From: an uncultured Acidobacteriota bacterium
GTDB taxonomy: Bacteria; Acidobacteriota; Thermoanaerobaculia; Multivoradales; UBA5704
Assembly: GCA_963757335.1 (NCBI GenBank)
Contig: CAVWRJ010000021.1
Location: 256,853 to 320,852, forward strand
DNA length: 64,000 nt
Direction: 5' to 3'
Shown here: in pieces, positions 1 to 64,000 of the stretch
How the letters are laid out: every line of letters starts with the position of its first letter
Position numbering within the stretch: the first letter of the stretch is position 1
Notes under the pieces: generated by a model
The model's database searches: none
Told to the model about the DNA's origin: nothing
The model's input: only the letters and a program-made list of their open reading frames with translations
Translations under genes and position numbers: made by a program

Positions 1-1
1 G

Positions 2-1507
2 CCCTCCACCGTCGTGATCTTCGGCGCCACCGGCGACCTCACCAAGCGGAAGCTCATCCCCGCTCTTTTCAACCTGGCGGCGGGCGGGCTCCTCCCCGAC
101 GAGTTCGCGATCGTCGGTTTCGGTCGCACCGAGATGAGCAGCGAGCAGTTCCGCGATCACCTGCGGGAGGACCTGGCGCGCTTCGCCACCCGCGAGGTCG
201 ACCCCGGCCTCGCGGACTGGCTGCTCGGCCGGATCTACTACACCTCTGGCAACTTCAAGGACTCGGCCTCCTACGAGCGCCTGGAGAGCACGATCCAGAA
301 AGCCGAAACGGAAAAGAAGACGGGCGGCGCGCGCCTCTACTATCTGGCGACGCCGCCCAACTTCTTCGCCGACATCGTCGAGCACCTGGGCGAAGCGAAG
401 ATGGCGAACGAGCCCGAGGGCAGCTTCCGGCGGGTGATCATCGAGAAGCCGTTCGGTCACGACCTCGAATCCGCCGAGCTCCTGAACCACCAGATCCGCG
501 AGGTCCTCTCAGAAAAGCAGATCTACCGGATCGATCACTACCTCGGCAAGGAGACGGTCCAGAACATCATGGCCTTCCGGTTCGCCAACGGCATTTTCGA
601 GCCGATCTGGAACCGGCGCTACATCGATCACGTGCAGATCACCGTCGCCGAGAGCGTCGGCGTCGAGGATCGCGGCACCTACTACGAGAGCGCCGGCGCG
701 CTCCGCGACGTGCTGCAGAACCACGTCTTCCAGCTCCTCGCCTTCGTCGCCATGGAGCCGCCGATCTCGTTCGCCGCCGACATCGTGCGCGACGAACGGG
801 TGAAGGTCTTGAAAGCCTTCCACCCCATGAGCCCCGAGGACGTGCTGCGAAACGCCGTCCGCGGCCAGTATGGCGAAGGGGTGATCGACGGCGAGCGCTC
901 CCGCGCCTACCGCGCCGAGACCGACGTCTCGCCGCACTCGACGACCGAGACCTACGCCGCGCTCAAGGTGTACATCGACAACTGGCGCTGGGCGGACGTA
1001 CCGTTCTACCTGCGGACCGGCAAGCGCATGCCGCGGCGGGTGACCGAGATCGCCATCCAGTTCAAGCGCGCGCCGCACATGCTCTTCCGCGAGACGACGG
1101 TCGAGAGCTTGAACCCCAACCTTCTCGTCCTTCACATTCAACCCGACGAGGGCGTGTCGCTCCGCTTCGACGCCAAGATCCCCGGCCCGAAGATGGCGCT
1201 GGACACGGTGAAAATGGATTTCGAGTACGGGGACTATTTCGGCTCGACGCCGCAGACCGGGTACGAGACGCTCCTCTACGACTGCATGCAGGGCGACTCG
1301 ACGCTCTTCCATCGGAGCGATGTGGTCGAGGCGAGCTGGGAGGCGGTGACGCCGGTCCTGGATGTCTGGAAGACGCTCGTGCCGCGCAACTTCCCCAACT
1401 ACCCCGCGGGGAGTTGGGGCCCCAAGGAGGCCGACGATCTGATCCAGCGCGACGGCCGGCAGTGGCGCACGCCACGGCCGCGACCCAAGAAAGATAAGGA
1501 CTGCTGA
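2..1507 (+). CDS. zwf: glucose-6-phosphate dehydrogenase, 5' end truncated by the window edge
   Basis: Translation contains [13 protein letters not shown] and the RIDHYLGKE motif typical of G6PD. The stop overlaps the pgl start (TGATG). Confidence 0.95.
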
Positions 1508-2277
1508 TGGTACCCGGACGCTCGATCGAAATCTTGGAAGACAAAGAGTCGCTGACCCGCGCGGCGGCGGCCGCTCTTACCGCCCGCGCGGCGACCGCCG
1601 TCGCCGCGCGCGGCGTCTTCACCCTCGTCCTCTCCGGCGGCTCGACCCCGCGCGATCTCTTCGCTCTCCTGGCCGATCCGAACGAACCGTTCCGCACCCG
1701 CCTGCCGTGGCAGAAGATCCACTTTTTCTGGGGCGACGAGCGCCACGTCGCTCCCGATCATCCCGACAGCAACTACCGGATGGCGAAAGAGGCGATGCTC
1801 GATTCTCTGGAGATCCCGGCTGCGAACGTCCATCGCATCCACGGCGAAAACCCCGACGCTGCTGCCGCGGCGGCCGACTACGAGAAAGAGCTGCGGACGT
1901 TCTTCCAACTCGAAGCGGGAGGGAGTGGAATCCTGCCGCGCTTCGATCTCGTGCTTCTCGGTCTCGGCCCCGAGGGCCACACGGCGTCGCTCTTCCCCGG
2001 CTCGCCAGCGCTCCACGAGCGCGAGCATTGGGTCGTCGCGCCGTGGGTCGAAAAGTTCAACACCTTCCGCATCACCCTGACCCCGCCGGTGCTCAACCGC
2101 GCCGCGGCGGTGCTCTTCCTCGCCGCCGGCGACGAGAAGGCCGACGCGCTCCACGCCGTGCTCGAAGAGGTCGGCGACGCCGATCTCTACCCCGCGCGCA
2201 TCGTCCGGCCCGAGGAAGGCGACCTCCTCTGGCTGATCGATCGCGCGGCGGCCAAGAAGCTGTCCGCGAGCGTCTGA
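1507..2277 (+). CDS. pgl: 6-phosphogluconolactonase
   Basis: LSGGSTP and GLGPEGHTASLFPG motifs of the DevB/Pgl family. Translationally coupled to zwf. Confidence 0.9.
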   Translation: MVPGRSIEILEDKESLTRAAAAALTARAATAVAARGVFTLVLSGGSTPRDLFALLADPNEPFRTRLPWQKIHFFWGDERHVAPDHPDSNYRMAKEAMLDSLEIPAANVHRIHGENPDAAAAAADYEKELRTFFQLEAGGSGILPRFDLVLLGLGPEGHTASLFPGSPALHEREHWVVAPWVEKFNTFRITLTPPVLNRAAAVLFLAAGDEKADALHAVLEEVGDADLYPARIVRPEEGDLLWLIDRAAAKKLSASV

Positions 2278-2441
2278 TTCCTTTTTAGTTCCGTTCGGGG
2301 ATGCGCTGCCGACTTTCGCCGGCAAGCTCGTTTCAGGGAGTGGGGTACCGCGGGGAGTTTCTTGTACCGGAGGGCGACACGAAAGGGGCTGCTGGTCTTT
2401 CGAGCCGCCCTCTCTCGAGAGGGCCGCTACTTCCGAGCTAC

Positions 2442-2807
2442 TTACTTGGCGGACTTCTTCGCGGCCGTGGTCTTCTTGGCCGCGGGCTTGGCAGCCACGG
2501 TCTTCTTGGCCGCTGCGGGCTTGGCCGCCGCGGTCTTCTTAGCAGCCGCCGGCTTGGCGGAGCTGGTCTTCTTAGCAGCCGCCTTCGGAGCAGCAGCCTT
2601 CGGAGCAGCAGCCTTCGGAGCAGCGGCCTTGGACGCCGCCGCTTTCGGAGCCGCACTCTTTTTGGCAGCAGCGGCCTTCGGAGCCGCGGTCTTTTTCGCC
2701 GCAGCCTTCGGCGCAGCCTTGGGAGCCGAGGCTTTCTTTGCGGCCGGCTTGGCCGCGGTGGTCTTCTTGGCGGGGGTCTTCGAAGCGCTCTTCGTTGCCG
2801 TAGCCAT
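2442..2807 (-). CDS. histone H1-like / AlgP-like lysine-alanine-rich nucleoid protein
   Basis: 121 aa, almost entirely KAAAPKAAA/AAKK repeats. Encoded by tandem 9-27 bp DNA repeats at 2460-2760. Confidence 0.55.
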   Translation of the reverse strand: MATATKSASKTPAKKTTAAKPAAKKASAPKAAPKAAAKKTAAPKAAAAKKSAAPKAAASKAAAPKAAAPKAAAPKAAAKKTSSAKPAAAKKTAAAKPAAAKKTVAAKPAAKKTTAAKKSAK

Positions 2808-3172
2808 GATCTCTCCTTTCGATCTTTTGCCCAGTCCACTGGGCGATGGGTATGGCGCCGAGGTTACGCCACAAGATCTAGGGTGTCAAGAATTTCCGTA
2901 CTCCAGGAGTGGTATGGCGCAATCGCGCCGCAACATTGGCGGCTACCGCAAGGCGTTGGGTGAGGCATGAGGAGCGAGTCAGCCATCTTGTGGCGAGGGT
3001 GAGGCTGGCCACTCAAGGACGAGGTGAGGTGCGAGAAAAGCGAGGCGGAATGGGGGTTTTGGCGCCGTCGCGGTTCTCGGAAGAGAGGTCCTCGCGAGCG
3101 GCCTCTGGTGCTGAGGCTTCACGAACCGCGCGAGCGTTCTAGACTGGAGGCGAGCTTTTCCGAGGTCCTTTC

Positions 3173-3649
3173 ATGAGAAGCCAATTTTTCTGCCGCACCC
3201 TCTTTTTGGTGGCCGTGACCTTCTCGTGCGCAAGGCTGGGTGCTGCTTTGACGCAGCGCACCGCGGCCTCCGATCGTCAGGCGCTGGTCGCGCTCGAGAC
3301 CGAGTGGGCCGTCGCGCACGACGCCGCGACCCTCGACCGCATCCTCGCACCCGACTTCATCCACCCAGTATCCGCGGGGGTTTTCCTGACCAAGGCGGAG
3401 CATATCGACTGGGTGACGAAGCATCTTCCGTCGGCGGATCGCAAGCTGCGCTTCGACCGCTTGGACGTTCGGCTGTACGGCGATGTCGGGATCGTGACCG
3501 GCATGGTCGTGGCGAGCGATGGAGGAGGCAAGGAGTTGGATCGGAGTGTGTTCACCGACGTCTTCGCCTATCGCGAGGGGCGGTGGGAGGCGGTCAATGC
3601 TCAGGAGAACCGGGTGGAGGGGCGGGGGCGAAGAGAAGGTCCTATCTGA
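3173..3649 (+). CDS. SnoaL-like/DUF4440 (NTF2 fold) protein with signal peptide
   Basis: Hydrophobic N-terminal signal followed by an NTF2-like fold pattern (WAVAHDAATLDRILAPDF...YGDVGIVTG...YREGRWE). Confidence 0.5.
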   Translation: MRSQFFCRTLFLVAVTFSCARLGAALTQRTAASDRQALVALETEWAVAHDAATLDRILAPDFIHPVSAGVFLTKAEHIDWVTKHLPSADRKLRFDRLDVRLYGDVGIVTGMVVASDGGGKELDRSVFTDVFAYREGRWEAVNAQENRVEGRGRREGPI

Positions 3650-5486
3650 CGATTTCCAGATGGGGCAAGCCCTCCACCGGAGAAAAATCGGAAACCCGGG
3701 TTGGGTAGAGGATGAGTCTTTGCAGAGAGCTGAGTCCTGCGAGAGGCGCGAGGTCTGAGACTTCGGTTCCGGAGAGGTAGAGCTGTTGCAGGGAGCTGAG
3801 ACCTGCGAGAGGCGCGAGGTCTGAGACCTCGGTTCCGGAGAGGTAGAGCTGTTGCAGGGAGCTGAGTCCTGCGAGAGGCGTGAGATCTGAGACTTGACGG
3901 GCTAAGAAGAGGTAGAGCTGTTGCAGTGAGGTGAGTCTTGCGAGAGGCGTAAGGTCTGAGACCTCGGTTTCGGCGAGGTAGAGCTGTTGCAGGGAGGTGA
4001 GTCCTGCGAGAGGCGCGAGGTCTGAGACCTGGGTTCCGGAGAGGTCGAGCTGTTGCAGGGAGGTGAGTCCTGCGAGAGGCGCGAGGTCTGAGACCTGAGT
4101 TCCGGCGAGGTCGAGCTGTTGCAGGGAGGTGAGTCCTGCGAGAGGCGCGAGGTCTGAGACCTCGGTTCTGGAGAGGTCGAGCTGTCGCAGGGAGGTGAGT
4201 CCTGCGAGAGGCGCGAGGTCTGAGACCTGGGTAAAGGAGATGCTGAGCTGTTGCAGGGAGGTGAGTCCTGCGAGAGGCGCGAGGTCGGAGACCCCGGTTC
4301 CGGAGAGGTCGAGCTGTTGCAGGGAGCTGAGTCCTGCGAGAGGCGTGAGATCGAAGATCTGCGACCTTATCCCGTCATGCAGGTATCCACCCATCAAAAG
4401 CCTTCTCTGTACTTCGGGTAGGATCAGCGGATTAAATGCCTGCGCCAGCTCCGAGAGTACCGTGACGCGCTTTTCAGAAGAATACCCCTCTAAGGCTAAG
4501 CGCGCCTGAGGCGTTCCGATCAGACGCAGAGCGCGGACGCACGCGGCTGCCTGCCGAGCAGAGAGACCTTTGCTGAGTTGCAGATAAGGCACCATGACAT
4601 CGCCACCAGTCGCAAGGTCTTCAGCATCTCCCATGCTGGTCGGTGGGAAGAGTTCCTGCGCGAGTCCCTCGATCCGCTGTTCGAGATCTGGTCGCAGGAA
4701 GAGGGCCGCAGCGCGGCAGCGAAGGGCGAGGAGTTGCAGAGTACGGCGAGAGGTTGGCGCATTTCCGAGAACGGGTCGTCGCCCTTTCCCCATAGGTGCA
4801 CGATCCTCTGTCGCGAGGAGCCGTTCGACGATATCGCTCGCGAAGCCCTGCTTCTTCGTCGTCACCGCGAACAGGATGACCCTCTGCCACGTCGGATCGA
4901 GCGCCTGCTTAGCCAGCCGGCCCGCATCGCCGGCTTCTGCGAATTTCTCGGCACCAAGGAATTCCTTGAAGGTGTTGTGGATGAAATCAAGCGAGCCAGG
5001 TCGGGCCTCCCGCAGCATGCCGCTGCGCTCGACTAAGCTGCCCAGGACCTCTCTCGATTCCTCTTCGGCATGCCCGGGGAACTGCCGGAGGACCTCAGCA
5101 ACCTTCAGGCGGGCACGTTCGTAGGCCACCGAAGACTCCTCGTTCTCGACCATGTAGTACGCCAACTCCCGCACGATCGCCCTCTTCTGCTCGTAGCTCA
5201 AGCACCGGTAGCTCTCCGGAAATTGACTGAGGTCGAGCCCGCTCTCGCGCTCGCGGCGGTGGAGCAGCATGTGGCAGAGGGCTTCGCACAGCTCGGCTTG
5301 GCTCTCCGGCAGCTTCCGGTGCCGGTCGCGATGGAGGGCGCAGATCATGGCGCAGAGGAGCGGGTTTGTCGCCAGCCGTGCGATGGGCGGGTTCGCGGGC
5401 AGTTGTAGTTTGAGCCTCTTCGGCAAGCTGGCCGAAGTCCTCCGCCTTCTTCCCGATCCGGCGGAGCTCTTCGGCAACGGCTTCAT
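3642..5486 (-). CDS. NLR-like STAND NTPase, C-terminal fragment (NACHT helical module plus leucine-rich repeats); same gene as 5095..6147 and 6041..6784, separated by apparent frameshifts
   Basis: NPLLCAMICAL motif of the post-NACHT helical region, followed by about 10 tandem 22-aa LRR units LSGTEVSDLAPLAGLSSLQQLY. Confidence 0.7.
   Translation of the reverse strand: MKPLPKSSAGSGRRRRTSASLPKRLKLQLPANPPIARLATNPLLCAMICALHRDRHRKLPESQAELCEALCHMLLHRRERESGLDLSQFPESYRCLSYEQKRAIVRELAYYMVENEESSVAYERARLKVAEVLRQFPGHAEEESREVLGSLVERSGMLREARPGSLDFIHNTFKEFLGAEKFAEAGDAGRLAKQALDPTWQRVILFAVTTKKQGFASDIVERLLATEDRAPMGKGRRPVLGNAPTSRRTLQLLALRCRAAALFLRPDLEQRIEGLAQELFPPTSMGDAEDLATGGDVMVPYLQLSKGLSARQAAACVRALRLIGTPQARLALEGYSSEKRVTVLSELAQAFNPLILPEVQRRLLMGGYLHDGIRSQIFDLTPLAGLSSLQQLDLSGTGVSDLAPLAGLTSLQQLSISFTQVSDLAPLAGLTSLRQLDLSRTEVSDLAPLAGLTSLQQLDLAGTQVSDLAPLAGLTSLQQLDLSGTQVSDLAPLAGLTSLQQLYLAETEVSDLTPLARLTSLQQLYLFLARQVSDLTPLAGLSSLQQLYLSGTEVSDLAPLAGLSSLQQLYLSGTEVSDLAPLAGLSSLQRLILYPTRVSDFSPVEGLPHLEIVR
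3712..4345 (-). repeat. about 9.5 near-identical 66-bp tandem repeats encoding the LRR units
   Basis: Direct reading: gagctgttgcagggagctgagtcctgcgagaggcgcgaggtctgagacctcggttccggagaggta recurs with 0-4 substitutions per unit. Confidence 0.9.
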
Positions 5487-6147
5487 GCCACTTTTCGATA
5501 AACCGGGCGCGGTCCAAACCGGACAAGGGATTGACCCGTGCGTCGCGAAAGCCTTCGCTGGCCAACCAGCCCGACGGCACGCCCAAAGGGCGCGTGCTCA
5601 CCAGGAGGTAGTTTCCCGGATAGGCGCGGACGATGGCCGAGATCTCGTTGCCGACCGTAGTGCGGTGGGCATTGGGTACTTCATCTACACCGTCGAAGAG
5701 CAGGAGAGCGCGGCCCGCCCGCAAGACCGAGAGCACCCACTCTGCTGGCGGAGTGCCGATCTCCTGGGCGATGAGTTCGGGGAAGTCGTCAGGCTTCGGG
5801 AGTCTCCCGGCCTGGCAGTCGCGGAGACGGATCAGGAACGGGACACACGAGCGCCAGCTGTGTTCGGCCGTCTCCGATAGGGAGGATCGCCGGTTCTTTC
5901 CTTGAGCCGCCTGGATCGCGATCCAGCGGAACAGTGTGCTCTTGCCGCTTCCGGCCTCGCCGCGAAGCACCAGCCGGCCGGCTCCTGGCGCAAGGCTGTC
6001 CAGCACGGACTCTACGGGTGCGGATTCTCCCTCGCTTTCCTCAGTGTCCTGAGGACCGGTTTCCAACTGAAGCGAGATGGAGGCGACCGTCAGGGCTCTT
6101 GCTCGAATCCGGCTGAATGTCGACACCGAAGAGCTCAAGAAAATCAA
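5095..6147 (-). CDS. NLR-like STAND NTPase, NACHT P-loop fragment
   Basis: Walker A GEAGSGKSTL, Walker B LLLFDGVDEV, then winged-helix-like region. Frame breaks relative to the flanking fragments at about 6041-6147 and 5400-5486. Confidence 0.7.
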   Translation of the reverse strand: MIFLSSSVSTFSRIRARALTVASISLQLETGPQDTEESEGESAPVESVLDSLAPGAGRLVLRGEAGSGKSTLFRWIAIQAAQGKNRRSSLSETAEHSWRSCVPFLIRLRDCQAGRLPKPDDFPELIAQEIGTPPAEWVLSVLRAGRALLLFDGVDEVPNAHRTTVGNEISAIVRAYPGNYLLVSTRPLGVPSGWLASEGFRDARVNPLSGLDRARFIEKWHEAVAEELRRIGKKAEDFGQLAEEAQTTTAREPAHRTAGDKPAPLRHDLRPPSRPAPEAAGEPSRAVRSPLPHAAPPPRARERARPQSISGELPVLELRAEEGDRAGVGVLHGRERGVFGGLRTCPPEGC

Positions 6148-6784
6148 GGTTTCGGATAACCTCCAGCCGGTAGTCGGACTCGTACTTCTGATTCCCGGGA
6201 TCGCGCTCCTGCGTCGCCACCCAGGCTTCGATGTGCTCGACCCGGCGGGCGGTCTGTTCCACGATATCGCCGAGATGGCTGAGGCGCTTCAAGCTCTCGG
6301 CCACGGCAGCCTTCTCGAAGCGGGGGAGCTGGGCCGCGATTTCGACCAAGTAGCGCACGGCTTCCGCCAGCACTCGGTCGTAGAACTCCTCTTCCGCGGC
6401 CGAGAACTGACCCTGGGGAAGGGGGCGCGCGGCGCGTAGCTCGGCAAGAAGCTTTGTCGGATCGAGATCCTTCCCGACGAGAACCTCCGGCGAGATCTTG
6501 CCGTCGAGGGTCGCCTCGACCTCGGCCGTCACGGCCGCGACAACGATACCGCCATGGTTGTCGGCGTCCTCAAAAAGAGGGAGGAGCTGGGCGGCGATGC
6601 GTTCGCCGAGCCCCTCGAAGACTCGGGAGGCGTCACGCCGGGCAAAGAGGCTCTCGATCTGACCCTTACCGATGTCGGTCAGATCGTCGCCGAACACCTC
6701 GCCTGGCCGGCCGAGGTAGGTCTTGAACAGGAACTTGGCGAGGCGCGTCCCTAACTTGACGAGCAGGGTCTCTGAGAAAGCCAC
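6041..6784 (-). CDS. NLR-like STAND NTPase, N-terminal all-alpha domain of unknown type plus pre-NACHT linker
   Basis: Putative GTG start at 6784 preceded by AGGGGGA. C-terminal YRLEVIRNLDFLELFGVDIQ matches the conserved pre-Walker-A segment of NACHT proteins. The ORF track extends to 7258 through the 42-bp repeats, which are probably non-coding. Confidence 0.5.
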   Translation of the reverse strand: MAFSETLLVKLGTRLAKFLFKTYLGRPGEVFGDDLTDIGKGQIESLFARRDASRVFEGLGERIAAQLLPLFEDADNHGGIVVAAVTAEVEATLDGKISPEVLVGKDLDPTKLLAELRAARPLPQGQFSAAEEEFYDRVLAEAVRYLVEIAAQLPRFEKAAVAESLKRLSHLGDIVEQTARRVEHIEAWVATQERDPGNQKYESDYRLEVIRNLDFLELFGVDIQPDSSKSPDGRLHLASVGNRSSGH

Positions 6785-7044
6785 GAATCCCCCTGTACGA
6801 TGACGGGTGTATGCGACTGCGAGCGAGCAGCCCCGCCGTTCCACGATGCCGGACTTGTCAGCCACATTATGTACTGAGATCACTGGAGCGCAGCGAAGGA
6901 CTCGTCGGGGAAGCGCCGCACCCCCGCCCAGATCCTTCGCGGTGCTCAGGATGACGGTAGGAACGGTCGGCGCGAACCACACCGGGATCAGAATCCATCC
7001 GTTGAACACACTACGGTAGCGTTTGGGCGCTGAGCGCCAGGCGG

Positions 7045-7214
7045 CGGTCGCTGTCCCTCGGCTGGCGACGATCGCGAGCTTAGCGGGAATCGCTGCCCTT
7101 CGGCTGGCGACGACCGCGAGCTTAGGGGCAGTCGCTGCCCCTCGGCTGGCGATGATCGTGAGCTTAGGGGGAGTCGCTGCCCTTTGGTTGGCGATGACCG
7201 TGAGCTTAACCCAA
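7045..7214. repeat. 42-bp tandem repeat array, left part (4 units); each unit has a C(UUCG)G-type hairpin
   Basis: Units tcgctgcccttcggctggcgacgaccgcgagcttaggggcag; continues on the far side of the IS at 9214-9345. Confidence 0.85.
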
Positions 7215-7273
7215 CTTCCACGCTTTGCGGCATAAAGTATTGAGCCATAAGGATCCACAGTTGACTTTCGTCA

Positions 7274-8350
7274 CTATTCTGGGTTGGGCAGCCAGGTTTT
7301 GACGGGGGCCATGACCTCGTGGGGAATGCCGAGGGTGTCGTAGATGAGCTGATGCTGCTTCTCCGGATTCGTGCCTTTCCGGATCCGGAGAAGTTGACCA
7401 CATGGCGTCGGCAGCACTGCGGTGACCACCTGGTGGGTGGAGAGCTGCTGGCGCAAGGTCGCCCACGAGGTGTGTATCTTTTTCCGCAGAAAGCTGGTCT
7501 CGATCGAGATCAAGAGGTGATAGGCCAACACGCAGAGAAAGATGTGGGTCTGCACTCGGTTCTGGAGCTGATGGAAGATCGGGCGTTCCCGGAGCGGACT
7601 TTTGAGATCGCGAAACGCATTCTCGACTCGGGTCAATAGAATGTAGATCCGCCAAGCCTCTTCGGTGTCGAGATCCTTACGATCCGTTTTAAGCAGATAG
7701 GCGCCATCCATGCGAAGAGCCCTGGCCTTGGCCTCGGTCTCTTCTTGCCAGATCAGCTTCCAGGGGCCAGGATCGAAGCTGAGCCGGTAATACCGGGCCA
7801 CACGAGGATAGCGCTCCTTCAGGCGGCCGATGGCCTCATAGACTTGCGCTTCCCCGATCCGTTTCTTGGCAACTCGCGCCTGGAGACGATCCAGGTCAGC
7901 CAGGAGGCGCTTCTCCTGTTTTTCGCGAATCGCCCGATCCTTGGCTTGGCGCCCCTCGCTTCGACACAGAATGTAGAGATGATCGGCGGTCTCGAGCCGT
8001 TTGACCCAAACCTGGGACTTTTTCTGCGCCGGGTTGTCGGCGAGGGCTCTCGCAGGACTTCCTGCCAGCCCTGCTCTTGCTCGAGATCGTCGAGCCATTG
8101 CAGGCGCTCCGATTGACGGCAGGCAACCACGTAGTGATGGCCGCAGGCTTGAATCTGCTGGAGATTTTCGTCGAAGGCCATGCCACGGTCCACGATCACC
8201 GTGCCTCCACCCTTGCGCCCAGTACGTTGCTCCAGGATCTGCAGCATCTCGTCGACCGACGATCGGTCTTGGCGATTGCCATCGAAGACCTCGTGGGCCT
8301 TGGGAAAGCCTTCCCGGTCGAGCACTAGGCCGATGACGACCTGTTTGCAA
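7274..8350 (-). CDS. IS1634-family transposase, C-terminal portion; frame differs by a 1-nt indel in a C homopolymer near 8040
   Basis: Sequence after about 8030 (VWVKRLETADHLYILCRSEGRQAKDRAIRE...) continues the transposase. The junction gagccctcgccgacaac needs a 1-nt change to restore the frame. Confidence 0.7.
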   Translation of the reverse strand: MQTGRHRPSARPGRLSQGPRGLRWQSPRPIVGRRDAADPGATYWAQGWRHGDRGPWHGLRRKSPADSSLRPSLRGCLPSIGAPAMARRSRARAGLAGSPARALADNPAQKKSQVWVKRLETADHLYILCRSEGRQAKDRAIREKQEKRLLADLDRLQARVAKKRIGEAQVYEAIGRLKERYPRVARYYRLSFDPGPWKLIWQEETEAKARALRMDGAYLLKTDRKDLDTEEAWRIYILLTRVENAFRDLKSPLRERPIFHQLQNRVQTHIFLCVLAYHLLISIETSFLRKKIHTSWATLRQQLSTHQVVTAVLPTPCGQLLRIRKGTNPEKQHQLIYDTLGIPHEVMAPVKTWLPNPE

Positions 8351-9117
8351 TCAGGTCGCTGATCGCGTGAATAGCCGCGTCGGGCTTGAGGATTGCTCTC
8401 GCATTTGCCCTCGAAGTAGGTCGAGGTCAGATCGTAAAGGTAATAGCTGTCATCCAGATTGAAAAGACTTTTCTCCCGCTTCGCCAGAGCCGCCTCGATC
8501 TTGCCTCGGTTCGGGTGCAGGCGATCCAGATTGCGATAGAGGGCTTCGTCAGTGAGCTCCCGCAGGTCCACCCCCAAAATATCGCCCAGCGCCGTGCGCC
8601 GGACCCAATCCGGCATTGCATGTTCCGAGCACGGAGCCACCAGGCGATTCAAAACCATGACCTCGGTGAGACGCCGAGCCTTGGGCGAAAGGCCCACCTC
8701 AAGCAGAGTGTCGTCGATTCCCAGACGCAGCCACATTTGGTGGCCCACATGGACAGGTCCCGCCTCGCGCGCCTCTTCCTGGCGCAACTGATCCGTGTGC
8801 ACGGACACGAGATCCTGGCGGTTGGTCGCGGTACGGACACGGTTCACAACCTCGGTGACCAACGGGGCCTGAGCCCTCAGCGAGGTTTGCCCCGCAAGCG
8901 CCGCCTCGACTTGGCCGATCAGGCCCGGCCACTTGCTCTTGGGCCCCGGCGACAGGGGACCCTGTGAGCACAGGGTCCGGAGTCGCTGCCCCTGAGGAGT
9001 GGTCACCGTCTCCACTACCAGGTAGTTGGTGTAGGTCTTGTCCTTGTACCGCTTGACGGTCTTGCGGATGAACACAAGGCTTCTATACCAGAAACTCGAA
9101 GGCCCTGGTTTCGTCAC
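7819..9117 (-). CDS. IS1634-family transposase, N-terminal portion
   Basis: KDKTYTNYLVVETV...QRLRTL N-terminus, YDLTSTYFEG (first DDE Asp region), and RGYSRDQRPDCKQVVIGLVLD are typical of IS1634 transposases. Confidence 0.75.
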   Translation of the reverse strand: MTKPGPSSFWYRSLVFIRKTVKRYKDKTYTNYLVVETVTTPQGQRLRTLCSQGPLSPGPKSKWPGLIGQVEAALAGQTSLRAQAPLVTEVVNRVRTATNRQDLVSVHTDQLRQEEAREAGPVHVGHQMWLRLGIDDTLLEVGLSPKARRLTEVMVLNRLVAPCSEHAMPDWVRRTALGDILGVDLRELTDEALYRNLDRLHPNRGKIEAALAKREKSLFNLDDSYYLYDLTSTYFEGKCESNPQARRGYSRDQRPDCKQVVIGLVLDREGFPKAHEVFDGNRQDRSSVDEMLQILEQRTGRKGGGTVIVDRGMAFDENLQQIQACGHHYVVACRQSERLQWLDDLEQEQGWQEVLREPSPTTRRRKSPRFGSNGSRPPIISTFCVEARGAKPRIGRFAKNRRSASWLTWIVSRRELPRNGSGKRKSMRPSAA

Positions 9118-9213
9118 TATTTCCGTGAATCGGCGATCCCGCCTCTCGAAGAATCAACAACTTACAGCCACGAAGCCACCGAAATCGGCCTCCTCGGAAC
9201 CGGAGACTGTGGA

Positions 9214-9345
9214 AGTTGGGTTAAGGGCAGTCGCTGCCCTTCGGCTGGGGACGACCGCGAGCTTAAGGGCAGTCGCTGCCCCTCGGACGGCGACTACCGC
9301 GAGCTTAGGGGGAGTCGCTGCCCTTCGGGTTCGGACGCCCAGGCG
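9214..9345. repeat. 42-bp tandem repeat array, right part (about 3 units)
   Basis: Same unit as 7045-7214; starts immediately after the right-hand TTAA of the IS. Confidence 0.85.
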
Positions 9346-9626
9346 GCTGCACTGGTCGGGCGGTGTGAAGGTTTCGGTGAGTCGTGAGCAGCGCGCGGAG
9401 GTCATCCGGCGCCGCACGGGACGCGTGAAGAGGGCGGCTAGATGAGGGAGGTTTTACTACCGCGAGCTTCCCCCCTCCTTTCCTCCCCCTGACCCAACCG
9501 CCTCCCGCCCAGGGGGGAGAGACGCGAGATCGAGGCGTTCGTGGGCTTGGCCAAGCGGCTGGAAGTGCGAGTGGGCCGGCGCCAGTTCTCCAAGGAAGTG
9601 CAGGGCTTGCTGGTCTCCGGGGGGTT

Positions 9627-9860
9627 CTAGAATTTCGGCAGCAACCCGGACTGGACGAGGTCACGCTGCTCGACGGACATCGTCGGGATCTCCTGGCCGA
9701 GTTGCTGGTACGCCAATACTATCTCGTGGAGGGCGTCCCGGAGCATCGCCCGGCACTCTTCGATCGTGCCCCCCTCCGTGACCACCTCGGGCCATTCGAG
9801 GAGCTGGCCTATGTACCCGGAATCGATCTTCGCGTACCTCGCCGTATAGCTCTGGAGCAC
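9627..9860 (-). CDS. HicB-like (UPF0150) antitoxin-domain protein, no HicA partner found
   Basis: YTARYAKIDSGYIGQLLEWPEVVTEGGTIEECRAMLRDAL fits the HicB N-terminal fold pattern. No HicA-like ORF in any frame of the flanks. Confidence 0.4.
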   Translation of the reverse strand: MLQSYTARYAKIDSGYIGQLLEWPEVVTEGGTIEECRAMLRDALHEIVLAYQQLGQEIPTMSVEQRDLVQSGLLPKF

Positions 9861-9912
9861 CGCTCCTCCCTTCTTGTGCGGAACCGATTGTACTCCGGCG
9901 GAGGGGAGCGTC

Positions 9913-11341
9913 TCAGTACGCGTTCAGCCGCATCGCATGCCGGAAGGTCATCCAGAGGATCTTGAAGTCGAGCCCCAGCGACCAGTTCTCGATGTAGTAG
10001 AGGTCGTACTGGATCCGCTTCTTGATCGAGGTGTTGCCGCGCCAGCCGTGGACCTGGGCCCAGCCGGTGATGCCGGCTTTCACTCGGTGGCGGAGCATGT
10101 ACTGGGGGATCTTGTGCTTGAACTCGCGGACGAAGGTCGGGCGCTCGGGGCGGGGACCGACGATCGACATGTCGCCGACCAGGACGTTCCAGATCTGCGG
10201 CAGCTCGTCGAAGCTCCAGCGGCGGAGGAAGCTTCCCACCCGGGTGCGGCGGGGATCGTCCTTGACCGCCCAGACCGGGCCGGAGCTCGCTTCGGCGTCG
10301 ATCCGCATGGAGCGGAACTTCAGGATCATGAAGCTCTGGCCGTCGAGCCCCATCCGCTCCTGGCGGTAGAAGATCGGCCCGCGATCCTCGAACCAGATGG
10401 CGAAGGCGGCGAAAGGGAAGAAGGGGAGGAGCACGAGGTGCGCGGCGAGGGCGATCGCGATGTCCATCCCCCGCTTCACGAGGCTGTTCCAGCCCTGGAG
10501 GGGGACCTGCGAGAGGTTGATGACCGGCGTGCCGTCCAGATCCTCCAGGGTGGCTTTGAGCGTCGCGTACTGGAGGATGTCCGGCACCAGCTTGGTCTCG
10601 ACGCATTCGCGGGCCATCAGCTGCAGCATCGAGAGGGTCTTCTTGTGCGCCTCGATAGGGAGGGCCATGTAGACCTGGTCGATCCGCGTCTCCGCCAGGA
10701 CCTCCTCGGCCTGCTTGAGAGTCCCGAGGACCGGGACGCCGCAGACGAGGGTGCCGGCCTTGCCGGGGTCGTCGTCGAGGAAGCCCACGACGTCGAAGCC
10801 TGAGACCGCGATGGGCGAGGATCTTCTGGGTGATCTCGCGGCCGAGGGTGCCGGCGCCGATCACCAGGATGCGCTGGAGGTTGAGTCCCAGGAGCCGCGA
10901 GCGGCGGGCGGCGAAGCGCAGGACCATGCGGATCGCGCCGACGGAGAGGAAGTCGGCGAGGGCGAAGATCCCCAGGAAGGCGCGGCTGTAGGTGAAGTAC
11001 TCGGTGCTCCCGGGATAGACCGGCGGCCGGTACCAGGCGATGACCACCGAGAGGAGGACGGTCGCCAAGAGCACCGCCACGAAGAGGGTAAGGATCTCGT
11101 CGACCCGGCTTCGCCCCCTGCGGCTCTGGTAGAGCCCATGAAAGTAGAAGACGACCGGCCACAAAACGAGGACGATCGGCACCAGTCTTAAGTAGGGGGT
11201 GAACTCCGGGACGTTCTTGGTGACCGGGATGATCGCCATCTCGAAACGCAGGAGCCAGGCGCCTAAAAAGGCGGCGAGGGTTCCCAGGAGATCTCCGGCC
11301 AGGTAGAGGCCGGCCGTCATGCGATGGCGTTGGCGGATCAC
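9913..11341 (-). CDS. undecaprenyl-phosphate sugar phosphotransferase (WbaP/EpsB-like bacterial sugar transferase); 1-nt frameshift near 10803
   Basis: N-terminal TM helices and VIGAGTLGREI Rossmann segment in one frame. The FLDDDPGK...catalytic domain (PQIWNVLVGDMSIVGPRPERP) is in a second frame. Removing one a in ctcaggcttc restores GLGFDVVGFLDDDP. Confidence 0.85.
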
Positions 11342-11355
11342 GGGCTAGCGCACCC

Positions 11356-12495
11356 TCAAGATGAAGACGGCTTGCGGGTCAGCAGGGAGCTGAGCCCTTC
11401 AGTGAAGCGCTGGGCGGAGAACTGCTCCGCCCGCTGGCGTAGATCCAGTGGATTGGATCGAATCTGGCGAGTTTTGTCAATCGCCGCCGTCAGTCCGTCC
11501 ACCCCTTCCTCCTCGGGATAGAGGGCGCCGTGCACACCTTCTTCGACCACGTCGAGCACGCCGCCTCGGGAAACGGCTGCAACCGGCGTGCCGCAGGCCA
11601 GCGCCTCGACGCAGGCGATGCCGAAATCCTCCACTCCCGGTTGCAGAAAGCACTGGGCGCCGCGGTAGAGATCGCGCAGGCGCTCCGGCGTCACCCGGCC
11701 CACGAGATGAGTCGTGGGACCCGCCAGGCGGGTCAGCCGCTCGCGCTCCGGGCCTTCGCCGACGATGTAGAGCGGCAGCCCCAGCCGCTCGCAGGCGGCG
11801 ATCCCCACCTCGACCCGCTTGTAGGGGGCGAGAGCGGAGACCATCAGGGCGTGTCCACGGGCGTCGCGCTCTTCCTCTCCAGTCCCTGAAGCAGGGGTGA
11901 AGAAGTCCACGTCGACCGGCGGATGTGCCACTTCGGCATGCCGGCCGTAGTAGCGGCGTACCCTTTCGGCAACAAAGGATGAATTTGCCACGAAGAGGTC
12001 TACGCGCGAGGCCGAGGCGGCGTCCCAGGTGCGGAGCGCCGAAAGAGTGAGCGAGCGTAGGTGAGCGGCGAGGCCGGTGCGCTTCGGGAAGTAGGCGTGC
12101 TCCTGGTCCCAGGCGTAGCGCATGGGCGTGTGGCAGTAGCAGGCGTGAAACGTTCCCGGGTGCGGGATCACCCCCTTGGCCACGCAGTGGGAGGAGGAGA
12201 CGACGAGGTCGAAGCCCTGGAGGTCGAACGCCTCGATGGCGGTGGGGAAGAGGGGGAGATAGCTCCGGTAGTGCCGGCGGAGCCCCGGGGCGCGATTCAG
12301 GAAGCTGGTGTGGATGGGGTGGCTCTCGATCGCCGCGCTGACGCTCCCGGGAAAGTGGAAGAGGGTGAAGATCGGGGCGCCGGGGAAGAGGGCGCAGAGA
12401 TGCTCCAGGACCTTCTCGCCGCCGCGCATGCCGGTCAGCCAGTCGTGGATGAGGGCGACCCGCGCCGGCTGGCCACCGCCGGAGGGGGGCTCCAT
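11356..12495 (-). CDS. glycosyltransferase family 4
   Basis: GT-B fold: C-terminal EDFGIACVEALACGTPVAA (EX7E-like) motif. Confidence 0.8.
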   Translation of the reverse strand: MEPPSGGGQPARVALIHDWLTGMRGGEKVLEHLCALFPGAPIFTLFHFPGSVSAAIESHPIHTSFLNRAPGLRRHYRSYLPLFPTAIEAFDLQGFDLVVSSSHCVAKGVIPHPGTFHACYCHTPMRYAWDQEHAYFPKRTGLAAHLRSLTLSALRTWDAASASRVDLFVANSSFVAERVRRYYGRHAEVAHPPVDVDFFTPASGTGEEERDARGHALMVSALAPYKRVEVGIAACERLGLPLYIVGEGPERERLTRLAGPTTHLVGRVTPERLRDLYRGAQCFLQPGVEDFGIACVEALACGTPVAAVSRGGVLDVVEEGVHGALYPEEEGVDGLTAAIDKTRQIRSNPLDLRQRAEQFSAQRFTEGLSSLLTRKPSSS

Positions 12496-12500
12496 GCGGC

Positions 12501-13685
12501 TCAGGGGGCGTCCTCGCGGGGGCGCACCTGGATCGACTGCGAGCCGGTTCCGGAGAGATCGGGGGCCTCTCCCAGGGCGGCGCGGTAGACGTCCAGGGTG
12601 CGCCGGGCCGTCCTCTCCCAGCGGAAGTCCTCGGCCCGCCTCGTCCCCAGCTTGGCGAGGGCCGTCCGGTGCTCGGGGTCGGCCATGCAGCGGGCGATGG
12701 CCTTCGCCATGCCGTCGACGTCGAGCGGGTCGACGAGATGCGCGTAGCCCTCGGCGATCTCTTTGAGCGCCGAGGTGTTCGAGGTGATCACCGCCACTCC
12801 GGAGGCCATGGCCTCGATCACCGGCAGGCCGAACCCCTCGTAGAGGGTCGGATAGAGGAAGAGCTCCGCCCCCTGGTAGATGGCGGGGAGGGCGTCGTCG
12901 GGGACATGGCCGATCTGCCGTACCCGGTCTTCGAGGCCGAGGTAGAGGGCCCGCTGGCGGACCTTCTCGTCCCCCCCTCCTTGCCGCCGACGCAGAGGAG
13001 CGGCGCGTCGAACTGGGCGATGCGGCGGGCCCGGGCGTAGGCCTGGACGACGTTGTCGAGGTTCTTGTGCGGCTTGGGGTTGCCGACGAAGAGGAGGTAG
13101 GGCCGGCGGATACCGTGCTCGGCGAGCCGGCGCTCGATCTCGTCCTCGGGCAGGCGCTGGCGGAAGCGGTCCTCGACCCCGTTGTAGATCACCTGGATCT
13201 TCTTGCCGTCGACCTCGAAGTACTCCATGAGGTCGGCCTTGGTGTTCTGCGACACGGCGATGACGCGGTCGCCGCGCGACAGGCCCCGCCGGATCATCCC
13301 CTGGGCGTAGAAGAAGGCGAGGCCGCTCGGCAGGAACTCCGGGTAGAGGAGGTGGATGATGTCGTGGATCGTCACCACCACCCGCCCCTTGATGAACCCG
13401 GGGAGGACGTAGTGGGTCGAGTGGTAGAGGTCTAAGTCCAGGCGGTAGAGCTGCCAGGAGAGGGCGAGGATCTCGCGGAGCGAGTAGACCGGCGAGCTCT
13501 CGATGGCGACCTTGAAGTTCTCCGGCAGCTCCGGCAGGAACTCCCGGTCGGCCGGCCGGACGAGCAGCACGTAGCGGTTCTCGCGGTCGAGCGCGGTCAG
13601 CGAGCGGACGAGGTTCCGGACGTAGGTGCCGATCCCGAAGTCCTGGATCTTCCGCGCGTCCAAGCCGATCGTGTAGGGCAAAGGG
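12501..13685 (-). CDS. glycosyltransferase family 4; frameshift between the N-terminal half (frame of ORF 12818..15082) and C-terminal half (frame of ORF 12501..13760)
   Basis: N-terminal IGLDARKIQDFGIGTY. C-terminal LYPTLYEGFGLPVIEAMASGVAVITSNTSALKEIAEGYAHLVDPLDVD...FRWERTARRTLDVYRAAL. Start codon uncertain. Confidence 0.75.
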   Translation of the reverse strand, partial: PFALHDRLGRAEDPGLRDRHLRPEPRPLADRARPREPLRAARPAGRPGVPAGAAGELQGRHRELAGLLAPRDPRPLLAALPPGLRPLPLDPLRPPRVHQGAGGGDDPRHHPPPLPGVPAERPRLLLRPGDDPAGPVARRPRHRRVAEHQGRPHGVLRGRRQEDPGDLQRGRGPLPPAPARGRDRAPARRARYPPALPPLRRQPQAAQEPRQRRPGLRPGPPHRPVRRAAPLRRRQGGGDEKVRQRALYLGLEDRVRQIGHVPDDALPAIYQGAELFLYPTLYEGFGLPVIEAMASGVAVITSNTSALKEIAEGYAHLVDPLDVDGMAKAIARCMADPEHRTALAKLGTRRAEDFRWERTARRTLDVYRAALGEAPDLSGTGSQSIQVRPREDAP

Positions 13686-13691
13686 TCTCCT

Positions 13692-13767
13692 GGCTCCGTT
13701 GGATTCCGAGGACGGGCGACTGGCTGCGCGGAGCGCCCGAAGGTCGCCCGCAGGATCCAACGGAGCC
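13692..13767 (-). repeat. dispersed palindromic element (copy 1 of 4): conserved core ...TGCGGGCG-CTCCTTCGGGCGCTTCGCGC-GCCAGTCGCCCGTCCTCGG... flanked by inverted arms
   Basis: Reverse complement of 13692-13767 aligns with the copies at 16117-16211, 37464-37544 and 43684-43774. Confidence 0.8.
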
Positions 13768-13788
13768 GTGTCCTCCTGGGACGACGAG

Positions 13789-14934
13789 CTAGTCTAGCGC
13801 CTCGGCGAAGACCTCCGCCATCTCCCGCGCCGCCTCTTCCCAGCGGAAGCGGGCGGCGCGGAGGACGCCGCGCCGGGAGAGGTCGGCGGCGCGGGCCGGG
13901 TCGTCGAGGATCTTCTTCAAGCGCGGCGGCCAGGCCGTCGGCGTCGTGGGGGGCGACCTGGAGCGCGGCGTCCCCCACCACCTCGGGCAGGCTCGACGCG
14001 CTGGAGACGACGGTCGGCACCCCGCAGGCGAGGGCTTCTAACGGCGGCAGGCCGAAGCCTTCGTAGAGCGAAGGGTAGGCGAAGGCCCGCGCCCCCTGGA
14101 AGAGCCGGACGAGGCGGTCGTCGTCGACCCGGCCGAGGGAGCGGACGCCGCCGTTCGAGAAGTTCGAGAGCCGCTCGATCCGGGCACGGAGGGCATCGTT
14201 GTGCCAGCCGGCGCCGCCGGCGAGGAGGAGCGGCGGGGTCGCCGGGTCTTCGCGGCGGAGCGCCTCCCAGGCGGAGAGGAGGACCGAGACGTTCTTCCGC
14301 GGCTCTAGGCTCCCGAGATAGAGGATGTAGCCCTCCGGGGTCCCGAGCTCCCGGCGGATCGCCGCCACCTCCTCCGGAGAGCCCGGAGCGAAGACCGGGT
14401 CCACCCCCTCGTAGACCACCCGCACCCGGGAGGCGGAGGCCGGGAAGTGGAAGGCGAGGTCGGCCGCGGTCGCCTGGGAGACGGCGACGATCCGCCGCGC
14501 CCGGTCGAGCGAACGTTCGAGAAAGGGGAGGATGCTCAAGCGGACCTTGACCGTGTGAGTCTCGGGATAGAGGAGGGTCGTCAGGTCGTGGATGGTGACG
14601 ACCGAAGGGAGCGCCCGCACCTTGGCGGCGAGGGGAAGGGTCATCAGGGGCGACCAGAAGAGGTCAACGTCCCCCCGCGCCAGCCGCCGCGGCAGCTGCA
14701 CCTGCTGCCAGATCACCCCCAGTGGCGCCGCTTGCACCTCGATCGCCACCCCCGCCGCCTCCAGCTCCTCTGCTCCTCGGGGAGGCTTGTGGCAGAGCCC
14801 GAGAAGCCGCGGGCCATTCGCCTGCTTGGCGAGAGCGAGGAGGAGATTCCGGGTATAGACGGAGATCCCGGTCGGTTCCGGCACCAGGGCGCGGAGGTCG
14901 ACGGCGAGGGTGGGCCGGGAGGCGCTCGGCATAG
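13789..14934 (-). CDS. glycosyltransferase family 4; frameshift near 13925
   Basis: IHDLTTLLYPE...YPSLYEGFGLPPLEALACGVPTVVSSASSLPEVVGDAALQV. The true C-terminus ...RFRWEEAAREMAEVFAEALD is in a second frame. Confidence 0.8.
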
Positions 14935-15261
14935 GGCGCGTCGGCTCGGCTACGAGAGTGCCGCTTCGAGGTCTTCCGGGGTGAGAATCAGCAGAGTGGC
15001 TTCGCGCAATACATTCGTGCCGAAGAGAGCTTTCAAGAATGCTTCCGCTCAAGGTAGCGGTAGTAATCCCATTCGTCCACATCCTTCAAGGAACCCAGAA
15101 GCTCCCGAGTCTTAGGTGGCAGCTCTTCGGATTCTGTCTCGGAAGGGTGCGCCCAGCGCTTGCCGAAACGGATCAGATCCTCGTCCAGCCGCAATGTGAG
15201 CTTGGATGACATGGGCTTCCTCCTCCAGACGTACCGATCTTAAAGGATTGTACGGCGGAGG

Positions 15262-17520
15262 TCACCCGTTGCTCCGGACCACCCGGTAGATCTCCTCCGC
15301 GCCGTCCCGGTAGATCGGCTGGAAGCGGCCGGGGTGGGAGAGGATCCAGCTCCGTTGCGGCTCCTCGCCGCCGGAGAGCCGGATCACGAGATATTGCACG
15401 TTCAAAACGGTGAGGATGCGCCAGAAGCGGCGGAACTCGGGGTAGTCGAAGGGGAACTCGGCGCTCCCGCCGAAGCGGTAGTACTGCGCGCGGAGGTCCC
15501 AGGTCGTGGGGACGATCTGGACGTCGTTCTGGAGCCGGCTGCCGAAGAAGAGGTAGGGCTGGTTGAAGGCTAGGTAGCCGACCGTGGCGCCCAGTGGACC
15601 CGCCGCCTGCTCCAGGGCGAGGGCGGCCGGCCGGTCGCGGAGCTTCAGGCGCTGGTAGGTGTCGATCCCCCGCGCCAGCCGGGGCGTCAGGAGGAGGAGG
15701 ACGGCGAGTCCGGCGATGGCGAGGACGGTCACCTGTCCTTCGTGGCAGCCGGCGAGCGGCGGCGCGGAGCCGTTCCCGCTGGGTCACGAGGATTGCGGCG
15801 ACGGCTACGAGGGCGAGGGCGAGGAGAGTCTTGCGCCGGTAGTCCAGGCCGATCCAGTTCTCGACCGGCGGGAGGAAGAGGAGGAGGCCGAGGAGGATCG
15901 CACGCACGGCGGCTCCGGCACCCCGGACCCGATCTTCCAGCCGCTCGGTCAGCCAGGCGAGGCCGACGGCGAGGAGGCCGAGGCCGGCGAGCCAGTAGCG
16001 GAGGTCCCGGTGGTCGTCCATCAGCTCCATGAATTCGAGGAAGAAGACGAGGGGGAGGGTGAGGACGATTGCCGCCTCCAGCCGGCTTTCCCGAGCGGGG
16101 GAGCCCTCCCGCCTGGCCGGAACCGGCTCCGTTGGTTCCTGCGGGCGGTCTCCTTCGGGCGCTTCGCGCAGCCAGTCGCCCGTCCTCGGAAGCCAACGGA
16201 GCCGGTCCCGGCCGGGCCCCCCATCCCGGCGCTGCCAGAGGAGCCTCGCGAGGGCGAGGAGAGGCGCCAGGAGAGCGGCCGGGAGCAGGGTGTAGGGGAA
16301 GAGGGGGCCGAAGAGGTCGGCGCGGTGGGTCAGGTAGGTCCAGACGTCGAAACGGAAGCTGTCGCGGGTGCGCCGGTAGGCGAGGGTCGCCGAATCCCAG
16401 CCGGGGAAGATCTCGTGTCCGAGGAGGCGGAGGGGGGCGGGGAAGAGGGGGTTGCCGGCGGTCCAGGCGTTTCGCAGGTAGGTGTAGCCGCCGGCCAGGA
16501 GGGCGACTCCGGCGAGGGTTCCGGCGAGAGCGAGGAGGCGGCGCCGGCCGGCGCCGTCGGCGAAGAGCGCTCTTCCCTCCGGCTGGGCGAGGAGGAGGAC
16601 GAGGAGAGCGAGGACGATCGTCGCGGCGTAGAAGAGGCCGATGTACTTGGTGCCGACGAGGAGCCCGAGGGCGAGGCCGGTGAGGGCGGCGCGGCCGGCG
16701 GTCGGTTTGCGGCTCGTGGCGAGGGCGCCGTCCAGGGCGGCGAGGGTGAGAAAGGCGGTCGTGTGGTCGTTGCCGGCGGTGAAGGCGAGGAGGGGGAGGA
16801 CCCGGAAGATCGAAGCGTAGAAGAGGGGGGCGAGGGTGGCCGCCCGGCGCGACAGACCGAGCCGCCGGCCGAGGGCGGCGAGGGCGAGGAGGGAGGCGAG
16901 GGCGAAGGGGAGCTGGGTCCAGCGGGCGGCGAAGTCGCTGTCTCTAAAGGGCGCGAGGAGCGCCCAGGACCCGATCTCGGCGAGGATGGGATAGAAGGGC
17001 GTGCTCCGGTCGCCGAAGTCAAACTTCATCATCCGCAGGTCGCCGTGCCGCATCCAGGTGGCGACCGCCGCCATGTGGTAGGAGGCGTCGTCCCCCCCGA
17101 AGGCCCCCACCGGCTCGAAGCGCAGCTGCCACGCTATATAGAGGACGGAGACGGCGAGCGCCCCGGCGGCGGCGAGGACGAGCGCGGTCTCCGCCTGCTC
17201 GATCCAGGTGAGGGAGAAGACCCCCTCTTGAGCGGGGGCCTCCGCCTCTCCAGGTTTCGTCCGGAGAAAGGAGGTCGCGAGGGCGATGCCGGCGATCGTC
17301 AAGAGATACCAGGTGGGCCGGAGCAGGCCGAAGTGGCCGAGGAGGATCGCCGGCAGCGACCCCACGGCCACGGCGACCATGAAGCCGGCGACGGCGGTCG
17401 AGAGCGGCCCCTCCCCTCGCCCACCCGCGGCGAGCAGCCGGCGGGCGATCCGCCAGCCGGTGACCCCCAGGGCCAGAAGGAGGGCGAAGAAGACGAGGAG
17501 GTCGAGCCAGCGGGCGGGCA
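15262..17520 (-). CDS. GT-C fold membrane glycosyltransferase (GT39/GT83 ArnT/PMT-like); frameshift near 15735; carries an in-frame copy of the dispersed palindromic element
   Basis: At least 10 predicted TM helices. TGLALGLLVGTKYIGLFYAA is an ArnT/PMT-like segment. The C-terminal soluble domain sits in the frame of ORF 15262..15732. Confidence 0.6.
16117..16211 (+). repeat. dispersed palindromic element (copy 2 of 4), in-frame inside the GT-C gene
   Basis: Arms ccggaaccggctccgttggttcc / ggaagccaacggagccggtcccgg flank the conserved core. In the gene it is translated as ...GPGRDRLRWLPRTGDWLREAPEGDRPQEPTEPVP... Confidence 0.8.
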
Positions 17521-17591
17521 TGCGGGGGGGATTATCGCCGAGCCCCCATTCTCTTGTATCGTTCCCCCTCGACCGGGCCCTCCCAAACCGA

Positions 17592-19355
17592 ATGCGAATC
17601 CGCGCCACCCACGCCGTCTGCCTGTCCGTCGCGCTCCTCGGGCTCGCCCTCTCGCTCTACAAGATCCACTTCCCGCCCGGGCCGATGGCCGACGAGGCCG
17701 CCTACGTCATGATGACGGAGAGCCTCTGGCACGACCACGACCTGACCTACGACCACCGGGATCTCTTCCGCGCCTACGAGCTGTGGGACCAGGGGCCGAA
17801 CGGGGTGGTGCTGTCGACCAACGACGGCGGCAAGACCATGCACTACGGGAAGCCCTTCGTCTACTCGGCGGCGGCGCTGCCGTTCTACGGCCTCTTCGGG
17901 GTGCAGGGGCTGGTCGTCTTCAACATGGCGCTCTTCCTCGCCATGTTCTGGAGCGGCCTCTGGTACTTGAAGGACGAGGAGGGCTATGTCGGCCTCTATG
18001 TGGCCGGCTTCTTCTTCGCCTCGGTCTCTTTCGTCTACGTCTTCTGGATGCAGCCCGAGGTCTTCAACATGGCCTGCATCTTCTTTCCTCTCCTCTTCTG
18101 GCAGCATCTCCGCCGCCGGGGGGGAGAGGAGCGGCCGCGCGACCTCCTGCTCCTGGCGTTCGGCGGGGCGCTCGTCGCCGCCGCCTTCGTCTCCAAGGAG
18201 ACCGCGGTCCTCCTGGGGATACCGATCGGGCTCGACCTCCTCTGGCGCCGGCGCTTCCGTGCCCTCCTCGCCTATGCCGCCCCGGCGCTCCTCGCCCTCG
18301 CCCTCCTGGCCGGCACCCAGCACCGGCTGACCGGCTCCTGGAGCCCCTACCGCGGGGTGCAGCGGCGGTCGTTCGAGAGCCAGTACCCGATCGAGAGCCA
18401 CAAGGACATGTGGGCGCTCTACCGCGGCACGAGCTTCGGCTCCTGGTCGGGCCTCGGCATCCAGGCCACCCCGCGGATGCTCGCCTACGACACCGAGTAC
18501 TTCCTCCTCGGCCGCCACACCGGGCTCCTCCCCTATTTCCCCTTCGCCCTCTTCGCCCTCGGGCTCTACCTGGCGGGCCCGAAGCGGGACCTCGGGCGGA
18601 ACCTCCTCCTGCTCTCGATTTTCGGCTACTGCCTGGCCCTCGTCCTGTTGCGGCCGGACAACTACCACGGCGGGCTGGGGTTCCTGGGGAACCGCTACTT
18701 CGCGAGCATCTACCCGGCCCTCCTCTTCCTTCCCGGCCGGATGCGGGCCCGCAAGAGCCTCGTCCTCCCCTTTGCCGCCGCCGGGCTCTGGACCCTGGCG
18801 GTGATCGCCGTGCCGACCCAGGCGATCACCCCCGAGGCGACCCTCCAGGCGCACGTGCGGGTGAAGGCGTTCCAGGCCCTGCCGCTCGAGCTCACCCTCT
18901 TGAACAAGATCCCCGGCTACTTCCTCCGCGGCTGGGGGGACGGGGTCTGGGTGGTGCCGAAGGAGAACTTCCTCGCCGACGAGAGGAACCCCAACGGCGT
19001 CTGGCTGCGGGGCGCCTCGCGCTCCGAGGTCATCCTGGTGACCGCGGCGCCGGTCTCGGTGATCCGCTTCCGGGTCCACTCGCTCTCGGACGTCAACGTC
19101 TTCACCGCGGAGAGCGGGATCGACCGCATCCGGGTCGCCTTCGACACCGACGCCAAACGCCACGGGACGCCGATCGACCTCCAGGTGAAGCCGGTCGCCC
19201 GGGACCTCGGGTTCTTCGGCGACGCGGCGCCCCACGAGTACTTCTACCGCTTCTACCTGACGACGACCGACGGGGTCGTCCCCGCCCACCGCATGGGGGG
19301 GGACGATCAGCGCTATCTCGGGACGTTCCTCGACTTCACTGGGAAGGGGCCGTAG
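17592..19355 (+). CDS. polytopic membrane protein, putative GT-C-like glycosyltransferase or polysaccharide-assembly protein
   Basis: 588 aa with at least 10 hydrophobic helices and a C-terminal soluble beta-rich region. Divergent from the GT-C gene. Confidence 0.45.
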   Translation: MRIRATHAVCLSVALLGLALSLYKIHFPPGPMADEAAYVMMTESLWHDHDLTYDHRDLFRAYELWDQGPNGVVLSTNDGGKTMHYGKPFVYSAAALPFYGLFGVQGLVVFNMALFLAMFWSGLWYLKDEEGYVGLYVAGFFFASVSFVYVFWMQPEVFNMACIFFPLLFWQHLRRRGGEERPRDLLLLAFGGALVAAAFVSKETAVLLGIPIGLDLLWRRRFRALLAYAAPALLALALLAGTQHRLTGSWSPYRGVQRRSFESQYPIESHKDMWALYRGTSFGSWSGLGIQATPRMLAYDTEYFLLGRHTGLLPYFPFALFALGLYLAGPKRDLGRNLLLLSIFGYCLALVLLRPDNYHGGLGFLGNRYFASIYPALLFLPGRMRARKSLVLPFAAAGLWTLAVIAVPTQAITPEATLQAHVRVKAFQALPLELTLLNKIPGYFLRGWGDGVWVVPKENFLADERNPNGVWLRGASRSEVILVTAAPVSVIRFRVHSLSDVNVFTAESGIDRIRVAFDTDAKRHGTPIDLQVKPVARDLGFFGDAAPHEYFYRFYLTTTDGVVPAHRMGGDDQRYLGTFLDFTGKGP

Positions 19356-19357
19356 GT

Positions 19358-19783
19358 TTGACCGACGATCCGGGGGCGCGAGTCGCCCAGGTCCTCGCTC
19401 AGGTGCGCTCGGGGGTGCGCCAGCGCCAGGCGGAGGTCGCCGCCGCCGGCACCGGGAGCGAGGAGGCGCAGCACAAGCTCCTCGAGCTCAAGACCCGCGA
19501 GTACGTCCAGGAGCCGCTCTGCGTCTCGCCGCGGCCGGTCCTCGGGCGGCTCCTGGTGTTCTCGCGCAAGGCGGTCTTCCACCTGTTTATGAAGTGGTTC
19601 TCCCGTCCGGTTTTAGAGCAGCAGAACCTCTACAACCAGACCGTCGCCCGGCTGCTGGAAGATCTCCTGAAGACCCAGGAGGCCACCGAGCGGCGCCTGC
19701 GCGAGCTCGAAGCCCGGCATGCCGCCGATGCCGCCGATGCCGCCAATGCCGCCGATGCCGCCACGGAGCGCAAGGCACCGTAG
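19358..19783 (+). CDS. hypothetical protein, possible TTG start, C-terminal AADAADAANAADAA repeat
   Basis: Open frame immediately after the membrane protein. Ends with 9-bp tandem repeats gccgatgcc. No recognisable family. Confidence 0.3.
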   Translation: MTDDPGARVAQVLAQVRSGVRQRQAEVAAAGTGSEEAQHKLLELKTREYVQEPLCVSPRPVLGRLLVFSRKAVFHLFMKWFSRPVLEQQNLYNQTVARLLEDLLKTQEATERRLRELEARHAADAADAANAADAATERKAP

Positions 19784-19831
19784 CGAAATGCGTCTTCTAG
19801 AGCCTCTAGAGCCTCCCCCTTCACCCCTACC

Positions 19832-20701
19832 ATGCCCCACCTTCTCCTCACCTATCTCCTCCCGCCGGACTTAGAGGACGCCCTCGTGGCCGATCTCTTC
19901 GAGGCCGGCACCCTGGGGGTGCAGTCGGCTCCCGCCGCGGACGGCCGGCTGCGGCTCTCGGCCTGGTTCCCGGAGGGGGCCTCTCCCGAGATCGATTCCG
20001 ACCGCTGGCGCTCCCGCGGGGTCGAGGCGGTGGGACGGGAGGTCCAGCCCGACACCGACTGGCTCGCCCTCTGGCGGGAGAAGGCCCAGCCCTTTCCGGT
20101 CGCCAGCGGATTCTTCGTCGATCCTCGGGAGCCAGGGGAGCCAGGGGAGCCGGCGGTGCTCCCCGCCGGCCGCCGGCTCCTCCACCTGCCGGCCCGGGGC
20201 GCCTTCGGCACCGGCAGCCATGAGTCGACGAGCCTCGTCCTCTCCCTCCTGGAGGAGGTCGACCTCGCCGGGCAACGGGTTCTGGACGTCGGCACCGGCA
20301 CCGGGGTCCTCTGCTTCGCCTCCCTTCTCCTCGGTGCCCGTGGGGCGGTGGGCTTCGACGTCGACCTGACCGCCCCCTTCCATGGTCTGGAGAACCGGCG
20401 CCTCAACCGCCCAGCGACGGCCGTCGGCCCGGAGCCGGTCTTCTTCGCCGGTACCACCGCCGCCCTCCGCGCGCTGCCCCATTTCGATCTCGCCCTCGTC
20501 AACGTCGTCCCCGAGCAGATCCTCCCCGAGCTCCCCCAGATCGTGCGCTGTCTGAAGTCCGGAGGCGCCGCGATCCTCTCCGGCATCCTCGTCGAGCGCG
20601 GCCGGCAGGTGCTCGAACGGGCGCGGGGGCTGGGGCTCGCCGAGGTGGCGCGGCGGGAGGCGGGGGACTGGGTCGCCTTCCATCTCGCTCTCTCTCGATG
20701 A
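19832..20701 (+). CDS. prmA: ribosomal protein L11 methyltransferase
   Basis: GTGSHESTSL and VLDVGTGTGVL SAM-binding motifs. Confidence 0.85.
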   Translation: MPHLLLTYLLPPDLEDALVADLFEAGTLGVQSAPAADGRLRLSAWFPEGASPEIDSDRWRSRGVEAVGREVQPDTDWLALWREKAQPFPVASGFFVDPREPGEPGEPAVLPAGRRLLHLPARGAFGTGSHESTSLVLSLLEEVDLAGQRVLDVGTGTGVLCFASLLLGARGAVGFDVDLTAPFHGLENRRLNRPATAVGPEPVFFAGTTAALRALPHFDLALVNVVPEQILPELPQIVRCLKSGGAAILSGILVERGRQVLERARGLGLAEVARREAGDWVAFHLALSR

Positions 20702-21399
20702 TCACTCTCCTCGCCGACCCCGCGCGCCTCGCCGGGCCGACCCTGACGATCGAGGGGGAGCCCTACCGGCATCTCTTCCGCGCCCGGCGGGTGGCGGCGG
20801 GCGAGCGGCTGCGGGTGGTCGACGGGGAGGGGAGGGCGCGCTTCGGGGAGGTGGCGCGGGTGGGGAAGGCCGCCGCCACGGTCACCCTGGGCGAGCCGGC
20901 GCCGGATCTGGAGCCGGCGGTGCGGGTCGATCTCCTCGTCACCACTCTCAAACCGGAGCGGGCCGCCTGGCTGGTCGAGAAGGCGACCGAGGTCGGGGTC
21001 TTCGCCATCCGCTTCCTCCACAGCTCCCGCGCCCCCCGCACCTTCGGCGACGGCACGGTCGAGCGCCTGCGGCGGGTGGCGGCGGCGGCGGTCGAGCAGT
21101 GCGGCCGGGCTCGCCTACCTCAGGTCACCGGCACCCATCCCTGGGAAGAGCTGGAAACGCTGACGGCGGGGTTTGCCGACCGCCGGGTGCTGGACACCGC
21201 GGCCGTCCTCCCCGAGATGCCGACCGCCGGAGCCTGCTCGCCGGTGGCCCTTCTCGTCGGTCCCGAGGGCGGCTGGACGGAAGAGGAACGGGCGGAGCTC
21301 TGCGCCACGGGCTGGCGGCCGCTCGGCCTGGGGGCCCGGGTGCTGCGGACCGAGACCGCCGCGGTCGTCGGCGTAGCACGATTCGTGCTGTCCCCGTAG
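20698..21399 (+). CDS. rsmE: 16S rRNA (uracil1498-N3)-methyltransferase
   Basis: PUA-like N-terminus and SPOUT C-terminus (LVEKATEVGV...LLVGPEGGWTEEE). Overlaps the prmA stop. Confidence 0.8.
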   Translation: MITLLADPARLAGPTLTIEGEPYRHLFRARRVAAGERLRVVDGEGRARFGEVARVGKAAATVTLGEPAPDLEPAVRVDLLVTTLKPERAAWLVEKATEVGVFAIRFLHSSRAPRTFGDGTVERLRRVAAAAVEQCGRARLPQVTGTHPWEELETLTAGFADRRVLDTAAVLPEMPTAGACSPVALLVGPEGGWTEEERAELCATGWRPLGLGARVLRTETAAVVGVARFVLSP

Positions 21400-21459
21400 A
21401 CACCGACCCCGGGTCGGGGCTAGCATCGGATCTTTAGAGACCCCCAAAAGGAGGGCGCC

Positions 21460-22419
21460 TTGTCGAGAGAGCTCTATCCCGACGTCCGGTGGATCTGGAT
21501 GAACGGCCGCCTCGTCGAGTTCGAGAAGGCCACGGTCCATGTCATGACCCACGCGCTGCACTACGGCTCGGGGGTCTTCGAAGGTGTCCGCTGCTACAAA
21601 ACGCAGCAGGGCTCGGCGGTCTTCCGCCTCCCCGAGCACACCAAGCGCCTGCGCAACTCGGCCAAGATCTACCGCATGGAGCTGCCGCTCTCCGACCGCG
21701 AGATCGACCAGGCGGTCTTGGAGACGATCCGGGCCAACGAGTTCGACGCCTGCTACATCCGACCGCTCGTCTTCCGCGGCTTCGGCCCCATGGGGGTCAA
21801 CCCGCTCAAGGCACCGGTCGAGATGACGATCGCGGTCTGGCCCTGGGGCCGCTATCTCGGCGAGGATGCCTTAGAGCGCGGGGTCGACGTCTGCGTCTCC
21901 TCCTGGCGCCGGGCGGCACCGAGCACCTTCCCCGCCACGGCGAAAGCCACCGGCAACTACCTGAACGCTCAGCTGATCAAGATGGAGGCGATCGCCAACG
22001 GCTACGCCGAGGGGATCGGCCTCGACATCTCGGGGCACGTCAGCGAGGGCTCGGGGGAGAACCTCTTCCTGGTCAAGGACGGGGTCCTGATCACCCCGCC
22101 GGTCGCCTCGTCGCTCCTCTCCGGCATCACCCGCGACGCGGTGATGAAGATCGCCGAGGACCTGGAGATCCCGGTGCGCGAGAGCCTCGTCCCCCGCGGC
22201 CTCCTCTATACCTGCGACGAGCTGTTCTTCACCGGCACCGCGGTCGAGATCGCCCCCATCTGCTCGGTCGACCGCCTGACCGTCGGCGAGGGGCGGCCGG
22301 GGGAGATCACCCGCCGGATCATGGCCGAGTTCCAGCGCATCGTGACCGGCGAGACCCCCGACCGCCACGGCTGGTTGACCCCGGTCGGGGTCCCGGTGGC
22401 CCGGGAAGCGGTGACCTAA
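21460..22419 (+). CDS. ilvE: branched-chain amino acid aminotransferase
   Basis: Class IV aminotransferase: HALHYGSGVFEGVRCY...EGSGENLFLVKDG. Confidence 0.9.
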   Translation: MSRELYPDVRWIWMNGRLVEFEKATVHVMTHALHYGSGVFEGVRCYKTQQGSAVFRLPEHTKRLRNSAKIYRMELPLSDREIDQAVLETIRANEFDACYIRPLVFRGFGPMGVNPLKAPVEMTIAVWPWGRYLGEDALERGVDVCVSSWRRAAPSTFPATAKATGNYLNAQLIKMEAIANGYAEGIGLDISGHVSEGSGENLFLVKDGVLITPPVASSLLSGITRDAVMKIAEDLEIPVRESLVPRGLLYTCDELFFTGTAVEIAPICSVDRLTVGEGRPGEITRRIMAEFQRIVTGETPDRHGWLTPVGVPVAREAVT

Positions 22420-23601
22420 GTGAACATCAACGACCTGCTGAAGATCGCCGTCGAGCGCAAGGCTTCCGACCTCCACTTGAAGGTGGGGAGCCATCCGGTC
22501 ATCCGCGTCGACGGCGATCTCATGTCGCTCTCCGACCTGAAGCGGCTCATGCAGGAGGACACCATCGCCATGGCGTTCTCGATCATGAACGCCCGCCAGA
22601 AGCAGCGCTTCAAGGAGGAGTACGAGCTCGACATCGCCTACTCGGTGCCGGGGCTCGGCCGTTTCCGCTGCAACGTCTTCCAGCAGCGCGGCGCGGTCGG
22701 CCTCGTCCTCCGGGTCATCCCGGCGCGCATCCAGAGCATCCGCGAGCTGATGCTGCCGACGGTGATGGAGAAGATCTGCGAGGAGCGGCGGGGGCTCATC
22801 CTCTGCACCGGGACGACCGGCTCGGGGAAGTCGACGAGCCTGGCGGCGATGATCGACTACATCAACTCGAACCGCACCGAGCACATCATGACGATCGAGG
22901 ACCCCATCGAGTTCCTCCACCGGGACAAGAAGGCGATCGTCAACCAGCGGGAGATCGACGTCGACACCCGCGCCTTCGCCCCGGCTCTCCGCTCGGCGCT
23001 GCGCCAGGACCCCGACGTCATCCTGGTCGGCGAGATGCGCGACTACGAGACGATCGAGACCGCGCTCCTGGCGGCCGAGACCGGCCACCTCGTCTTCTCG
23101 ACCCTCCACACCCTGGACGCGACGGAGACCATCAACCGCATCATCTCGGTCTTCCCGCCGCACCACCAGAAGCAGATCCGGATCCAGCTCGGCCAGGTGC
23201 TGAAGGCGGTCGTTTCGCTCCGCCTCCTGCCGCGCGCCGACGGCATCGGCCGGGTGCCGGCGGTCGAGGTGCTGATCTCGACCCCCTACATCCGCGACTG
23301 CATCGAGAACAAGGACAAGACCAAGTACATCCGCGAGCAGATCGCCCTCGGGACCTCGCAGTACGGGATGCAGACCTTCGACCAGTCGCTCTACCAGCTC
23401 TACAAGAGCGGCCTCATCACCTTGGACGAAGCCATGCGCCGGGCCTCGAACCCCGACGAGTTCAAGCTCAAGATCCAGGGGGTCCAGTTCACCGCCGACA
23501 TCTCCCGCGACCAGATGGACGAGTCGCTCGAGATCCCCGGCGACGGCGACCTGATGGCGAGCGAGTCGCCGTTCGAGATCGACATGGGGAGCGGGCACTA
23601 G
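22420..23601 (+). CDS. pilT: type IV pilus twitching-motility ATPase PilT, GTG start
   Basis: DLHLKVGSHPVIRVDG; Walker A GTTGSGKSTSLAAMIDYIN; AIRQDPDVILVGEMRD. Confidence 0.9.
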   Translation: MNINDLLKIAVERKASDLHLKVGSHPVIRVDGDLMSLSDLKRLMQEDTIAMAFSIMNARQKQRFKEEYELDIAYSVPGLGRFRCNVFQQRGAVGLVLRVIPARIQSIRELMLPTVMEKICEERRGLILCTGTTGSGKSTSLAAMIDYINSNRTEHIMTIEDPIEFLHRDKKAIVNQREIDVDTRAFAPALRSALRQDPDVILVGEMRDYETIETALLAAETGHLVFSTLHTLDATETINRIISVFPPHHQKQIRIQLGQVLKAVVSLRLLPRADGIGRVPAVEVLISTPYIRDCIENKDKTKYIREQIALGTSQYGMQTFDQSLYQLYKSGLITLDEAMRRASNPDEFKLKIQGVQFTADISRDQMDESLEIPGDGDLMASESPFEIDMGSGH

Positions 23602-23885
23602 GCTCCTGAGAGCAGCAGGTCCTCAGCCTGATTGGGATCGGCGGCATCGGCGGGATCAACCCGCCTGGAAGCCCCGAAGGGGCAAAGGCATGTAGCCTGG
23701 GGCGCAAGCCCCAGGTGAGAGACAAAAGAGATCCAGCCCCGAAGGGGCGACGGAAAGCCCGCCACTGCCGTCGCCCCTTCGGGGCTTTGAATTCAATAGG
23801 TGGATCCTGTCCAGGGGCTTGCGCCCCTGGCTACATGCCGTCGCCCCCTCCGGGGCTACTACTGTTGGCTACCCGCCACCGAGAC

Positions 23886-24344
23886 ATGCCCACCGCCTAC
23901 GAGAAAGCCGTCCAGCTCCTCGCCTCCCGCCCGCACTTTAGGCGGGAGATCGAGCAGAAGCTCGCCACCCGCAGCTTTCCGAAGGACGAGATCGCGGCGG
24001 CGCTCGACCGGCTGACCTCGGAGGGGTATCTCGACGACCGGGCGGCGGCGGAGGGGTTCCTCCGTGGCCGGCTGTCGCGGGGGGAGGGGCGGCTGCGGCT
24101 CGCCGCCGAGCTGGCGCGGCGGGGGGCGCCCGCCGAGATCGCCGCGGCGGCGCTCACCGCCCTCCTTCCCGAGGACGACCTGCCGGCGACCCGCGAGGCG
24201 GCGGCCCGCTGGGCCCGGCGCGGGGGGAAGGAGCCGGCGGCGCTCGCCCGGCACCTGGCGCGCAAGGGGTTCTCCCGCCGTGCTATCGTCCAGGTTTTGA
24301 GGGAAGAGGGGAGCGAGGCCGTAGGCGAGGGGATGGACGACTAG
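23886..24344 (+). CDS. recX: regulatory protein RecX
   Basis: Three-helix-repeat RecX pattern ([28 protein letters not shown]...). Confidence 0.75.
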
Positions 24345-24398
24345 CCCCGCGCCCCGGTCTCCCGTCCCTCCCGTTCCCCCCTCGACTCCACCGACGAT

Positions 24399-27068
<2,670 letters not shown>

Positions 27069-27116
27069 GGCTGGGGCTGGGCAAATGAAATGGATCGGAA
27101 CTTCTAGGATGAGAAC

Positions 27117-27536
27117 ATGAAAAAGTCGGACGCGAGCCAAGACCAGTCGGCATCGGAGCTCATCTCGAAAAGAATCGCCGAGCTCGGGGACTGGCGCGGG
27201 GAAACCCTCGGCAGAATGCGCAAGCTCATCAAGGAAGCAGACCCGGATGTCGTCGAGGAGTGGAAGTGGATGGGCACTCCGGTCTGGTCGCACGACGGCA
27301 TCCTCTGCACTGGCGAATCCTACAAGAATGTCGTGAAGCTTACCTTCGCCAAGGGCGCGTCGCTGAACGATCCGGCCCGTCTCTTCAACTCGAGTCTCGA
27401 CGGAAACGTACGCCGCGCGATCGACATCCACGAAGGAGAAGAGGTTGACGAGTCCGCCTTCAAGGCGCTCATTCGCCAAGCGGTCGGCGTCAACAGTTCT
27501 GGCAAGTCGAAACCTGCGAAGAAGGCGAAGTCCTGA
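27117..27536 (+). CDS. DUF1801 (YdhG-like) domain protein
   Basis: [43 protein letters not shown] pattern. Confidence 0.6.
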
Positions 27537-27730
27537 GGGATTCCGCCCCTGAACAGGTTCGACATCGGCGTGGCGGAGGTGGGCCTGAGAGCATGCCACC
27601 CCTAGCGTCCGCCCTACCCCCCGCTGCTCCCAATATTTAGCCCCCCTTGAATATCTCCTCCGGGCGCGCTACTATCCACGCCAGTAGTCCTTACTTAGTT
27701 CGGCAGCTCGTTTTTCGTTTCGAAGAAGCG

Positions 27731-28387
27731 ATGAAGACTCGAGTCCTCACGGCGCTAGCCGTCTTTCTCTGCCCGCTCTTAGCGGCGGCGCAGGTCCGGG
27801 TCACCATCGGCCAGAACGGCCGGAAGGTGATCTGCAACGAGTCGGTCGACCAGCACGAGCGGCGGGTCTCCGACCGGCTCGTCCCCATCCCCGACTCCCG
27901 GATCGAGCCGCTCATCGCCCGCCACGCCGACCGCCAGCAGCTCGATCCCCGGCTGGTGCGAGCGGTCGTCCAGGTGGAATCGGGGTACAACGTCCGCGCC
28001 CGCTCGCCCAAGGGGGCCATGGGGCTGATGCAGCTGATGCCGGACACCGCCGTCGAGCTGGCGGTCTCCGATCCGTACGATCCGGACCAGAACCTGCGCG
28101 GCGGCACCACCTACCTGCGGCGGATGATCGACCGCTTCAAGGGGCAGGTCGAGCTCGCCGTGGCGGCCTACGACGCCGGTCCCGAGGCGGTGGCGAAGCA
28201 CAACGGCATCCCGCCCTACGCCGAGACCCGCGACTACGTGAGGCGGGTGCTCGCCCTCTACCATGGGGGGGGCAGCGGACCGCTGCCGCGGCTGGGGATC
28301 ATCGGCCCCGGCGGGGTCAAGACCTACCTTACCCGCGAAGGCAACAACCGCCTGCTGCTGACCTCGACCTTCAACGGCGGCCGATAG
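27731..28387 (+). CDS. secreted lytic transglycosylase (SLT domain)
   Basis: Signal peptide; VESGYNVRARSPKGAMGLMQLMPDTA...AYDAGPEAV. Confidence 0.75.
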   Translation: MKTRVLTALAVFLCPLLAAAQVRVTIGQNGRKVICNESVDQHERRVSDRLVPIPDSRIEPLIARHADRQQLDPRLVRAVVQVESGYNVRARSPKGAMGLMQLMPDTAVELAVSDPYDPDQNLRGGTTYLRRMIDRFKGQVELAVAAYDAGPEAVAKHNGIPPYAETRDYVRRVLALYHGGGSGPLPRLGIIGPGGVKTYLTREGNNRLLLTSTFNGGR

Positions 28388-28515
28388 GCCGGTTCTCGCC
28401 GGTTTCACGCTGGCTTCACGCTGGTTTCACGCTGGTATCAAAAACTCGCGAACGTTCGGCGGCGGAGAGCGTGGCATACAATGCCCCGGGCGAGATCCGT
28501 CCGCCCGCTTCCGCG

Positions 28516-29097
28516 ATGCTCAACGTCCCGAACGTCCTCACGATCTGCAGGATTCTGCTGGTGCCGCCCCTCGTGGTGGTGCTGCTCACCAAGTTCCCCG
28601 GCAAGGAGTTCGTCGGCCTGGGGCTCTTCCTCCTCGCCGCCCTGATGGACTTCCTGGACGGCTTCCTCGCCCGGCGGCGCAACCAGGTCACCCGGCTGGG
28701 GACCCTCCTCGATCCCGCGGCCGACAAGATCCTCATCTCCGCCGCCTTCATCTCGCTGGTCGAGCTCGATCACCAGCTGGTGCCGGCGTGGATCGTCGTC
28801 GTCATCATCGCCCGCGAGTTCGCCGTCTCGTCTCTCCGCAGCTTCGCCGCCGCCGAGAACCTCATCATCCCCTCGGGGATGTCGGGGAAGGTCAAGACGT
28901 TCGTTCAGATCGTCTCGATCGCCCTCCTCATCATCTACCAGCAGCTCGACCAGTTCCGCCACCTGGCGCCCATCTCGCTGTGGGCGGCCCTCCTCGTCAC
29001 GGTCTACTCCGGAGTCGAGTACTTCATCCGTTTCGGCCGGCTCATCCTGCACGGCGAGACCCCGGCGTCCATGCAGCGCCCGTCGTCCCGGCGATGA
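28516..29097 (+). CDS. pgsA: CDP-diacylglycerol--glycerol-3-phosphate 3-phosphatidyltransferase
   Basis: CDP-alcohol phosphatidyltransferase motif region (DFLDGFLARRRNQVTRLGTLLDPAADK). Confidence 0.8.
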   Translation: MLNVPNVLTICRILLVPPLVVVLLTKFPGKEFVGLGLFLLAALMDFLDGFLARRRNQVTRLGTLLDPAADKILISAAFISLVELDHQLVPAWIVVVIIAREFAVSSLRSFAAAENLIIPSGMSGKVKTFVQIVSIALLIIYQQLDQFRHLAPISLWAALLVTVYSGVEYFIRFGRLILHGETPASMQRPSSRR

Positions 29098-29142
29098 GGC
29101 CCAAAAGCGCGGGCCGGATCTCCAGCTGAGGACGGAGAAAGA

Positions 29143-30357
29143 ATGAAACCGCGGATCTTCATCGCCTGTTCGAGAGAAGCGCTGGACGTGGCCTATGCGA
29201 TCCAGGAGAACGTGTCCAGGGAGGCCGAGGCCACGGTCTGGGACCAGGACGTCTTCCAACCGTCCAGCTACACCCTGGAAGATCTGGTCAAGCAGCTCGA
29301 CCGGGTGGACTCCGGGATCTTCATCTTTTCTCCCGAGGACACCGTGAAGCTGCGCGACGCGACCTACGCGGCGGTGCGCGACAACGTGCTCTTCGAGCTC
29401 GGGCTCTTCATCGGCCGGCTGGGTCGAGAGCGGAACTTCATCATCAAGCCGACCGGCGTCCAGGACTTCCGATTGCCGACCGATCTCATGGGCCTGGGGC
29501 TCCTCGAGTTCGACCCCGATCGCCAGGATGGGAATCTGAACGCGGCTTTGAGCCCCGCCTGCCGCAAGATCCTGAAGCGCCTGCAGCAGCTGCCGCCGAA
29601 CCGTGGCCGGGAGATCGCGGCCCCTCCGGAGCCCGAAGCCGCCCCGGCGCCGCTCCAGATCAACATTCCCGACCAGATCCTGCTCGGCCATTTCATGGGG
29701 AGCCTGCAGGCGATCGTCTTCGTGGACCTCTTCAACCCCGGCCGGGAGGTCGCCAATCTATCGCGGCTCCGGTGCGTGCTCCGCGGCCCCACGGGGGTGA
29801 TCTACGATCTTCCGGCGCGGAACACCCTCTCCCGGCAGCCGCCTCCGCCGGGCCAGTTTGCGGTCGAGTACCCCCTCATCCGCGTCGTCCTCAAGGCGAA
29901 CGAGGACTGGGGAGAGAGCATCCGTTTCTGTGAGCGGTGGATCGGGGACCAGCAGGAGCAGGTCGACCGGATCTTGATGAAGGTCAGGGACAGCATCAGC
30001 GCCAGGCAGTCGGCGAATCCTGGCGGCAGCCTGGTCGAGGCGGACCCGGAGATCGTCGACGAGGCCCGGGCCTTCTTCGCGAGCACGTTCACCCTCACCC
30101 CGGGAGAGTACCAAGGGTTCCTCGTCGTCGAGGGCGAGCGGCTCTTAGGGGTGAAAGGATTCGTGCTGACTCTCTCCGAGAGCTTGATCGAGAGCCTGAA
30201 GCTGGTGACGACCCGGGGCTACAAGTATGGCTACGGCATCTGTTTTCCCAACAACGACCCCCAGTACAGCCCCTGGCCAGGCATCCGGGTGATCGATGAC
30301 GAGAAGGCCAGGGCCGCCTATCAGGAGCTGAGGAAAGGCTCGACCGCCAGCCCGTAG
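29143..30357 (+). CDS. TIR-like (COG4271-type) nucleotide-binding domain protein with a roughly 250-aa C-terminal domain of unknown function
   Basis: N-terminal 135 aa: RIFIACSRE...VWDQDVF...GIFIFSPED...RDNVLFELGLFIGRLGRERNFII matches the TIR-like signature (NV-FE-G-F-G-LGRER). The remainder matches no family I recognise. Confidence 0.55.
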   Translation: MKPRIFIACSREALDVAYAIQENVSREAEATVWDQDVFQPSSYTLEDLVKQLDRVDSGIFIFSPEDTVKLRDATYAAVRDNVLFELGLFIGRLGRERNFIIKPTGVQDFRLPTDLMGLGLLEFDPDRQDGNLNAALSPACRKILKRLQQLPPNRGREIAAPPEPEAAPAPLQINIPDQILLGHFMGSLQAIVFVDLFNPGREVANLSRLRCVLRGPTGVIYDLPARNTLSRQPPPPGQFAVEYPLIRVVLKANEDWGESIRFCERWIGDQQEQVDRILMKVRDSISARQSANPGGSLVEADPEIVDEARAFFASTFTLTPGEYQGFLVVEGERLLGVKGFVLTLSESLIESLKLVTTRGYKYGYGICFPNNDPQYSPWPGIRVIDDEKARAAYQELRKGSTASP

Positions 30358-31310
30358 GTTGGATTGATCCTGGGGCCTGTACCGATCCGGCCGGCCACCT
30401 CCCGGATCGCCTCGGCGACCGCCTCCGGCACCTCTTCCTGAAGGAAGTGCCCCGCCGTCTCGACGCGGGTGACCTGGGCCCGGGGGAGGGCGCGCTCGTG
30501 GCGGGAGAGCGCCCGGCCGAGGATCGGATCGCGCATCCCCCAGACGAGGGCGGAGGGCCCGGCGAAGGAGCGCACCCACTCCTCGCCCCGCCGGATCGCC
30601 GGCACGCTGGGGTGCCCGGGGCCGTCCGGCACCATCCGGGCGAGGGCGAGCGGCGCCACCCGCTCCGCCCAGCTACGGAGCGGAAACCGGTAGGCGCGGG
30701 CGACCTCGCCGCTTAAGGACTGCCGGTCGCCCTGGACCCGGTTTAAGACGTTCATGGGCAGCCCGAGACCCCGGAACGCCAGGTTGGAGACGCCGGGCAT
30801 CCGGGAGAAGCGGTGAAACCAGGTACCCCCGAACCGCTCCGGCACGAGCACCGCGGTGTTGGCGAGCACGAGCCCCGCGATCCGCTCCGGGCAACGCGCC
30901 CCCACCTGCGCCGCGATCGGCCCGCCCCAATCCTGTCCGACGAGGACGATCCCCTTGAGATCGAGCGCCGTCACCAGCTCCGCGATCGCCGCCCCATGCC
31001 GTTCGAGCGAGTGGTCCGCGAGATGCTGTGGCTTGGAGGAGAAGCCCAGTCCCAGGAGGTCGGGGGCCACGCAGTGGAATTCCGGCAGGAGGGCGATAAC
31101 CCGCCGCCAGAGGAAGCTCCAGGTAGGGTTGCCATGAAGGAGGAGCACCGGGCGGGCAGTCGGGTGCCCCGGATCGAGGAAGTGCAGAAGGCGGCCGGAA
31201 TCCGGCCCGGACGCGAGCCGGTAGGCTCGCCGGGGAAAGGGGAGGAGAGCCTCCAGGAACTCGGGGAGGGGCGGGGGCGGGGGGAAGGGCATGGAGGTAA
31301 AGTCCTCCAT
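30321..31310 (-). CDS. alpha/beta-fold hydrolase (haloalkane dehalogenase-like)
   Basis: VLLLHGNPTWSFLWRRVI...LVGQDWGGPIA nucleophile elbow; convergent 36-bp overlap with the TIR-like gene. Confidence 0.7.
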   Translation of the reverse strand: MEDFTSMPFPPPPPLPEFLEALLPFPRRAYRLASGPDSGRLLHFLDPGHPTARPVLLLHGNPTWSFLWRRVIALLPEFHCVAPDLLGLGFSSKPQHLADHSLERHGAAIAELVTALDLKGIVLVGQDWGGPIAAQVGARCPERIAGLVLANTAVLVPERFGGTWFHRFSRMPGVSNLAFRGLGLPMNVLNRVQGDRQSLSGEVARAYRFPLRSWAERVAPLALARMVPDGPGHPSVPAIRRGEEWVRSFAGPSALVWGMRDPILGRALSRHERALPRAQVTRVETAGHFLQEEVPEAVAEAIREVAGRIGTGPRINPTYGLAVEPFLSS

Positions 31311-31390
31311 CTATGATAGCGGCTGTGCCCTGGGGAGGCTCTGCTTCGAAAGACTCCCGAAAGAGCGATGACGCAGGTCACCTGCAGGCG

Positions 31391-31700
31391 TTAGAGACGC
31401 GAGCTCCCCATTTCGGACGCTACACTCCTCTTTTCAGACGCGAAACACCTCTTTTCGGACGCAGAAATGAACGCTTCGGCGTCCAGAGTGAGCTTTTTAG
31501 CGTCCGAAAGAAGCTCTCCAGCGTCCGGAAAGCTCTTTTCGGAGTCCGGAAGATTCATTTCTGCGTCCGAAGTCCTCCTTTCGGCGTCCAGAATGAGCAT
31601 TTCTGAGTCCGAAGTCCTCTTTTCCACGTCCGAAATGAGCATTTATGCGTCCAGAAAGATCTCGTAGCGTCCAGAAGACGTGACTTTAGCGTCCGAAGCC
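31391..31700. repeat. array of about 15 degenerate 20-23 bp repeats with a conserved 9-bp core TTCGGACGC: 3 units in one orientation, then about 11 in the inverse orientation (GCGTCCGAA)
   Basis: Direct reading of the sequence: units such as tcggacgcagaaatgaacgct, then agcgtccgaaagaagctctcc, tgcgtccgaagtcctccttt and so on. Confidence 0.85.
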
Positions 31701-31983
31701 CTGCGTTTCGGTCGTTCCGAGAGGCTGTTCGCTCTCTGTCAGGGCACTAAGGCTTCAAGTGGCCTCAGTAATTAGCCTGAATAGAATGAGTGGTTTGCCG
31801 CTGCGGTCAGGAAGAAGGCGAGCCAACGTAGGGTTGGGAGACGAAAGCTAGCGTCCGAAAGAGTAGACGCAAGGCGGACCGGACTCTAGATCTGGACGCT
31901 AGCGCTCGGGCAGCTGGTGCCGTAGTAAGATTCTCTGCACTCTTCCAGCCGAATCGGACGGAAGGACGGGAGAGAACGCCGCC

Positions 31984-32676
31984 ATGGATGGACAACGCGC
32001 CATCGTTCTCGGAGCCACGGGAGCCGTGGGTTCGAGCCTGGTGCGCGAGCTGCTCGCCTCGCCGCGCTGGGCCGAGGTCACCGCGCTCACCCGCCGGCCA
32101 GTCGAGATCTTCGCGGGGGCCGCGGGTCGCGAGAAGCTGAAGCTTCGGGTTGTCGATCTGGATCGACTGGAGCCCGAGACGGTAGCGGCGGCGCGCGGCT
32201 GCGACGCGGCCTTCTGCACGATGGGCGTCGGCCAGCCGCGGAAGCTGGCGCGGGAGGAAGTTCTCAAGGTGGACGTCCAGTACCCGGCCGCCTTTGCGCG
32301 CGGCGCCCATGCGGCGGGGGTGCGGCACATCTCGCTTCTCTCCTCGGCGGGGGCCGACGCCGGGGCGCGCAACTTCTATCTCCGCTTGAAGGGCTCGGCC
32401 GAGGCGGGCATCTCTTCGGCGGGCATCCCACGAACCAGCCTCTTCCGCCCGAGCCTCCTCGTCACCCGGGAGATCCGCTACGGGCTGCAGGACCGTCTGA
32501 CGCAGTCCCTCTTTCCGCTCCTCTCGTCCATCCTCCCCAGCCGGTTCCACGAGATCCGCGTCGAGGATCTCGGCCGCGCGATGCGGATCAACGCCGAGCT
32601 TCCGGGAAAGGATGGCGTCGAGATTCTCTATTACGCGGATTTCATCGCTCTGCTACGAGTGGAGACCCGTCCATGA
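31984..32676 (+). CDS. NAD(P)H-binding oxidoreductase (TIP30/NmrA-like Rossmann protein)
   Basis: N-terminal AIVLGATGAVGSSLVREL Rossmann motif. Confidence 0.6.
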   Translation: MDGQRAIVLGATGAVGSSLVRELLASPRWAEVTALTRRPVEIFAGAAGREKLKLRVVDLDRLEPETVAAARGCDAAFCTMGVGQPRKLAREEVLKVDVQYPAAFARGAHAAGVRHISLLSSAGADAGARNFYLRLKGSAEAGISSAGIPRTSLFRPSLLVTREIRYGLQDRLTQSLFPLLSSILPSRFHEIRVEDLGRAMRINAELPGKDGVEILYYADFIALLRVETRP

Positions 32677-33816
32677 CCGACCAGCTCAACCGCCGTGATT
32701 TCCTCGTCGTTGGCGCCACCGCCGCCGCCGCCGGCCTGGCCGCCGCCGCTCCGCGGACGCTCTTCGGCGAGTCTCCGGCTGCCCCGGCGCCGGCGGTGAT
32801 CGCGCCGAAAGGCGGCGGGGTCAGGCCGGTCGTCATCTCCTCGGCGAACGGCAACGTGTTCAAGAACGGCGGCGAGATGACCGGGGTCCAGAAGGCGTTC
32901 ACCCTGATGACCCAGGGGTTCGACGTGCTCGACGCCCTGGTCGCCGGGGTTAACATCCTGGAGCTCGATCCCGGAGGAGGACAGCGTCGGCTACGGCGGA
33001 CTGCCGAACGCCGAAGGGGTCGTCCAGCTCGACTCCTGCTGCATGCACGGCCCACGCAAGCAGGCGGGCGGGGTGGCTTCGCTCGAAGGGATACGGACCC
33101 CCTCGCTCCTCGCCAAGGCGGTTTTGGAGCAGACCGATCACCATCTCCTGGTCGGCAGGGGAGCGCAGGAGTTCGCCCGCGGCCTGGGGTGGAAGATCGA
33201 GGACGATCTGAACACCGAGCACTCCCGCCACCTCTGGATCGAGTGGAAGCGCCGCACCGACCCCGATCACTACCTCGATCCCAAGAAGCGCGCCGAGGCC
33301 GGGTTCGCCACCGCGCTCCAGATGGCGAGCGAGGGGCTCCTCCGCCGCGAGCACCTGTGGGGGACGATCAACTGCGACGGCGTCAACGCCCGGGGCGAGG
33401 TCTGCGGGGTGACGACGACCTCGGGTCTCGCCTGGAAGATCCCCGGCCGGGTGGGCGACTCGCCGATCCTCGGCGCCGGCCTCTATGTGGACGGCGAGGT
33501 CGGCGCGGCGGGCTCGACCGGGCGGGGCGAGGCGAACCTCTACAACCTCTCCTCGTTCTTCATCGTCGAGGAGATGCGCCGCGGCGCCCACCCCAAGGAC
33601 GCCGGCATGGCAGCGCTCAAACGGGTGGCGGCGAACACGGTCGAGAAGCGGCTGAGGAACGATCGCGGGCAGCCGAACTTCGGGCTCAACTTCTACATCC
33701 TGAACCGGAAGGGCGAGCACGCGGGGGTTTCGATGTACCCCTCGAAGTACGCGGTCTGCACGGAGAACGGACCGCAGACGCTGCCGACCGAGGCGCTCTA
33801 TCCTGGGCAGCCGTAG
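32673..33816 (+). CDS. Ntn-hydrolase isoaspartyl peptidase / glycosylasparaginase with Tat signal; 1-nt frameshift near 32975
   Basis: RRDFLVVGATAAAAG Tat motif. Second frame carries GTINCDGVNARGEVCGVTTTSGLAWKIPGRVGDSPILGAGLYVD (Thr nucleophile). Removing one g in cccggagg restores DPEEDSVGYGGLPN. Confidence 0.8.
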
Positions 33817-34346
33817 GTTCGGGGGAGAGGCAGCTCAGCCGAGGGTGCTGCCTACGCGGCTGTAGAGCTTGTCTTTAAGCGACTCCCGCGATGTATCCTC
33901 TGAGCTTCTTCGCGAGTCCGGCCCCGGGATGAGCTGCTCTCGAGCGCTGGGTAGTGGGCGACGACGATCCCGTCTTCACCGGCCGTTCGCAGGCAGCCAG
34001 ATACTCGAGATACCATGGCGGCTCCTTCCTGAGAGCAGGCTATCCCGCCCAGAGCTTCGCAGGTCCTCGGAATGATCGGTAGAGGCTTCTCGTCGCTGGG
34101 GCTCCCGCAGAGCTTCTGTGCAGCATTAATGCTCTCGTAAAGTGCCGGCTTGAGAAGAGTCCTCGCCGAAGCGTCCCTCCCCCCATCCCCTTCCACCCGC
34201 CCGCCCAGGGGGAGGAACCCTTCGGCGAGGATTCTTCTCAAGCCGAGGCCCTTCTGAACGAGTCTTTCTGCGGAAGCCCTGCGGGACCAGGCGATGCGAA
34301 AGACCCTGCCTATCATTCCAAGGCTGACGAACCACTAAGGCCTCCG

Positions 34347-35861
34347 TCAACGTTCCTCCTCCACCTCCCCGACCTCCACCACCGCCCAGGTCGGTGGGCA
34401 CCAGAAGCGGATGGGGAGGAGCGAGGTGCCGATCCCCTGGTTGACGAAGAGCGTCGTCCAGCCGGGCCGGTTGGGGGCGGCGAAGGGGAAGACGCCGTGG
34501 CCGTAGTAGGCGCCGATCCGGGAGCGGGTGGTGAGCGCGCCGACGAAGGGGAGCCGCACCTGGCCGCCGTGGGTGTGGCCGGCGAGCACCACCTCGATGC
34601 CGCGGTAGGCGGCCTCGGGGGCCGCGTCGGGGACGTGGGAGAGGACCACTCGCGGAGTGCCGGGGGGGACCGCGGGGCTCCTCGCGAGAGCCAGGGCGAG
34701 GCGGGTGCCGCGGGCCCCCTGGCGCCAGCCGAGGGGGCTTTTGGGACCGGCGAAGGGTTCGTCGAGGAGCACCCTGCCGTCCGCCGCCGTCACCTTGAGG
34801 TTCCGGTAGAGGACGTCCCCACCCCCCCAGGCGCCGAGGCCCACCGTGCCGGCCTCGATGCGGAGCGGGCTTCTGTCCTCCCCCCAGGCCTGCCAGCGCT
34901 TCGGCTCCGGCGCGCCGGCCAGCCAGACCCGGGCGAAGAAGCGCACCACCCCCGGCTCGACGACCGTCCGCATTCGCAGCCGGTACCAGCGCCGGGGCAG
35001 AGGATCGACCCCGGTGTCCGGATGGCCCTCGAAGGTCGTCCCCTGGGCGATCAGCCAGAAGCTCCCCGGCCGGCCGTCCTCGGACTTCACCCGGCGGAGC
35101 CGGAGCATCCGGTCCTCGCCGAGGACGTAGCGGCTGTGGACGGCGATCCCGGCGCCGACGTCGGCGTTCTCGATCCAGGTGTCGCAGAGCATCTCGTAGC
35201 CGCTCCAGGCGAGGGGGCCGCCCTCGTCGCCGAGGCTCAAGGGCGGGGGATCGTAGTGCAGATAGAAATCCTTGTAGGGCAGGCCCCGGCCGCCGGAGAG
35301 GTGCCAGGGACCTCGTCCCGGCCGCCGGGTCAGCCGGAACGGTGGGTGGAAGTGGGGCACGAAGTCGTCCTCGCCCACCTGCTGGTTCAAGCCGAGGAGG
35401 AGGATCGGCCGTTCCCTGCCGATCCGCACCCCCTGGTTCGAGACCCAATGGACCCCGGCGTCGGCGAGCGACGAGACGATCAGCCCCTGGTACTCGCTGT
35501 GCCCCTGGACGGCGTAGATCGCGGGGGTGATGGCGCGGAGCTGGGAGAGAAAGGCAGTGGCTGCCGCGGTGTGGCGGGCGAAGGGCTCGAGGTCGGGGAC
35601 ATCGCGGACCAGGTCGCCGGAGAGGAGGATGACGTCGGGGTGCGCCGCGGCGACGTTCCGGAGCAGCCGGCGAAGGAGCGGCTCCTCGCGGGCGATGTGG
35701 AGGTCCGAGAGGTGGACGATGCGGAGCGGCGCCGCGGCGAGGGGGATCCGCACGTCGTCCCTGAAGAGCAGGAGGTGGGGCTCGACGACCCAGGCGTCGA
35801 TGGCGCAGAGCGCCGCCGCGAGGAGGAGGGCGCGGAGGCGCCGGCGGCTGAAGAGTCTCAC
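34347..35861 (-). CDS. calcineurin-like metallophosphoesterase with C-terminal beta-rich (DUF1080/LamG-like) domain
   Basis: VHLSDLHI...ILLSGDLV...VVLAGHTHGGQ motifs; N-terminal signal/TM. Confidence 0.7.
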   Translation of the reverse strand: MRLFSRRRLRALLLAAALCAIDAWVVEPHLLLFRDDVRIPLAAAPLRIVHLSDLHIAREEPLLRRLLRNVAAAHPDVILLSGDLVRDVPDLEPFARHTAAATAFLSQLRAITPAIYAVQGHSEYQGLIVSSLADAGVHWVSNQGVRIGRERPILLLGLNQQVGEDDFVPHFHPPFRLTRRPGRGPWHLSGGRGLPYKDFYLHYDPPPLSLGDEGGPLAWSGYEMLCDTWIENADVGAGIAVHSRYVLGEDRMLRLRRVKSEDGRPGSFWLIAQGTTFEGHPDTGVDPLPRRWYRLRMRTVVEPGVVRFFARVWLAGAPEPKRWQAWGEDRSPLRIEAGTVGLGAWGGGDVLYRNLKVTAADGRVLLDEPFAGPKSPLGWRQGARGTRLALALARSPAVPPGTPRVVLSHVPDAAPEAAYRGIEVVLAGHTHGGQVRLPFVGALTTRSRIGAYYGHGVFPFAAPNRPGWTTLFVNQGIGTSLLPIRFWCPPTWAVVEVGEVEEER

Positions 35862-35874
35862 CGGCGGAGCGGGA

Positions 35875-37440
35875 TCATGCGGGGGTGAGGCGGGGCCGGG
35901 TCCGCTCCCACTCCTCGACCGAGCGGACCCGGTGGACCCGCATCAGGTTGGTGAGCGGCCGCTCGCGGATGGGATGGCCCATGAGGACGATGATGCGGTC
36001 GCCGGCCGCCGCCAGGCCGGCCGCCTGGAGCTCGCGGTCGACGGCCTGCATGACGCCGTCCAGATGCTCGACCTCGCCGGTCGCCACCAGGGGCCGCACC
36101 CCCCAGACCAGCTGGAGCTGACGCGCCACCTCGGCGCTCGGGGTGAGGGCGACGAGCGAGGCGTCGGGCCGGTAGCGGGCGGCGAGGCGGGCGGTGAAGC
36201 CGCTCTGGGTCCAGGCGACGATCCGCGTCACCCCGAGCTCGCCCGCGGCGTAGACCGCGGCGGCGGAGACGATGTCGGGGACGTCGGGGGAGAGGTCGAT
36301 CCCCGGCCGGTCGCTGCCGAGGCTCGCCATCTCTTCACCGATATTGAGGTCGAAGGCGCGCCGGGCCTCGGCGGTCGCCAGGGGGCGGAGGAGGGCGCGC
36401 GGGCCGGCCTGGTTCTGCCGCCCGTAGCATTCGGCCTCCAGGATGATCTGGGCCATGGTGGCGACGACCGCCACGGCGTGCCGGCCGACCGCGGTCTCGC
36501 CCGAGAGCATGAGGGCATCGGCGCCGTCGAAGACCGCGTTGGCCACGTCGGTCGCCTCGGCGCGAGTGGGGCGCGGCTGCTCGATCATCGATTCGAGCAT
36601 CTGGGTGGCGACGATCACCGGCTTGCCCGCCCGGCGGCCGGCGGCGACGATCTTCTTCTGCAGCACCGGCACGGTGTAGAGCGGCACCTCGACCCCGAGG
36701 TCGCCGCGCGCCACCATGACCCCGTCGGAACAGGCGATGATCTCCTCCAAGTGCTCGATCGCGGTCGCCCGTTCGAGCTTGGCGATGATCGGGAGCGTCG
36801 GCCGCGAGCCGCCGCAGGCCTGCCGCACGGCGCTCCGGATGGCCTCGACGTGCGCCGCCTCGCCGACGTAGGAGGCGGCGATGAAGTCGGCCCCTGCGGA
36901 GACGGCGAAGGCGATGTCGGCGCGGTCCTTGTCGGAGATGGTGAAGGGGAGGTCGGTGTCGGGGAGGTTGATCCCCTTGCGGGTCGAGACCGGGCCGGGA
37001 TTGACGACCCGCGCCCGGACGAGCGCCCCCTCCTTGCCAAGGACCCGGAGCTCGACTAAGCCGCTGTCGATCAGCATCCGCTCACCGGGCTTCAAGTGGC
37101 GGAGGAACTCCGGGTCGTCGACCGGGAGATCGACGCCGCCGCCATTGGCGCCATTGGCTCCAAAGCAGACTTCCTCGCCGGCCGCGAGCGTCCGGGTGCC
37201 GCCGGGCAGCTGGCCGAGCCGGTAGCGGGGGCCCATCAGGTCGGCGACGATCGGCAGATGGCAGCCGAGGGAAGCCTCGACCCGCCGCACCCGGGCGATC
37301 CGCTCCGCGTGCTCCTCATGACTGCCGTGAGAGAGGTTCAAGCGGACGAGGTCGACCCCCGCCTCGACCAGAGCGGCGAGGCCGGCCTCGTCGGACGAGG
37401 CGGGACCGAGGGTGGCGACGATCTTGGCCCGGCGTTCCAT
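35875..37440 (-). CDS. pyk: pyruvate kinase
   Basis: KIVATLGPAS...MVARGDLGVE...and the C-terminal regulatory domain. Confidence 0.9.
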   Translation of the reverse strand: MERRAKIVATLGPASSDEAGLAALVEAGVDLVRLNLSHGSHEEHAERIARVRRVEASLGCHLPIVADLMGPRYRLGQLPGGTRTLAAGEEVCFGANGANGGGVDLPVDDPEFLRHLKPGERMLIDSGLVELRVLGKEGALVRARVVNPGPVSTRKGINLPDTDLPFTISDKDRADIAFAVSAGADFIAASYVGEAAHVEAIRSAVRQACGGSRPTLPIIAKLERATAIEHLEEIIACSDGVMVARGDLGVEVPLYTVPVLQKKIVAAGRRAGKPVIVATQMLESMIEQPRPTRAEATDVANAVFDGADALMLSGETAVGRHAVAVVATMAQIILEAECYGRQNQAGPRALLRPLATAEARRAFDLNIGEEMASLGSDRPGIDLSPDVPDIVSAAAVYAAGELGVTRIVAWTQSGFTARLAARYRPDASLVALTPSAEVARQLQLVWGVRPLVATGEVEHLDGVMQAVDRELQAAGLAAAGDRIIVLMGHPIRERPLTNLMRVHRVRSVEEWERTRPRLTPA

Positions 37441-37463
37441 GGCGGGGAGTATATGGTGGCGGG

Positions 37464-37544
37464 AGGCTCAGTTGGCTCTTGCGGGCGGGCTCCTTCGGGC
37501 GCTTCGCGGAGCCAGTCGCCCGTCCTCGGAGCCCAACGGAGCCA
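37464..37544 (+). repeat. dispersed palindromic element (copy 3 of 4)
   Basis: gctcagttggctc-TGCGGGCGGGCTCCTTCGGGCGCTTCGCGGAGCCAGTCGCCCGTCCTCGG-agcccaacggagcc. Confidence 0.8.
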
Positions 37545-37630
37545 GTACCGGGAAGGGGCGGCGATCGGCGCGGAGTGAAGAGGCCGGGCCGGCGGGAGCC
37601 GGCCGGGCCTGACGCGCCGAAGGCTTGCGA

Positions 37631-38184
37631 TCAGCGGACCGGCGGACGCGGGTCGCGGTCGTGATCCTTGTCGTGATCCCGGTCGTGATCCCGATTGTCG
37701 CCGTCGTCATGATAGCCGTGGCGCTCGCGGAAATCGGCGTTCCGGCCGTAGTACGGCGACAGCTCGTCCATCAGCCGGGCGATGTGGGCCATGCCGCGAT
37801 CGACATAGGGGCGGCGGTTGGTCGTGCGGAGGGCATCCGCGGTGGCGTCGAAGGTGGAGACCAGGGCCTGGAAGTCGTCCGCGGTGCGCTCGGGGCTCTG
37901 CCGGAACTGCTCGACCCCGGTCTCGAAGTGCTTGGTACGGCTGGCGAGCTCGTGCAGGCGGTCGAGCATCGCCGCCTCTTCATCTTTCGGCTTGCGGTTG
38001 TTGCGATCCGCCTGATGGCTCATGGAAGCGGCGGTCCTCGACATGTCCTGGGCGACTCCGATCACGCGCTCGATGTGGGCGGCATCCGGATAGCGGTGTT
38101 CGGGCGCATCGTTCTGGGCCCAGACCGCGGGGGCGGTACCCAGCAGAGTGAGGCTGGCGGCGAGAAGGAAAGTTTTGGTATGCA
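37631..38184 (-). CDS. secreted helical protein with His/Asp-rich C-terminus (CpxP/ZraP-like periplasmic or metal-binding protein?)
   Basis: Signal peptide MHTKTFLLAASLTLLGTAPAVWA; C-terminal HGYHDDGDNRDHDRDHDKDHDRD. Confidence 0.4.
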
Positions 38185-38269
38185 TGACAAGTCTCCTTTT
38201 AGGTGCTTCTGGAGAGGGGAGAAGCAACGTTGATGCCATGCGGGGGGAAGACCTCCGGGAGAAGACTCC

Positions 38270-38400
38270 TGTCGTAGGGGCACCCCCCTGTGGGTGCCCT
38301 GGGAGGGCGGGCGGCCACGGGGGGGCCGCCCCTACGCTCCAAGCCCTGGGAGGGAGGGCGGCCACGGGGGGCCGCCCCTACGCTGACGAGGCCCTGGCGC
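38270..38400. repeat. two tandem direct repeats of about 45 bp, each with a GC-rich hairpin (ggcggccac-ggggggcc-gcc)
   Basis: gccctgggagggcgggcggccacgggggggccgcccctacgct occurs twice in succession. Confidence 0.8.
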
Positions 38401-38456
38401 GCGCCGGGCTACCAACCTTTCCCCCTTCGGGGCCGGGTGGTAGTCTCAGGAGCCCT

Positions 38457-38753
38457 ATGAAATCGAACTACCAGCTCTTCAAGCTGTGGTGGGTTTCGGT
38501 CCTCCCCCTGACCAAGGACGCCATCCACATCTACATCGGCTTCCTCTGCCTCCTGGGAGCGGTCATCGTCCTTAAGCGCCGGCTCAGCTCCTTCTGGGCT
38601 CTCCTCCCCGGGTTCCTGCTCTCGCTCCTCATGGAGTACTTCGACCTGCGCGACGGCTTCGGCTGGCCGGCGAGCCTGCACGACATCGTCAACACCAACC
38701 TGATGCCGCTGGTGCTGGTCCTCCTCGCGCGCTGGGAGGTCCTACGCCTTTGA
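38457..38753 (+). CDS. small membrane protein (98 aa, 3 predicted TM helices)
   Basis: ORF with ATG at 38457; hydrophobic segments; no family recognised. Confidence 0.35.
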   Translation: MKSNYQLFKLWWVSVLPLTKDAIHIYIGFLCLLGAVIVLKRRLSSFWALLPGFLLSLLMEYFDLRDGFGWPASLHDIVNTNLMPLVLVLLARWEVLRL

Positions 38754-40313
38754 CAGCGTGTGGCCGTGCTCGCAGACCTCGGAGAGGAGCCGGGAGAGGG
38801 TCTCGGGGTCGACCGGCTTCACCAGATAGGTATTGAACCCCGCCTCCATGGCCCGGCCGCGGTCCTCCGGCTGGCCGTAGCCGGTCATCGCGATGAGGCA
38901 GGGGGAGTTACCGTTCAGGTTGGCGCGGATACGGCGCGCCACCTCGTTGCCGTCGAGACCGGGGAGGCCGATGTCGATGAGCGCCACGTCGGGCGGCGAG
39001 GTCAGGGCTCGTTCGAGCCCGATCGGGCCGTCCTCGGCGACCTCCACCCGGTAGCCCCAGATCTCCAGCAGGTCGCGGAGCGACTCCCGGCCGTCCTGGT
39101 TGTCCTCGATGACGAGGATGCGCAGGCCCTGGCCGGAGGCGGTCCCGGCCGCCGTCAGCTGGGGGAAGGCGCAGGGGTGAGAGGTCTCGGCGCCGCCCTG
39201 GCGCCGCGGCAGGCGGACGGTGAACTCGCTGCCCCCTCCCGGGCCGGGGGAGGCCGCCGACACCCGCCCGCCGTGCAGCTCGACCAGGCTGCGGACCAGG
39301 GGGAGACCGAGCCCCAGGCCACCCTGCGAGCGTGGGATCGAGCTCTCGACCTGGGTGAAGAGGTCGAAGACCCGCGGCAGCATGTCGGTCGGGATGCCGA
39401 TGCCGCTGTCGGTCACCCGGATCACCGCCTCCCCCCCCACCGTCCCCGCCGAGATGGCGATCTGGCCGCCCGGCGGCGTGTACTTGATGGCGTTGTGGAG
39501 CAGGTTCGAGACGATCTGCTCCAGCCGCACCGGGTCGCCTTCGACCTCGACCGGCTGGGTCGTGACCTCCAGGGTCAGGTGCTGGCGCTCGGCCTGCGCC
39601 GCCGTGCCGAGCTCGCGCAGGCAGCGCTCGACGACCTCCTGGAGGTCGACCGCCTGGGCTTTCAAGGTGATCTTCCCCAGGGTGACCCGGGAGATGTCGA
39701 GGAGGTCGTCCACCATCCGCGCCAGGTGCCGGGTCTGGCGGTCGATGACCCCGCGCTGGCGGACCTCCGATTCGTCCGCCGAGCCGATCCGCTCGAGGAC
39801 CGAGTGGGCGTTGCGGATGGCCGCCAGCGGATTTCTGAGCTCGTGGCCGAGCATGGCGAGGAACTCGTCCTTCCGGCGGTCGGCCTGGGCCTGGCTGCGC
39901 AGGAGGTCGCGCACCTCGTACTGGCGGCGGCGGGCGCGCAGCGCCGCGTGGCAGGCCGAGACCAGGGTCTTGACCCGCACCGGCCGTTCGAGGATCGTCG
40001 AGTTGCCGAGCGGTTCGAGCGTCGCGAGGACGTCGTCGGTCGAGTCGCGGCGGGTGAAGACGACGAGCGGCAGGTCCGACCACGGCCCCTCGCTGCCGAG
40101 GACGTCCAGGAGGTGGTTCACGGTCTGCGGCGACAGGGCCTCGTCGGCGAGCACTGCCATGCCGGCGCCGCTCGGGACCTCGCGGCAGAGCCCGTTCAAG
40201 TCCTCGCAGGGGATCGCCGTGAAGCCGGCGCGGACGAGCACCTCGCAGGTGAGCACCGCGTCCCGGCCGGTGGGGGCGAAGACGAGGACCCTCTCTTCGG
40301 AGCGATCCGTCAT
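38742..40313 (-). CDS. hybrid sensor histidine kinase (REC-like N-term, HisKA, HATPase_c, C-terminal REC)
   Basis: H-box FLAMLGHELRNPL; N, G1 and G2 boxes (HNAIKYTPPGG, DSGIGIP, GGLGLGL); C-terminal REC with D in ALIDIGLPGLDG. Confidence 0.85.
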   Translation of the reverse strand: MTDRSEERVLVFAPTGRDAVLTCEVLVRAGFTAIPCEDLNGLCREVPSGAGMAVLADEALSPQTVNHLLDVLGSEGPWSDLPLVVFTRRDSTDDVLATLEPLGNSTILERPVRVKTLVSACHAALRARRRQYEVRDLLRSQAQADRRKDEFLAMLGHELRNPLAAIRNAHSVLERIGSADESEVRQRGVIDRQTRHLARMVDDLLDISRVTLGKITLKAQAVDLQEVVERCLRELGTAAQAERQHLTLEVTTQPVEVEGDPVRLEQIVSNLLHNAIKYTPPGGQIAISAGTVGGEAVIRVTDSGIGIPTDMLPRVFDLFTQVESSIPRSQGGLGLGLPLVRSLVELHGGRVSAASPGPGGGSEFTVRLPRRQGGAETSHPCAFPQLTAAGTASGQGLRILVIEDNQDGRESLRDLLEIWGYRVEVAEDGPIGLERALTSPPDVALIDIGLPGLDGNEVARRIRANLNGNSPCLIAMTGYGQPEDRGRAMEAGFNTYLVKPVDPETLSRLLSEVCEHGHTLSKA

Positions 40314-41875
40314 GCGAGGGTACCCGCAGTCTCCTCGATCGGTGGGTCGAGCGGCGGGATGGCCTCGCCGGTGTAGACCGGCTGGCCGGTCAGGATTCCG
40401 TTGAAATCGCGCAGCTGCCGCCCGACCTGAAATCCGGGCGGGTGGATGCGGCACTCGCGCACCGCCTTCTCGTGGGCGCCGGTGCGTTTCTTGACCACCG
40501 AGATCGCATGGCGGACCTCGCCGAAGGACTCGAAGTAGCGGAGCAGAATGACGTTGTCGGCGAGGTACGAGAGATCGACCGGCGATTCGAGCCCCTGCCC
40601 GACGAGCCCGTTCTGGGCCATGATGAGGAGCGTCACCGCTCCCTGCTGGGCGAGGAAGGAGAGCATCTCGTGCAGGTGGAGGGTCAAGAAGCGCTCCTCC
40701 GGCATGGCGTTCCTATAGCCGTTCAGGCTGTCGAGCACGACCAGTCGGGTGCCCTGGACGACCCCCTGGCAGACCTCCTGCGAGAACTCGCCGGGCGACA
40801 TCTGGGCGGGATCGAACTGGCGCAGGATCACCCGGCCGCTCTTTAGGTGCTCCTCGAACTTCATCTCCAGCCCCTCGGCGCGGAGCAGCCAGTTCTCCGG
40901 CGTCTCGTCGAAGGCGTAGATGGCGACCCGCTCGCCGCGCTCGGCGGCGGCCAAGGCATACTGCATGGCGAGAGTCGACTTGCCGACCCCCGAGGGGCCG
41001 AGGAGCATCGTGCTCGTGCCGCGCTCGAGCCCGCCGCCGACGAGCGAATCGAGCGCCGGCACGCCGGAGGAGATCGCCTCGCGGACGAACTGCCGTTTCT
41101 GGCCCGCCGCGATCAGTCGGGGGTAGACGACCAGGCCCCCGGGCTCGATGTTGAAGTCGTGGTAGCCGTCGTGAAAGTGGATGCCGCGCACCTTCTGCAC
41201 CTTGAGCCGCCGGCGCTGACCGCCATACTCGGGGGCGAGGTGCTCCAGGGTGAGCACGCCGTGGGTCAGGCTCTGGAGCTGGAACTCGGTTCCCGGCAAG
41301 GTGCGGTAGTCGAGGAGGAGCACCGTGCAATGCCGGCCGGTGAAGTAGTGCTTCAAGGCGAGGACCTGCCGCCGGTAGCGGAGCGAATCGCGGGCCAGCA
41401 TGCGGATCTCGGAGAGCGAATCGAACACCACCCGCCGGGGTTTGACCGCCTCGACCGCTTCGAGCACCGTCCGGGTGGTCTCCGAGAGCTCGATCTCGGA
41501 GGGGTGGAAGAGGGTGTACTGGGAATCCGCCTTCAAGCTCTCCTCGGCGGTCTGCAGGTCGCAGATGGTGATGCCGTCGAGATCCCAGCCGTGGGAATGC
41601 GCGACATCGCGCAACTCCTCCTCAGTCTCCGAAAGAGTGGCGTAGACGCCGGTCTCGCCCTTCCTCACCCCTTCGAGTAGAAATTGCATGGCGAGGGTGG
41701 TCTTCCCCGCCCCCGGATCGCCTTCGATCATGTACATCCGGTTGTGCGGCAGCCCGCCGCCCAGCACCGCATCCAGGCCGGCGATCCCGGTTGCGGCCCT
41801 CGGCAGCTGGTCGCTCTTCGGCCGCTTCCTATAGGTCGCTACGCCCGCGGCCACCGTGCTCTGTTCGCCGGTCAT
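40310..41875 (-). CDS. KaiC-like double RecA-domain ATPase
   Basis: Two Walker A motifs (GDPGAGKTTLAMQF and GPSGVGKSTLAMQY). ATG at 41875 preceded by GGGGGAGGAG. ATGA overlap with the downstream kinase gene. Confidence 0.85.
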   Translation of the reverse strand: MTGEQSTVAAGVATYRKRPKSDQLPRAATGIAGLDAVLGGGLPHNRMYMIEGDPGAGKTTLAMQFLLEGVRKGETGVYATLSETEEELRDVAHSHGWDLDGITICDLQTAEESLKADSQYTLFHPSEIELSETTRTVLEAVEAVKPRRVVFDSLSEIRMLARDSLRYRRQVLALKHYFTGRHCTVLLLDYRTLPGTEFQLQSLTHGVLTLEHLAPEYGGQRRRLKVQKVRGIHFHDGYHDFNIEPGGLVVYPRLIAAGQKRQFVREAISSGVPALDSLVGGGLERGTSTMLLGPSGVGKSTLAMQYALAAAERGERVAIYAFDETPENWLLRAEGLEMKFEEHLKSGRVILRQFDPAQMSPGEFSQEVCQGVVQGTRLVVLDSLNGYRNAMPEERFLTLHLHEMLSFLAQQGAVTLLIMAQNGLVGQGLESPVDLSYLADNVILLRYFESFGEVRHAISVVKKRTGAHEKAVRECRIHPPGFQVGRQLRDFNGILTGQPVYTGEAIPPLDPPIEETAGTLA

Positions 41876-42008
41876 GCTGACACTCCTCCCCCCAGAAGAT
41901 GACCGCACAATCCGAGGTGGGCGGACCTCGGGCCTATGCGGCTGAGTCTATCGCTTTCCGGCTATGCAAATCGGGTGCCGGAGATGCCGGCGAGGCATGA
42001 GCCGGGTT

Positions 42009-42902
42009 TCAGGCGGGTCCGAAGAATTCAAGCAGCTGGCGGTTGACCTCCTCCGGCTCCTCGTGATGAAGCCAGTGGGTGGCCGTTTCGAGGAAGACGA
42101 GCCGGCCGTCGTCGCAGCGGTCGATCGACGGCAGGGCCATCTCACGGCCGAGGAAGCGGTCGCGGGCGCCCCAGAGGAGGAGAGTGGGGACGCGGACCCG
42201 CTGGTCCAGGGGCTGTTTCGGTGGGGAACGGAGGGCGGCGCGGTAGTAGTCGATCATCGCGATCATCGCCCCCGGCCGTTCCCAGGCCTCGCGGTAGCGG
42301 GCGAGGTCGGCCGCGGAGAAGGTGCCCGGCCGGGCCGATTCGCGGAGGCCGCGGACGGCGAGCGCCCAGTCGTTCCGGCGCAGCAGGCGTTCGGGCAGCC
42401 AGGGGAGCTGGAAGGCGAAGATGTAGGAGCTCCTGGCGAGCTGGGCGGGGCTCCTCCGGAGGTGCTTTCTAAAGACCCCGAGGTGGGGCATGTTGAGGAT
42501 GGCGAGTTTCGCCACCCGCTCCGGGTGGGTGATCGCCGTCCACCAGGCCACGGCGCCGCCCCAGTCGTGGCCGGCGAGGAAGGCCCGCTCGCGGCCGGCT
42601 GCGGCGATCAGCCCGAGGACGTCCCCCACCAGGCGGTCGAGACCGTAGGCGCAGACCCCCTTCGGCTTGTCGCTTCGGTCATACCCCCGCTGGTCGGGGG
42701 CGAGGACGCGGAAGCCGGCCGCGGCCAGGGGGCCGATCTGCGCCTTCAAGGCGAAGGCGGGCTCGGGGAAACCGTGGAGGAGGATCAAGAGCGGTCCGTC
42801 CACCGGGCCCGCCTCGAACGCATGGAGGTGGATGCCGTGGGTCGCGATCGTCCGCTCGCTCGGGGTTTCCACTTCTTCGAGCACATGGCGCGAGGGATGC
42901 AA
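42009..42902 (-). CDS. alpha/beta hydrolase (epoxide hydrolase-like)
   Basis: LLILLHGFPE...LAGHDWGGAVAWW. Confidence 0.7.
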   Translation of the reverse strand: MHPSRHVLEEVETPSERTIATHGIHLHAFEAGPVDGPLLILLHGFPEPAFALKAQIGPLAAAGFRVLAPDQRGYDRSDKPKGVCAYGLDRLVGDVLGLIAAAGRERAFLAGHDWGGAVAWWTAITHPERVAKLAILNMPHLGVFRKHLRRSPAQLARSSYIFAFQLPWLPERLLRRNDWALAVRGLRESARPGTFSAADLARYREAWERPGAMIAMIDYYRAALRSPPKQPLDQRVRVPTLLLWGARDRFLGREMALPSIDRCDDGRLVFLETATHWLHHEEPEEVNRQLLEFFGPA

Positions 42903-42940
42903 CGATCGATCCCGGGAGGAGAGGCGCGGGGTCCTGGGAG

Positions 42941-43675
42941 GTGAGGATGCGGTTCGAGGGTAAGGTTTGCATCGTTTCGGGCGGCGGATCGGGGATCGGC
43001 CGCGCCTGCTGCGAACGCTTCGTCAAAGAGGGCGGCAAAGCCGTCGTCGTCGACTTGAACCCGGAGCACGGCGACGACACCGTCAAGGCCCTGGTCAAGG
43101 CCGGCGGCCAGGCGATCTTCGCCCAGGCCGACGTCGAGGACGAGGGCCAGGTGGCGGCGGCGGTCCAGGCAGCGCTCGACAAGTGGGGGCGGATCGACGT
43201 GATCGTCAACGACGCCGCCATGATGACGTTCAAGAGCGTCGTCGATCTTTCGGTCACGGAGTGGGACCACGTGCTGGCGGTCAACCTGCGTTCGGTCTTC
43301 CTCTTCTGTCACTACGCGCTCCCCCACATGAAGCGTGGGGCGGTGGTCAACATCAGCTCGGTCCACGCTCACGAGACCGAGGCCGGCGTGGCGCCCTATG
43401 CCGCCTCGAAGGGCGCCATGGAGGCGTTCACCCGCGCCTTGGCCATCGAGCAGGAGAAGAACAAGAACCGGATCAACTGCGTGGCCCCGGGCGCCGTCGA
43501 CACGCCCATGCTGTGGAACAACCCGAACGTCAAGAGCGGTAAGGAAAAGGTCGAGGGCGCCGTGGGCAAGCCCGAGGACATCGCCGCGGCGGTGGCGTTT
43601 TTGGCCTCCGACGAGGCCCGCTTCATCACCGGCACCCTCTTGGTGGTCGACGGCGGCCGGCTCGACATTCTTTGA
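42941..43675 (+). CDS. SDR family oxidoreductase
   Basis: VSGGGSGIGRA Rossmann motif and the NISSVHAHE...YAASK catalytic tetrad region. Confidence 0.85.
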   Translation: MRMRFEGKVCIVSGGGSGIGRACCERFVKEGGKAVVVDLNPEHGDDTVKALVKAGGQAIFAQADVEDEGQVAAAVQAALDKWGRIDVIVNDAAMMTFKSVVDLSVTEWDHVLAVNLRSVFLFCHYALPHMKRGAVVNISSVHAHETEAGVAPYAASKGAMEAFTRALAIEQEKNKNRINCVAPGAVDTPMLWNNPNVKSGKEKVEGAVGKPEDIAAAVAFLASDEARFITGTLLVVDGGRLDIL

Positions 43676-43683
43676 CGAGAGTC

Positions 43684-43774
43684 GGTACCGGGCCCGTTCG
43701 AACCTGCGGGCGGGCTCCTTCGGGCGCTTCGCGCGGCCAGTCGCCCGTCCTCGGATTCAAACGGACCCGGTACC
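43684..43774 (+). repeat. dispersed palindromic element (copy 4 of 4)
   Basis: ggtaccgggcccgttcgaacc-core-attcaaacggacccggtacc. Confidence 0.8.
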
Positions 43775-43800
43775 GAGATTTGAAGGGAAGGGAGGGAGGA

Positions 43801-45066
43801 TGGCCCGGTTCCTCTTCGCCACCGGCATCGAGAACAGCTACCCCACGATCGAATGGCAGGGCAAGACCGTCCGCCAGGACGAGATGGCGAAGTGCGATCA
43901 CTACGGGCGCTGGCGCGACGATTTCCGGCTGCTTGCCGAGCTCGGCATTCACTATCTGCGCTACGGCCCGCCCTACTTCTCGACCCACCAGGGGCCGGGA
44001 AAATATGACTGGTCGTTCGCCGACGAGACCTTCGCCGCCCTCCGCGCGCAGAAAGTCACCCCGATCGCCGACCTCTGCCACTTCGGGGTTCCCGACTGGA
44101 TCGGCAACTTTCAAAATCCGGACTGGCCGAAGCTCTTTGCCGAGTACGCGCGGGCCTTCGCCCAGCGCTTCCCCTGGGTGCGTTTCTACACCCCGGTCAA
44201 CGAGATCTACGTCGCCGCCACCTTCTCGGCCAACTTCGGCTGGTGGAACGAGCGGCTGCGGAGCGACCGGGCGTTCGTCAACGCGCTTAAAGCACCTCTG
44301 CCAGGCGAACCTCCTCGCCATGCACGCCATCCTCGAAGTGCGGCCCGACGCCATTTTCATCCAGAGCGAGTCGTCCCAGTACTTCCACCCCGAGAGCCCG
44401 GATTGCGAGGAACTGGCGCGGATCAACAACGAGAAGCGGTTCCTCTCGCTCGACCTCACCTACGGGGTGCATGTCAACGTGACGATGTACGAGTACCTCC
44501 TCGACAACGGCATGACCCGGGAGGAGTACCACTGGTTCAACCACAACCACCTCCGCGCCCACTGCGTCATGGGTACCGACTACTACACGACCAACGAGAA
44601 CCTCGTGCACGAAAACGGCAGCCTGTCGGCCTCGGGGGAGATCTTCGGCTACTACGTGATCACCCACCAGTACTTCGACCGCTACCGGCTGCCGGTCATG
44701 CACACCGAGACCAACATCGACACCGATTCGGTCAAGTGGCTGCAAAAGGAGTGGGCGAACGTCCATCGCCTCCGCGAGGACGGGGTGCCGATCGTCGGCT
44801 TCACCTGGTACAGCCTGACCCACCAGGTCGACTGGGACAGCGCTCTCCGCGACGACAAGGGGACGGTCAACCCTCTCGGTCTCGCCGACCTCGACCGCAA
44901 CCTCCAGCCGGTCGGCGAGGCCTACCGGGACCTGGTCGCCAGGTGGCGCAAGATCCTCCCCACCCAGAGCACCGTGCTCGACATCTGCCCCGGGGCGAGC
45001 GCCGACGACGAAGCGGACAAGGACCCCGAGGAGGAGAAGAAGGACGGTCAGCCGGAGGCGCGCTAG
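43801..45066 (+). CDS. glycoside hydrolase family 1-like protein; frameshift near 44285
   Basis: N-terminal FLFATGIENSYPTI...HYLRYGPPY; the C-terminal half (TNENLVHENG...VGFTWYSL) is in a second frame. Confidence 0.65.
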   Translation, partial: WPGSSSPPASRTATPRSNGRARPSARTRWRSAITTGAGATISGCLPSSAFTICATARPTSRPTRGRENMTGRSPTRPSPPSARRKSPRSPTSATSGFPTGSATFKIRTGRSSLPSTRGPSPSASPGCVSTPRSTRSTSPPPSRPTSAGGTSGCGATGRSSTRLKHLCQANLLAMHAILEVRPDAIFIQSESSQYFHPESPDCEELARINNEKRFLSLDLTYGVHVNVTMYEYLLDNGMTREEYHWFNHNHLRAHCVMGTDYYTTNENLVHENGSLSASGEIFGYYVITHQYFDRYRLPVMHTETNIDTDSVKWLQKEWANVHRLREDGVPIVGFTWYSLTHQVDWDSALRDDKGTVNPLGLADLDRNLQPVGEAYRDLVARWRKILPTQSTVLDICPGASADDEADKDPEEEKKDGQPEAR

Positions 45067-45078
45067 CTTCTTCCCTTA

Positions 45079-47106
45079 TTAACGGGTGCCCCGGGCCGGG
45101 ATCCTGCCCGCGCTCCACACCCGGCGGAACGCCTCGTAGCCGAGCACCGGCCGGCCGCCCTTGAAGTTGTCCTCGCAATCGACGACGACGCAGGTCGCGG
45201 TACCGCCGAAGCGCGGACCGCGCAGGCCGCGGCCGACGATCTGCTCGTAGAGGACGCGGCTGACCGTGGGGCGCGCCATGATGACGTGGCTCACCCGCGG
45301 GGCGTCGAAACCGGTCGTCAGCACCTCGCAGTTGCACAAGACCCGGAGGGCACCCTGTTTGAACTCGGTCACGATCTGCCGCCTCGTGACGTCGCGGGTG
45401 GTGCCCGAGAGCACGGCGGCGGGGATGCCGTGCTGGCGCAGAAGAAAGGCCATGCACTCGGCGTCCCGCACGCTGGGGCCGAAGTAGAGGATGGAGGCGC
45501 CGGGATCGCGGGCGAGGGGGAGGAGCCGTTCGAGGATCGCCAGGCGCCGGGGGGTGTTGTCGGTGCGGATGGCGAGCACCCGGTCGAGCCGTTCGAGCTC
45601 CTGCTCGGTGAGGAGGGGGAGGGTCGGCGGGCCGGGGATGCGGATGGTCGTCGGGGTCTGGATGACCTCGAAGATGGGCTCGGCCAGGACCCCGATCTCC
45701 TGCAAGCGCTGGCGCGGGTTCTCCCCGAGAGTGCGGAGCGGCTCGACCAGGCGGTGGAAGATCTCCTTGAGCTCGCGCGTCCCCTCCTCGGGGTCGTCGC
45801 CCAGGTACTCCATGCGGAACGGGGTGGCGGTCAGGCCGACGACGGAGACCGGCTGCTCCGGCCGCGCCAGGGCGTCCAGGATGCGGCGGTAGGAGGGGGC
45901 GGCGGCGCGGTGGGCCTCGTCGATGACGAGCAGGCCGAGCGCCGGCAGGAGCTCGCCGAGGATCGCCGCTCCCCCCGTGGACTTGCCGTCCAGGAGGTGG
46001 ACGAGGCGGTGCGGCGTCGTCACCAGCACGCTCGGCCGGGAGAGGATCTGCTGCAGGGTGCCGTGATGCGCCAGGAGGTCCTGGGTGTAGCCGCCCCAGA
46101 AGCGGACGAGGGAGACCGGGCAGACCTCCTCCGACGACTCCCAGACCTGGCGAAAGCAGGTGCAGGCCTGCTCGCAGAGCTCCTCGGTGTGGGCGAGCCA
46201 GAGGACGGTCCCCTGGGTGGCGAGATCGCGCTCGCGGTCGTAGCGGTCGAAGAGCCAGAAGGAGATGCTCTCGACCGCCACCCGGGTCTTGCCGCCGCCG
46301 GTGGGGAGGGCCACGATGCAGCGCCGGCCGAGCGGCTCCTGAAGAGTTTCGAGGAGTCCGCGCTGCACCTCGCGCTGGAACGGCTCCAGCGGTTTCAGCC
46401 GGAAGCGCCCCTCCAGGTACTCGACGTCCGGCAGCGCCTCGGGTGCCGGGATGCCGGCGAGCTCCCCGGGGAAGCCGGCCTGGAGGACGAAGTCGGAGGC
46501 CGAGGACTTCCCCGGATGCCACCGCTTGGGGAAATGCACCGCGGTCGCCCGCGCCACCGCCTCGCGGACGGGGACGGCGCCGAAGAGGTCGATGCCATGC
46601 TGGAGGACGAGGGCGGTGGCGAGCTCGCGCTTGGTCCCCCGCCGGTCGGCGCCCTCGGTCCGCAGCCGGACCTGGCGCAGGGTATAGAGGAGGTCGGCGA
46701 GGAGATCCTCGAGCACCGCATGGGGGAGGAGGTCGACGAGCCGCTCGACGGCGCTCCGCTCCCACCCCTCGCGGAGGAGGAGAGGCCCGGTCGCCGCCTC
46801 GTCCGGGAACCGGCCCCGCCGGTGCCGCGCAGTGAACCCGCCGGTTCCCGGCGCCCCCGGCTCGATGTCCGGATCGCGCGAGAAGCGCGCCTGGATCTCC
46901 CGGTACTCCTCCTCCCCGAGCCCCCAGGCCTCCATCACCTCGGCCTTCGAAAGGGCGCCCTGATCCTGGACGGCGCTGGCGATTTCTGTGAGGAAAGAGA
47001 GCTCCACGGCGTGACCCGGGAGAAATTTTACTCTATCTCGGTGTTCCGGCCCGAGCTCGCGGGGTAAGATCCTGTAGACTGCCCCGCCGGGAGCATCCGG
47101 GAGCAC
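45079..47106 (-). CDS. SF2 DEAH-box helicase (ResIII-like core) with a roughly 270-aa N-terminal domain of unknown function
   Basis: Motif I ALPTGGGKT, motif II VIDEAH, motif III GLTATP, motif VI QIVGRGLRG. The true start may be internal. Confidence 0.75.
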   Translation of the reverse strand: MLPDAPGGAVYRILPRELGPEHRDRVKFLPGHAVELSFLTEIASAVQDQGALSKAEVMEAWGLGEEEYREIQARFSRDPDIEPGAPGTGGFTARHRRGRFPDEAATGPLLLREGWERSAVERLVDLLPHAVLEDLLADLLYTLRQVRLRTEGADRRGTKRELATALVLQHGIDLFGAVPVREAVARATAVHFPKRWHPGKSSASDFVLQAGFPGELAGIPAPEALPDVEYLEGRFRLKPLEPFQREVQRGLLETLQEPLGRRCIVALPTGGGKTRVAVESISFWLFDRYDRERDLATQGTVLWLAHTEELCEQACTCFRQVWESSEEVCPVSLVRFWGGYTQDLLAHHGTLQQILSRPSVLVTTPHRLVHLLDGKSTGGAAILGELLPALGLLVIDEAHRAAAPSYRRILDALARPEQPVSVVGLTATPFRMEYLGDDPEEGTRELKEIFHRLVEPLRTLGENPRQRLQEIGVLAEPIFEVIQTPTTIRIPGPPTLPLLTEQELERLDRVLAIRTDNTPRRLAILERLLPLARDPGASILYFGPSVRDAECMAFLLRQHGIPAAVLSGTTRDVTRRQIVTEFKQGALRVLCNCEVLTTGFDAPRVSHVIMARPTVSRVLYEQIVGRGLRGPRFGGTATCVVVDCEDNFKGGRPVLGYEAFRRVWSAGRIPARGTR

Positions 47107-47114
47107 CGCCGACC

Positions 47115-48270
47115 ATGAAGATCGTCCACACCAGCGACTGGCATGTCGGCCGCCGATGGAAGGGGATCCAGCGCTTGGACGAGCTGGAGGCGGTGCTCGA
47201 ACATTTAGCGGCCTTCATCGAAGAGCACTCCATCGACCTCGTCCTTCACACCGGGGACGTCTTCGAAAGCCGGAATCCCCCTGCCGAGGCGGAGCAGCTG
47301 GTGAACCGGTTCCTCGTCCGCGTGGGCCGATCCGGCGCGCAGATGCTCGTCATCGCCGGCAACCACGACGATCCGCTCCGGCTGGACGCCCGTTCGTTGC
47401 TCACCGAGTTCGTCAACGTCCAGATGCTCGGCCGCCCGCGCCCCGCCTCCCGGGGCGGGACCCTGACCCTCTCGACCCGCTGTGGAGAGAAGGCGGTCGT
47501 CGCGGCGCTGCCGTTCGCCTCCCCTGGAGCCTGGGTGTCGGCGCTGGACGTCGCCGGCGAGGAGGCGAGCGCCCGGGTGAAATACGCTCGCATGTTCGAG
47601 CGCGCGGTTCAGGATCTCTGCGGCGCCTTCAGGCCGGACGCCGTCAACCTCCTCATGGCGCATACGCACCTCGAAGGAGCCCTCTTCGGCGAATCGGAGC
47701 GCCGCGTTCACATCGGCGAGGACTGGGCGGGCTCGCCGGAGGCGCTGCCGTCGACGGCGAGCTACATCGCTCTCGGACACCTTCACAAGCCGCAGAAAAT
47801 CGAGGGGCCGGTGCCCACCTACTATGCCGGCTCGCTTCTCCAGCTGGACTTCGGCGAGGCCGGGGAGGAAAAAACCTTTATCGTCGTCACGGCGTCGCCC
47901 GGCAAGCTCTCGACCGTCGAGCATGTACCTTACGAGGGGGGGCTGCCGCTCGTCGACCTCCGGGCCTCGCTCGCGGATCTCGAGGAGACCGCGGACCGGC
48001 ATCGCACGGGTTGGTTGCGGGTGACGGTCCCACTGACGGCTAAAGATCCCGATCTCAATCGAAAAGTTCGCGAGCTGCTCCCCAACGCGCTCGTCGTCCG
48101 CGCCGAGCTCCCCGAGGCCGAGGAGCCGTCCGACCTCCGGTTGGAGACCGGACTGCCGCCGGTCCGGACACTACGCCGCCTACCATCTCCGGGTGCACCA
48201 GCACGCGGCGAAGGTGGCCGTCCTCGACACCTTTCAGGATCTCTACGACCAGGCCTCCGGGGAGGATTGA
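47115..48270 (+). CDS. sbcD: exonuclease SbcD (Mre11-like nuclease); frameshift near 48175
   Basis: KIVHTSDWHVG, LVLHTGDVF, IAGNHD and AHTHLEG phosphoesterase motifs. The true C-terminus ...FQDLYDQASGED is in another frame. Confidence 0.85.
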
Positions 48271-48273
48271 GCG

Positions 48274-51200
48274 CTGCGTCCCGTCCATCTCACCGTCGAG
48301 GGTCTCGCGTGCTTCCGGGAGAAGCAGGAGATCGACTTCCGCACGCTCGAGCTCTTCGCCATCTCGGGGCCGACGGGAGCCGGTAAATCGACTCTCCTGG
48401 ACGCGATCACCTTTGCGCTCTATGGCGAGATCCCCCGGGTCAACCATCAGAATCGGACCGAGATGATCTCGGCGGCCCGCGACCGGGTCACCGTGGTGCT
48501 GGATTTCGACGTCGGCGCGAGCCGCTACCGGATCGCACGGACCCTCAAACGCAATGGGGCGCAGATGGTTCGCCTGGAGGAGCACGACGGGGTTGGCGGC
48601 AAGGGCTCCAGGAAGAATCTGGCCGACCAGGTTCGTACCGCGACCGATCAGATGGTGCGGATCCTCGGGCTCGGTGCGCCGGCGTTCCTGCAAGCCGTGG
48701 TTCTGCCGCAAGGCGAGTTCGCGAGGTTCCTCCGAGCGCAACCGAGAGACCGGCGCAGCATGCTCCGCACGCTGCTTCGACTCGACGTCTACGAGCGGAT
48801 GCGGGAACGGGCGCAGCGTTCGGCGGCGGCAAAGAAGGGCACGGTCGATTCGCTTCTGAAGCTCCTTGCGGACGAGTACGCCGGCATCGACGAGGCCGCT
48901 GTTGCCGACCTTGAGACGGAGCACGCCCGGGTCGCCCGGTCGCTCGAAGCCGCGAGAAAGAAACGGGACGACATCCAGGCGACACTCGCCCGGCAGCGCG
49001 GCCAGCACGCGAAAACTCGCGAGCTTCGAGAGGTCGAAGAGAGGCGAGCCGCCCTAGAGAAGCAGGCCGAGCAGGTGAGCCGTGAGCGAGCGAGGATCGA
49101 GGCGGCGGCCCGGGCGGTGCCCCTGTTGCCTCTGCTCCAGGAAGCGGCCCGCGCCGCCGCCGCCGCGAAGACGGCGACCCAGGCGGCAGACGTTGCCAAG
49201 GCCCACCATGACTCAGGAGAGATGGATTGGCAGAAGAAGGCTGGCGCCCAGAAGTCAGCGGAAAAGGCCGCCCAAGCGATCCCGACGATTCGTGAGCAGG
49301 TGGCTCGCCTCAACCAGGTGCTCGGTCGGCTTCCTGAACGAGAGCAGCTCCAAGCGGCGATCGAGCGACAGACGCAGGGTGTCAAGGCTCTCGAAGTCGA
49401 GCTGTCCGCGCTCGCTTCGACGGTTGAATCGGCGAAGGCCGTGCAAGCGCAACAGCAGAGAGCCGTCGATTCGGCTCGGCAAGCCGCGGCGGCCGCCGGC
49501 TATGACCCGGAGCTGGACGCGCTCTTCGGAGAGTGTCCGCGACCGAGCGGTCGAGCTTGGCGCTCTGCGCCGGAGCGCTGCCGAGCGCGGCCTTCCGCTC
49601 GCTCGGCAGCGTAAAGCGGTGGAAGAGCAGGCTGGGGAGATCGAGCTGCGGAAGGAGAAGGCGGAGTCTGCCAGGAGGTCCGCGGAGGAGGCCCAGCGCG
49701 GCTTCGAGGCAGCAGAGGAGGCGCTCTCTCTCGCCCACCGCCTGAACGAGGCCCATCACCTCCGCCAGGGGTTGGTTCCCGGCGAACCCTGCCCGGTGTG
49801 CGAACAGCTCGTGGAAACACCCCCTCCGGCCGATCCGGTGCCCGAGCTCGAAGCTGCCAGTGCCGCGCTCCAAGGGGCGCGGGAGAAGCGGAAAGCGGCC
49901 GACGCGCTCGCCCGGCAGATCGAGGCTCTCTGGACGGGCGAACAGGCGAGGCTCCAGGCCGCTCGGCAGAGCCTCGCCGAGCTGGAGGAGCGCTGCGCCG
50001 AGCTGCAAGCTCGCGTCGCCGCCGGCGAGGAAGGGATCTATCGAACGCTCGGCGACCGCGCTCCAGCCGGGGATGCGCTCATCGAGATCGGGATCGAGGC
50101 CTGGATCGAAACCCGCATCGCGGCGCTCGCCAGGAGCCGCAAGGCGAACGACGAAGCGAAGGCGCAACTGGCGACGGCGGAACGGACCCTGGAGAGAGCC
50201 AGGGCCGAGGAGGCCACCGCGCGGGATCGGCTCGGCGAGAGGGAAGCGTCGCTCAAGCGGTTGGAAGAGGAGCGCGGCAGGAGCCTCCTACGGCTCACGA
50301 CGTTGGAGGCCGAGATCCATGCCGTCACCGAGTCTGCCGATCCGGCTGCCGAGGCGAGAAGCTTGGAGGAGCAGATCCGGCAACTGGAAGCGGCCCTCAA
50401 GGCGGCCAACGAGGAGGCGGCAGCCTCCCAGAACCGACGGATGGCGGCCCAGGAGGCGCAACGGCTGACCGCCGAAGCTGCCAGGGCCGCTCGTGAGGAC
50501 GCCACAGAGAGAGCGGAGAGCCGGGATTTGGGAATTGCGCGCGCCGGCTTTGCCGACGAGGCCGCCGTCCGCGGGGCCCTCTTGGACGATGCCACCGCCA
50601 CCCGGCTCCAGGAGCAGGTCCACAGGTATGCGCAGGACCGCCACGCCGCCGAGGCGCGTGCGGCTACGCTGCGAACCGAGTTGGGGGAGGAGCGAGTGTC
50701 CGACGAACAGTTGGCGGCCGCCGAGACGCTCGCGGCGGAATGGACCACCGAAGTGGAGACCGCGCTCGGTCAGGAAAAGAAGCTCGAAGAGCAGATCGGG
50801 CGGATGAAAGAGCGGCTCGAACGGGGAAAAGAGCTCCGCCTCAAGCTGGAAGTCGAGGCGGCGGCTCTCCGCGTCTACGACCTCCTGGCCGGCGACCTGC
50901 GAAGCGACAAGTTCCAGGCGTATGTCTTAGAGGAGGTGTTCACCGAGCTGGTAGCGGGCGCCTCGGCCCGGCTGCTCAAGTTGACCGGGGAGCGTTACTC
51001 CCTGGAGTTCAACGCCGACGAAATCAAAGTCGTCGATCACGACAACGCCGACGAAACGCGGATCAGCGATACCTTGAGCGGCGGAGAGACCTTCCTGACC
51101 TCGCTGGCTCTCGCCCTGGAGCTCAGCGATCAGGTGCAGCGTGCCGTCGGCGCGGTGAATCTCGACAGCCTGTTCATCGACGAGGGTTTCGGCACTCTCG

Positions 51201-51364
51201 ATCCCGACACTCTCGCGCTGGTCGCCGAGACCCTCCAGGGGCTGCGGGTGGGGGGGCGGATGGTCGGCATCATCACCCACATCCCGGAGCTGCGAGACGA
51301 ATTCGCCCAGCAGGTGATCGTGACCAAGCGCCAGGGCTACTCGACCGTCGAGGTCCGCGGGTAG
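48274..51364 (+). CDS. sbcC: exonuclease SbcC (Rad50-like ATPase with CxxC zinc hook); at least one frameshift near 49535; start codon uncertain (CTG directly after the sbcD stop)
   Basis: Walker A GPTGAGKSTLLDAI, long coiled coil, zinc hook GEPCPVCEQ, C-terminal signature LSGGETF and D-loop LFIDEGFGTLD. Confidence 0.85.
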
Positions 51365-51407
51365 GCGGAGACGGTGGAGATAGGCGCTGTGCCGTGAAAA
51401 GCTCGCG

Positions 51408-54400
51408 TCACACTTGGAGGAGCTTCCGCAGCTGCTCTAAGCTCGCCGGGTGCGAGAAGTAGCTGATGTGGTCGCACGCCACCTCCCGTGTGTCCGGCAT
51501 CTGCTTCCACTTCGCGCCCAGACTGCCGATGCTCTTCACGCTCACCGCGATGTCGTTGGGCTCGAAGAGGAACGCCACGGATGTCGTCTTGTGGAGGACC
51601 TTCTTGAGCAGCCGCTCCACGCGCGGCCCGTCCGCGGCCGTGGCGAGCGAGGTGTTCCCCGCGAGCACCACGTAGGGGATACCGGGATCGTCGAGGCTCC
51701 CGAGCGAGGTCAGGAACGCCGAAGCGGGCCTCATCTCATCGAGCGAGTTGTCGATCTTCTCCAGGCCGGCAAAGAGCGACGCAATCGCCGACGCCTCCCA
51801 CGAAATCTTCGTCAGGCCGTTCAAGGCCAGCGAGGCCGCGCCGGTGAGCCAGTCCTCGATCGTCGACCAGCTCGATCCGGCGTTCGGAGTGCCACAAAGA
51901 ATGACGCGCGAGACGATCTCCCGGCCGCCGAGCTTCTCCATGAACCAGCGCGACACGAGCCCGCCCATGGAGTGCGCCACCAGCACGACCTGCTTGCCGT
52001 GCCCAGGGGCGAGGCCGCATGCCGCGAGACGCTCCTGCAAACCCTCGGCGTTTTCCTCGATCGTCGTGTTCAGGTTCTCATAGTCGAACGCAAGGTAGAG
52101 GTCGCCTGGCGCCGGCGCAAGGCGCGCCCCCATCGCTCGCGTGTCCCCGATGATCCCGTGGACGAAGACGACGATACGCCGCGCCTTCGCCACCTTCGCC
52201 TGGAGGTGCGCGAGGTCCGTGTCGTAGGTCACCTTCCCCTGCTCGTCCCATGCCGCCTCGGCGAGCAGCGGGTACCTGTAATCCTTCCCGAGCAGCGGCG
52301 AGGTGAACTTCTGGAAGAGGATCCGGATCGAGCCGCCCAGAGACCGCGAGCGGTTCTTCATCGGGTATGGGAGGCGGGAGATCGTCACCATCGTCTTCCC
52401 TCTCCGGGCACCGCCGCTGCCGAGGATGAGATAGTCCTCCCCGTCGTACGAGACGGCGAGGACGATGTCGCCGTCGGCGGCGACGCTGGGAAGGGTCACT
52501 TCGAGCGGCTGGTCGGGTGTGACGACGGTGGGGTCGACGACCTCGCTCAGCTCGAGGACCGAGAGCGGCGCCGAGGAGCCCCGGCCCGCCGAGAAGACGA
52601 TCGTCTCGCCGGAGTCGGGGGTGCGGAAGAGGGGCGGCAGTATCGCGGCGCCGACGTCACCCCGCGTCTCCGAGAGCGTCGTCAGGCGCGCACGAGAGCG
52701 CAGCGTCGGGTGCGCCCCGATGGCGACTCCCGCCCCGACCTCCGCCGTCGTCGCCGCATTCACTTTGACCCCCGCCGCCGGCTCCACCGTCGTCACAAAG
52801 AGGGTCGTCGTCTGGAAGTCGCGGATCTCGTCGTCGTCGGAGGCCGCCGAGATCGTTCGCCTGCAGCCGCGGGCCAGCAGTCGCTCAAGGGTGTTGGCGA
52901 TCGACTGCGGAGCGGCCCGCCTCATCGGCGCGCCGAGCGCGGAGAGCGCCGCGGGGCTGATGTCGAAGGGAGCCGTGCTGACGATCACCTTCAGGATGTC
53001 CTGCGACTCCGTCCTCCCTTCCCGTCGTAAAGGCCCCGGAATCTGCGCCTTGAGCGCCCTCCCGTCGAGCGCCCACCCCGCGGCGTCGCCGGGCCGCAGC
53101 TTCAACACGCCGCCCTTGACCAGCCCCGGGTCGCACGCGTACAACTCGTCAAGCGCCAGCATGCCGAAGTGCAGGTCTCGCTGTCCGCGGTTCCTGAAGC
53201 GCACGCGGAACTTCGGCGCCACGAGCCCCTTGTCGGTGCGGGTGGCCGTGAGCCGGAGGCTCGGGCCGCCCAACTCGCGCTCCCCCACCTGGTCGGCGAG
53301 CACCGTCACCTCGAATTCGGACGGGTCGATCGCGCTGACCGAATTCTCCAGGTCCCGGAAGTGCAGCCACTGTGCGATGTGCTCCGCGTTCTTCACCCCC
53401 TCCTCGGCGGTCGAGGCCGGCGCCACCAGTTCCCGTCCGTCCGCGCCCCGGAGCAGGCGAAAGCTCCCTGCGGCACATTCGAGGATGAAGTCGGCGCGCT
53501 CCGTGGCCTCCGCCACGTAGGGGCTGCCGGTCAGCGCCCCGCGCGCCGCCGCCACCTCTCCCGCGTCTCCGGTCAACCGGACGGAGTGGGACGACAGGGG
53601 CGTTGTCGTGAGCAACGCCTTGTAGGTTTCACCGCTCTTCACCGTGCCGCGCGTGACGCACAGCCGGCTTCTCGCCCCCTGCACCTCCACGACATCCGCC
53701 ACCGCGACCGCGTCGCTTGCCTTCGCCGTCGCCTTGAGCTCGCCGAGCGCGTCGAAGAGCGCGACGGTGGCGGATTCTCCGGCGACCGGCGCGGGGACGC
53801 CGTGGATCGTCCCGCCGTCCATCCACCAGTCGCCGTCCGACTCCGCCGTGTAGAACGCCTTCGCACGCGACTGGATTGCCCCCTCGATGAACGAACGATC
53901 GAGGTCGGCATCCGTCGTCGCCTCGACCTGCGGCTCCTGCCCCGGGACGTTAGCGATCACCCTCGCGCGCACTCTCGCCGCCAGGTCGCGATAGGTCGGC
54001 GTGCCGGGGCTCTGGCGGAGCGCCTCGAGCAGGAACCACGAGAACGCACCGCGGTGCACTCCCCCGCTGTAGTACTCGGTCGCCTCCTGATCGTCGCAGC
54101 AGGCCGCGAGGAGGACGTGCCGGCCGTCGTCGCCCAAGTCCCAACCGCTCTCGCTCGCGCGCGCCGAGGCGATCGCCTGCACCTCGGGGAGGAACGATGC
54201 AAGCGGCCGGTCGCGCACGTCGAGGGGGAAGCGGCGGACCTTCGCGCCACTCGCCAGCGCCCGCGTGCCGGACCCCGAGTGACACGAATCGAGAATGACG
54301 ACGACGTGCGCGCCCGTCGCCGCGAGCGGCCGGAGGAGCGCCGCGAGTTCCTTGTCGGCGAGGTCCCATCCGCCGGGCTGCCGGCTGTCCCAGAGGACGA

Positions 54401-54716
54401 GCGTCTCGTCGAGCCGATCGGGCTCGACGGTCCAGAAGATCTCGGGGGATCGCTCGCGCGAGCCGTGGCCCGCGTAGTAGAAGAGCGCTGTGTCCGCGGC
54501 GGTCACCTTTCCCAGGTGCGCGCGGAAGGCGGCGATGACGCTCTCGCGCGTCGCCTGCTCGTCGACCAGGGTACGCAGCCGCAGGCGCTCCGGCCTCACC
54601 CGCAGCGTGAGGAGCTCCGCGAACGCCGCCACGTCATTGCGACAGCCCGCCAGCCGGTGCGCAGGATCGAGGTACTTGTCGATCCCCACGAGAAAAGCGT
54701 GAAGGACTTCAGACAT
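51408..54716 (-). CDS. 1102-aa multidomain protein: N-terminal caspase-like peptidase C14 domain, about 600-aa middle region of unknown fold, C-terminal alpha/beta-hydrolase (lipase/esterase-like)
   Basis: Caspase His in LFYYAGHGS and Cys in VVILDSCHSGSG. C-terminal VVFVHGIIGD plus nucleophile elbow LVAHSMGGL. RBS GGGAGG 6 nt before the ATG. Confidence 0.7.
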   Translation of the reverse strand: MSEVLHAFLVGIDKYLDPAHRLAGCRNDVAAFAELLTLRVRPERLRLRTLVDEQATRESVIAAFRAHLGKVTAADTALFYYAGHGSRERSPEIFWTVEPDRLDETLVLWDSRQPGGWDLADKELAALLRPLAATGAHVVVILDSCHSGSGTRALASGAKVRRFPLDVRDRPLASFLPEVQAIASARASESGWDLGDDGRHVLLAACCDDQEATEYYSGGVHRGAFSWFLLEALRQSPGTPTYRDLAARVRARVIANVPGQEPQVEATTDADLDRSFIEGAIQSRAKAFYTAESDGDWWMDGGTIHGVPAPVAGESATVALFDALGELKATAKASDAVAVADVVEVQGARSRLCVTRGTVKSGETYKALLTTTPLSSHSVRLTGDAGEVAAARGALTGSPYVAEATERADFILECAAGSFRLLRGADGRELVAPASTAEEGVKNAEHIAQWLHFRDLENSVSAIDPSEFEVTVLADQVGERELGGPSLRLTATRTDKGLVAPKFRVRFRNRGQRDLHFGMLALDELYACDPGLVKGGVLKLRPGDAAGWALDGRALKAQIPGPLRREGRTESQDILKVIVSTAPFDISPAALSALGAPMRRAAPQSIANTLERLLARGCRRTISAASDDDEIRDFQTTTLFVTTVEPAAGVKVNAATTAEVGAGVAIGAHPTLRSRARLTTLSETRGDVGAAILPPLFRTPDSGETIVFSAGRGSSAPLSVLELSEVVDPTVVTPDQPLEVTLPSVAADGDIVLAVSYDGEDYLILGSGGARRGKTMVTISRLPYPMKNRSRSLGGSIRILFQKFTSPLLGKDYRYPLLAEAAWDEQGKVTYDTDLAHLQAKVAKARRIVVFVHGIIGDTRAMGARLAPAPGDLYLAFDYENLNTTIEENAEGLQERLAACGLAPGHGKQVVLVAHSMGGLVSRWFMEKLGGREIVSRVILCGTPNAGSSWSTIEDWLTGAASLALNGLTKISWEASAIASLFAGLEKIDNSLDEMRPASAFLTSLGSLDDPGIPYVVLAGNTSLATAADGPRVERLLKKVLHKTTSVAFLFEPNDIAVSVKSIGSLGAKWKQMPDTREVACDHISYFSHPASLEQLRKLLQV

Positions 54717-54773
54717 CGTCGACCTCCCGAGATGCCGCCGGGCGCCCTCGCGACCCTACGGAGGGATGTTATT
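54717..54773. promoter_or_regulatory. 57-bp divergent intergenic region between the caspase-hydrolase gene and the CHAT operon
   Basis: Both start codons have strong Shine-Dalgarno sequences (GGGAGG / GGAGGGA). The promoters must lie within or overlap this segment. Confidence 0.3.
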
Positions 54774-56063
54774 ATGCCTCTTATCATGAATATTGGTAGA
54801 TCCGGGGCAGGTATCGACGAGCTTACAGTCGACATCCAGAGCCAAGGCGACCGCACGTTCGTCAAGGTCGAGGATCAGAGTCTCGAATTTGAGGTTCCGT
54901 TCTCGCGCGAGGAGGTCGAGAACGCGCTGGCCGCCGCCTCCCCAAACCACGCCTCAGCTCAGGGGTTACCGTCGCTCGGCTCGACACTCTTCAGCACCCT
55001 GTTCTCGGGCGACCTCGGTCGCGCGCTCTGGCAACGGATGGCGGAGGTGGAGCGTCTTGACCGCGGGCTGCGGCTCCGCATCCTGTCGAACTCGGAGCGC
55101 GCGCAGCACCTGCCCTGGGAGCTCCTGTTCGACCCGTCGCGCGGCGATTTCATGGCGCTCTCCGGCCGCATCGCTCTTGTGCGCACGCGCCCCGAGGGGT
55201 ACAAGCACGAGGAGTCGCCCACGCCGCTCGCGCAGCTGCGCATCCTGGCCGTCGAGGCCGACACGACCGGTGGCAGCCTACGCACGAACGATGACATCGA
55301 GACGCTCGAGCAACTCGCGAGCATGTCCGGCTTGGTCGACTTGACGGTTCTCCGCAGCGCGACGACAGCAGCCCTCGAGCAGGCACTCGAGAAGGGTCCG
55401 TTCCACGTCTTTCACTTCGCAGGGACGGGCGAGGTGCTACCGAAAACGTCCAGGAAGGGTGGCCTCAAGCAGGCGCTCCGGCTGATCGGGTCGACGCCCT
55501 CTGGAACGACATCCTCCGGGGTGCTGCTCAACCGGCACGAGCTCGGCGAAATGCTGCGGCGAGCCAACGTCCGTCTCGCCGTGCTGAATGCCTGCCGCTC
55601 TGACTGGATCGCGCGCAGCGTGGCGCGGTACGTCCCTGCGGTCATCGGGCTGAGGGAGGACGCAGAGATCGAGTCTTGCTTGCTGCTCTGCCGGTCCCTG
55701 TACCAGTCACTCCTGCTGCAGCGGCAGCCGCTCGACCTCGCCGTGACGGCGGCTCGCCAGGCGATGAATCTCGGCGCGCGGCCGGGGATCGCCGACTGGT
55801 GCAAGCTGATCTTTTACCTGCAGCAGAAGGACGGGACTTTCCTTGCGGCGGAGGAGTCGGCACGGCTGGCGGCGGCGAGTCACTCCGCGTCGCCGAAGAG
55901 CAAGGAGTACGCGAAGCTCGCGCGCCTGCTCGATGTCCACGAGGCCAACCTCAACGCCCTGACGAAGGGAGTCGGCGTCGGTGCGACCAACGCACCGAGC
56001 GAGCTCGTGGCCTCGCTGCAGCAGAAGATAGACGAGATTAAACGGCAGCTCGGGGAGGCGTAG
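54774..56063 (+). CDS. CHAT-domain protein with degenerate catalytic histidine (HxAxHG becomes FHFAGTG), Cys retained
   Basis: FHVFHFAGTGEV and LAVLNACRSD in the CHAT fold order. RBS GGAGGGA. Confidence 0.6.
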   Translation: MPLIMNIGRSGAGIDELTVDIQSQGDRTFVKVEDQSLEFEVPFSREEVENALAAASPNHASAQGLPSLGSTLFSTLFSGDLGRALWQRMAEVERLDRGLRLRILSNSERAQHLPWELLFDPSRGDFMALSGRIALVRTRPEGYKHEESPTPLAQLRILAVEADTTGGSLRTNDDIETLEQLASMSGLVDLTVLRSATTAALEQALEKGPFHVFHFAGTGEVLPKTSRKGGLKQALRLIGSTPSGTTSSGVLLNRHELGEMLRRANVRLAVLNACRSDWIARSVARYVPAVIGLREDAEIESCLLLCRSLYQSLLLQRQPLDLAVTAARQAMNLGARPGIADWCKLIFYLQQKDGTFLAAEESARLAAASHSASPKSKEYAKLARLLDVHEANLNALTKGVGVGATNAPSELVASLQQKIDEIKRQLGEA

Positions 56064-56070
56064 GGGAGCC

Positions 56071-57864
56071 ATGACGGAAGGCGATGCGGTAACGCGACTC
56101 CGGTTGCTGACCGGACGGCTCGCCGAACGGAGCGCGCAGCTGCTGGCGATGCGCAGGCTTGTGGAACCGTTGCGCGCCGGAGGGCTCGAGCCGGTCGAGG
56201 GGGAGATTGGTCTTCTCGGCGAGATGGAGGAAAAGCTGCAAGCAGCCGTCGCCCTCCTGGCGAAGACGGAAGACGACCAGCCGCTCGACGCGCTGAACGA
56301 GCAGCTCGACGAGCTGCTGAATGACGTCAGCTGGGAGCTGGAAGAGGACTTGCGGCCCGACCTCACGCGGAAGCACCAGCGGCAGGAGGATCTGCTCCGC
56401 GAAGTCGGCCTGGACCTAAAGACGTGGGAGGGGCGCGTCACGGAGCTCGCGAAGAAGATCGAGACCGCGCGCTTCGAGGGGGCGCCGTTCTCCGCCTTGG
56501 AGGGGGACCTGGAGCGCGCGCGCCGGCTCCTCGCCAGCATCCGCTCGGCGATCTCCGATCGGCTGTACCGCGGCCTTCCCGAGATCCAGGAGTCGGCGAA
56601 GGAGGCGATGCGGCTTCTTGAGGAGAACGTCGCCAAGGCTCAGCCGCAGGTCGAGAAGGTGAAGAAACTGGTGAAGCAGGCCGACCTCCTGATCATGCAG
56701 GTGGGCCTCGCGGATGGCGACTACGAGTATCGCGTGCTGCTGCGGTCGGCCGACCGGATCCAGACCCGCGGGATCAACATCATCCAGGCCGTACGGCGGT
56801 TGAGCCAGGCGGACCGCAACTACATGAAGGACCTGTTGGCGCAGCTCACCAGCAGGATGAACGAGGAGATCCGGGCCGTACACGCCGCTGCCCACCCCGA
56901 GTCACCCAGCCAGTTGCGGACCATCCTCCCCGCCGAAGATTCCTCTGGCGCTCCGGCGCGCAATACGACCGAAACGCTCGCCGTGCTCGGCGAGTTCATG
57001 TACCGGCTGGTGATCCCCGGAGAGATGCAGCGATATTTGCAACGCGAGGCTTGGTCGTTCAGCATCACGACGAACGACCTCGAGCTTCCGTGGGAGCTGA
57101 TTTCGTTCGAGCGACCGGAGGAGGAATCGAACGCCCCGGCGTATCTCTGCCTCGAGCGCTGCATCTCGCGCATGCCGCTGGGCGGCGTCTTCCCGCCGCC
57201 GCCCCGCCGCCGCTCGGCGGGGGCGCCACGGAAGCGACGGATGCTGCTCATTCACTCCGACCCTAAGGGGGACCTACCGGCCGCGGCTCGGGAGGCGGAC
57301 GCCATCGCTAACGCGCTGTCGGACGAGTTGGAGATCGACCGCGTCGATCCCGATAGGGCGACTAACGCGAACCTCAACGACATCCTGATGGGGACGCCGT
57401 TCGACTTCCTCCACTACGCGGGGCACGCCTACTTCGACAAGAAGGACCCGAACCTATCCGGGCTACAGCTCAAGGATGGCCTGCTCACGGCGGAGAAGAT
57501 CCGGCGGCTGAACAAGGGAGGCTCGCTGGTCTTCCTCAACGCCTGCGAGTCGGGGACGGTGGCGCGCGACAGCGAGGCGCAGCAAGTGTCGTACCTGCTG
57601 ACCAACCCTGAGCCCGTGGTCGGGCTGGCGTCGGCTTTCGTCTACAGCGGGGCCCTCGGGTGCGTCGGATCGCTGTGGCCCGTGTACGATCGCCCGGCAG
57701 CGGAGCTGGCGGTGAAGTTCTACGAGCACGTGCTGTTAGGCGAGCCGACCGGCGAGGCGCTGCGCAAGGCACGCAATGACATCCGGGCCGCGTATCCGCG
57801 GGAGGTGACGTGGGCGGGGTACGTCCTGTACGGGGATCCGACGTTCCGTATCACCGAGACATGA
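56071..57864 (+). CDS. CHAT-domain peptidase with a roughly 350-aa N-terminal coiled-coil/helical domain
   Basis: DFLHYAGHAYF (His-His pair) and LVFLNACESG (Cys). 7-bp gap after the upstream gene. Confidence 0.75.
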   Translation: MTEGDAVTRLRLLTGRLAERSAQLLAMRRLVEPLRAGGLEPVEGEIGLLGEMEEKLQAAVALLAKTEDDQPLDALNEQLDELLNDVSWELEEDLRPDLTRKHQRQEDLLREVGLDLKTWEGRVTELAKKIETARFEGAPFSALEGDLERARRLLASIRSAISDRLYRGLPEIQESAKEAMRLLEENVAKAQPQVEKVKKLVKQADLLIMQVGLADGDYEYRVLLRSADRIQTRGINIIQAVRRLSQADRNYMKDLLAQLTSRMNEEIRAVHAAAHPESPSQLRTILPAEDSSGAPARNTTETLAVLGEFMYRLVIPGEMQRYLQREAWSFSITTNDLELPWELISFERPEEESNAPAYLCLERCISRMPLGGVFPPPPRRRSAGAPRKRRMLLIHSDPKGDLPAAAREADAIANALSDELEIDRVDPDRATNANLNDILMGTPFDFLHYAGHAYFDKKDPNLSGLQLKDGLLTAEKIRRLNKGGSLVFLNACESGTVARDSEAQQVSYLLTNPEPVVGLASAFVYSGALGCVGSLWPVYDRPAAELAVKFYEHVLLGEPTGEALRKARNDIRAAYPREVTWAGYVLYGDPTFRITET

Positions 57865-57992
57865 ACTGCAGGCGACGCCTCCCGGCGTTCGCGACAGTGC
57901 TCTTTTCGAGTCGTCACCCCAATCCAGCGCCGCCGCAGCTCTCTAGCAATGATCGCCATCGCCGCTGAATTAGGGTGTAACTGCTGTCCCGT

Positions 57993-58411
57993 CAGCCTCG
58001 GCCCGGCTGCTCAAGTTGATCGCGGAGCGTTACTCCCTAGAGTTCAACGCCGACGAAATCAGGGTCGTCGATCACGACAACGCCGACGAAACGCGGATCA
58101 GCGATACCTTGAGCGGCGGAGAAACCTTCCTGACCTCGCTGGCTCTCGCCCTGGAGCTCAGCGACCAGGTGCAGCGTGCCGTCGGCGCGGTGAATCTCGA
58201 CAGCCTGTTCATCGACGAGGGTTTCGGCACTCTCGATCCCGACACTCTCGCGCTGGTCTCCGAGACCCTCCAGGGGCTCCGGGTAGGGGGCCGGATGGTC
58301 GGCATCATCACCCACATCCCGGAGCTGCGAGACGAATTCGCCCAGCAGGTGATCGTGACCAAGCGCCAGGGCTACTCGACCGTCGAGGTCCGCGGCGCCT
58401 CTGATTCGTAG
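57993..58411 (+). pseudogene. duplicated 3' fragment of sbcC, about 97% identical to 50979-51364
   Basis: Alignment of the two segments shows about 10 substitutions in 420 bp. Encodes ...RYSLEFNADEIRVVDHDNADETRISDTLSGGETF...VEVRG with no N-terminal part. Confidence 0.8.
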
Positions 58412-58448
58412 GTTCTGGAGACGGCGTGATTGGGCCCGAGCCGTACCT

Positions 58449-59339
58449 CTAAGCGACCGGGGCGCTGAGGCAGCGCTGCAGCAGGCGAGCGTCTCCGAGC
58501 CGCTCCGCGTAGGCAGCGAAGGCGGGGGTGAGGCCGCGCCAACGGAGCTCGTCGACATCGCGGAAGAGGAGCGCGTCGGTCCGGAGCGTCGCCAGATCCT
58601 TGAACCGCAGCGCCAGATCGCGGTCCCGCAAGACCTCGGGAGGGAAGCTCTCGAGGATGCCGTAGCGGTTGAGGAGCCGTGCCGCCGTCTTGGGGCCGAT
58701 TCCAGGAATGCCTGGATAGCCATCCGCGGCGTCGCCGACGAGAGCAAGAAAATCGGGGATCAGAACGGGGTCGATCCCGAACTTCTCGCGGACTCCTTGT
58801 GCGGTGAAGATCTTGTTCCCTCGGCGGTCGACCTGCACCACCCGGTCCTCGCGGACGCACTGCGCCAAGTCCTTGTCAGGTGTCCAGATGCAGACCTTCT
58901 GCACTCTTTTGTCGGCTGCGGCGATGCGGGCGGCGGAGGCAAGCGCGTCGTCCGCCTCGAGCTCGACCATGGGCCAGACAGCGACGCCCATGGCGGTGAG
59001 AGCCTCTTCCAGCGGGTGGAACTGCGCGAGGAGCGCGCGCTCAACTCCCTCTGCCGTCTTGTAGCCGGGCCAGAGACGGTTCCGGAAGGACAGGATGACG
59101 TGGTCGGTCGCCACGCCGAGGTGCGTCGCCCCCTTCTCGATCATTTCCAACACCGTATGGAGGACGCCGGTTACGGCCCCGAACGGCGCATTCTTTCCCT
59201 GATTAAAGCGGCGCCGGCCGTAGTAATGGCGGAACAGCTCGTACGTGCCGTCGAGAAGATGAACCATCATGGCGTCACTCGGTTCGTCGGCAGGCAGATC
59301 ATGAGCTCCGAAGTCTACGACGCGAGTCAAGGAGTCCAC
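58449..59339 (-). CDS. FEN-like 5'-3' exonuclease (Xni/ExoIX-like, PIN plus H3TH)
   Basis: H3TH motif GYPGIPGIGPKTAARLL and an acidic-residue PIN region. Confidence 0.8.
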   Translation of the reverse strand: MDSLTRVVDFGAHDLPADEPSDAMMVHLLDGTYELFRHYYGRRRFNQGKNAPFGAVTGVLHTVLEMIEKGATHLGVATDHVILSFRNRLWPGYKTAEGVERALLAQFHPLEEALTAMGVAVWPMVELEADDALASAARIAAADKRVQKVCIWTPDKDLAQCVREDRVVQVDRRGNKIFTAQGVREKFGIDPVLIPDFLALVGDAADGYPGIPGIGPKTAARLLNRYGILESFPPEVLRDRDLALRFKDLATLRTDALLFRDVDELRWRGLTPAFAAYAERLGDARLLQRCLSAPVA

Positions 59340-59407
59340 GCCCCTGAGGAGCTCACGTGGCGAGAGGAGGGAGAGAGGCGGGGTGGGGACGCTGGTAAGA
59401 TGAGCCG

Positions 59408-59809
59408 ATGCTGGAGCTTTTACGAGAACGGCTCGCAGAGCTCCCCGAGGTGCGCCTCGCCGCCGCCTTCGGCTCGGTCGCCCGGAGCGAGGAGAGACCG
59501 GGGAGCGATCTCGACCTTGCTCTCCTCCTTGAGACTGTCTCCATCCCTCGGCGGTGGGAGATCGAAGCGGCCCTCGGGCGCGCGGCTGGCCGGGAGGTCG
59601 ATTTCGTCTACCTGAACGAGGCGCCCCCTCTGCTGCGCTTCGAGATCGCGAGGGATGGCGTGCTCCTGCTCGAGCGGAACCCGGGCGACTGGTCCGATTT
59701 CCGCGCCCGAGCCATGATCGACTGGTGGGACTGGGCGCCGACGGCGAAGGTGATTACCGACACGATCCTGCGCCGGCAGAAGGAGAAGCTGGAACGTGGT
59801 CAAGCCTGA
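59408..59809 (+). CDS. nucleotidyltransferase-domain protein (MNT/MntA-like), no HepT partner found
   Basis: GSVARSEERPGSDLDLALLL (GS...SDxD) motif. Confidence 0.6.
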   Translation: MLELLRERLAELPEVRLAAAFGSVARSEERPGSDLDLALLLETVSIPRRWEIEAALGRAAGREVDFVYLNEAPPLLRFEIARDGVLLLERNPGDWSDFRARAMIDWWDWAPTAKVITDTILRRQKEKLERGQA

Positions 59810-59818
59810 GGTCGCCTC

Positions 59819-61225
59819 CTATCTCCGCGCTCCGGCCCGCACCCGCCGCCTCGAGAGCACCGCGCCGGACGCCGCCAAGAGGATCACCAGGATCACCATG
59901 CCCACCGGCCCGAGCGCCGGGACGGCGACGGCCGGGAGCGGCGCGAAGACGTGGACGGCGCCGCAGGCCCGGCCGCTCGAGGGGGGCGGGCAGGGCTCGA
60001 AGTTGGCGCCCGCGAGGGCGAGGTCGCCGCTGTTCGCGAGGGCGACCGAGGTCCCGAGCTGAGAGGAGTCGACCGGGGCTGCGGCGGTCAGCTCCTGCCT
60101 CTGGGTCCAGGTCCCGGCAGCGTTGGCGAAGACGAAAACCGCCCCGCACTGGCCAGCGCCGCAGGGCTCTCCCGAAGCACTGATGAGGGCGGTTCCGGCA
60201 TCGTCGGTCAAGGCGACGGAGATGCCGAATTCGGCGAACGCTGCCTCAGTTGTGGGGGCGAGCCGTGCCACCTGGCTCCAGGCGGAGGCGCGGGTGAAGA
60301 CGTGCGCCGTGCCGCAGTCCTGCCCCGCGGCGCAGTCGAAGGAGGCCCGGCCGACGAGGGCGTAGCCGCCGTCCCCGGAGAGGGCGACCGACCAGCCGAA
60401 ATCGGAGTGGGCCTGGGGATCGGCGGCGGTGAGCTTCTTAATCTGGAGCCAGCTCGCGCCGCCCCCCATGTAGAGGTAGGCCGCCCCGCAGCCGAACCCC
60501 AGGCCGCAGGTGTCGGCGGGCTTGCCGACGAGCGCTGTCGTGCCGTCGGCGGAGAGGGCCACCGACTCGCCGAAATTGTCGGCGGCGGCGAGGTCCAGGG
60601 GCGTCAGCTGGACGTCCTGCGTCCAACTGGCACCGCCGCCGGTGAAGACGTAGGCGGTGCCGCAGAAGATGCCGGCCGGGCAGCCGGCGAAAGGCGCCCC
60701 GACGAGCGCCTCGGTGCCGTCGGCCGAGAGGGCGACGGCAGAGCCGAATTGGGCGTTGGTCGAGGCGTCGGCGGCGGTGAGCTTTGCCGCCTGGCTCCAG
60801 ACGCCGCCGGAGCGGGTGAAGACGTAGACCGCGCCGCATCCCGTACCCGCGAGGCAGCTTTTGCCGGGCGCCCCGATGAGGGCGGTCGAGCCGTCCGCCG
60901 AGAGGGCGATCGCCCTGCCGAAGCCGTCATTCTGGGCCGCGTCGGCGGCGATGAGCTTGGTGCCGCCGCTAAAAGTGCCGCCGTTGCCGAAGTAGACGTA
61001 GACCGCGCCGCAGTCGAGGCCGGCGGCACAGCTCGCCTGGGTCGCCCCGGCGAGGGCGATAGCGCCGTCGCGCGACAGCGCCACCCCGACGCCCAACTCA
61101 TCGAGAGGCATGGCGTCCGGAGCGGTCAAGACCTCGCGCTCGACCAGGGGCAGCCCGGCGCTCAAGAGGGGCGACGTTACGGCGAGCAGCAGGGCGAAAA
61201 CGTACGCGGCCGTCCGAATCTGCAT
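59819..61225 (-). CDS. FG-GAP repeat (integrin-alpha-like beta-propeller) protein with signal peptide and C-terminal TM anchor
   Basis: At least 7 repeats of the form FG-SVALS-DG-TALVGAP...CGAVYVF. Confidence 0.75.
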   Translation of the reverse strand: MQIRTAAYVFALLLAVTSPLLSAGLPLVEREVLTAPDAMPLDELGVGVALSRDGAIALAGATQASCAAGLDCGAVYVYFGNGGTFSGGTKLIAADAAQNDGFGRAIALSADGSTALIGAPGKSCLAGTGCGAVYVFTRSGGVWSQAAKLTAADASTNAQFGSAVALSADGTEALVGAPFAGCPAGIFCGTAYVFTGGGASWTQDVQLTPLDLAAADNFGESVALSADGTTALVGKPADTCGLGFGCGAAYLYMGGGASWLQIKKLTAADPQAHSDFGWSVALSGDGGYALVGRASFDCAAGQDCGTAHVFTRASAWSQVARLAPTTEAAFAEFGISVALTDDAGTALISASGEPCGAGQCGAVFVFANAAGTWTQRQELTAAAPVDSSQLGTSVALANSGDLALAGANFEPCPPPSSGRACGAVHVFAPLPAVAVPALGPVGMVILVILLAASGAVLSRRRVRAGARR

Positions 61226-61332
61226 TCAATTGTCTCCCGGAAAGATGCTAATATATCATAAATTATCCCAGCGCCGCATCCTCCTCTCGTCCCCTGCCGC
61301 TCCTATCGCGATATCGTTCTCCTTCGGCGACG

Positions 61333-62886
61333 ATGCCGACGCTTCCCGGAGACTGCTCGATGCGCCGTACCGCTCTCCCTCTCGCCCTCTCTCTCACCCT
61401 TCTCGCCGGGCCTGCCGGTTCCGCCGGCCTGCCGGCCGTCCCCGGCCCGCTGCCCCATCCTGCCACGGCGCCTGCCACGGGGCTGCCGCCGGGGGTTCAC
61501 CCCCTGGCGCCGAAGCTCGCCCGGCGGATGGACAAGTTGGTGCAGGCGGCGGAGCGGGCGCGGGGGCTGAAGCTCAAGCATCCGGTACCCTACGGCGCAC
61601 TCGACGAGAAGGGATTGAAGGCCAAGGTGGCCGAGACCCTGGCGGAGGACCTGCCGCCCGAGCAGATGCGCGCCTTGGAAGTGAGCCTCCGGGCGTTCGG
61701 GCTCCTGCCGGAGGGGGAGAGCGCGGGGAAGGTCTACCGCGACCTCCTCGGCCAGCAGGTCGCCGCCTTCTACGATCCGGAGAAGAAATACCTCGCCATG
61801 GTCGAGCGCCCGGGGAAGAGCGGCGAGGCCGAGCTGGACAAGACCTTCGGCGCCGATCTCGCCCGCCGGGCCCAGGAGGGGATCGTCGTCCACGAGCTGA
61901 CCCACGCCATCGACGACCAGAGCTTCGATCTCGGCCGGATGGCGAAGAGCGACCCCTTGTCGGACGGCGCCGCCGCCTTCCTCGGCCTGGTCGAGGGGGA
62001 CGCGACCCTCACCATGTTCGACTTCGTCCTCGGCAAAAGGGTCGCCGAGGTCCCCGGTTTCGGCTTGAGCGTGAGCGAGATGATGAAGGACCCCGGCCAG
62101 CTCGCCGCCATGTCCCCCGACCTCCCGGGGAGCGCCGGGCTCGCCGACGCCCCGGTCTGGTTCCGCGACACCCTCCTGTTCAGCTATCTCCAGGGGTTCG
62201 CCTTCTGCCTCCACCTGGAGCGCCGGGGCGGCAGCAAGCTCCTCGACTACGCCTTCGCCAAGGACCCGCCGCGCTCGACCGAGCAGATCCTCCACCCCGA
62301 AAAGTGGCTCGACCGGAGAGACGACCCGATCGAGCTCGCCTGGCCCGACCTGACCGCCGCCCTGCCGGGCTGGAAGAAGGCCGCCGAGGGGCAAATGGGG
62401 GAGGAGGGGATGCTCATCCTTCTCCGCCAGGCGGGGAAGGGGCCGGAGGTGGCGGTAGCTTCGGCAACGCCAGCCGCGCCAGCGACTCCAGCGCCCCCGG
62501 CACCTCCGGCGGCTCTGGTGACCCCGGCGGCCGCCGCGGCCGGCTGGGGGGGCGACCGTTTCGCCGTCTACGAGAAGGCGGGCCAACGCCTGCTCCTCTG
62601 GCTCACCGAGTGGGACGGCGAGTCCGACGCCACCGAGTTCCAGACCGCCGCGGCCCGGCTGGGGGAGGACTGGCAGGTGGTGCGCTCCGCTCCCACCCGG
62701 GTCGTTCTCTCCCGGAGTCCGAAGGGCGCCCTGGCGCCGGAGCCGCTGGCCGCGGCCGAGGCGGCGCTCGCCGCGGTTCAGGCCGTCCGGCCGGCGAACA
62801 AAAACATCGATCTGAAGGAGCTGGGGATCGCCCCGACGCCGGCATCGCCGACATCGGACGGAAGCGAAAGCCGCCCCGGACCTTAG
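61333..62886 (+). CDS. secreted protein with HExxH motif (putative zinc metallopeptidase) and Pro/Ala-rich linker
   Basis: Signal peptide; VVHELTHAIDDQ; no family assigned. Confidence 0.45.
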   Translation: MPTLPGDCSMRRTALPLALSLTLLAGPAGSAGLPAVPGPLPHPATAPATGLPPGVHPLAPKLARRMDKLVQAAERARGLKLKHPVPYGALDEKGLKAKVAETLAEDLPPEQMRALEVSLRAFGLLPEGESAGKVYRDLLGQQVAAFYDPEKKYLAMVERPGKSGEAELDKTFGADLARRAQEGIVVHELTHAIDDQSFDLGRMAKSDPLSDGAAAFLGLVEGDATLTMFDFVLGKRVAEVPGFGLSVSEMMKDPGQLAAMSPDLPGSAGLADAPVWFRDTLLFSYLQGFAFCLHLERRGGSKLLDYAFAKDPPRSTEQILHPEKWLDRRDDPIELAWPDLTAALPGWKKAAEGQMGEEGMLILLRQAGKGPEVAVASATPAAPATPAPPAPPAALVTPAAAAAGWGGDRFAVYEKAGQRLLLWLTEWDGESDATEFQTAAARLGEDWQVVRSAPTRVVLSRSPKGALAPEPLAAAEAALAAVQAVRPANKNIDLKELGIAPTPASPTSDGSESRPGP

Positions 62887-62937
62887 AGGGTCGCGGGGCG
62901 GCAGGGGATCTTCAGCGAAAGAGGCGTACCGGCAGTC

Positions 62938-64000
62938 TTAGATCGCCCGCGTCATGAGCTCGGCGACGGCGCGGTTGAACTTGACCGGCTCGGGAAGCTC
63001 GCCGCCCTCGGCCAGGAGACCGGCGCCGAAGAGGAGCTGGGCGTACTCTTCGAGGACCGGATCGTTCTGATCCTGCTCGTAGCGCGCCTTGAGCTTGGCG
63101 ACGATCTCGTGCTTGGGGTTGAGCTCCATGATCCGGCGCTGCTTGGGGCCGCCGCCCTTCCCCTTCTGGAGGAGCTTTTCGAGCTGCGGGCTGTAGTCGT
63201 GCTCGGCGCCGACGAGGCAGACCGGCGAGTTGGTGAGCCGGTTGGTGAGGCGCACCTGCTTGACCCACTCGTCGAGCTTCTTCTGGAGAGTGTCTAAGAG
63301 CGGCTTCATCTCCTCTTCCTTCGCCTTCAGCTCTTCTTCGGTCTGCTTTTTCTCCTCTTCGTTGCCGAGGTTGACCGTGCCCTTGCCGACCGACTTCAAT
63401 TTCTTGCCGTCATACTCGTTGAGCGACTGGGTCAAAAGCTCGTCGACCGTGTCGACCAGGTAGAGCACCTCGTAACCCTTGTCCCGGATCGCCTCCAGGT
63501 GCGGCGAGGTCTCGACCTGGGCCCGCGACTCGCCGGGGAGATAGAAGATCTCCTTCTGATCCTCCTTCATCCGCGAGACGTAGTCCTTGAGCGAGGTGAG
63601 CTTCTCGGGATCGGCGGACGACTCGAAGACCAGGAGCTCTAAGAGCTTCTCCTTGTTCTCATAGTCGGCGCTCACCCCCTCCTTGATGGCGCGGCCGAAC
63701 TCCTTCCAGAACTTCAAGTACTCGTCGTACTCCTTCTCCTTCATCTCGGTCAGGACGTCCAAGATCTTCTTGGTCAGACCCTTCCGGATGAGGGTGATGA
63801 AGCGGTCCTGCTGGAGCATCTCGCGGGAGACGTTCAAGGCGAGATCCGGCGAATCGACGACGCCGCGGATGAAGCGCAGGTAGCGCGGCAGCAGGTCCTC
63901 GCACTTCTCCAGGATCTGGATGCGCTTGACGTAGAGCTGGAGGCCGACTTTCGAGGCGACGTAATAGAGGTCGTAGGGCGCCGCCGCCGGGATGAAGAGG
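62938..64000 (-). CDS. htpG: molecular chaperone HtpG (Hsp90), C-terminal part; the gene continues beyond the window end
   Basis: ...LYVKRIQILEKCEDLLPRYLRFIRGVVDSPDLALNVSREMLQQDR... and the C-terminal dimerisation domain. Confidence 0.95.
   Translation of the reverse strand, partial: LFIPAAAPYDLYYVASKVGLQLYVKRIQILEKCEDLLPRYLRFIRGVVDSPDLALNVSREMLQQDRFITLIRKGLTKKILDVLTEMKEKEYDEYLKFWKEFGRAIKEGVSADYENKEKLLELLVFESSADPEKLTSLKDYVSRMKEDQKEIFYLPGESRAQVETSPHLEAIRDKGYEVLYLVDTVDELLTQSLNEYDGKKLKSVGKGTVNLGNEEEKKQTEEELKAKEEEMKPLLDTLQKKLDEWVKQVRLTNRLTNSPVCLVGAEHDYSPQLEKLLQKGKGGGPKQRRIMELNPKHEIVAKLKARYEQDQNDPVLEEYAQLLFGAGLLAEGGELPEPVKFNRAVAELMTRAI

Follow-up and report, generated by a model that had tools for sequence, protein, structure and literature searches.

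In an acidobacterium resembling Thermoanaerobaculia, the 3' end of sbcC is followed by a 6,634-bp segment that a close relative lacks. We estimate at about 60% the probability that this segment was inserted without an integrase, through homology-anchored recombination at the end of the gene, with a cargo that would act as a protease cascade. The window analysed here, a stretch of 64 kb, provides together with related genomes a readable footprint of such an event: a displaced gene end of 401 bp, an empty site in one relative (L081), a donor-type arrangement in another (L162) and an independent orphan gene end in a third lineage (L088). The entry of defence-type gene sets into hotspots without integrases is usually inferred only from presence/absence patterns. 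As the footprint is preserved in this case, the pathway can be tested in uncultivated soil Acidobacteriota with reads and population data. Features and coordinates are collected in Table 1.

Table 1. Features of the sbcC region and the inserted segment (window coordinates)
Feature	Position	Strand	Description
sbcD (Mre11-like nuclease)	47115..48270	+	Pfam Metallophos and SbcD_C
sbcC (Rad50-like ATPase)	48275..51364	+	Walker A (GKST) at ~48382; SbcC_Walker_B
Direct repeat copy 1	50960..51360	+	3' end of the sbcC copy continuous with the full-length gene; aligns to L081 12497-12897
Inserted segment, 6,634 bp	51361..57994	.	Missing from L081 (blastn); colinear with L162 from sbcC through the gene 3 stop at 57864
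Left junction	51361..51381	+	Vestige of a short-tail sbcC end (G-TAG-GCG-GAG-ACG-GTG); form common to L162
Gene 1, 1,102 aa	51408..54716	-	Pfam Peptidase_C14 and DUF7379/alpha-beta hydrolase
Divergent intergenic region of genes 1 and 2, 57 bp	54717..54773	.	GGAGG-type ribosome-binding sites on both strands
Gene 2, 429 aa	54774..56063	+	Pfam CHAT; CHAT-fold
Gene 3, 597 aa	56071..57864	+	Pfam CHAT (2.7e-36) and Peptidase_C25
Right end of the island, 130 bp	57865..57994	.	GC-rich hairpin-like inverted repeat at its start, after the gene 3 stop
Direct repeat copy 2	57995..58395	+	Displaced (orphan) sbcC 3' fragment
Orphan-fragment ORF, 131 aa	58016..58411	+	Pfam SbcC_Walker_B (1.7e-10); annotated gene in the source record
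5'-3' exonuclease (FEN/ExoIX-like)	58449..59339	-	Pfam 5_3_exonuc_N and 5_3_exonuc; adjoins sbcC in L081

The duplicated sbcC end and the site in relatives

The direct repeat that bounds the segment aligns over 401 bp with 0 gaps. The copies are 97.26% identical, with all 11 mismatches in the first 297 bp and none in the final 104 bp. A sequence-only reading of this region had described a repeat of about 420 bp at about 97% identity; the repeat and its identity stand, but the coordinates given for it were inconsistent (386 versus 419 bp) and its true length is 401 bp. Nor does it reach beyond the stop codon, as had been proposed. Copy 1 departs from the repeat 1 base ahead of its own TAG stop (51362-51364), while copy 2 stays in frame for 4 codons further (VRG-ASDS*, to 58411), reading on into what is the native sbcC tail by comparison with L081 (VRG-AADL*). 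The full-length sbcC of the window thus terminates in VEVRG-TAG, a truncated tail of the island type, and in a comparison of 12 tails the left-junction tail was unlike the long native one that copy 2 and L081 have. Concerning the protein, the final ~120 residues of SbcC vary hardly at all among 120 homologues and the tail beyond VEVRG is hypervariable; the SbcC protein polymorphisms seen here (R/K, S/A, F/Y) recur throughout these homologues and do not single out a donor. At the nucleotide level, the 401-bp segment is 85-97% identical over 10 relatives. Copy 2 has a Thr to Ile exchange (LTGERYS to LIAERYS) at a residue that is invariant in the 120 homologues. The orphan ORF, which ends with ASDS*, holds only the half of SbcC with the signature, Walker B and H-loop motifs, and is probably a relic.

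In L081, a metagenome relative with ~94% nucleotide identity on both flanks, helicase, sbcD and sbcC are followed by the exonuclease 39 bp on, and a single copy of the repeat segment is present with the native long tail. This is an empty site. The exonuclease is therefore the native right-hand neighbour of sbcC, and the locus displays a genuine insertion/deletion polymorphism. The earlier proposal that the island breaks a contiguous DNA-repair neighbourhood proved correct in this genome, which also shows the arrangement suggested at the time as a check, sbcC directly before the exonuclease. SbcC of the window and of L081 share 92% amino acid identity. Relative to L081 the window has +1 insertions in sbcD (at 48168, shifting the frame of the last ~35 codons) and in sbcC (at 49527). 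The empty site was located only by anchoring the search on SbcC. When the exonuclease was used as the anchor, none of 80 GTDB loci (69-93% amino acid identity) carried sbcC, sbcD or another neighbour from the window within 10 kb, and in the best of them (L001, 93% at the nucleotide level) homology ended at the gene ends.

In the more distant relative L162, all three genes recur at the corresponding sbcC junction, and the locus is colinear with the window at 86% identity over 9.2 kb, from sbcC to the stop of gene 3. A second sbcC copy was absent within 6.8 kb. The same genes at the same place without a repeat had been named beforehand as a finding that would refute the insertion. L162 presents this arrangement. 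Since an empty site and the two physical junctions have been documented as well, we regard it as donor-type and do not take it to refute the insertion. With respect to their ends, copy 1 and L162 form a short-tail class (GCG to GT, TGA lost), and copy 2 and L081 a long-tail class. An island-type VEVRG* end is also found in P0241, which belongs to a third lineage and is 93% identical in SbcC.

In L088, which represents a third lineage, the cargo is of another kind, and a displaced sbcC end of ~265-320 bp is again present. This orphan is 92.1% identical to the sbcC of L088 itself and 93.6% identical to that of L083, and the functional sbcC end of L088 is 96.5% identical to that of L083. The gene set after sbcC differed in all eight contexts compared (window, L081, L082, L083, L085, L087, L088 and L162). 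Orphan sbcC ends occurred in 2 of ~10 close relatives and in 0 of ~73 distant SbcC loci.

The junctions were also found in independent data. A 6,763-bp contig in the Logan assembly of run ERR11571141 spans the equivalent of window positions 51331-58093 and contains both island junctions, giving them independent support. Its two ends are exactly the k=31 graph branch points expected when both diverged copies are present. A caveat is that the integrated state and an excised circle would differ solely in phasing across the 104 identical bases. A further Logan contig of 6.5 kb (L166) carries the module at 83% identity and reaches sbcC on neither side. GC content across the island is 0.64-0.72, equal to that of the flanks, which rules out a compositional island. 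For the 130 bp at the right end, no homologue was found in L162, the other loci retrieved or the rest of the window.

Origin of the insertion

We propose that in a related donor lineage a short-tailed sbcC was followed immediately by the module, the order still seen in L162, and that DNA from this lineage entered a genome in which sbcC was followed by the exonuclease, as in L081. Recombination would have used the final few hundred bases of sbcC, which are highly conserved, and would have been additive, without replacement. One option is a single Campbell-type crossover with a circular intermediate carrying a 401-bp sbcC fragment; another pairs one homologous end with an illegitimate join located 401 bp before the resident stop codon, that is, homology-facilitated illegitimate recombination. 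The product would be sbcC (copy 1 with the donor tail), the module, the orphan resident sbcC end (copy 2 with the native tail) and the exonuclease, and the direct repeats would permit clean RecA-mediated loss back to the L081 arrangement. We infer this pathway and the direction of gain; in keeping with homology-anchored addition are a DNA anchor conserved among possible donors, a displaced fragment continuous with the native flank (copy 2 followed by the sequence found downstream in L081), and a donor-type genome (L162, with the P0241 tail in a third lineage). As copy 1 has the short tail of L162 and copy 2 the long tail of L081, two sbcC ends of different origin seem to have been joined. Homology-driven entry with a donor-borne sbcC end, one of the two routes raised in the sequence-only reading, is hence the best-fitting model, supported by the differing tail classes. 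The accompanying suggestion of a related donor, drawn from the 3% divergence, is plausible, although the distances are just as compatible with an old duplication in place.

In a tree of the 401-bp segment, copy 1, copy 2 and L081 formed a group (95% bootstrap), inside which the branching was a star-like trichotomy (51%). Pairwise distances within the group were 0.027, 0.035 and 0.032, and each member had 5-7 private changes, with only 1-2 common to both copies. Neither copy is measurably nearer to L081, so that the resident and the incoming copy cannot be assigned with confidence; two informative sites group copy 2 with L081 and copy 1 with L162. A sliding-window comparison of sbcC with L081 and L162 gave no clear upstream crossover switch. 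Synonymous divergence at four-fold sites between the window and L162 was ~19-20% for the island and ~24% for sbcC. These values are similar, and the module may therefore have resided at the site for long within the clade, with L081 having lost it.

Taking these data into account, we considered whether a repeat-flanked island was ancestral to the window lineage and L081, whether the two copies diverged in place, where the 11 differences could have accumulated, and whether L081 lost the island via the repeats. We judge this to be rather unlikely. The star-like phylogeny and the near-equal synonymous divergence of island and sbcC agree with it, and deletion between the repeats would yield the exact L081 structure with its native tail. 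On the other hand, a 401-bp repeat of at least 97% identity around 6.6 kb should vanish fast compared with the time needed for ~1.4% divergence per copy, and the origin of the duplication is left unexplained. The short- and long-tail classes argue for the union of two different sbcC ends, and in L088 the functional end resembles that of another lineage more closely than it does the orphan in the same genome.

A more far-reaching proposal would be that the island and the 401-bp sbcC fragment form a self-sufficient, integrase-free mobile cassette, that core-gene ends serve as docking sites for defence genes, and that the module is a new anti-phage cascade. Recombination between the repeats would free a circle of cargo and an sbcC 'homing arm', and the circle, once transferred, would re-enter related genomes by RecA-mediated crossover in the ultra-conserved sbcC end. 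We regard this as speculative and improbable.

Site-specific integration of the kind seen in tRNA-targeting islands, the other route raised earlier, was not supported. No recombinase domain was found in the three island genes with Pfam, and tblastn with three tyrosine integrases returned nothing below E=2.5 in the 64-kb window, in agreement with the original remark that the segment lacks an integrase. The window also contains no tRNA, and a search for inverted repeats gave 0. Although direct repeats and an empty attB-like site in a relative (L081) are present, as in integrative islands, the boundaries are not reproducible between independent insertions. The missing integrase, the length of the L088 orphan and the hypervariable SbcC tail together point to recombination at a homology border and away from a fixed att site. 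An integrase-less satellite (CIME-like) could have been integrated by a tyrosine or serine recombinase acting in trans, with att in the sbcC 3' end and the repeat as attL/attR. The flanking repeats, with the perfect 104-bp block beside the left junction, would suit this explanation, as would the Phage_integrase genes that adjoin the module in other phyla. Nevertheless we hold it to be unlikely: the flanks are colinear with those of L081, which likewise lack an integrase; att cores are usually much shorter than this repeat; the L088 orphan is unlike in length and cargo; and L162 has the module at the same junction with no second repeat.

Two further candidates were rejected. A diversity-generating retroelement repeat pair would not match the lack of an RT domain and the mismatch types, which include C/T, G/C, G/A, A/G and G/T and display no adenine bias, and a transposon target-site duplication would not match a length of 401 bp, the absence of transposase (Pfam) and the absence of inverted repeats. 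Finally, an assembly artefact is very improbable, whether as a chimera that joins a strain carrying the module after sbcC to one in which the exonuclease follows sbcC, or as a collapsed or mis-phased repeat. In its favour, the contig is metagenome-assembled, related strains of both types occur in metagenomes (L081, P0241 and P0249), and the +1 frameshifts in sbcD and sbcC, both unexplained, may be a sign of sequence errors. Against it, the right junction, where the island meets an sbcC fragment beginning at -401 with the copy-2 variants, cannot be derived from either strain type alone and lies inside the independent Logan contig.

The three-gene protease module

The cargo had been described as caspase/CHAT proteases with a hydrolase, and Pfam confirmed this. 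The N-terminus of gene 1 is a metacaspase-like C14 protease (His84/Cys145), followed by a beta-rich middle region of ~550 aa and a C-terminal DUF7379 alpha/beta hydrolase (GHS916MGG, Asp1055 and His1083) with a lipase/phospholipase-like fold. Its AlphaFold model (pLDDT 85) matched metacaspases, MALT1, the lipase BlEst2 and the phospholipase PlaB in Foldseek, and the PADLOC 'caspase' model matched in part (positions 3-196 of 453, E=4.7e-27). The catalytic residues are retained in ~119 of 120 homologues, H84 and C145 in 119-120 of 120. In the aligned 5 orthologues of gene 2, the catalytic His is lost (AG[T/S/M]G in place of AGHG) and the Cys is kept; the product is probably a non-catalytic adaptor, judging from these residues. 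In P0294, gene 2 is fused to a gene-3-like CHAT, and there the gene 2 Cys is lost as well. Gene 3 combines a helical N-terminal region of ~380 aa with a CHAT protease that is predicted to be active (His452/Cys492 invariant), and its full-length family comprises ~140 proteins. It gave a weak match to PADLOC BovA (positions 507-666 of 711, E=1.5e-7), and a SAVED_CHAT match in the module had E=0.009. Between genes 1 and 2, a promoter scan found 0 sigma-70 consensus sites. Terminator-like sites, scanned for at the same time, were no commoner than in shuffled sequence (2 found, 2.7 expected).

The three genes constitute a widespread, uncharacterised module. More than 800 gene 1 homologues were found, in Acidobacteriota, Planctomycetota, Cyanobacteria and on Rhizobium and Deinococcus plasmids, and the module is kept as a unit in unrelated contexts, also on plasmids. 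In one variant, an nSTAND1 NTPase replaces the large CHAT. A functional tie between the module and SbcCD was rejected, as sbcC is a neighbour only in the window and L162, and not in L163-L165, L167, L168 or the P0124 contig. In the literature searched we found no mention of DUF7379 and nothing specific on CHAT/caspase/hydrolase defence operons.

The module probably serves in conflict or defence, as a protease cascade whose effector is a lipase. Gene 3, with its helical N-terminus and predicted active CHAT, could act as sensor and initiator together with the gene 2 adaptor. Once triggered, these would activate gene 1 by proteolysis, and its metacaspase and lipase-like domains would then damage proteins and membrane lipids, leading to suicide or abortive infection. 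Three components define the unit: a fusion of caspase and lipase, an adaptor of the pseudo-CHAT type, and a partner that is either a CHAT or a STAND protein. Current defence-system catalogues lack it at the system level, and it could be tested in culturable hosts.

Comparison with known systems

Integrase-less 'core defence hotspots' between conserved genes have been described in Pseudomonas and E. coli. They hold variable, often defence-like gene sets beside a conserved core gene, without the hallmarks of mobile elements, and their turnover is attributed to double crossovers in the two flanks, with no duplication left. The sbcC locus resembles them in its fixed position by a core gene, its variable cargo and its missing mobile-element hallmarks, and differs in that the footprint of an additive event is preserved. 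Campbell-type insertion-duplication gives the same order of target, insert and duplicated target fragment, with both copies chimeric. The 104 identical bases would be accounted for by a conversion tract close to the crossover, and the process is reversible via the repeats; it is, however, known mainly from laboratory suicide plasmids, and no circular form or replicon functions were seen here. Integrase-mediated islands at the 3' ends of tRNA or protein genes share the 3'-end insertion, the element-borne target end, the direct repeats and the empty site in relatives. In contrast to these, the locus has no integrase, its repeat is 401 bp long with diverged copies, the very end of the gene was left unrestored, and the boundaries vary (L088 and L162).

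In its displaced gene end the locus resembles rhs, cdiA and T6SS effector-immunity arrays, whose orphan 3' ends are attributed to homology-facilitated illegitimate recombination (Kirchberger et al. 2017, PMC5361080, and the rhs/cdi studies it cites). In both cases a conserved upstream region is the anchor, the cargo brings its own gene end, the old end is displaced downstream as a fragment without an integrase, and fragment length varies by event (401 bp here and ~265-320 bp in L088). However, a housekeeping DNA-repair gene serves as the anchor here in place of a polymorphic toxin gene, the cargo lacks the pairing of toxin tip and immunity gene, and the displaced end has no plausible reuse.

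As for the cargo, protease cascades in bacteria have a precedent in type III-B CRISPR, leading from SAVED-CHAT to PCaspase (bioRxiv 10.1101/2023.06.23.546230), caspase-like type IV Thoeris is a precedent for protease immunity (bioRxiv 10.1101/2024.10.24.620036), and conflict systems with caspase/CHAT proteases have been predicted (Kaur et al. 2021, PMC8195603). The module differs from such systems in having no SAVED, TIR, CRISPR or gasdermin partner (Pfam), in matching no PADLOC system model at full length, in including a CHAT that is a pseudo-protease, and in its effector, a caspase linked to a lipase-like DUF7379 domain by the beta-rich region. Like SAVED-CHAT/PCaspase, type IV Thoeris and Borvo BovA, it encodes together caspase/CHAT proteases with intact His-Cys dyads (genes 1 and 3), one of which may plausibly activate the other. 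An alpha/beta-hydrolase predicted to attack membrane lipids, the occurrence on plasmids and beside integrases, and a STAND NTPase partner in the variant are further points in common.

The repeat-flanked island and its support in reads

The gene order of this high-GC region (about 65-72%) was derived from the ORF list and Pfam scans of the window and is given in the table. The bounds of the direct repeat were set with a repeat finder, pairwise and three-way alignment and base-by-base comparison. The sequence-only reading had proposed a duplication of the sbcC end, and this was confirmed, with its slightly inaccurate coordinates now corrected to a gap-free repeat of 401 bp. The two copies display 97.26% identity; all 11 mismatches are located within the first 297 bp, and the final 104 bp, 51257-51360 in copy 1, are identical (P ~0.04 if mismatches were scattered uniformly). 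Variants that mark copy 1 include AA at 51027-28 and G at 51224, and those of copy 2 include T at 58020 and GG at 58062-63. The repeat had also been described as extending past the stop codon. Copy 1, the end contiguous with the rest of sbcC, actually departs from the repeat one base ahead of its TAG, and copy 2, the displaced orphan end, stays open four codons further, to another stop. The composition of the 6,634-bp island between them showed no anomaly. No inverted repeats were detected by the repeat finder, no tRNA was found for the island, and neither the Pfam scans nor an integrase search of the 64-kb window gave an integrase, whose absence from the segment the sequence-only reading had stated.

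Features around the sbcC end of the window, with the direct repeat and the island
Feature	Position	Strand	Source
DEAD/ResIII helicase	45079-47106	-	ORF list, Pfam
sbcD	from 47115	+	ORF list, Pfam
sbcC	to 51364	+	ORF list, Pfam
Direct repeat, copy 1	50960-51360		repeat finder, alignments
Island proper	51361-57994		
Three island genes	between sbcC and the 131-aa SbcC C-terminal ORF		ORF list, Pfam
Direct repeat, copy 2	57995-58395		repeat finder, alignments
SbcC C-terminal ORF, 131 aa	58016-58411	+	ORF list, Pfam
5'-3' exonuclease	58449-59339	-	ORF list, Pfam
MNT nucleotidyltransferase, 133 aa	59408-59819 (3' of exonuclease in window order)		ORF list, Pfam
FG-GAP repeat protein	59819-61225	-	ORF list, Pfam

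The three island proteins are also encoded, without any difference, on a 6,763-bp Logan contig assembled independently from ERR11571141; by gene coordinates, this contig spans window positions 51331-58093. Position 51331 corresponds to the first 31-mer taking in the first base that differs between the copies at the left junction, and at 58093 the last 31-mer with the copy-2-specific GG (58062-63) runs out, ahead of a 59-bp stretch common to both copies. As the contig ends at precisely these branch positions, the reads hold both physical junctions. At the right junction, the island end abuts a piece of sbcC with an abrupt start at -401 and the copy-2 variants. The repeat-flanked island is thus probably not an assembly artefact. 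An integrated state and a free circle accompanied by an empty site differ only in phasing over the 104 identical bases. Compared with L081, a relative retrieved through its SbcC, there is an extra A at 48168 in sbcD and an extra C at 49527 in sbcC; both lie outside homopolymers and shift the frame, and no ATG, GTG or TTG start for sbcC is present directly behind the sbcD stop. The explanation is either decay of sbcCD in this genome or indel errors of the assembly.

The site behind sbcC in relatives

The relatives described here were retrieved with SbcC as the anchor, since the exonuclease served poorly for this purpose. L081, a 404-kb JGI contig, is ~94% identical to the window over 38879-64000. 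Its gene order is helicase, sbcD, sbcC and then, after 39 bp, the exonuclease; the 401-bp segment occurs once only, and SbcC ends in VRG-AADL*. This arrangement is an empty site, which the sequence-only reading had suggested looking for in close relatives. The single segment (L081 12497-12897) matches both window copies; copy 2 runs on into the L081 tail and intergenic sequence, while copy 1 departs after CGCGG.

A second relative, L162 (Thermoanaerobaculia MAG, GCA_036277235.1), is colinear with the window from sbcC to the stop of gene 3, the last island gene (86% identity over 9.2 kb), and has the same left junction. A second sbcC copy was not found in the 6.8 kb beyond the module. The right flank encodes an M1-peptidase/ABC-2 protein, a DUF1902 protein and a TIR-WD40 protein, and the region behind sbcC looks like a larger defence-type island. 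The TIR-WD40 and DUF1902 (HicB-like) genes are situated at L162 1-974, a few kb past the module.

In L088 (SbcC ~78% identical in amino acids), an orphan sbcC end at 11166-11430 matches 10487-10751 with 92% identity. The cargo before the exonuclease, consisting of an esterase fragment, DUF4145 and TPR, is unlike that of the window. An 86-aa ORF right behind sbcC (10747-11007) is repeated 1.6 kb on (12364-12624; 92% identity), and this duplication is nested with that of the sbcC end. The nested duplications suggest successive additive events at one site. Just past the exonuclease, L088 carries a 21-bp tandem unit in about 33 copies (16789-17481; at most 94% identity between registers). Other relatives harbour, behind sbcC, a DUF7379 protein without a caspase domain (L082; directly downstream, 3779-5290, 503 aa), an AAA ATPase (L083), a lanthipeptide-type cluster (L085), or a sigma factor with a LytTR protein (L087).

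An SbcC C-terminus was present in 83 sources, and a second such fragment occurred in just two of them, the window and L088. P0243, P0245 and P0256, which cluster with the orphan 131-aa ORF at 90% identity, likewise cover the SbcC C-terminus in short ORFs, of 141, 73 and 79 aa, on long contigs of 29.5, 14.9 and 24 kb. They may be further orphan sbcC ends.

History of the two copies and a model of insertion

Neighbour-joining analysis of the 401-bp segment placed L081 in one cluster with the two copies (95% bootstrap), and the node uniting the copies received only 51%. Distances were 0.027 between the copies, 0.035 between copy 1 and L081, and 0.032 between copy 2 and L081. Each of the three has 5-7 private changes, and one or two are common to both copies. 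Synonymous sites 51088 and 51130 link copy 1 to L162 and copy 2 to L081. A Thr to Ile change in copy 2 affects a residue invariant across 120 SbcC homologues, which fits a non-functional relic.

The extreme tails provide the clearest signal on copy history. Most relatives end in VEVRG-x-A-E-x-A*, in a short or long form. The long form, cut short by a premature TAG, is seen in copy 2 and L081; copy 1 and L162 share the short form, in which both have the same GCG to GT change and have lost the TGA. Two allelic classes of sbcC end therefore flank the island. Differing tails right beside 104 bp of perfect identity are the mark of recombination where homology ends. A third lineage, represented by P0241 (on a 7.7-kb JGI contig; 93% identical in amino acids to the window and 91% to L081), likewise ends in VEVRG*, so island-type sbcC ends circulate among close relatives. 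In L088, the functional sbcC end matches that of L083 at 96.5% identity and its own orphan at only 92%, again suggesting that the new functional end came with incoming DNA. Across homologues P0002-P0120, the last ~120 residues of SbcC are near-invariant in the clade, and the few residues behind VEVRG are hypervariable, both in length and in sequence, consistent with the sbcC end often being a recombination boundary.

The best model for the island is a homology-driven, integrase-free addition. The event would have been additive and anchored by homology in the conserved sbcC 3' end, which displays 85-97% DNA identity across the clade. The donor would have carried the cargo directly behind the sbcC anchor, and the resident sbcC end would have ended up downstream of the cargo. 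A Campbell single crossover of a circle bearing a 401-bp sbcC fragment, and one homologous end combined with an illegitimate join 401 bp upstream, both yield the observed topology. With the former, a conversion tract around the crossover would account for the 104 bp without mismatches. A comparable scheme has been put forward for the orphan ends of T6SS, rhs and cdi loci (PMC5361080). The type of event is thus known from polymorphic-toxin loci, but here the anchor is a housekeeping repair gene, which is new. The cassette in the present case is defence-like, relatives show both the empty site and the donor-type arrangement, and L088 adds a second, independent orphan.

The main uncertainty of this insertion model is polarity, gain versus loss. 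The module may have been present earlier and L081 may have lost the island secondarily through the repeats, which we consider rather improbable. In its favour, the window and L162 agree at about 80-81% of four-fold sites in the island genes and at about 76% in sbcC; as these values are alike, the module at this site in the clade is probably about as old as the lineages. Placement by an integrase acting in trans is quite unlikely, given the absence of an integrase from the island and the window, the variable breakpoints and the single sbcC end of L162. The analogy to site-specific islands in the sequence-only reading was not supported, and its homology-driven component was retained; overall, its observation stood and its interpretation was supported in part.

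The cargo module and the right flank

Pfam assigns gene 1 (1,102 aa) a C14 caspase and a DUF7379/alpha-beta-hydrolase domain. About 119 of 120 full-length homologues retain His84, Cys145, the nucleophile elbow GHS916MGG, Asp1055 and His1083. In the AlphaFold model from 97 sequences (pLDDT 85, pTM 0.76), the middle region is predicted to be beta-rich. Foldseek matched the N-terminus to plant and protozoan metacaspases, MALT1 and GSU0716, and the C-terminus to the lipase BlEst2 and the Legionella phospholipase PlaB. Gene 2 (429 aa) has a CHAT fold without the catalytic His in all five orthologues compared. Gene 3 (597 aa), with about 140 full-length relatives, comprises a ~380-aa helical region followed by a CHAT domain with invariant His452/Cys492. 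In P0294 and P0295, a single protein of ~1,020 aa combines gene-2-like and gene-3-like parts, and its first CHAT lacks the Cys too.

The three genes are kept together, with the same divergent layout, in unrelated contexts: in L163 (a second relative), L164/L165 (Bryobacteraceae), the P0124 contig and a planctomycete, where they lie beside an integrase. An Acaryochloris variant has an nSTAND1 NTPase instead of the large CHAT, and full-length gene 1 homologues with similar partners are found on plasmids of Rhizobium, Deinococcus, Anabaena and Nostoc. Culturable carriers include Rhizobium ruizarguesonis (pRlX4, U8P68_37865-37880), Acaryochloris marina S15 (plasmid CP064925) and Anabaena sp. 90 (plasmid NC_019428). 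PADLOC recognised the domains on the island and reported no system, and DUF7379 was not mentioned in the literature searched. Proteolytic cascades have been described in type III-B CRISPR (bioRxiv 10.1101/2023.06.23.546230) and caspase-like Thoeris (bioRxiv 10.1101/2024.10.24.620036), and conflict systems with caspases and lipid-attacking hydrolases have been predicted (PMC8195603). By analogy, we infer a three-part system: sensing would fall to the gene 3 protease, gene 2 would serve as adaptor, and gene 1, with protease and lipase in one protein, would be the executioner. Loops 148-156 and 186-189 of gene 1 are candidate sites at which gene 3 may cleave it. On this reading, the cargo adds a new member to the caspase/CHAT conflict systems.

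Concerning the right flank, the exonuclease displays 69-93% amino acid identity across Acidobacteriota, Gemmatimonadota, Burkholderiales, Verrucomicrobiota and Chloroflexota. In none of the 80 GTDB loci retrieved with it was sbcC, sbcD or another window neighbour present within 10 kb, and in the best locus (93% nucleotide identity) homology to the window ends at the gene ends. For a housekeeping gene, such a distribution without its neighbours is uncommon, and horizontal spread may be behind it. The counterpart of the MNT-type nucleotidyltransferase in L081 is a 268-aa MNT+HepT gene; about 450 bp corresponding to L081 14338-14787 are missing from the window. Within the FG-GAP gene, 60287-60857 holds four diverged 174-bp internal repeats corresponding to FG-GAP units, which are also present in L081 (15243-15938).

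What the first reader, a model, noticed from the sequence alone, without database searches (positions are those of the whole stretch)
51408..54716. Giant caspase(C14) - unknown 600-aa region - alpha/beta-hydrolase fusion protein
The N-terminus has both catalytic signatures of clan CD caspases (AGHGS His, DSCHSG Cys). The C-terminus has a lipase/esterase-type GxSxG elbow (AHSMGG) after a VFVHGIIGD strand. Roughly 600 residues between them match nothing I recognise. I do not know of this architecture as a characterised system, though caspase-like proteases fused to effector or sensor domains are a recurring theme in prokaryotic NTP-dependent conflict systems. One possibility is a self-processing pro-toxin whose lipase is released or activated by proteolysis. 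It is one of the few long ORFs in this window without a frameshift.
Basis: partly seen in the sequence, partly recalled or inferred. Interest (0 to 1): 0.8.

Follow-up and report, generated by a model that had tools for sequence, protein, structure and literature searches.

The report
Fused caspase–lipase-like protein beside CHAT proteases
This is a real 1102-residue bacterial protein that joins a caspase-type protease to a lipase-like hydrolase through four uncharacterised β-rich domains; it belongs to a widespread, untested family that nearly always sits next to a second caspase-type protease gene, which suggests a protease-triggered cell-death or defence module.

Summary
The gene lies on the minus strand at 51408-54716 and encodes 1102 aa.

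- **N-terminus (1-280):** a metacaspase-like Peptidase_C14 domain.
- **C-terminus (836-1102):** a DUF7379 α/β-hydrolase, closest by sequence to Bacillus LipA-type lipases.
- **Catalytic residues:** His84, Cys145, Asp1055 and His1083 are invariant in 40 diverse homologues, and Ser916 is kept in 39.
- **Middle (281-835):** four β-rich domains with no Pfam match, no PDB sequence match and no specific structural match. They are nevertheless conserved in more than 760 protein clusters.

The architecture is not rare. At least 561 species genomes in about nine phyla carry it, and a 2020 orthocaspase review lists the fusion. No experiment on it was found.

The main new result is context. At least 54 of 71 assessable loci have a second clan-CD protease gene within 7 kb: caspase–nSTAND1–WD40, TPR–CHAT or CHAT. 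In this window a CHAT pair is transcribed divergently, 57 bp away, and one member lacks the catalytic His.

Published work shows CHAT→caspase cascades and caspase-activated α/β-hydrolase zymogens. I therefore infer a protease-gated, two-enzyme death effector. The hydrolase is not homologous to the published LcHydrolase, so this is a new variant of a known kind. Interest is moderate.

The parts
51408..54716 (-). Whole gene: 1102-aa caspase – β-rich middle – α/β-hydrolase protein (stop codon 51408-51410)
   Evidence: An identical protein (P0001) is on record.
53877..54716 (-). Residues 1-280: Peptidase_C14 (metacaspase/orthocaspase-like) domain. Catalytic His84 is at 54465-54467 and Cys145 at 54282-54284. 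The S1-pocket Asp143 is at 54288-54290.
   Evidence: Pfam E 2.7e-18. PDB profile hits to metacaspases at E about 1e-19. Foldseek hits to 3bij, 6w8r and 8a53 at E about 1e-12. H84, C145 and D143 are kept in 40/40 homologues.
54249..54272 (-). Residues 149-156: disordered loop just after the catalytic Cys, containing invariant Arg152. It corresponds to the metacaspase p20/p10 linker and is a candidate processing site.
   Evidence: pLDDT below 50 at 148-156. R/K at position 152 in 40/40. That cleavage occurs here is inference.
52212..53876 (-). Residues 281-835: conserved middle region of four β-rich domains. A is 285-435 (53412-53864), B is 465-600 (52917-53324), C is 633-692 (52641-52820) and D is 717-833 (52218-52568).
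52857..52859 (-). Invariant Arg620 in a low-confidence loop between domains B and C. Naturally truncated paralogues end just after this region, so it is a candidate cleavage site or module boundary.
   Evidence: pLDDT below 50 at 617-625. R in 40/40. Truncated paralogues of about 670 aa.
52578..52583 (-). Invariant Arg712-Gly713 in the linker before domain D. It is a candidate R↓G cleavage site by analogy with LcHydrolase.
   Evidence: R in 40/40 and G in 39/40. The R↓G motif is described in Evans et al. 2025. This is analogy only.
51411..52211 (-). Residues 836-1102: DUF7379 α/β-hydrolase, lipase-like. It has an oxyanion HG (His853-Gly854), the nucleophile elbow AHSMGG with Ser916 (51969-51971), Asp1055 (51552-51554) and His1083 (51468-51470).
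   Evidence: Pfam PF24096 and PF12697 above their cut-offs. PDB profile hits to B. subtilis LipA 1i6w/5ct8 at E about 1e-8. Triad kept in 39/40, 40/40 and 40/40.
54717..54773 (.). 57-bp divergent intergenic region between the target start codon and the start of the short CHAT gene; presumably a shared regulatory region.
   Evidence: The gap is 69-75 bp in orthologous loci L002 and L001.
54774..56063 (+). CHATs: 429-aa CHAT-domain protein that lacks the catalytic His (Thr here, Ser or Met in orthologues) but keeps the Cys. It is a predicted pseudo-protease.
   Evidence: Pfam CHAT E 2.3e-11. Gene call. Alignment.
56071..57864 (+). CHATl: 597-aa protein with an N-terminal region of about 290 residues and a C-terminal CHAT protease domain that has intact His and Cys. 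It is the predicted partner or initiator protease.
   Evidence: Pfam CHAT E 2.7e-36. Catalytic motifs YAGHA and LNACESG. The pair is conserved in L001 and L002.

Best explanation
The gene encodes a cytoplasmic effector with two enzymes, belonging to a protease-gated cell-death or conflict module.

**Shown**
- It is a real, conserved protein.
- It has an apparently active, metacaspase-like (probably Arg/Lys-specific) C14 protease at the N-terminus.
- It has an apparently active Ser-Asp-His lipase-like hydrolase (DUF7379) at the C-terminus.
- The two are joined by four conserved β-rich domains.
- Across phyla the gene sits next to a second clan-CD protease gene.

**Inferred mechanism**
1. The protein is made as a latent zymogen. 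The β-rich middle holds one or both catalytic domains inactive.
2. A neighbouring sensor-linked protease is switched on by an invader or stress signal. In this window that protease is the CHATl/CHATs pair. In most relatives it is caspase–nSTAND1–WD40 or TPR–CHAT.
3. The neighbouring protease cleaves the effector at conserved basic residues in flexible linkers. The candidates are Arg152, Arg620 and Arg712-Gly713.
4. Cleavage unleashes the caspase-like protease, the hydrolase or both. The hydrolase probably acts on membrane lipids or other esters.
5. The cell dies or arrests (abortive infection or programmed cell death).
For: **Real gene with active-looking enzymes**
- Gene and motifs.
- Domain calls above the curated thresholds.
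- Catalytic His84, Cys145, Asp143, Asp1055 and His1083 kept in 40/40 homologues, Ser916 in 39/40.
- Metacaspase fold and LipA-type lipase similarity.
- No signal peptide or convincing TM segment.

**Linkage to a second clan-CD protease**
- A CHAT pair lies 57 bp away, transcribed divergently.
- The same pair is present in L001 and L002.
- 22 of 36 large neighbours carry nSTAND1 and 20 of 36 carry C14.
- The local HMM screen found a second clan-CD protease gene within 7 kb in 53 of 80 loci (71 have enough flank). L001 is a further case missed by ORF calling, giving at least 54 of 71.
- About 30 of these lie immediately downstream on the same strand.
- Independently annotated plasmid loci in Rhizobium, Deinococcus and Anabaena show the same pairing.
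- Fusion proteins join the target architecture to C14–nSTAND1.

**Precedents**
- Obligate caspase and α/β-hydrolase pairing in conflict systems (PMC7159879).
- A caspase-like protease activates an α/β-hydrolase zymogen by cleavage at R↓G, which causes cell death (bioRxiv 10.1101/2025.11.14.688446).
- SAVED-CHAT cleaves and activates a PF00656 caspase (bioRxiv 10.1101/2023.06.23.546230).

**Candidate cleavage sites**
- Invariant basic residues lie in low-confidence loops.
Against: - No experiment exists for this family, so cleavage, toxicity and substrate are all inferred.
- The hydrolase is not detectably homologous to LcHydrolase beyond generic α/β-hydrolase motifs. It also lacks the insert of about 175 residues that carries LcHydrolase's cleavage sites.
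- The window locus has no NTPase or other recognisable sensor. No PADLOC system matches. The surrounding genes are housekeeping genes.
- About a quarter of the loci with adequate flanks show no second protease within 7 kb.
- The direction of any cascade (who cleaves whom) is not determined.
- In the AF2 model the loop carrying Asp1055 has low confidence, so the geometry of the hydrolase active site is not established.
Confidence: 0.5

Rival explanations
1. The protein is a self-processing pro-toxin. Its own caspase domain cleaves it in cis, or in trans between copies, and releases or activates the hydrolase. The neighbouring protease genes would then be regulators, or would act downstream.
For: Metacaspases and orthocaspases commonly process themselves after Arg/Lys in the linker that follows the catalytic Cys (established knowledge). 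Here that loop is disordered and holds invariant Arg152, Arg161, Arg168 and Arg170. About a quarter of the loci have no second protease nearby.
Against: This does not explain the strong, cross-phylum linkage to a second clan-CD protease that carries sensor-type domains. Both published precedents use trans-activation.
Confidence: 0.2
2. The protein has a non-defence role. It would be a developmental, stress-response or programmed-cell-death enzyme of bacteria with complex lifestyles, or a dual-specificity degradative enzyme in which the α/β-hydrolase acts as a serine peptidase. It would not be triggered by phage.
For: The family is concentrated in filamentous cyanobacteria, Chloroflexota, Actinomycetota and Planctomycetota. 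The window context is housekeeping genes and no PADLOC system matches. The review PMC7475262 proposes 'dual specificity' for orthocaspases with an abhydrolase domain.
Against: Copies occur on plasmids, including next to an AbiEii toxin gene. The neighbours are STAND/WD40/TPR sensor-type proteins typical of conflict systems. The closest sequence relatives of the hydrolase are lipases, not peptidases.
Confidence: 0.15
3. The N-terminal caspase domain acts mainly as a homotypic adaptor. It would pair with the caspase domain of the neighbouring STAND protein, in the manner of an effector-associated domain, and recruit the hydrolase to an activated oligomer. On this view it would not itself act as a protease.
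For: Both partners carry a C14 domain in most loci. Caspase domains dimerise (established knowledge). The 'EAD principle' is described in PMC8195603.
Against: The catalytic dyad and the S1 Asp are invariant in 40/40 homologues, which argues for catalysis. The two caspase domains are only about 25-30% identical, with no special similarity to each other. In this window and others the partner carries CHAT, not C14.
Confidence: 0.1

Closest known systems
Caspase-like protease + α/β-hydrolase zymogen module (LcCaspase/LcHydrolase, Lysobacter capsici; Evans et al. 2025, bioRxiv 10.1101/2025.11.14.688446)
   Same: A clan-CD caspase-like protease is genetically coupled to a Ser-hydrolase of the α/β fold with lipase-like affinities. 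The proteases are linked to WD40 or STAND sensors. The motif pattern is similar: HG after β1, AHSxG at the elbow, PNDxxVS for the Asp.
   Different: Here the caspase and the hydrolase are in one polypeptide, separated by about 555 residues of β-rich domains, and a second protease is encoded next door. The hydrolase is DUF7379, whereas LcHydrolase hits no Pfam family, and hhalign gives only 19% probability. The insert with the R73/R117 cleavage sites is absent.
SAVED-CHAT → PCaspase proteolytic cascade of Haliangium ochraceum type III-B CRISPR (Steens et al., bioRxiv 10.1101/2023.06.23.546230)
   Same: A CHAT protease gene is clustered with a PF00656 caspase whose His/Cys lie at nearly the same positions (H79/C146 there, H84/C145 here). 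This gives experimental proof that a bacterial CHAT can cleave and activate a C14 caspase and so cause abortive infection.
   Different: No SAVED domain was found in the CHAT proteins, and no cyclic-oligonucleotide or CRISPR component was identified among the genes examined here. The target carries an additional hydrolase and a β-rich region. One of the two CHAT proteins is a pseudo-protease.
Caspase/α-β-hydrolase pairings and nSTAND1 systems in NTP-dependent conflict systems (Kaur, Burroughs, Iyer, Aravind 2020, PMC7159879)
   Same: That work predicted by comparative genomics that caspase-superfamily and α/β-hydrolase domains 'operate together'. nSTAND1–WD40 proteins with N-terminal caspase domains are the commonest neighbours of this family.
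   Different: In that work the hydrolase is a separate neighbouring gene in MoxR-vWA-VMAP systems. No MoxR, vWA or VMAP gene turned up among the genes examined here. In the passages I read, the fused architecture with the β-rich middle is not described.
Cyanobacterial orthocaspases with an Abhydrolase domain (Osc7112_0662, Cri9333_0714, Nos7107_1322; review PMC7475262)
   Same: Probably the same architecture, catalogued as p20-like caspase plus abhydrolase. Cyanobacterial full-length homologues dominate the family.
   Different: These are only listed in a survey of domain architectures. The review gives no analysis of the middle region, of gene neighbourhood or of function. I did not verify that those three locus tags belong to this family.
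Eukaryotic and bacterial metacaspases (Yca1 4f6o, AtMC4 6w8r, AtMC9 8a53, TbMCA2 4af8, GSU0716 3bij)
   Same: They share the fold, the His/Cys dyad, the DxCHSG motif and an acidic S1 pocket that implies Arg/Lys specificity.
   Different: None of them carries the β-rich region or a C-terminal hydrolase.

Membership tests
Peptidase C14 (clan CD; metacaspase/orthocaspase type) | Sequence match to the family profile above the curated threshold | tested here: met
   PF00656: 67 bits against a cut-off of 21.4, E 2.7e-18, residues 6-268. The PDB profile search hits metacaspases at E about 1e-19.
Peptidase C14 (clan CD; metacaspase/orthocaspase type) | Catalytic His-Cys dyad in the conserved motifs | tested here: met
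   His84 (YYAGHGS) and Cys145 (DSCHSG) are kept in 40/40 homologues.
Peptidase C14 (clan CD; metacaspase/orthocaspase type) | Caspase-hemoglobinase fold | tested here: met
   The AF2 model (pLDDT mostly 85-95 over residues 1-140) matches 3bij, 6w8r, 8a53 and MALT1 by Foldseek at E 1e-12 to 1e-7.
Peptidase C14 (clan CD; metacaspase/orthocaspase type) | Arg/Lys-specific proteolytic activity | not testable with these tools
   The Asp143 of DxCH, which lines the S1 pocket in metacaspases, is invariant. Specificity and activity need biochemistry.
α/β-hydrolase, DUF7379 (PF24096) / LipA-like lipase | Profile match above the curated threshold | tested here: met
   PF24096: 39.4 bits against 33. PF12697: 33.8 against 26.3. 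B. subtilis LipA 1i6w/5ct8 at E 1.5e-8 to 7e-8.
α/β-hydrolase, DUF7379 (PF24096) / LipA-like lipase | Ser-Asp-His triad with a nucleophile elbow and an oxyanion HG | tested here: met
   Ser916 (AHSMGG) is kept in 39/40, Asp1055 in 40/40 and His1083 in 40/40. His853-Gly854 is invariant.
α/β-hydrolase, DUF7379 (PF24096) / LipA-like lipase | Lipid/ester substrate | not testable with these tools
   This is inferred only from similarity to lipases. The substrate of even the characterised LcHydrolase is unknown.
LcHydrolase-type protease-activated α/β-hydrolase zymogen (Evans et al. 2025) | Homology to LcHydrolase (WP_060410396.1) | tested here: not met
   LcHydrolase hits no Pfam family, DUF7379 included. 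hhalign of A1 against LcHydrolase gives probability 18.6% and E 1.3e-3, covering only the elbow region.
LcHydrolase-type protease-activated α/β-hydrolase zymogen (Evans et al. 2025) | Two R↓G cleavage sites in a long insert between strand β1 and the nucleophile elbow | tested here: not met
   The segment 854-915 is 62 residues and contains no RG. In LcHydrolase the insert is about 175 residues and holds R73 and R117.
LcHydrolase-type protease-activated α/β-hydrolase zymogen (Evans et al. 2025) | Genetic coupling to a caspase-like protease | tested here: met
   The hydrolase is fused to a C14 domain and lies next to CHAT or C14 genes.
CHAT → PCaspase cascade (Steens et al.) | CHAT protease gene clustered with a PF00656 caspase gene | tested here: met
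   CHATs and CHATl lie 57 bp and about 1.35 kb from the target start. The pair is conserved in L001 and L002, and a CHAT gene lies in the same position in Rhizobium.
CHAT → PCaspase cascade (Steens et al.) | SAVED sensor on the CHAT protein and a cyclic-oligonucleotide source (type III CRISPR or CBASS) | tested here: not met
   Only the CHAT domain was detected in both proteins. No cyclase or CRISPR component was found among the window genes scanned. CRISPR arrays were not searched for specifically.
CHAT → PCaspase cascade (Steens et al.) | Cleavage of the caspase by the CHAT protease | not testable with these tools
   This needs a biochemical cleavage assay.
STAND-NTPase (nSTAND1) conflict system (Kaur et al. 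2020) | Adjacent STAND NTPase with a repeat-type sensor | tested here: not met
   This feature is not met in the window itself. Its neighbours are SbcD/SbcC on one side and the two CHAT genes on the other. The feature is met in most relatives: 22 of 36 large neighbours carry nSTAND1 and 19 of 36 carry WD40, and fusion proteins exist.

The most novel reading that the evidence does not exclude
This could be a bacterial initiator/executioner caspase cascade with a dual-warhead executioner.

- A sensor-linked clan-CD protease acts as the initiator. Here it would be a heteromer of an active CHAT and a conserved His-less pseudo-CHAT. Elsewhere it would be an apoptosome-like caspase–nSTAND1–WD40 protein.
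- The initiator cleaves a single polypeptide. That cleavage simultaneously releases an Arg-specific caspase and a membrane-directed lipase.
- The four family-specific β-domains would serve as a built-in inhibitor and as the docking platform for the initiator.

If true, this would be a previously undescribed way of coupling proteolytic and lipolytic killing in one zymogen.
Probability: 0.25. Interest if true: 0.7.

Novelty: new variant of a known kind. Interest (0 to 1): 0.5.

Why it matters
Protease-gated death effectors are emerging as a dominant logic in prokaryotic immunity, and they parallel eukaryotic caspase cascades. This family is large: at least 561 species genomes and more than 760 clusters at 50% identity. 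It spans about nine phyla.

It physically fuses the two activities that earlier work found only as neighbouring genes, and it is tightly linked to a second, sensor-bearing caspase-type protease. That makes several questions directly testable:
- whether bacteria run true initiator→executioner caspase cascades outside CRISPR or CBASS contexts;
- what the caspase-associated α/β-hydrolases actually hydrolyse;
- what the conserved, structurally unassigned region of about 555 residues does.

The general concept is already published, so the gain is a new and abundant variant rather than a new principle.

Tried and rejected
1. **Conserved small upstream partner.** The 29 ORFs of 280-430 aa flanking homologues share no family (A2). 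Rejected.
2. **Stand-alone DUF7379 proteins as evidence of a split system.** The short hits on long contigs are frameshift fragments of full-length genes in error-prone assemblies. Rejected.
3. **Alternative C-terminal effectors on the '1-646' homologues.** These are simply truncated paralogues of about 670 aa; one has a TM tail. There is no effector swapping.
4. **Homology to LcHydrolase.** Not supported.
5. **Special similarity between the target's caspase domain and its neighbour's.** Identity is only about 25-30%.
6. **Known defence system.** PADLOC gave only a generic 'caspase' model and a weak LmuA hit for the target, and nothing diagnostic for the neighbours.
9. **Literature on 'DUF7379'.** No papers were found.


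Full report
**1. Observation.** The reported interval 51408-54716 is an intact ORF, but it lies on the minus strand. It translates to 1102 aa, starting at the ATG at 54716 and ending at the TGA at 51408-51410. Third-position GC is 0.90, with the GC1>GC2 pattern of genuine genes in this DNA of about 68% GC. The long plus-strand ORF that overlaps it (53169-56063) is partly its antisense shadow. An identical protein is on record from a 580-kb contig, and the closest named relative (87% identity) comes from a Thermoanaerobaculia MAG. An Acido-Lenti-1 sRNA elsewhere in the window agrees with an acidobacterial origin.

**2. The end domains.** Pfam places Peptidase_C14 at residues 6-268 (E 2.7e-18). 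At the C-terminus it places DUF7379 (PF24096) and Abhydrolase_6, both above their curated cut-offs, along with weaker LCAT, PGAP1 and DUF676 lipase-type hits. NCBIfam gives only a sub-threshold 'caspase_w_EACC1' hit. PADLOC gives a generic 'caspase' model and a weak LmuA hit.

- A profile of 40 full-length homologues (A1) matches metacaspases in the PDB at E about 1e-19: Yca1, C. glabrata MCA1, GSU0716, TbMCA2, AtMC4 and AtMC9. Its C-terminal part matches Bacillus subtilis LipA-type minimal lipases at E about 1e-8, and these carry the same AHSMG elbow.
- Foldseek of the full-length AF2 model (pLDDT 79, pTM 0.65) returns the same metacaspases and MALT1 for the N-terminus, and thioesterases or esterases for the C-terminus.
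- In A1, His84, Cys145, the S1 Asp143, Asp1055 and His1083 are invariant, and Ser916 is kept in 39 of 40. Both enzymes therefore look catalytically competent.
- There is no N-terminal signal peptide. The only hydrophobic maximum lies inside the caspase core, so the protein is probably cytoplasmic.

**3. The middle region.** Residues 281-835 have no Pfam, NCBIfam or PDB sequence match.

- A dedicated AF2 model (pLDDT 82.8, pTM 0.77) and the full-length model show four mainly β domains: A 285-435, B 465-600, C 633-692 and D 717-833. They are joined by a long helix (437-454) and by flexible loops.
- Foldseek gives TM of at most 0.2. The region therefore has no specific structural homologue among solved structures.
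- It is nevertheless conserved, at 36-48% mean identity against 54-56% for the two enzyme domains.
- A profile of the region finds 2567 clusters (762 at E of 1e-30 or better) among 1.84 billion representatives. Nearly all of the best 150 have the same layout, with the middle at about 290-880 of a protein of 1100-1300 aa.
- Five loci carry naturally truncated paralogues that stop just after the B/C boundary, four of them at about 670 aa and one at 755 aa. This marks a module boundary near residues 620-650.

**4. Distribution.** They occur in Cyanobacteriota (the majority), Planctomycetota, Acidobacteriota, Chloroflexota, Actinomycetota, Bacteroidota and Gammaproteobacteria. Plasmid-borne full-length copies occur in Rhizobium, Deinococcus, Acaryochloris, Anabaena and Nostoc. 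NCBI names these proteins 'caspase family protein', 'alpha/beta fold hydrolase' or 'DUF7379 domain-containing protein'. A 2020 review of cyanobacterial orthocaspases already lists caspase+abhydrolase proteins. The word 'DUF7379' occurs in no paper of the library.

**5. Genomic context.** This is the main new finding.

- In the window the gene is transcribed divergently from two CHAT genes. The start codons of the target and of CHATs are only 57 bp apart. CHATs is 54774-56063 (429 aa) and CHATl is 56071-57864 (597 aa).
- CHATl has intact catalytic His and Cys. CHATs has Thr at the His position, and its orthologues in L001 and L002 have Ser and Met, while the Cys is kept. CHATs is therefore a conserved pseudo-protease.
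- The same pair flanks the orthologues in L001 (87% identity) and L002 (56% identity).
- Among 80 fetched loci, clustering of neighbours found one dominant partner: proteins of 1400-1900 aa lying immediately downstream on the same strand. Pfam shows these are Peptidase_C14–nSTAND1–WD40; of 36 large neighbours, 22 carry nSTAND1, 20 C14 and 19 WD40. A second class of neighbour is TPR–CHAT.
- With locally built HMMs, 53 loci have a second clan-CD protease gene within 7 kb, and 71 loci have at least 3 kb of flank on one side. L001 is a false negative of ORF calling in high-GC DNA, which brings the count to at least 54 of 71.
- Independently annotated records agree. In Rhizobium a CHAT gene is divergent, as in the window. 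In Deinococcus another 'caspase family protein' lies upstream. In Anabaena sp. 90 a 'CHAT domain-containing tetratricopeptide repeat protein' lies downstream, with an AbiEii toxin gene nearby.
- Giant proteins join the two partners in one chain. P0244 reads C14–middle–DUF7379–C14–nSTAND1–periplasmic-binding domain, and P0241 reads nSTAND1–C14–middle–…–WD40.
- No conserved small upstream partner exists.
- Apparent stand-alone hydrolases are frameshift fragments.
- The remaining neighbours in the window are housekeeping genes: a DEAD/ResIII helicase, SbcD, SbcC, a 5'-3' exonuclease, and further away AlaRS, pyruvate kinase and HtpG. No PADLOC system is recognised.

**6. Comparison with what is known.** Three published lines bear on function.

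- Kaur et al. 2020 noted that in MoxR-vWA-VMAP conflict systems a caspase-superfamily domain is 'always' accompanied by a neighbouring α/β-hydrolase gene. That paper also defined nSTAND1.
- Evans et al. 2025 showed that a caspase-associated α/β-hydrolase (LcHydrolase) is a zymogen. Its neighbouring caspase-like protease cleaves it at two R↓G sites, and this causes cell death. Those proteases are fused to WD40 or STAND sensors, and the substrate is still unknown.
- Steens et al. showed that SAVED-CHAT cleaves and activates a PF00656 'PCaspase' (His79/Cys146), giving an initiator/executioner cascade and abortive infection.

I tested membership in the LcHydrolase family and it fails. LcHydrolase hits no Pfam family, and hhalign against A1 gives only 18.6% probability over the elbow region. 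The long insert that carries its cleavage sites is absent here. The SAVED sensor of the Steens system is also absent. The window locus therefore works like these systems by analogy but is a member of neither.

**7. Proposed mechanism.** What is shown: the two enzymes look active, the middle region is conserved, and the gene is robustly linked to a second clan-CD protease that usually carries sensor-type domains. What is inferred is the following.

- The protein is a latent executioner. A signal-activated neighbouring protease cleaves it at conserved basic residues in flexible segments. In this window that protease is CHATl, perhaps as a heteromer with the pseudo-protease CHATs.
- The candidate sites are Arg152 in the disordered loop after Cys145, invariant Arg620 in the low-confidence B/C loop, and invariant Arg712-Gly713 before domain D.
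- Cleavage frees or activates the caspase and/or the lipase-like hydrolase, and the cell dies or arrests.

I put this at about 0.5. The rivals are cis self-processing (0.2), a non-defence developmental or stress role or a hydrolase that acts as a peptidase (0.15), and the caspase domain acting as a homotypic adaptor (0.1).

**8. Verdict.** The architecture is abundant and already catalogued, yet I found no experimental work on it. Its tight linkage to a second caspase-type protease, the conserved pseudo-CHAT partner, and the structurally unassigned four-domain middle are the points worth following up. It is best described as a new variant of the known protease-gated effector kind, of moderate interest (0.5).

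Noticed in passing
window 54774-56063 (+): The short CHAT protein next to the target has lost the catalytic His (Thr here, Ser and Met in the two orthologues) but keeps the Cys. It also has a C-terminal tail of about 80 residues that the CHATl proteins lack (not examined further). It looks like a conserved pseudo-protease paired with the active CHAT gene downstream.
   Followed up: partly
window 48463-49614 and 49082-51364 (+): SbcC appears to be split over two overlapping ORFs in different frames. The first has no recognisable N-terminal Walker A, and the second carries the SbcC Walker B. This suggests a frameshift, either an assembly error or a pseudogene.
   Followed up: no
window 23670-23715 (-): There is an Rfam match to the Acido-Lenti-1 sRNA (43.6 bits against a gathering score of 37), consistent with an acidobacterial origin of the contig.
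   Followed up: no
window 12818-15085 (-): A large two-module GT4 glycosyltransferase also matches PF20706, 'Family 4 glycosyltransferase in conflict systems' (E 3e-14).
   Followed up: no
window 40310-41947 (-) and 38742-40712 (-): A KaiC-like double RecA-type ATPase is followed by a hybrid histidine kinase/response regulator. The stop-to-stop ORFs overlap by about 400 nt, so the true starts or frames are unclear.
   Followed up: no
L075, L077, L078, L079, L080 (each match starts at 10001): These are naturally truncated paralogues (668-755 aa) with only the caspase and domains A and B. They end right after the conserved '…DDW…ITTVRP' segment. The L079 version adds a C-terminal hydrophobic, TM-like tail.
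   Followed up: partly
P0244 (2973 aa), P0241 (3279 aa), P0275 (2982 aa): These giant proteins fuse the target architecture to C14–nSTAND1, WD40, a periplasmic-binding domain or a peptidoglycan-binding domain. They could be true fusions or read-through gene calls.
   Followed up: partly
window 17232-19355 (+), 61333-62886 (+) and 57949-58404 (+): These are ORFs with gene-like GC3 (707, 517 and 151 aa) and no Pfam match. The 151-aa ORF lies directly downstream of CHATl and had a single tblastn match among the 80 loci.
   Followed up: no
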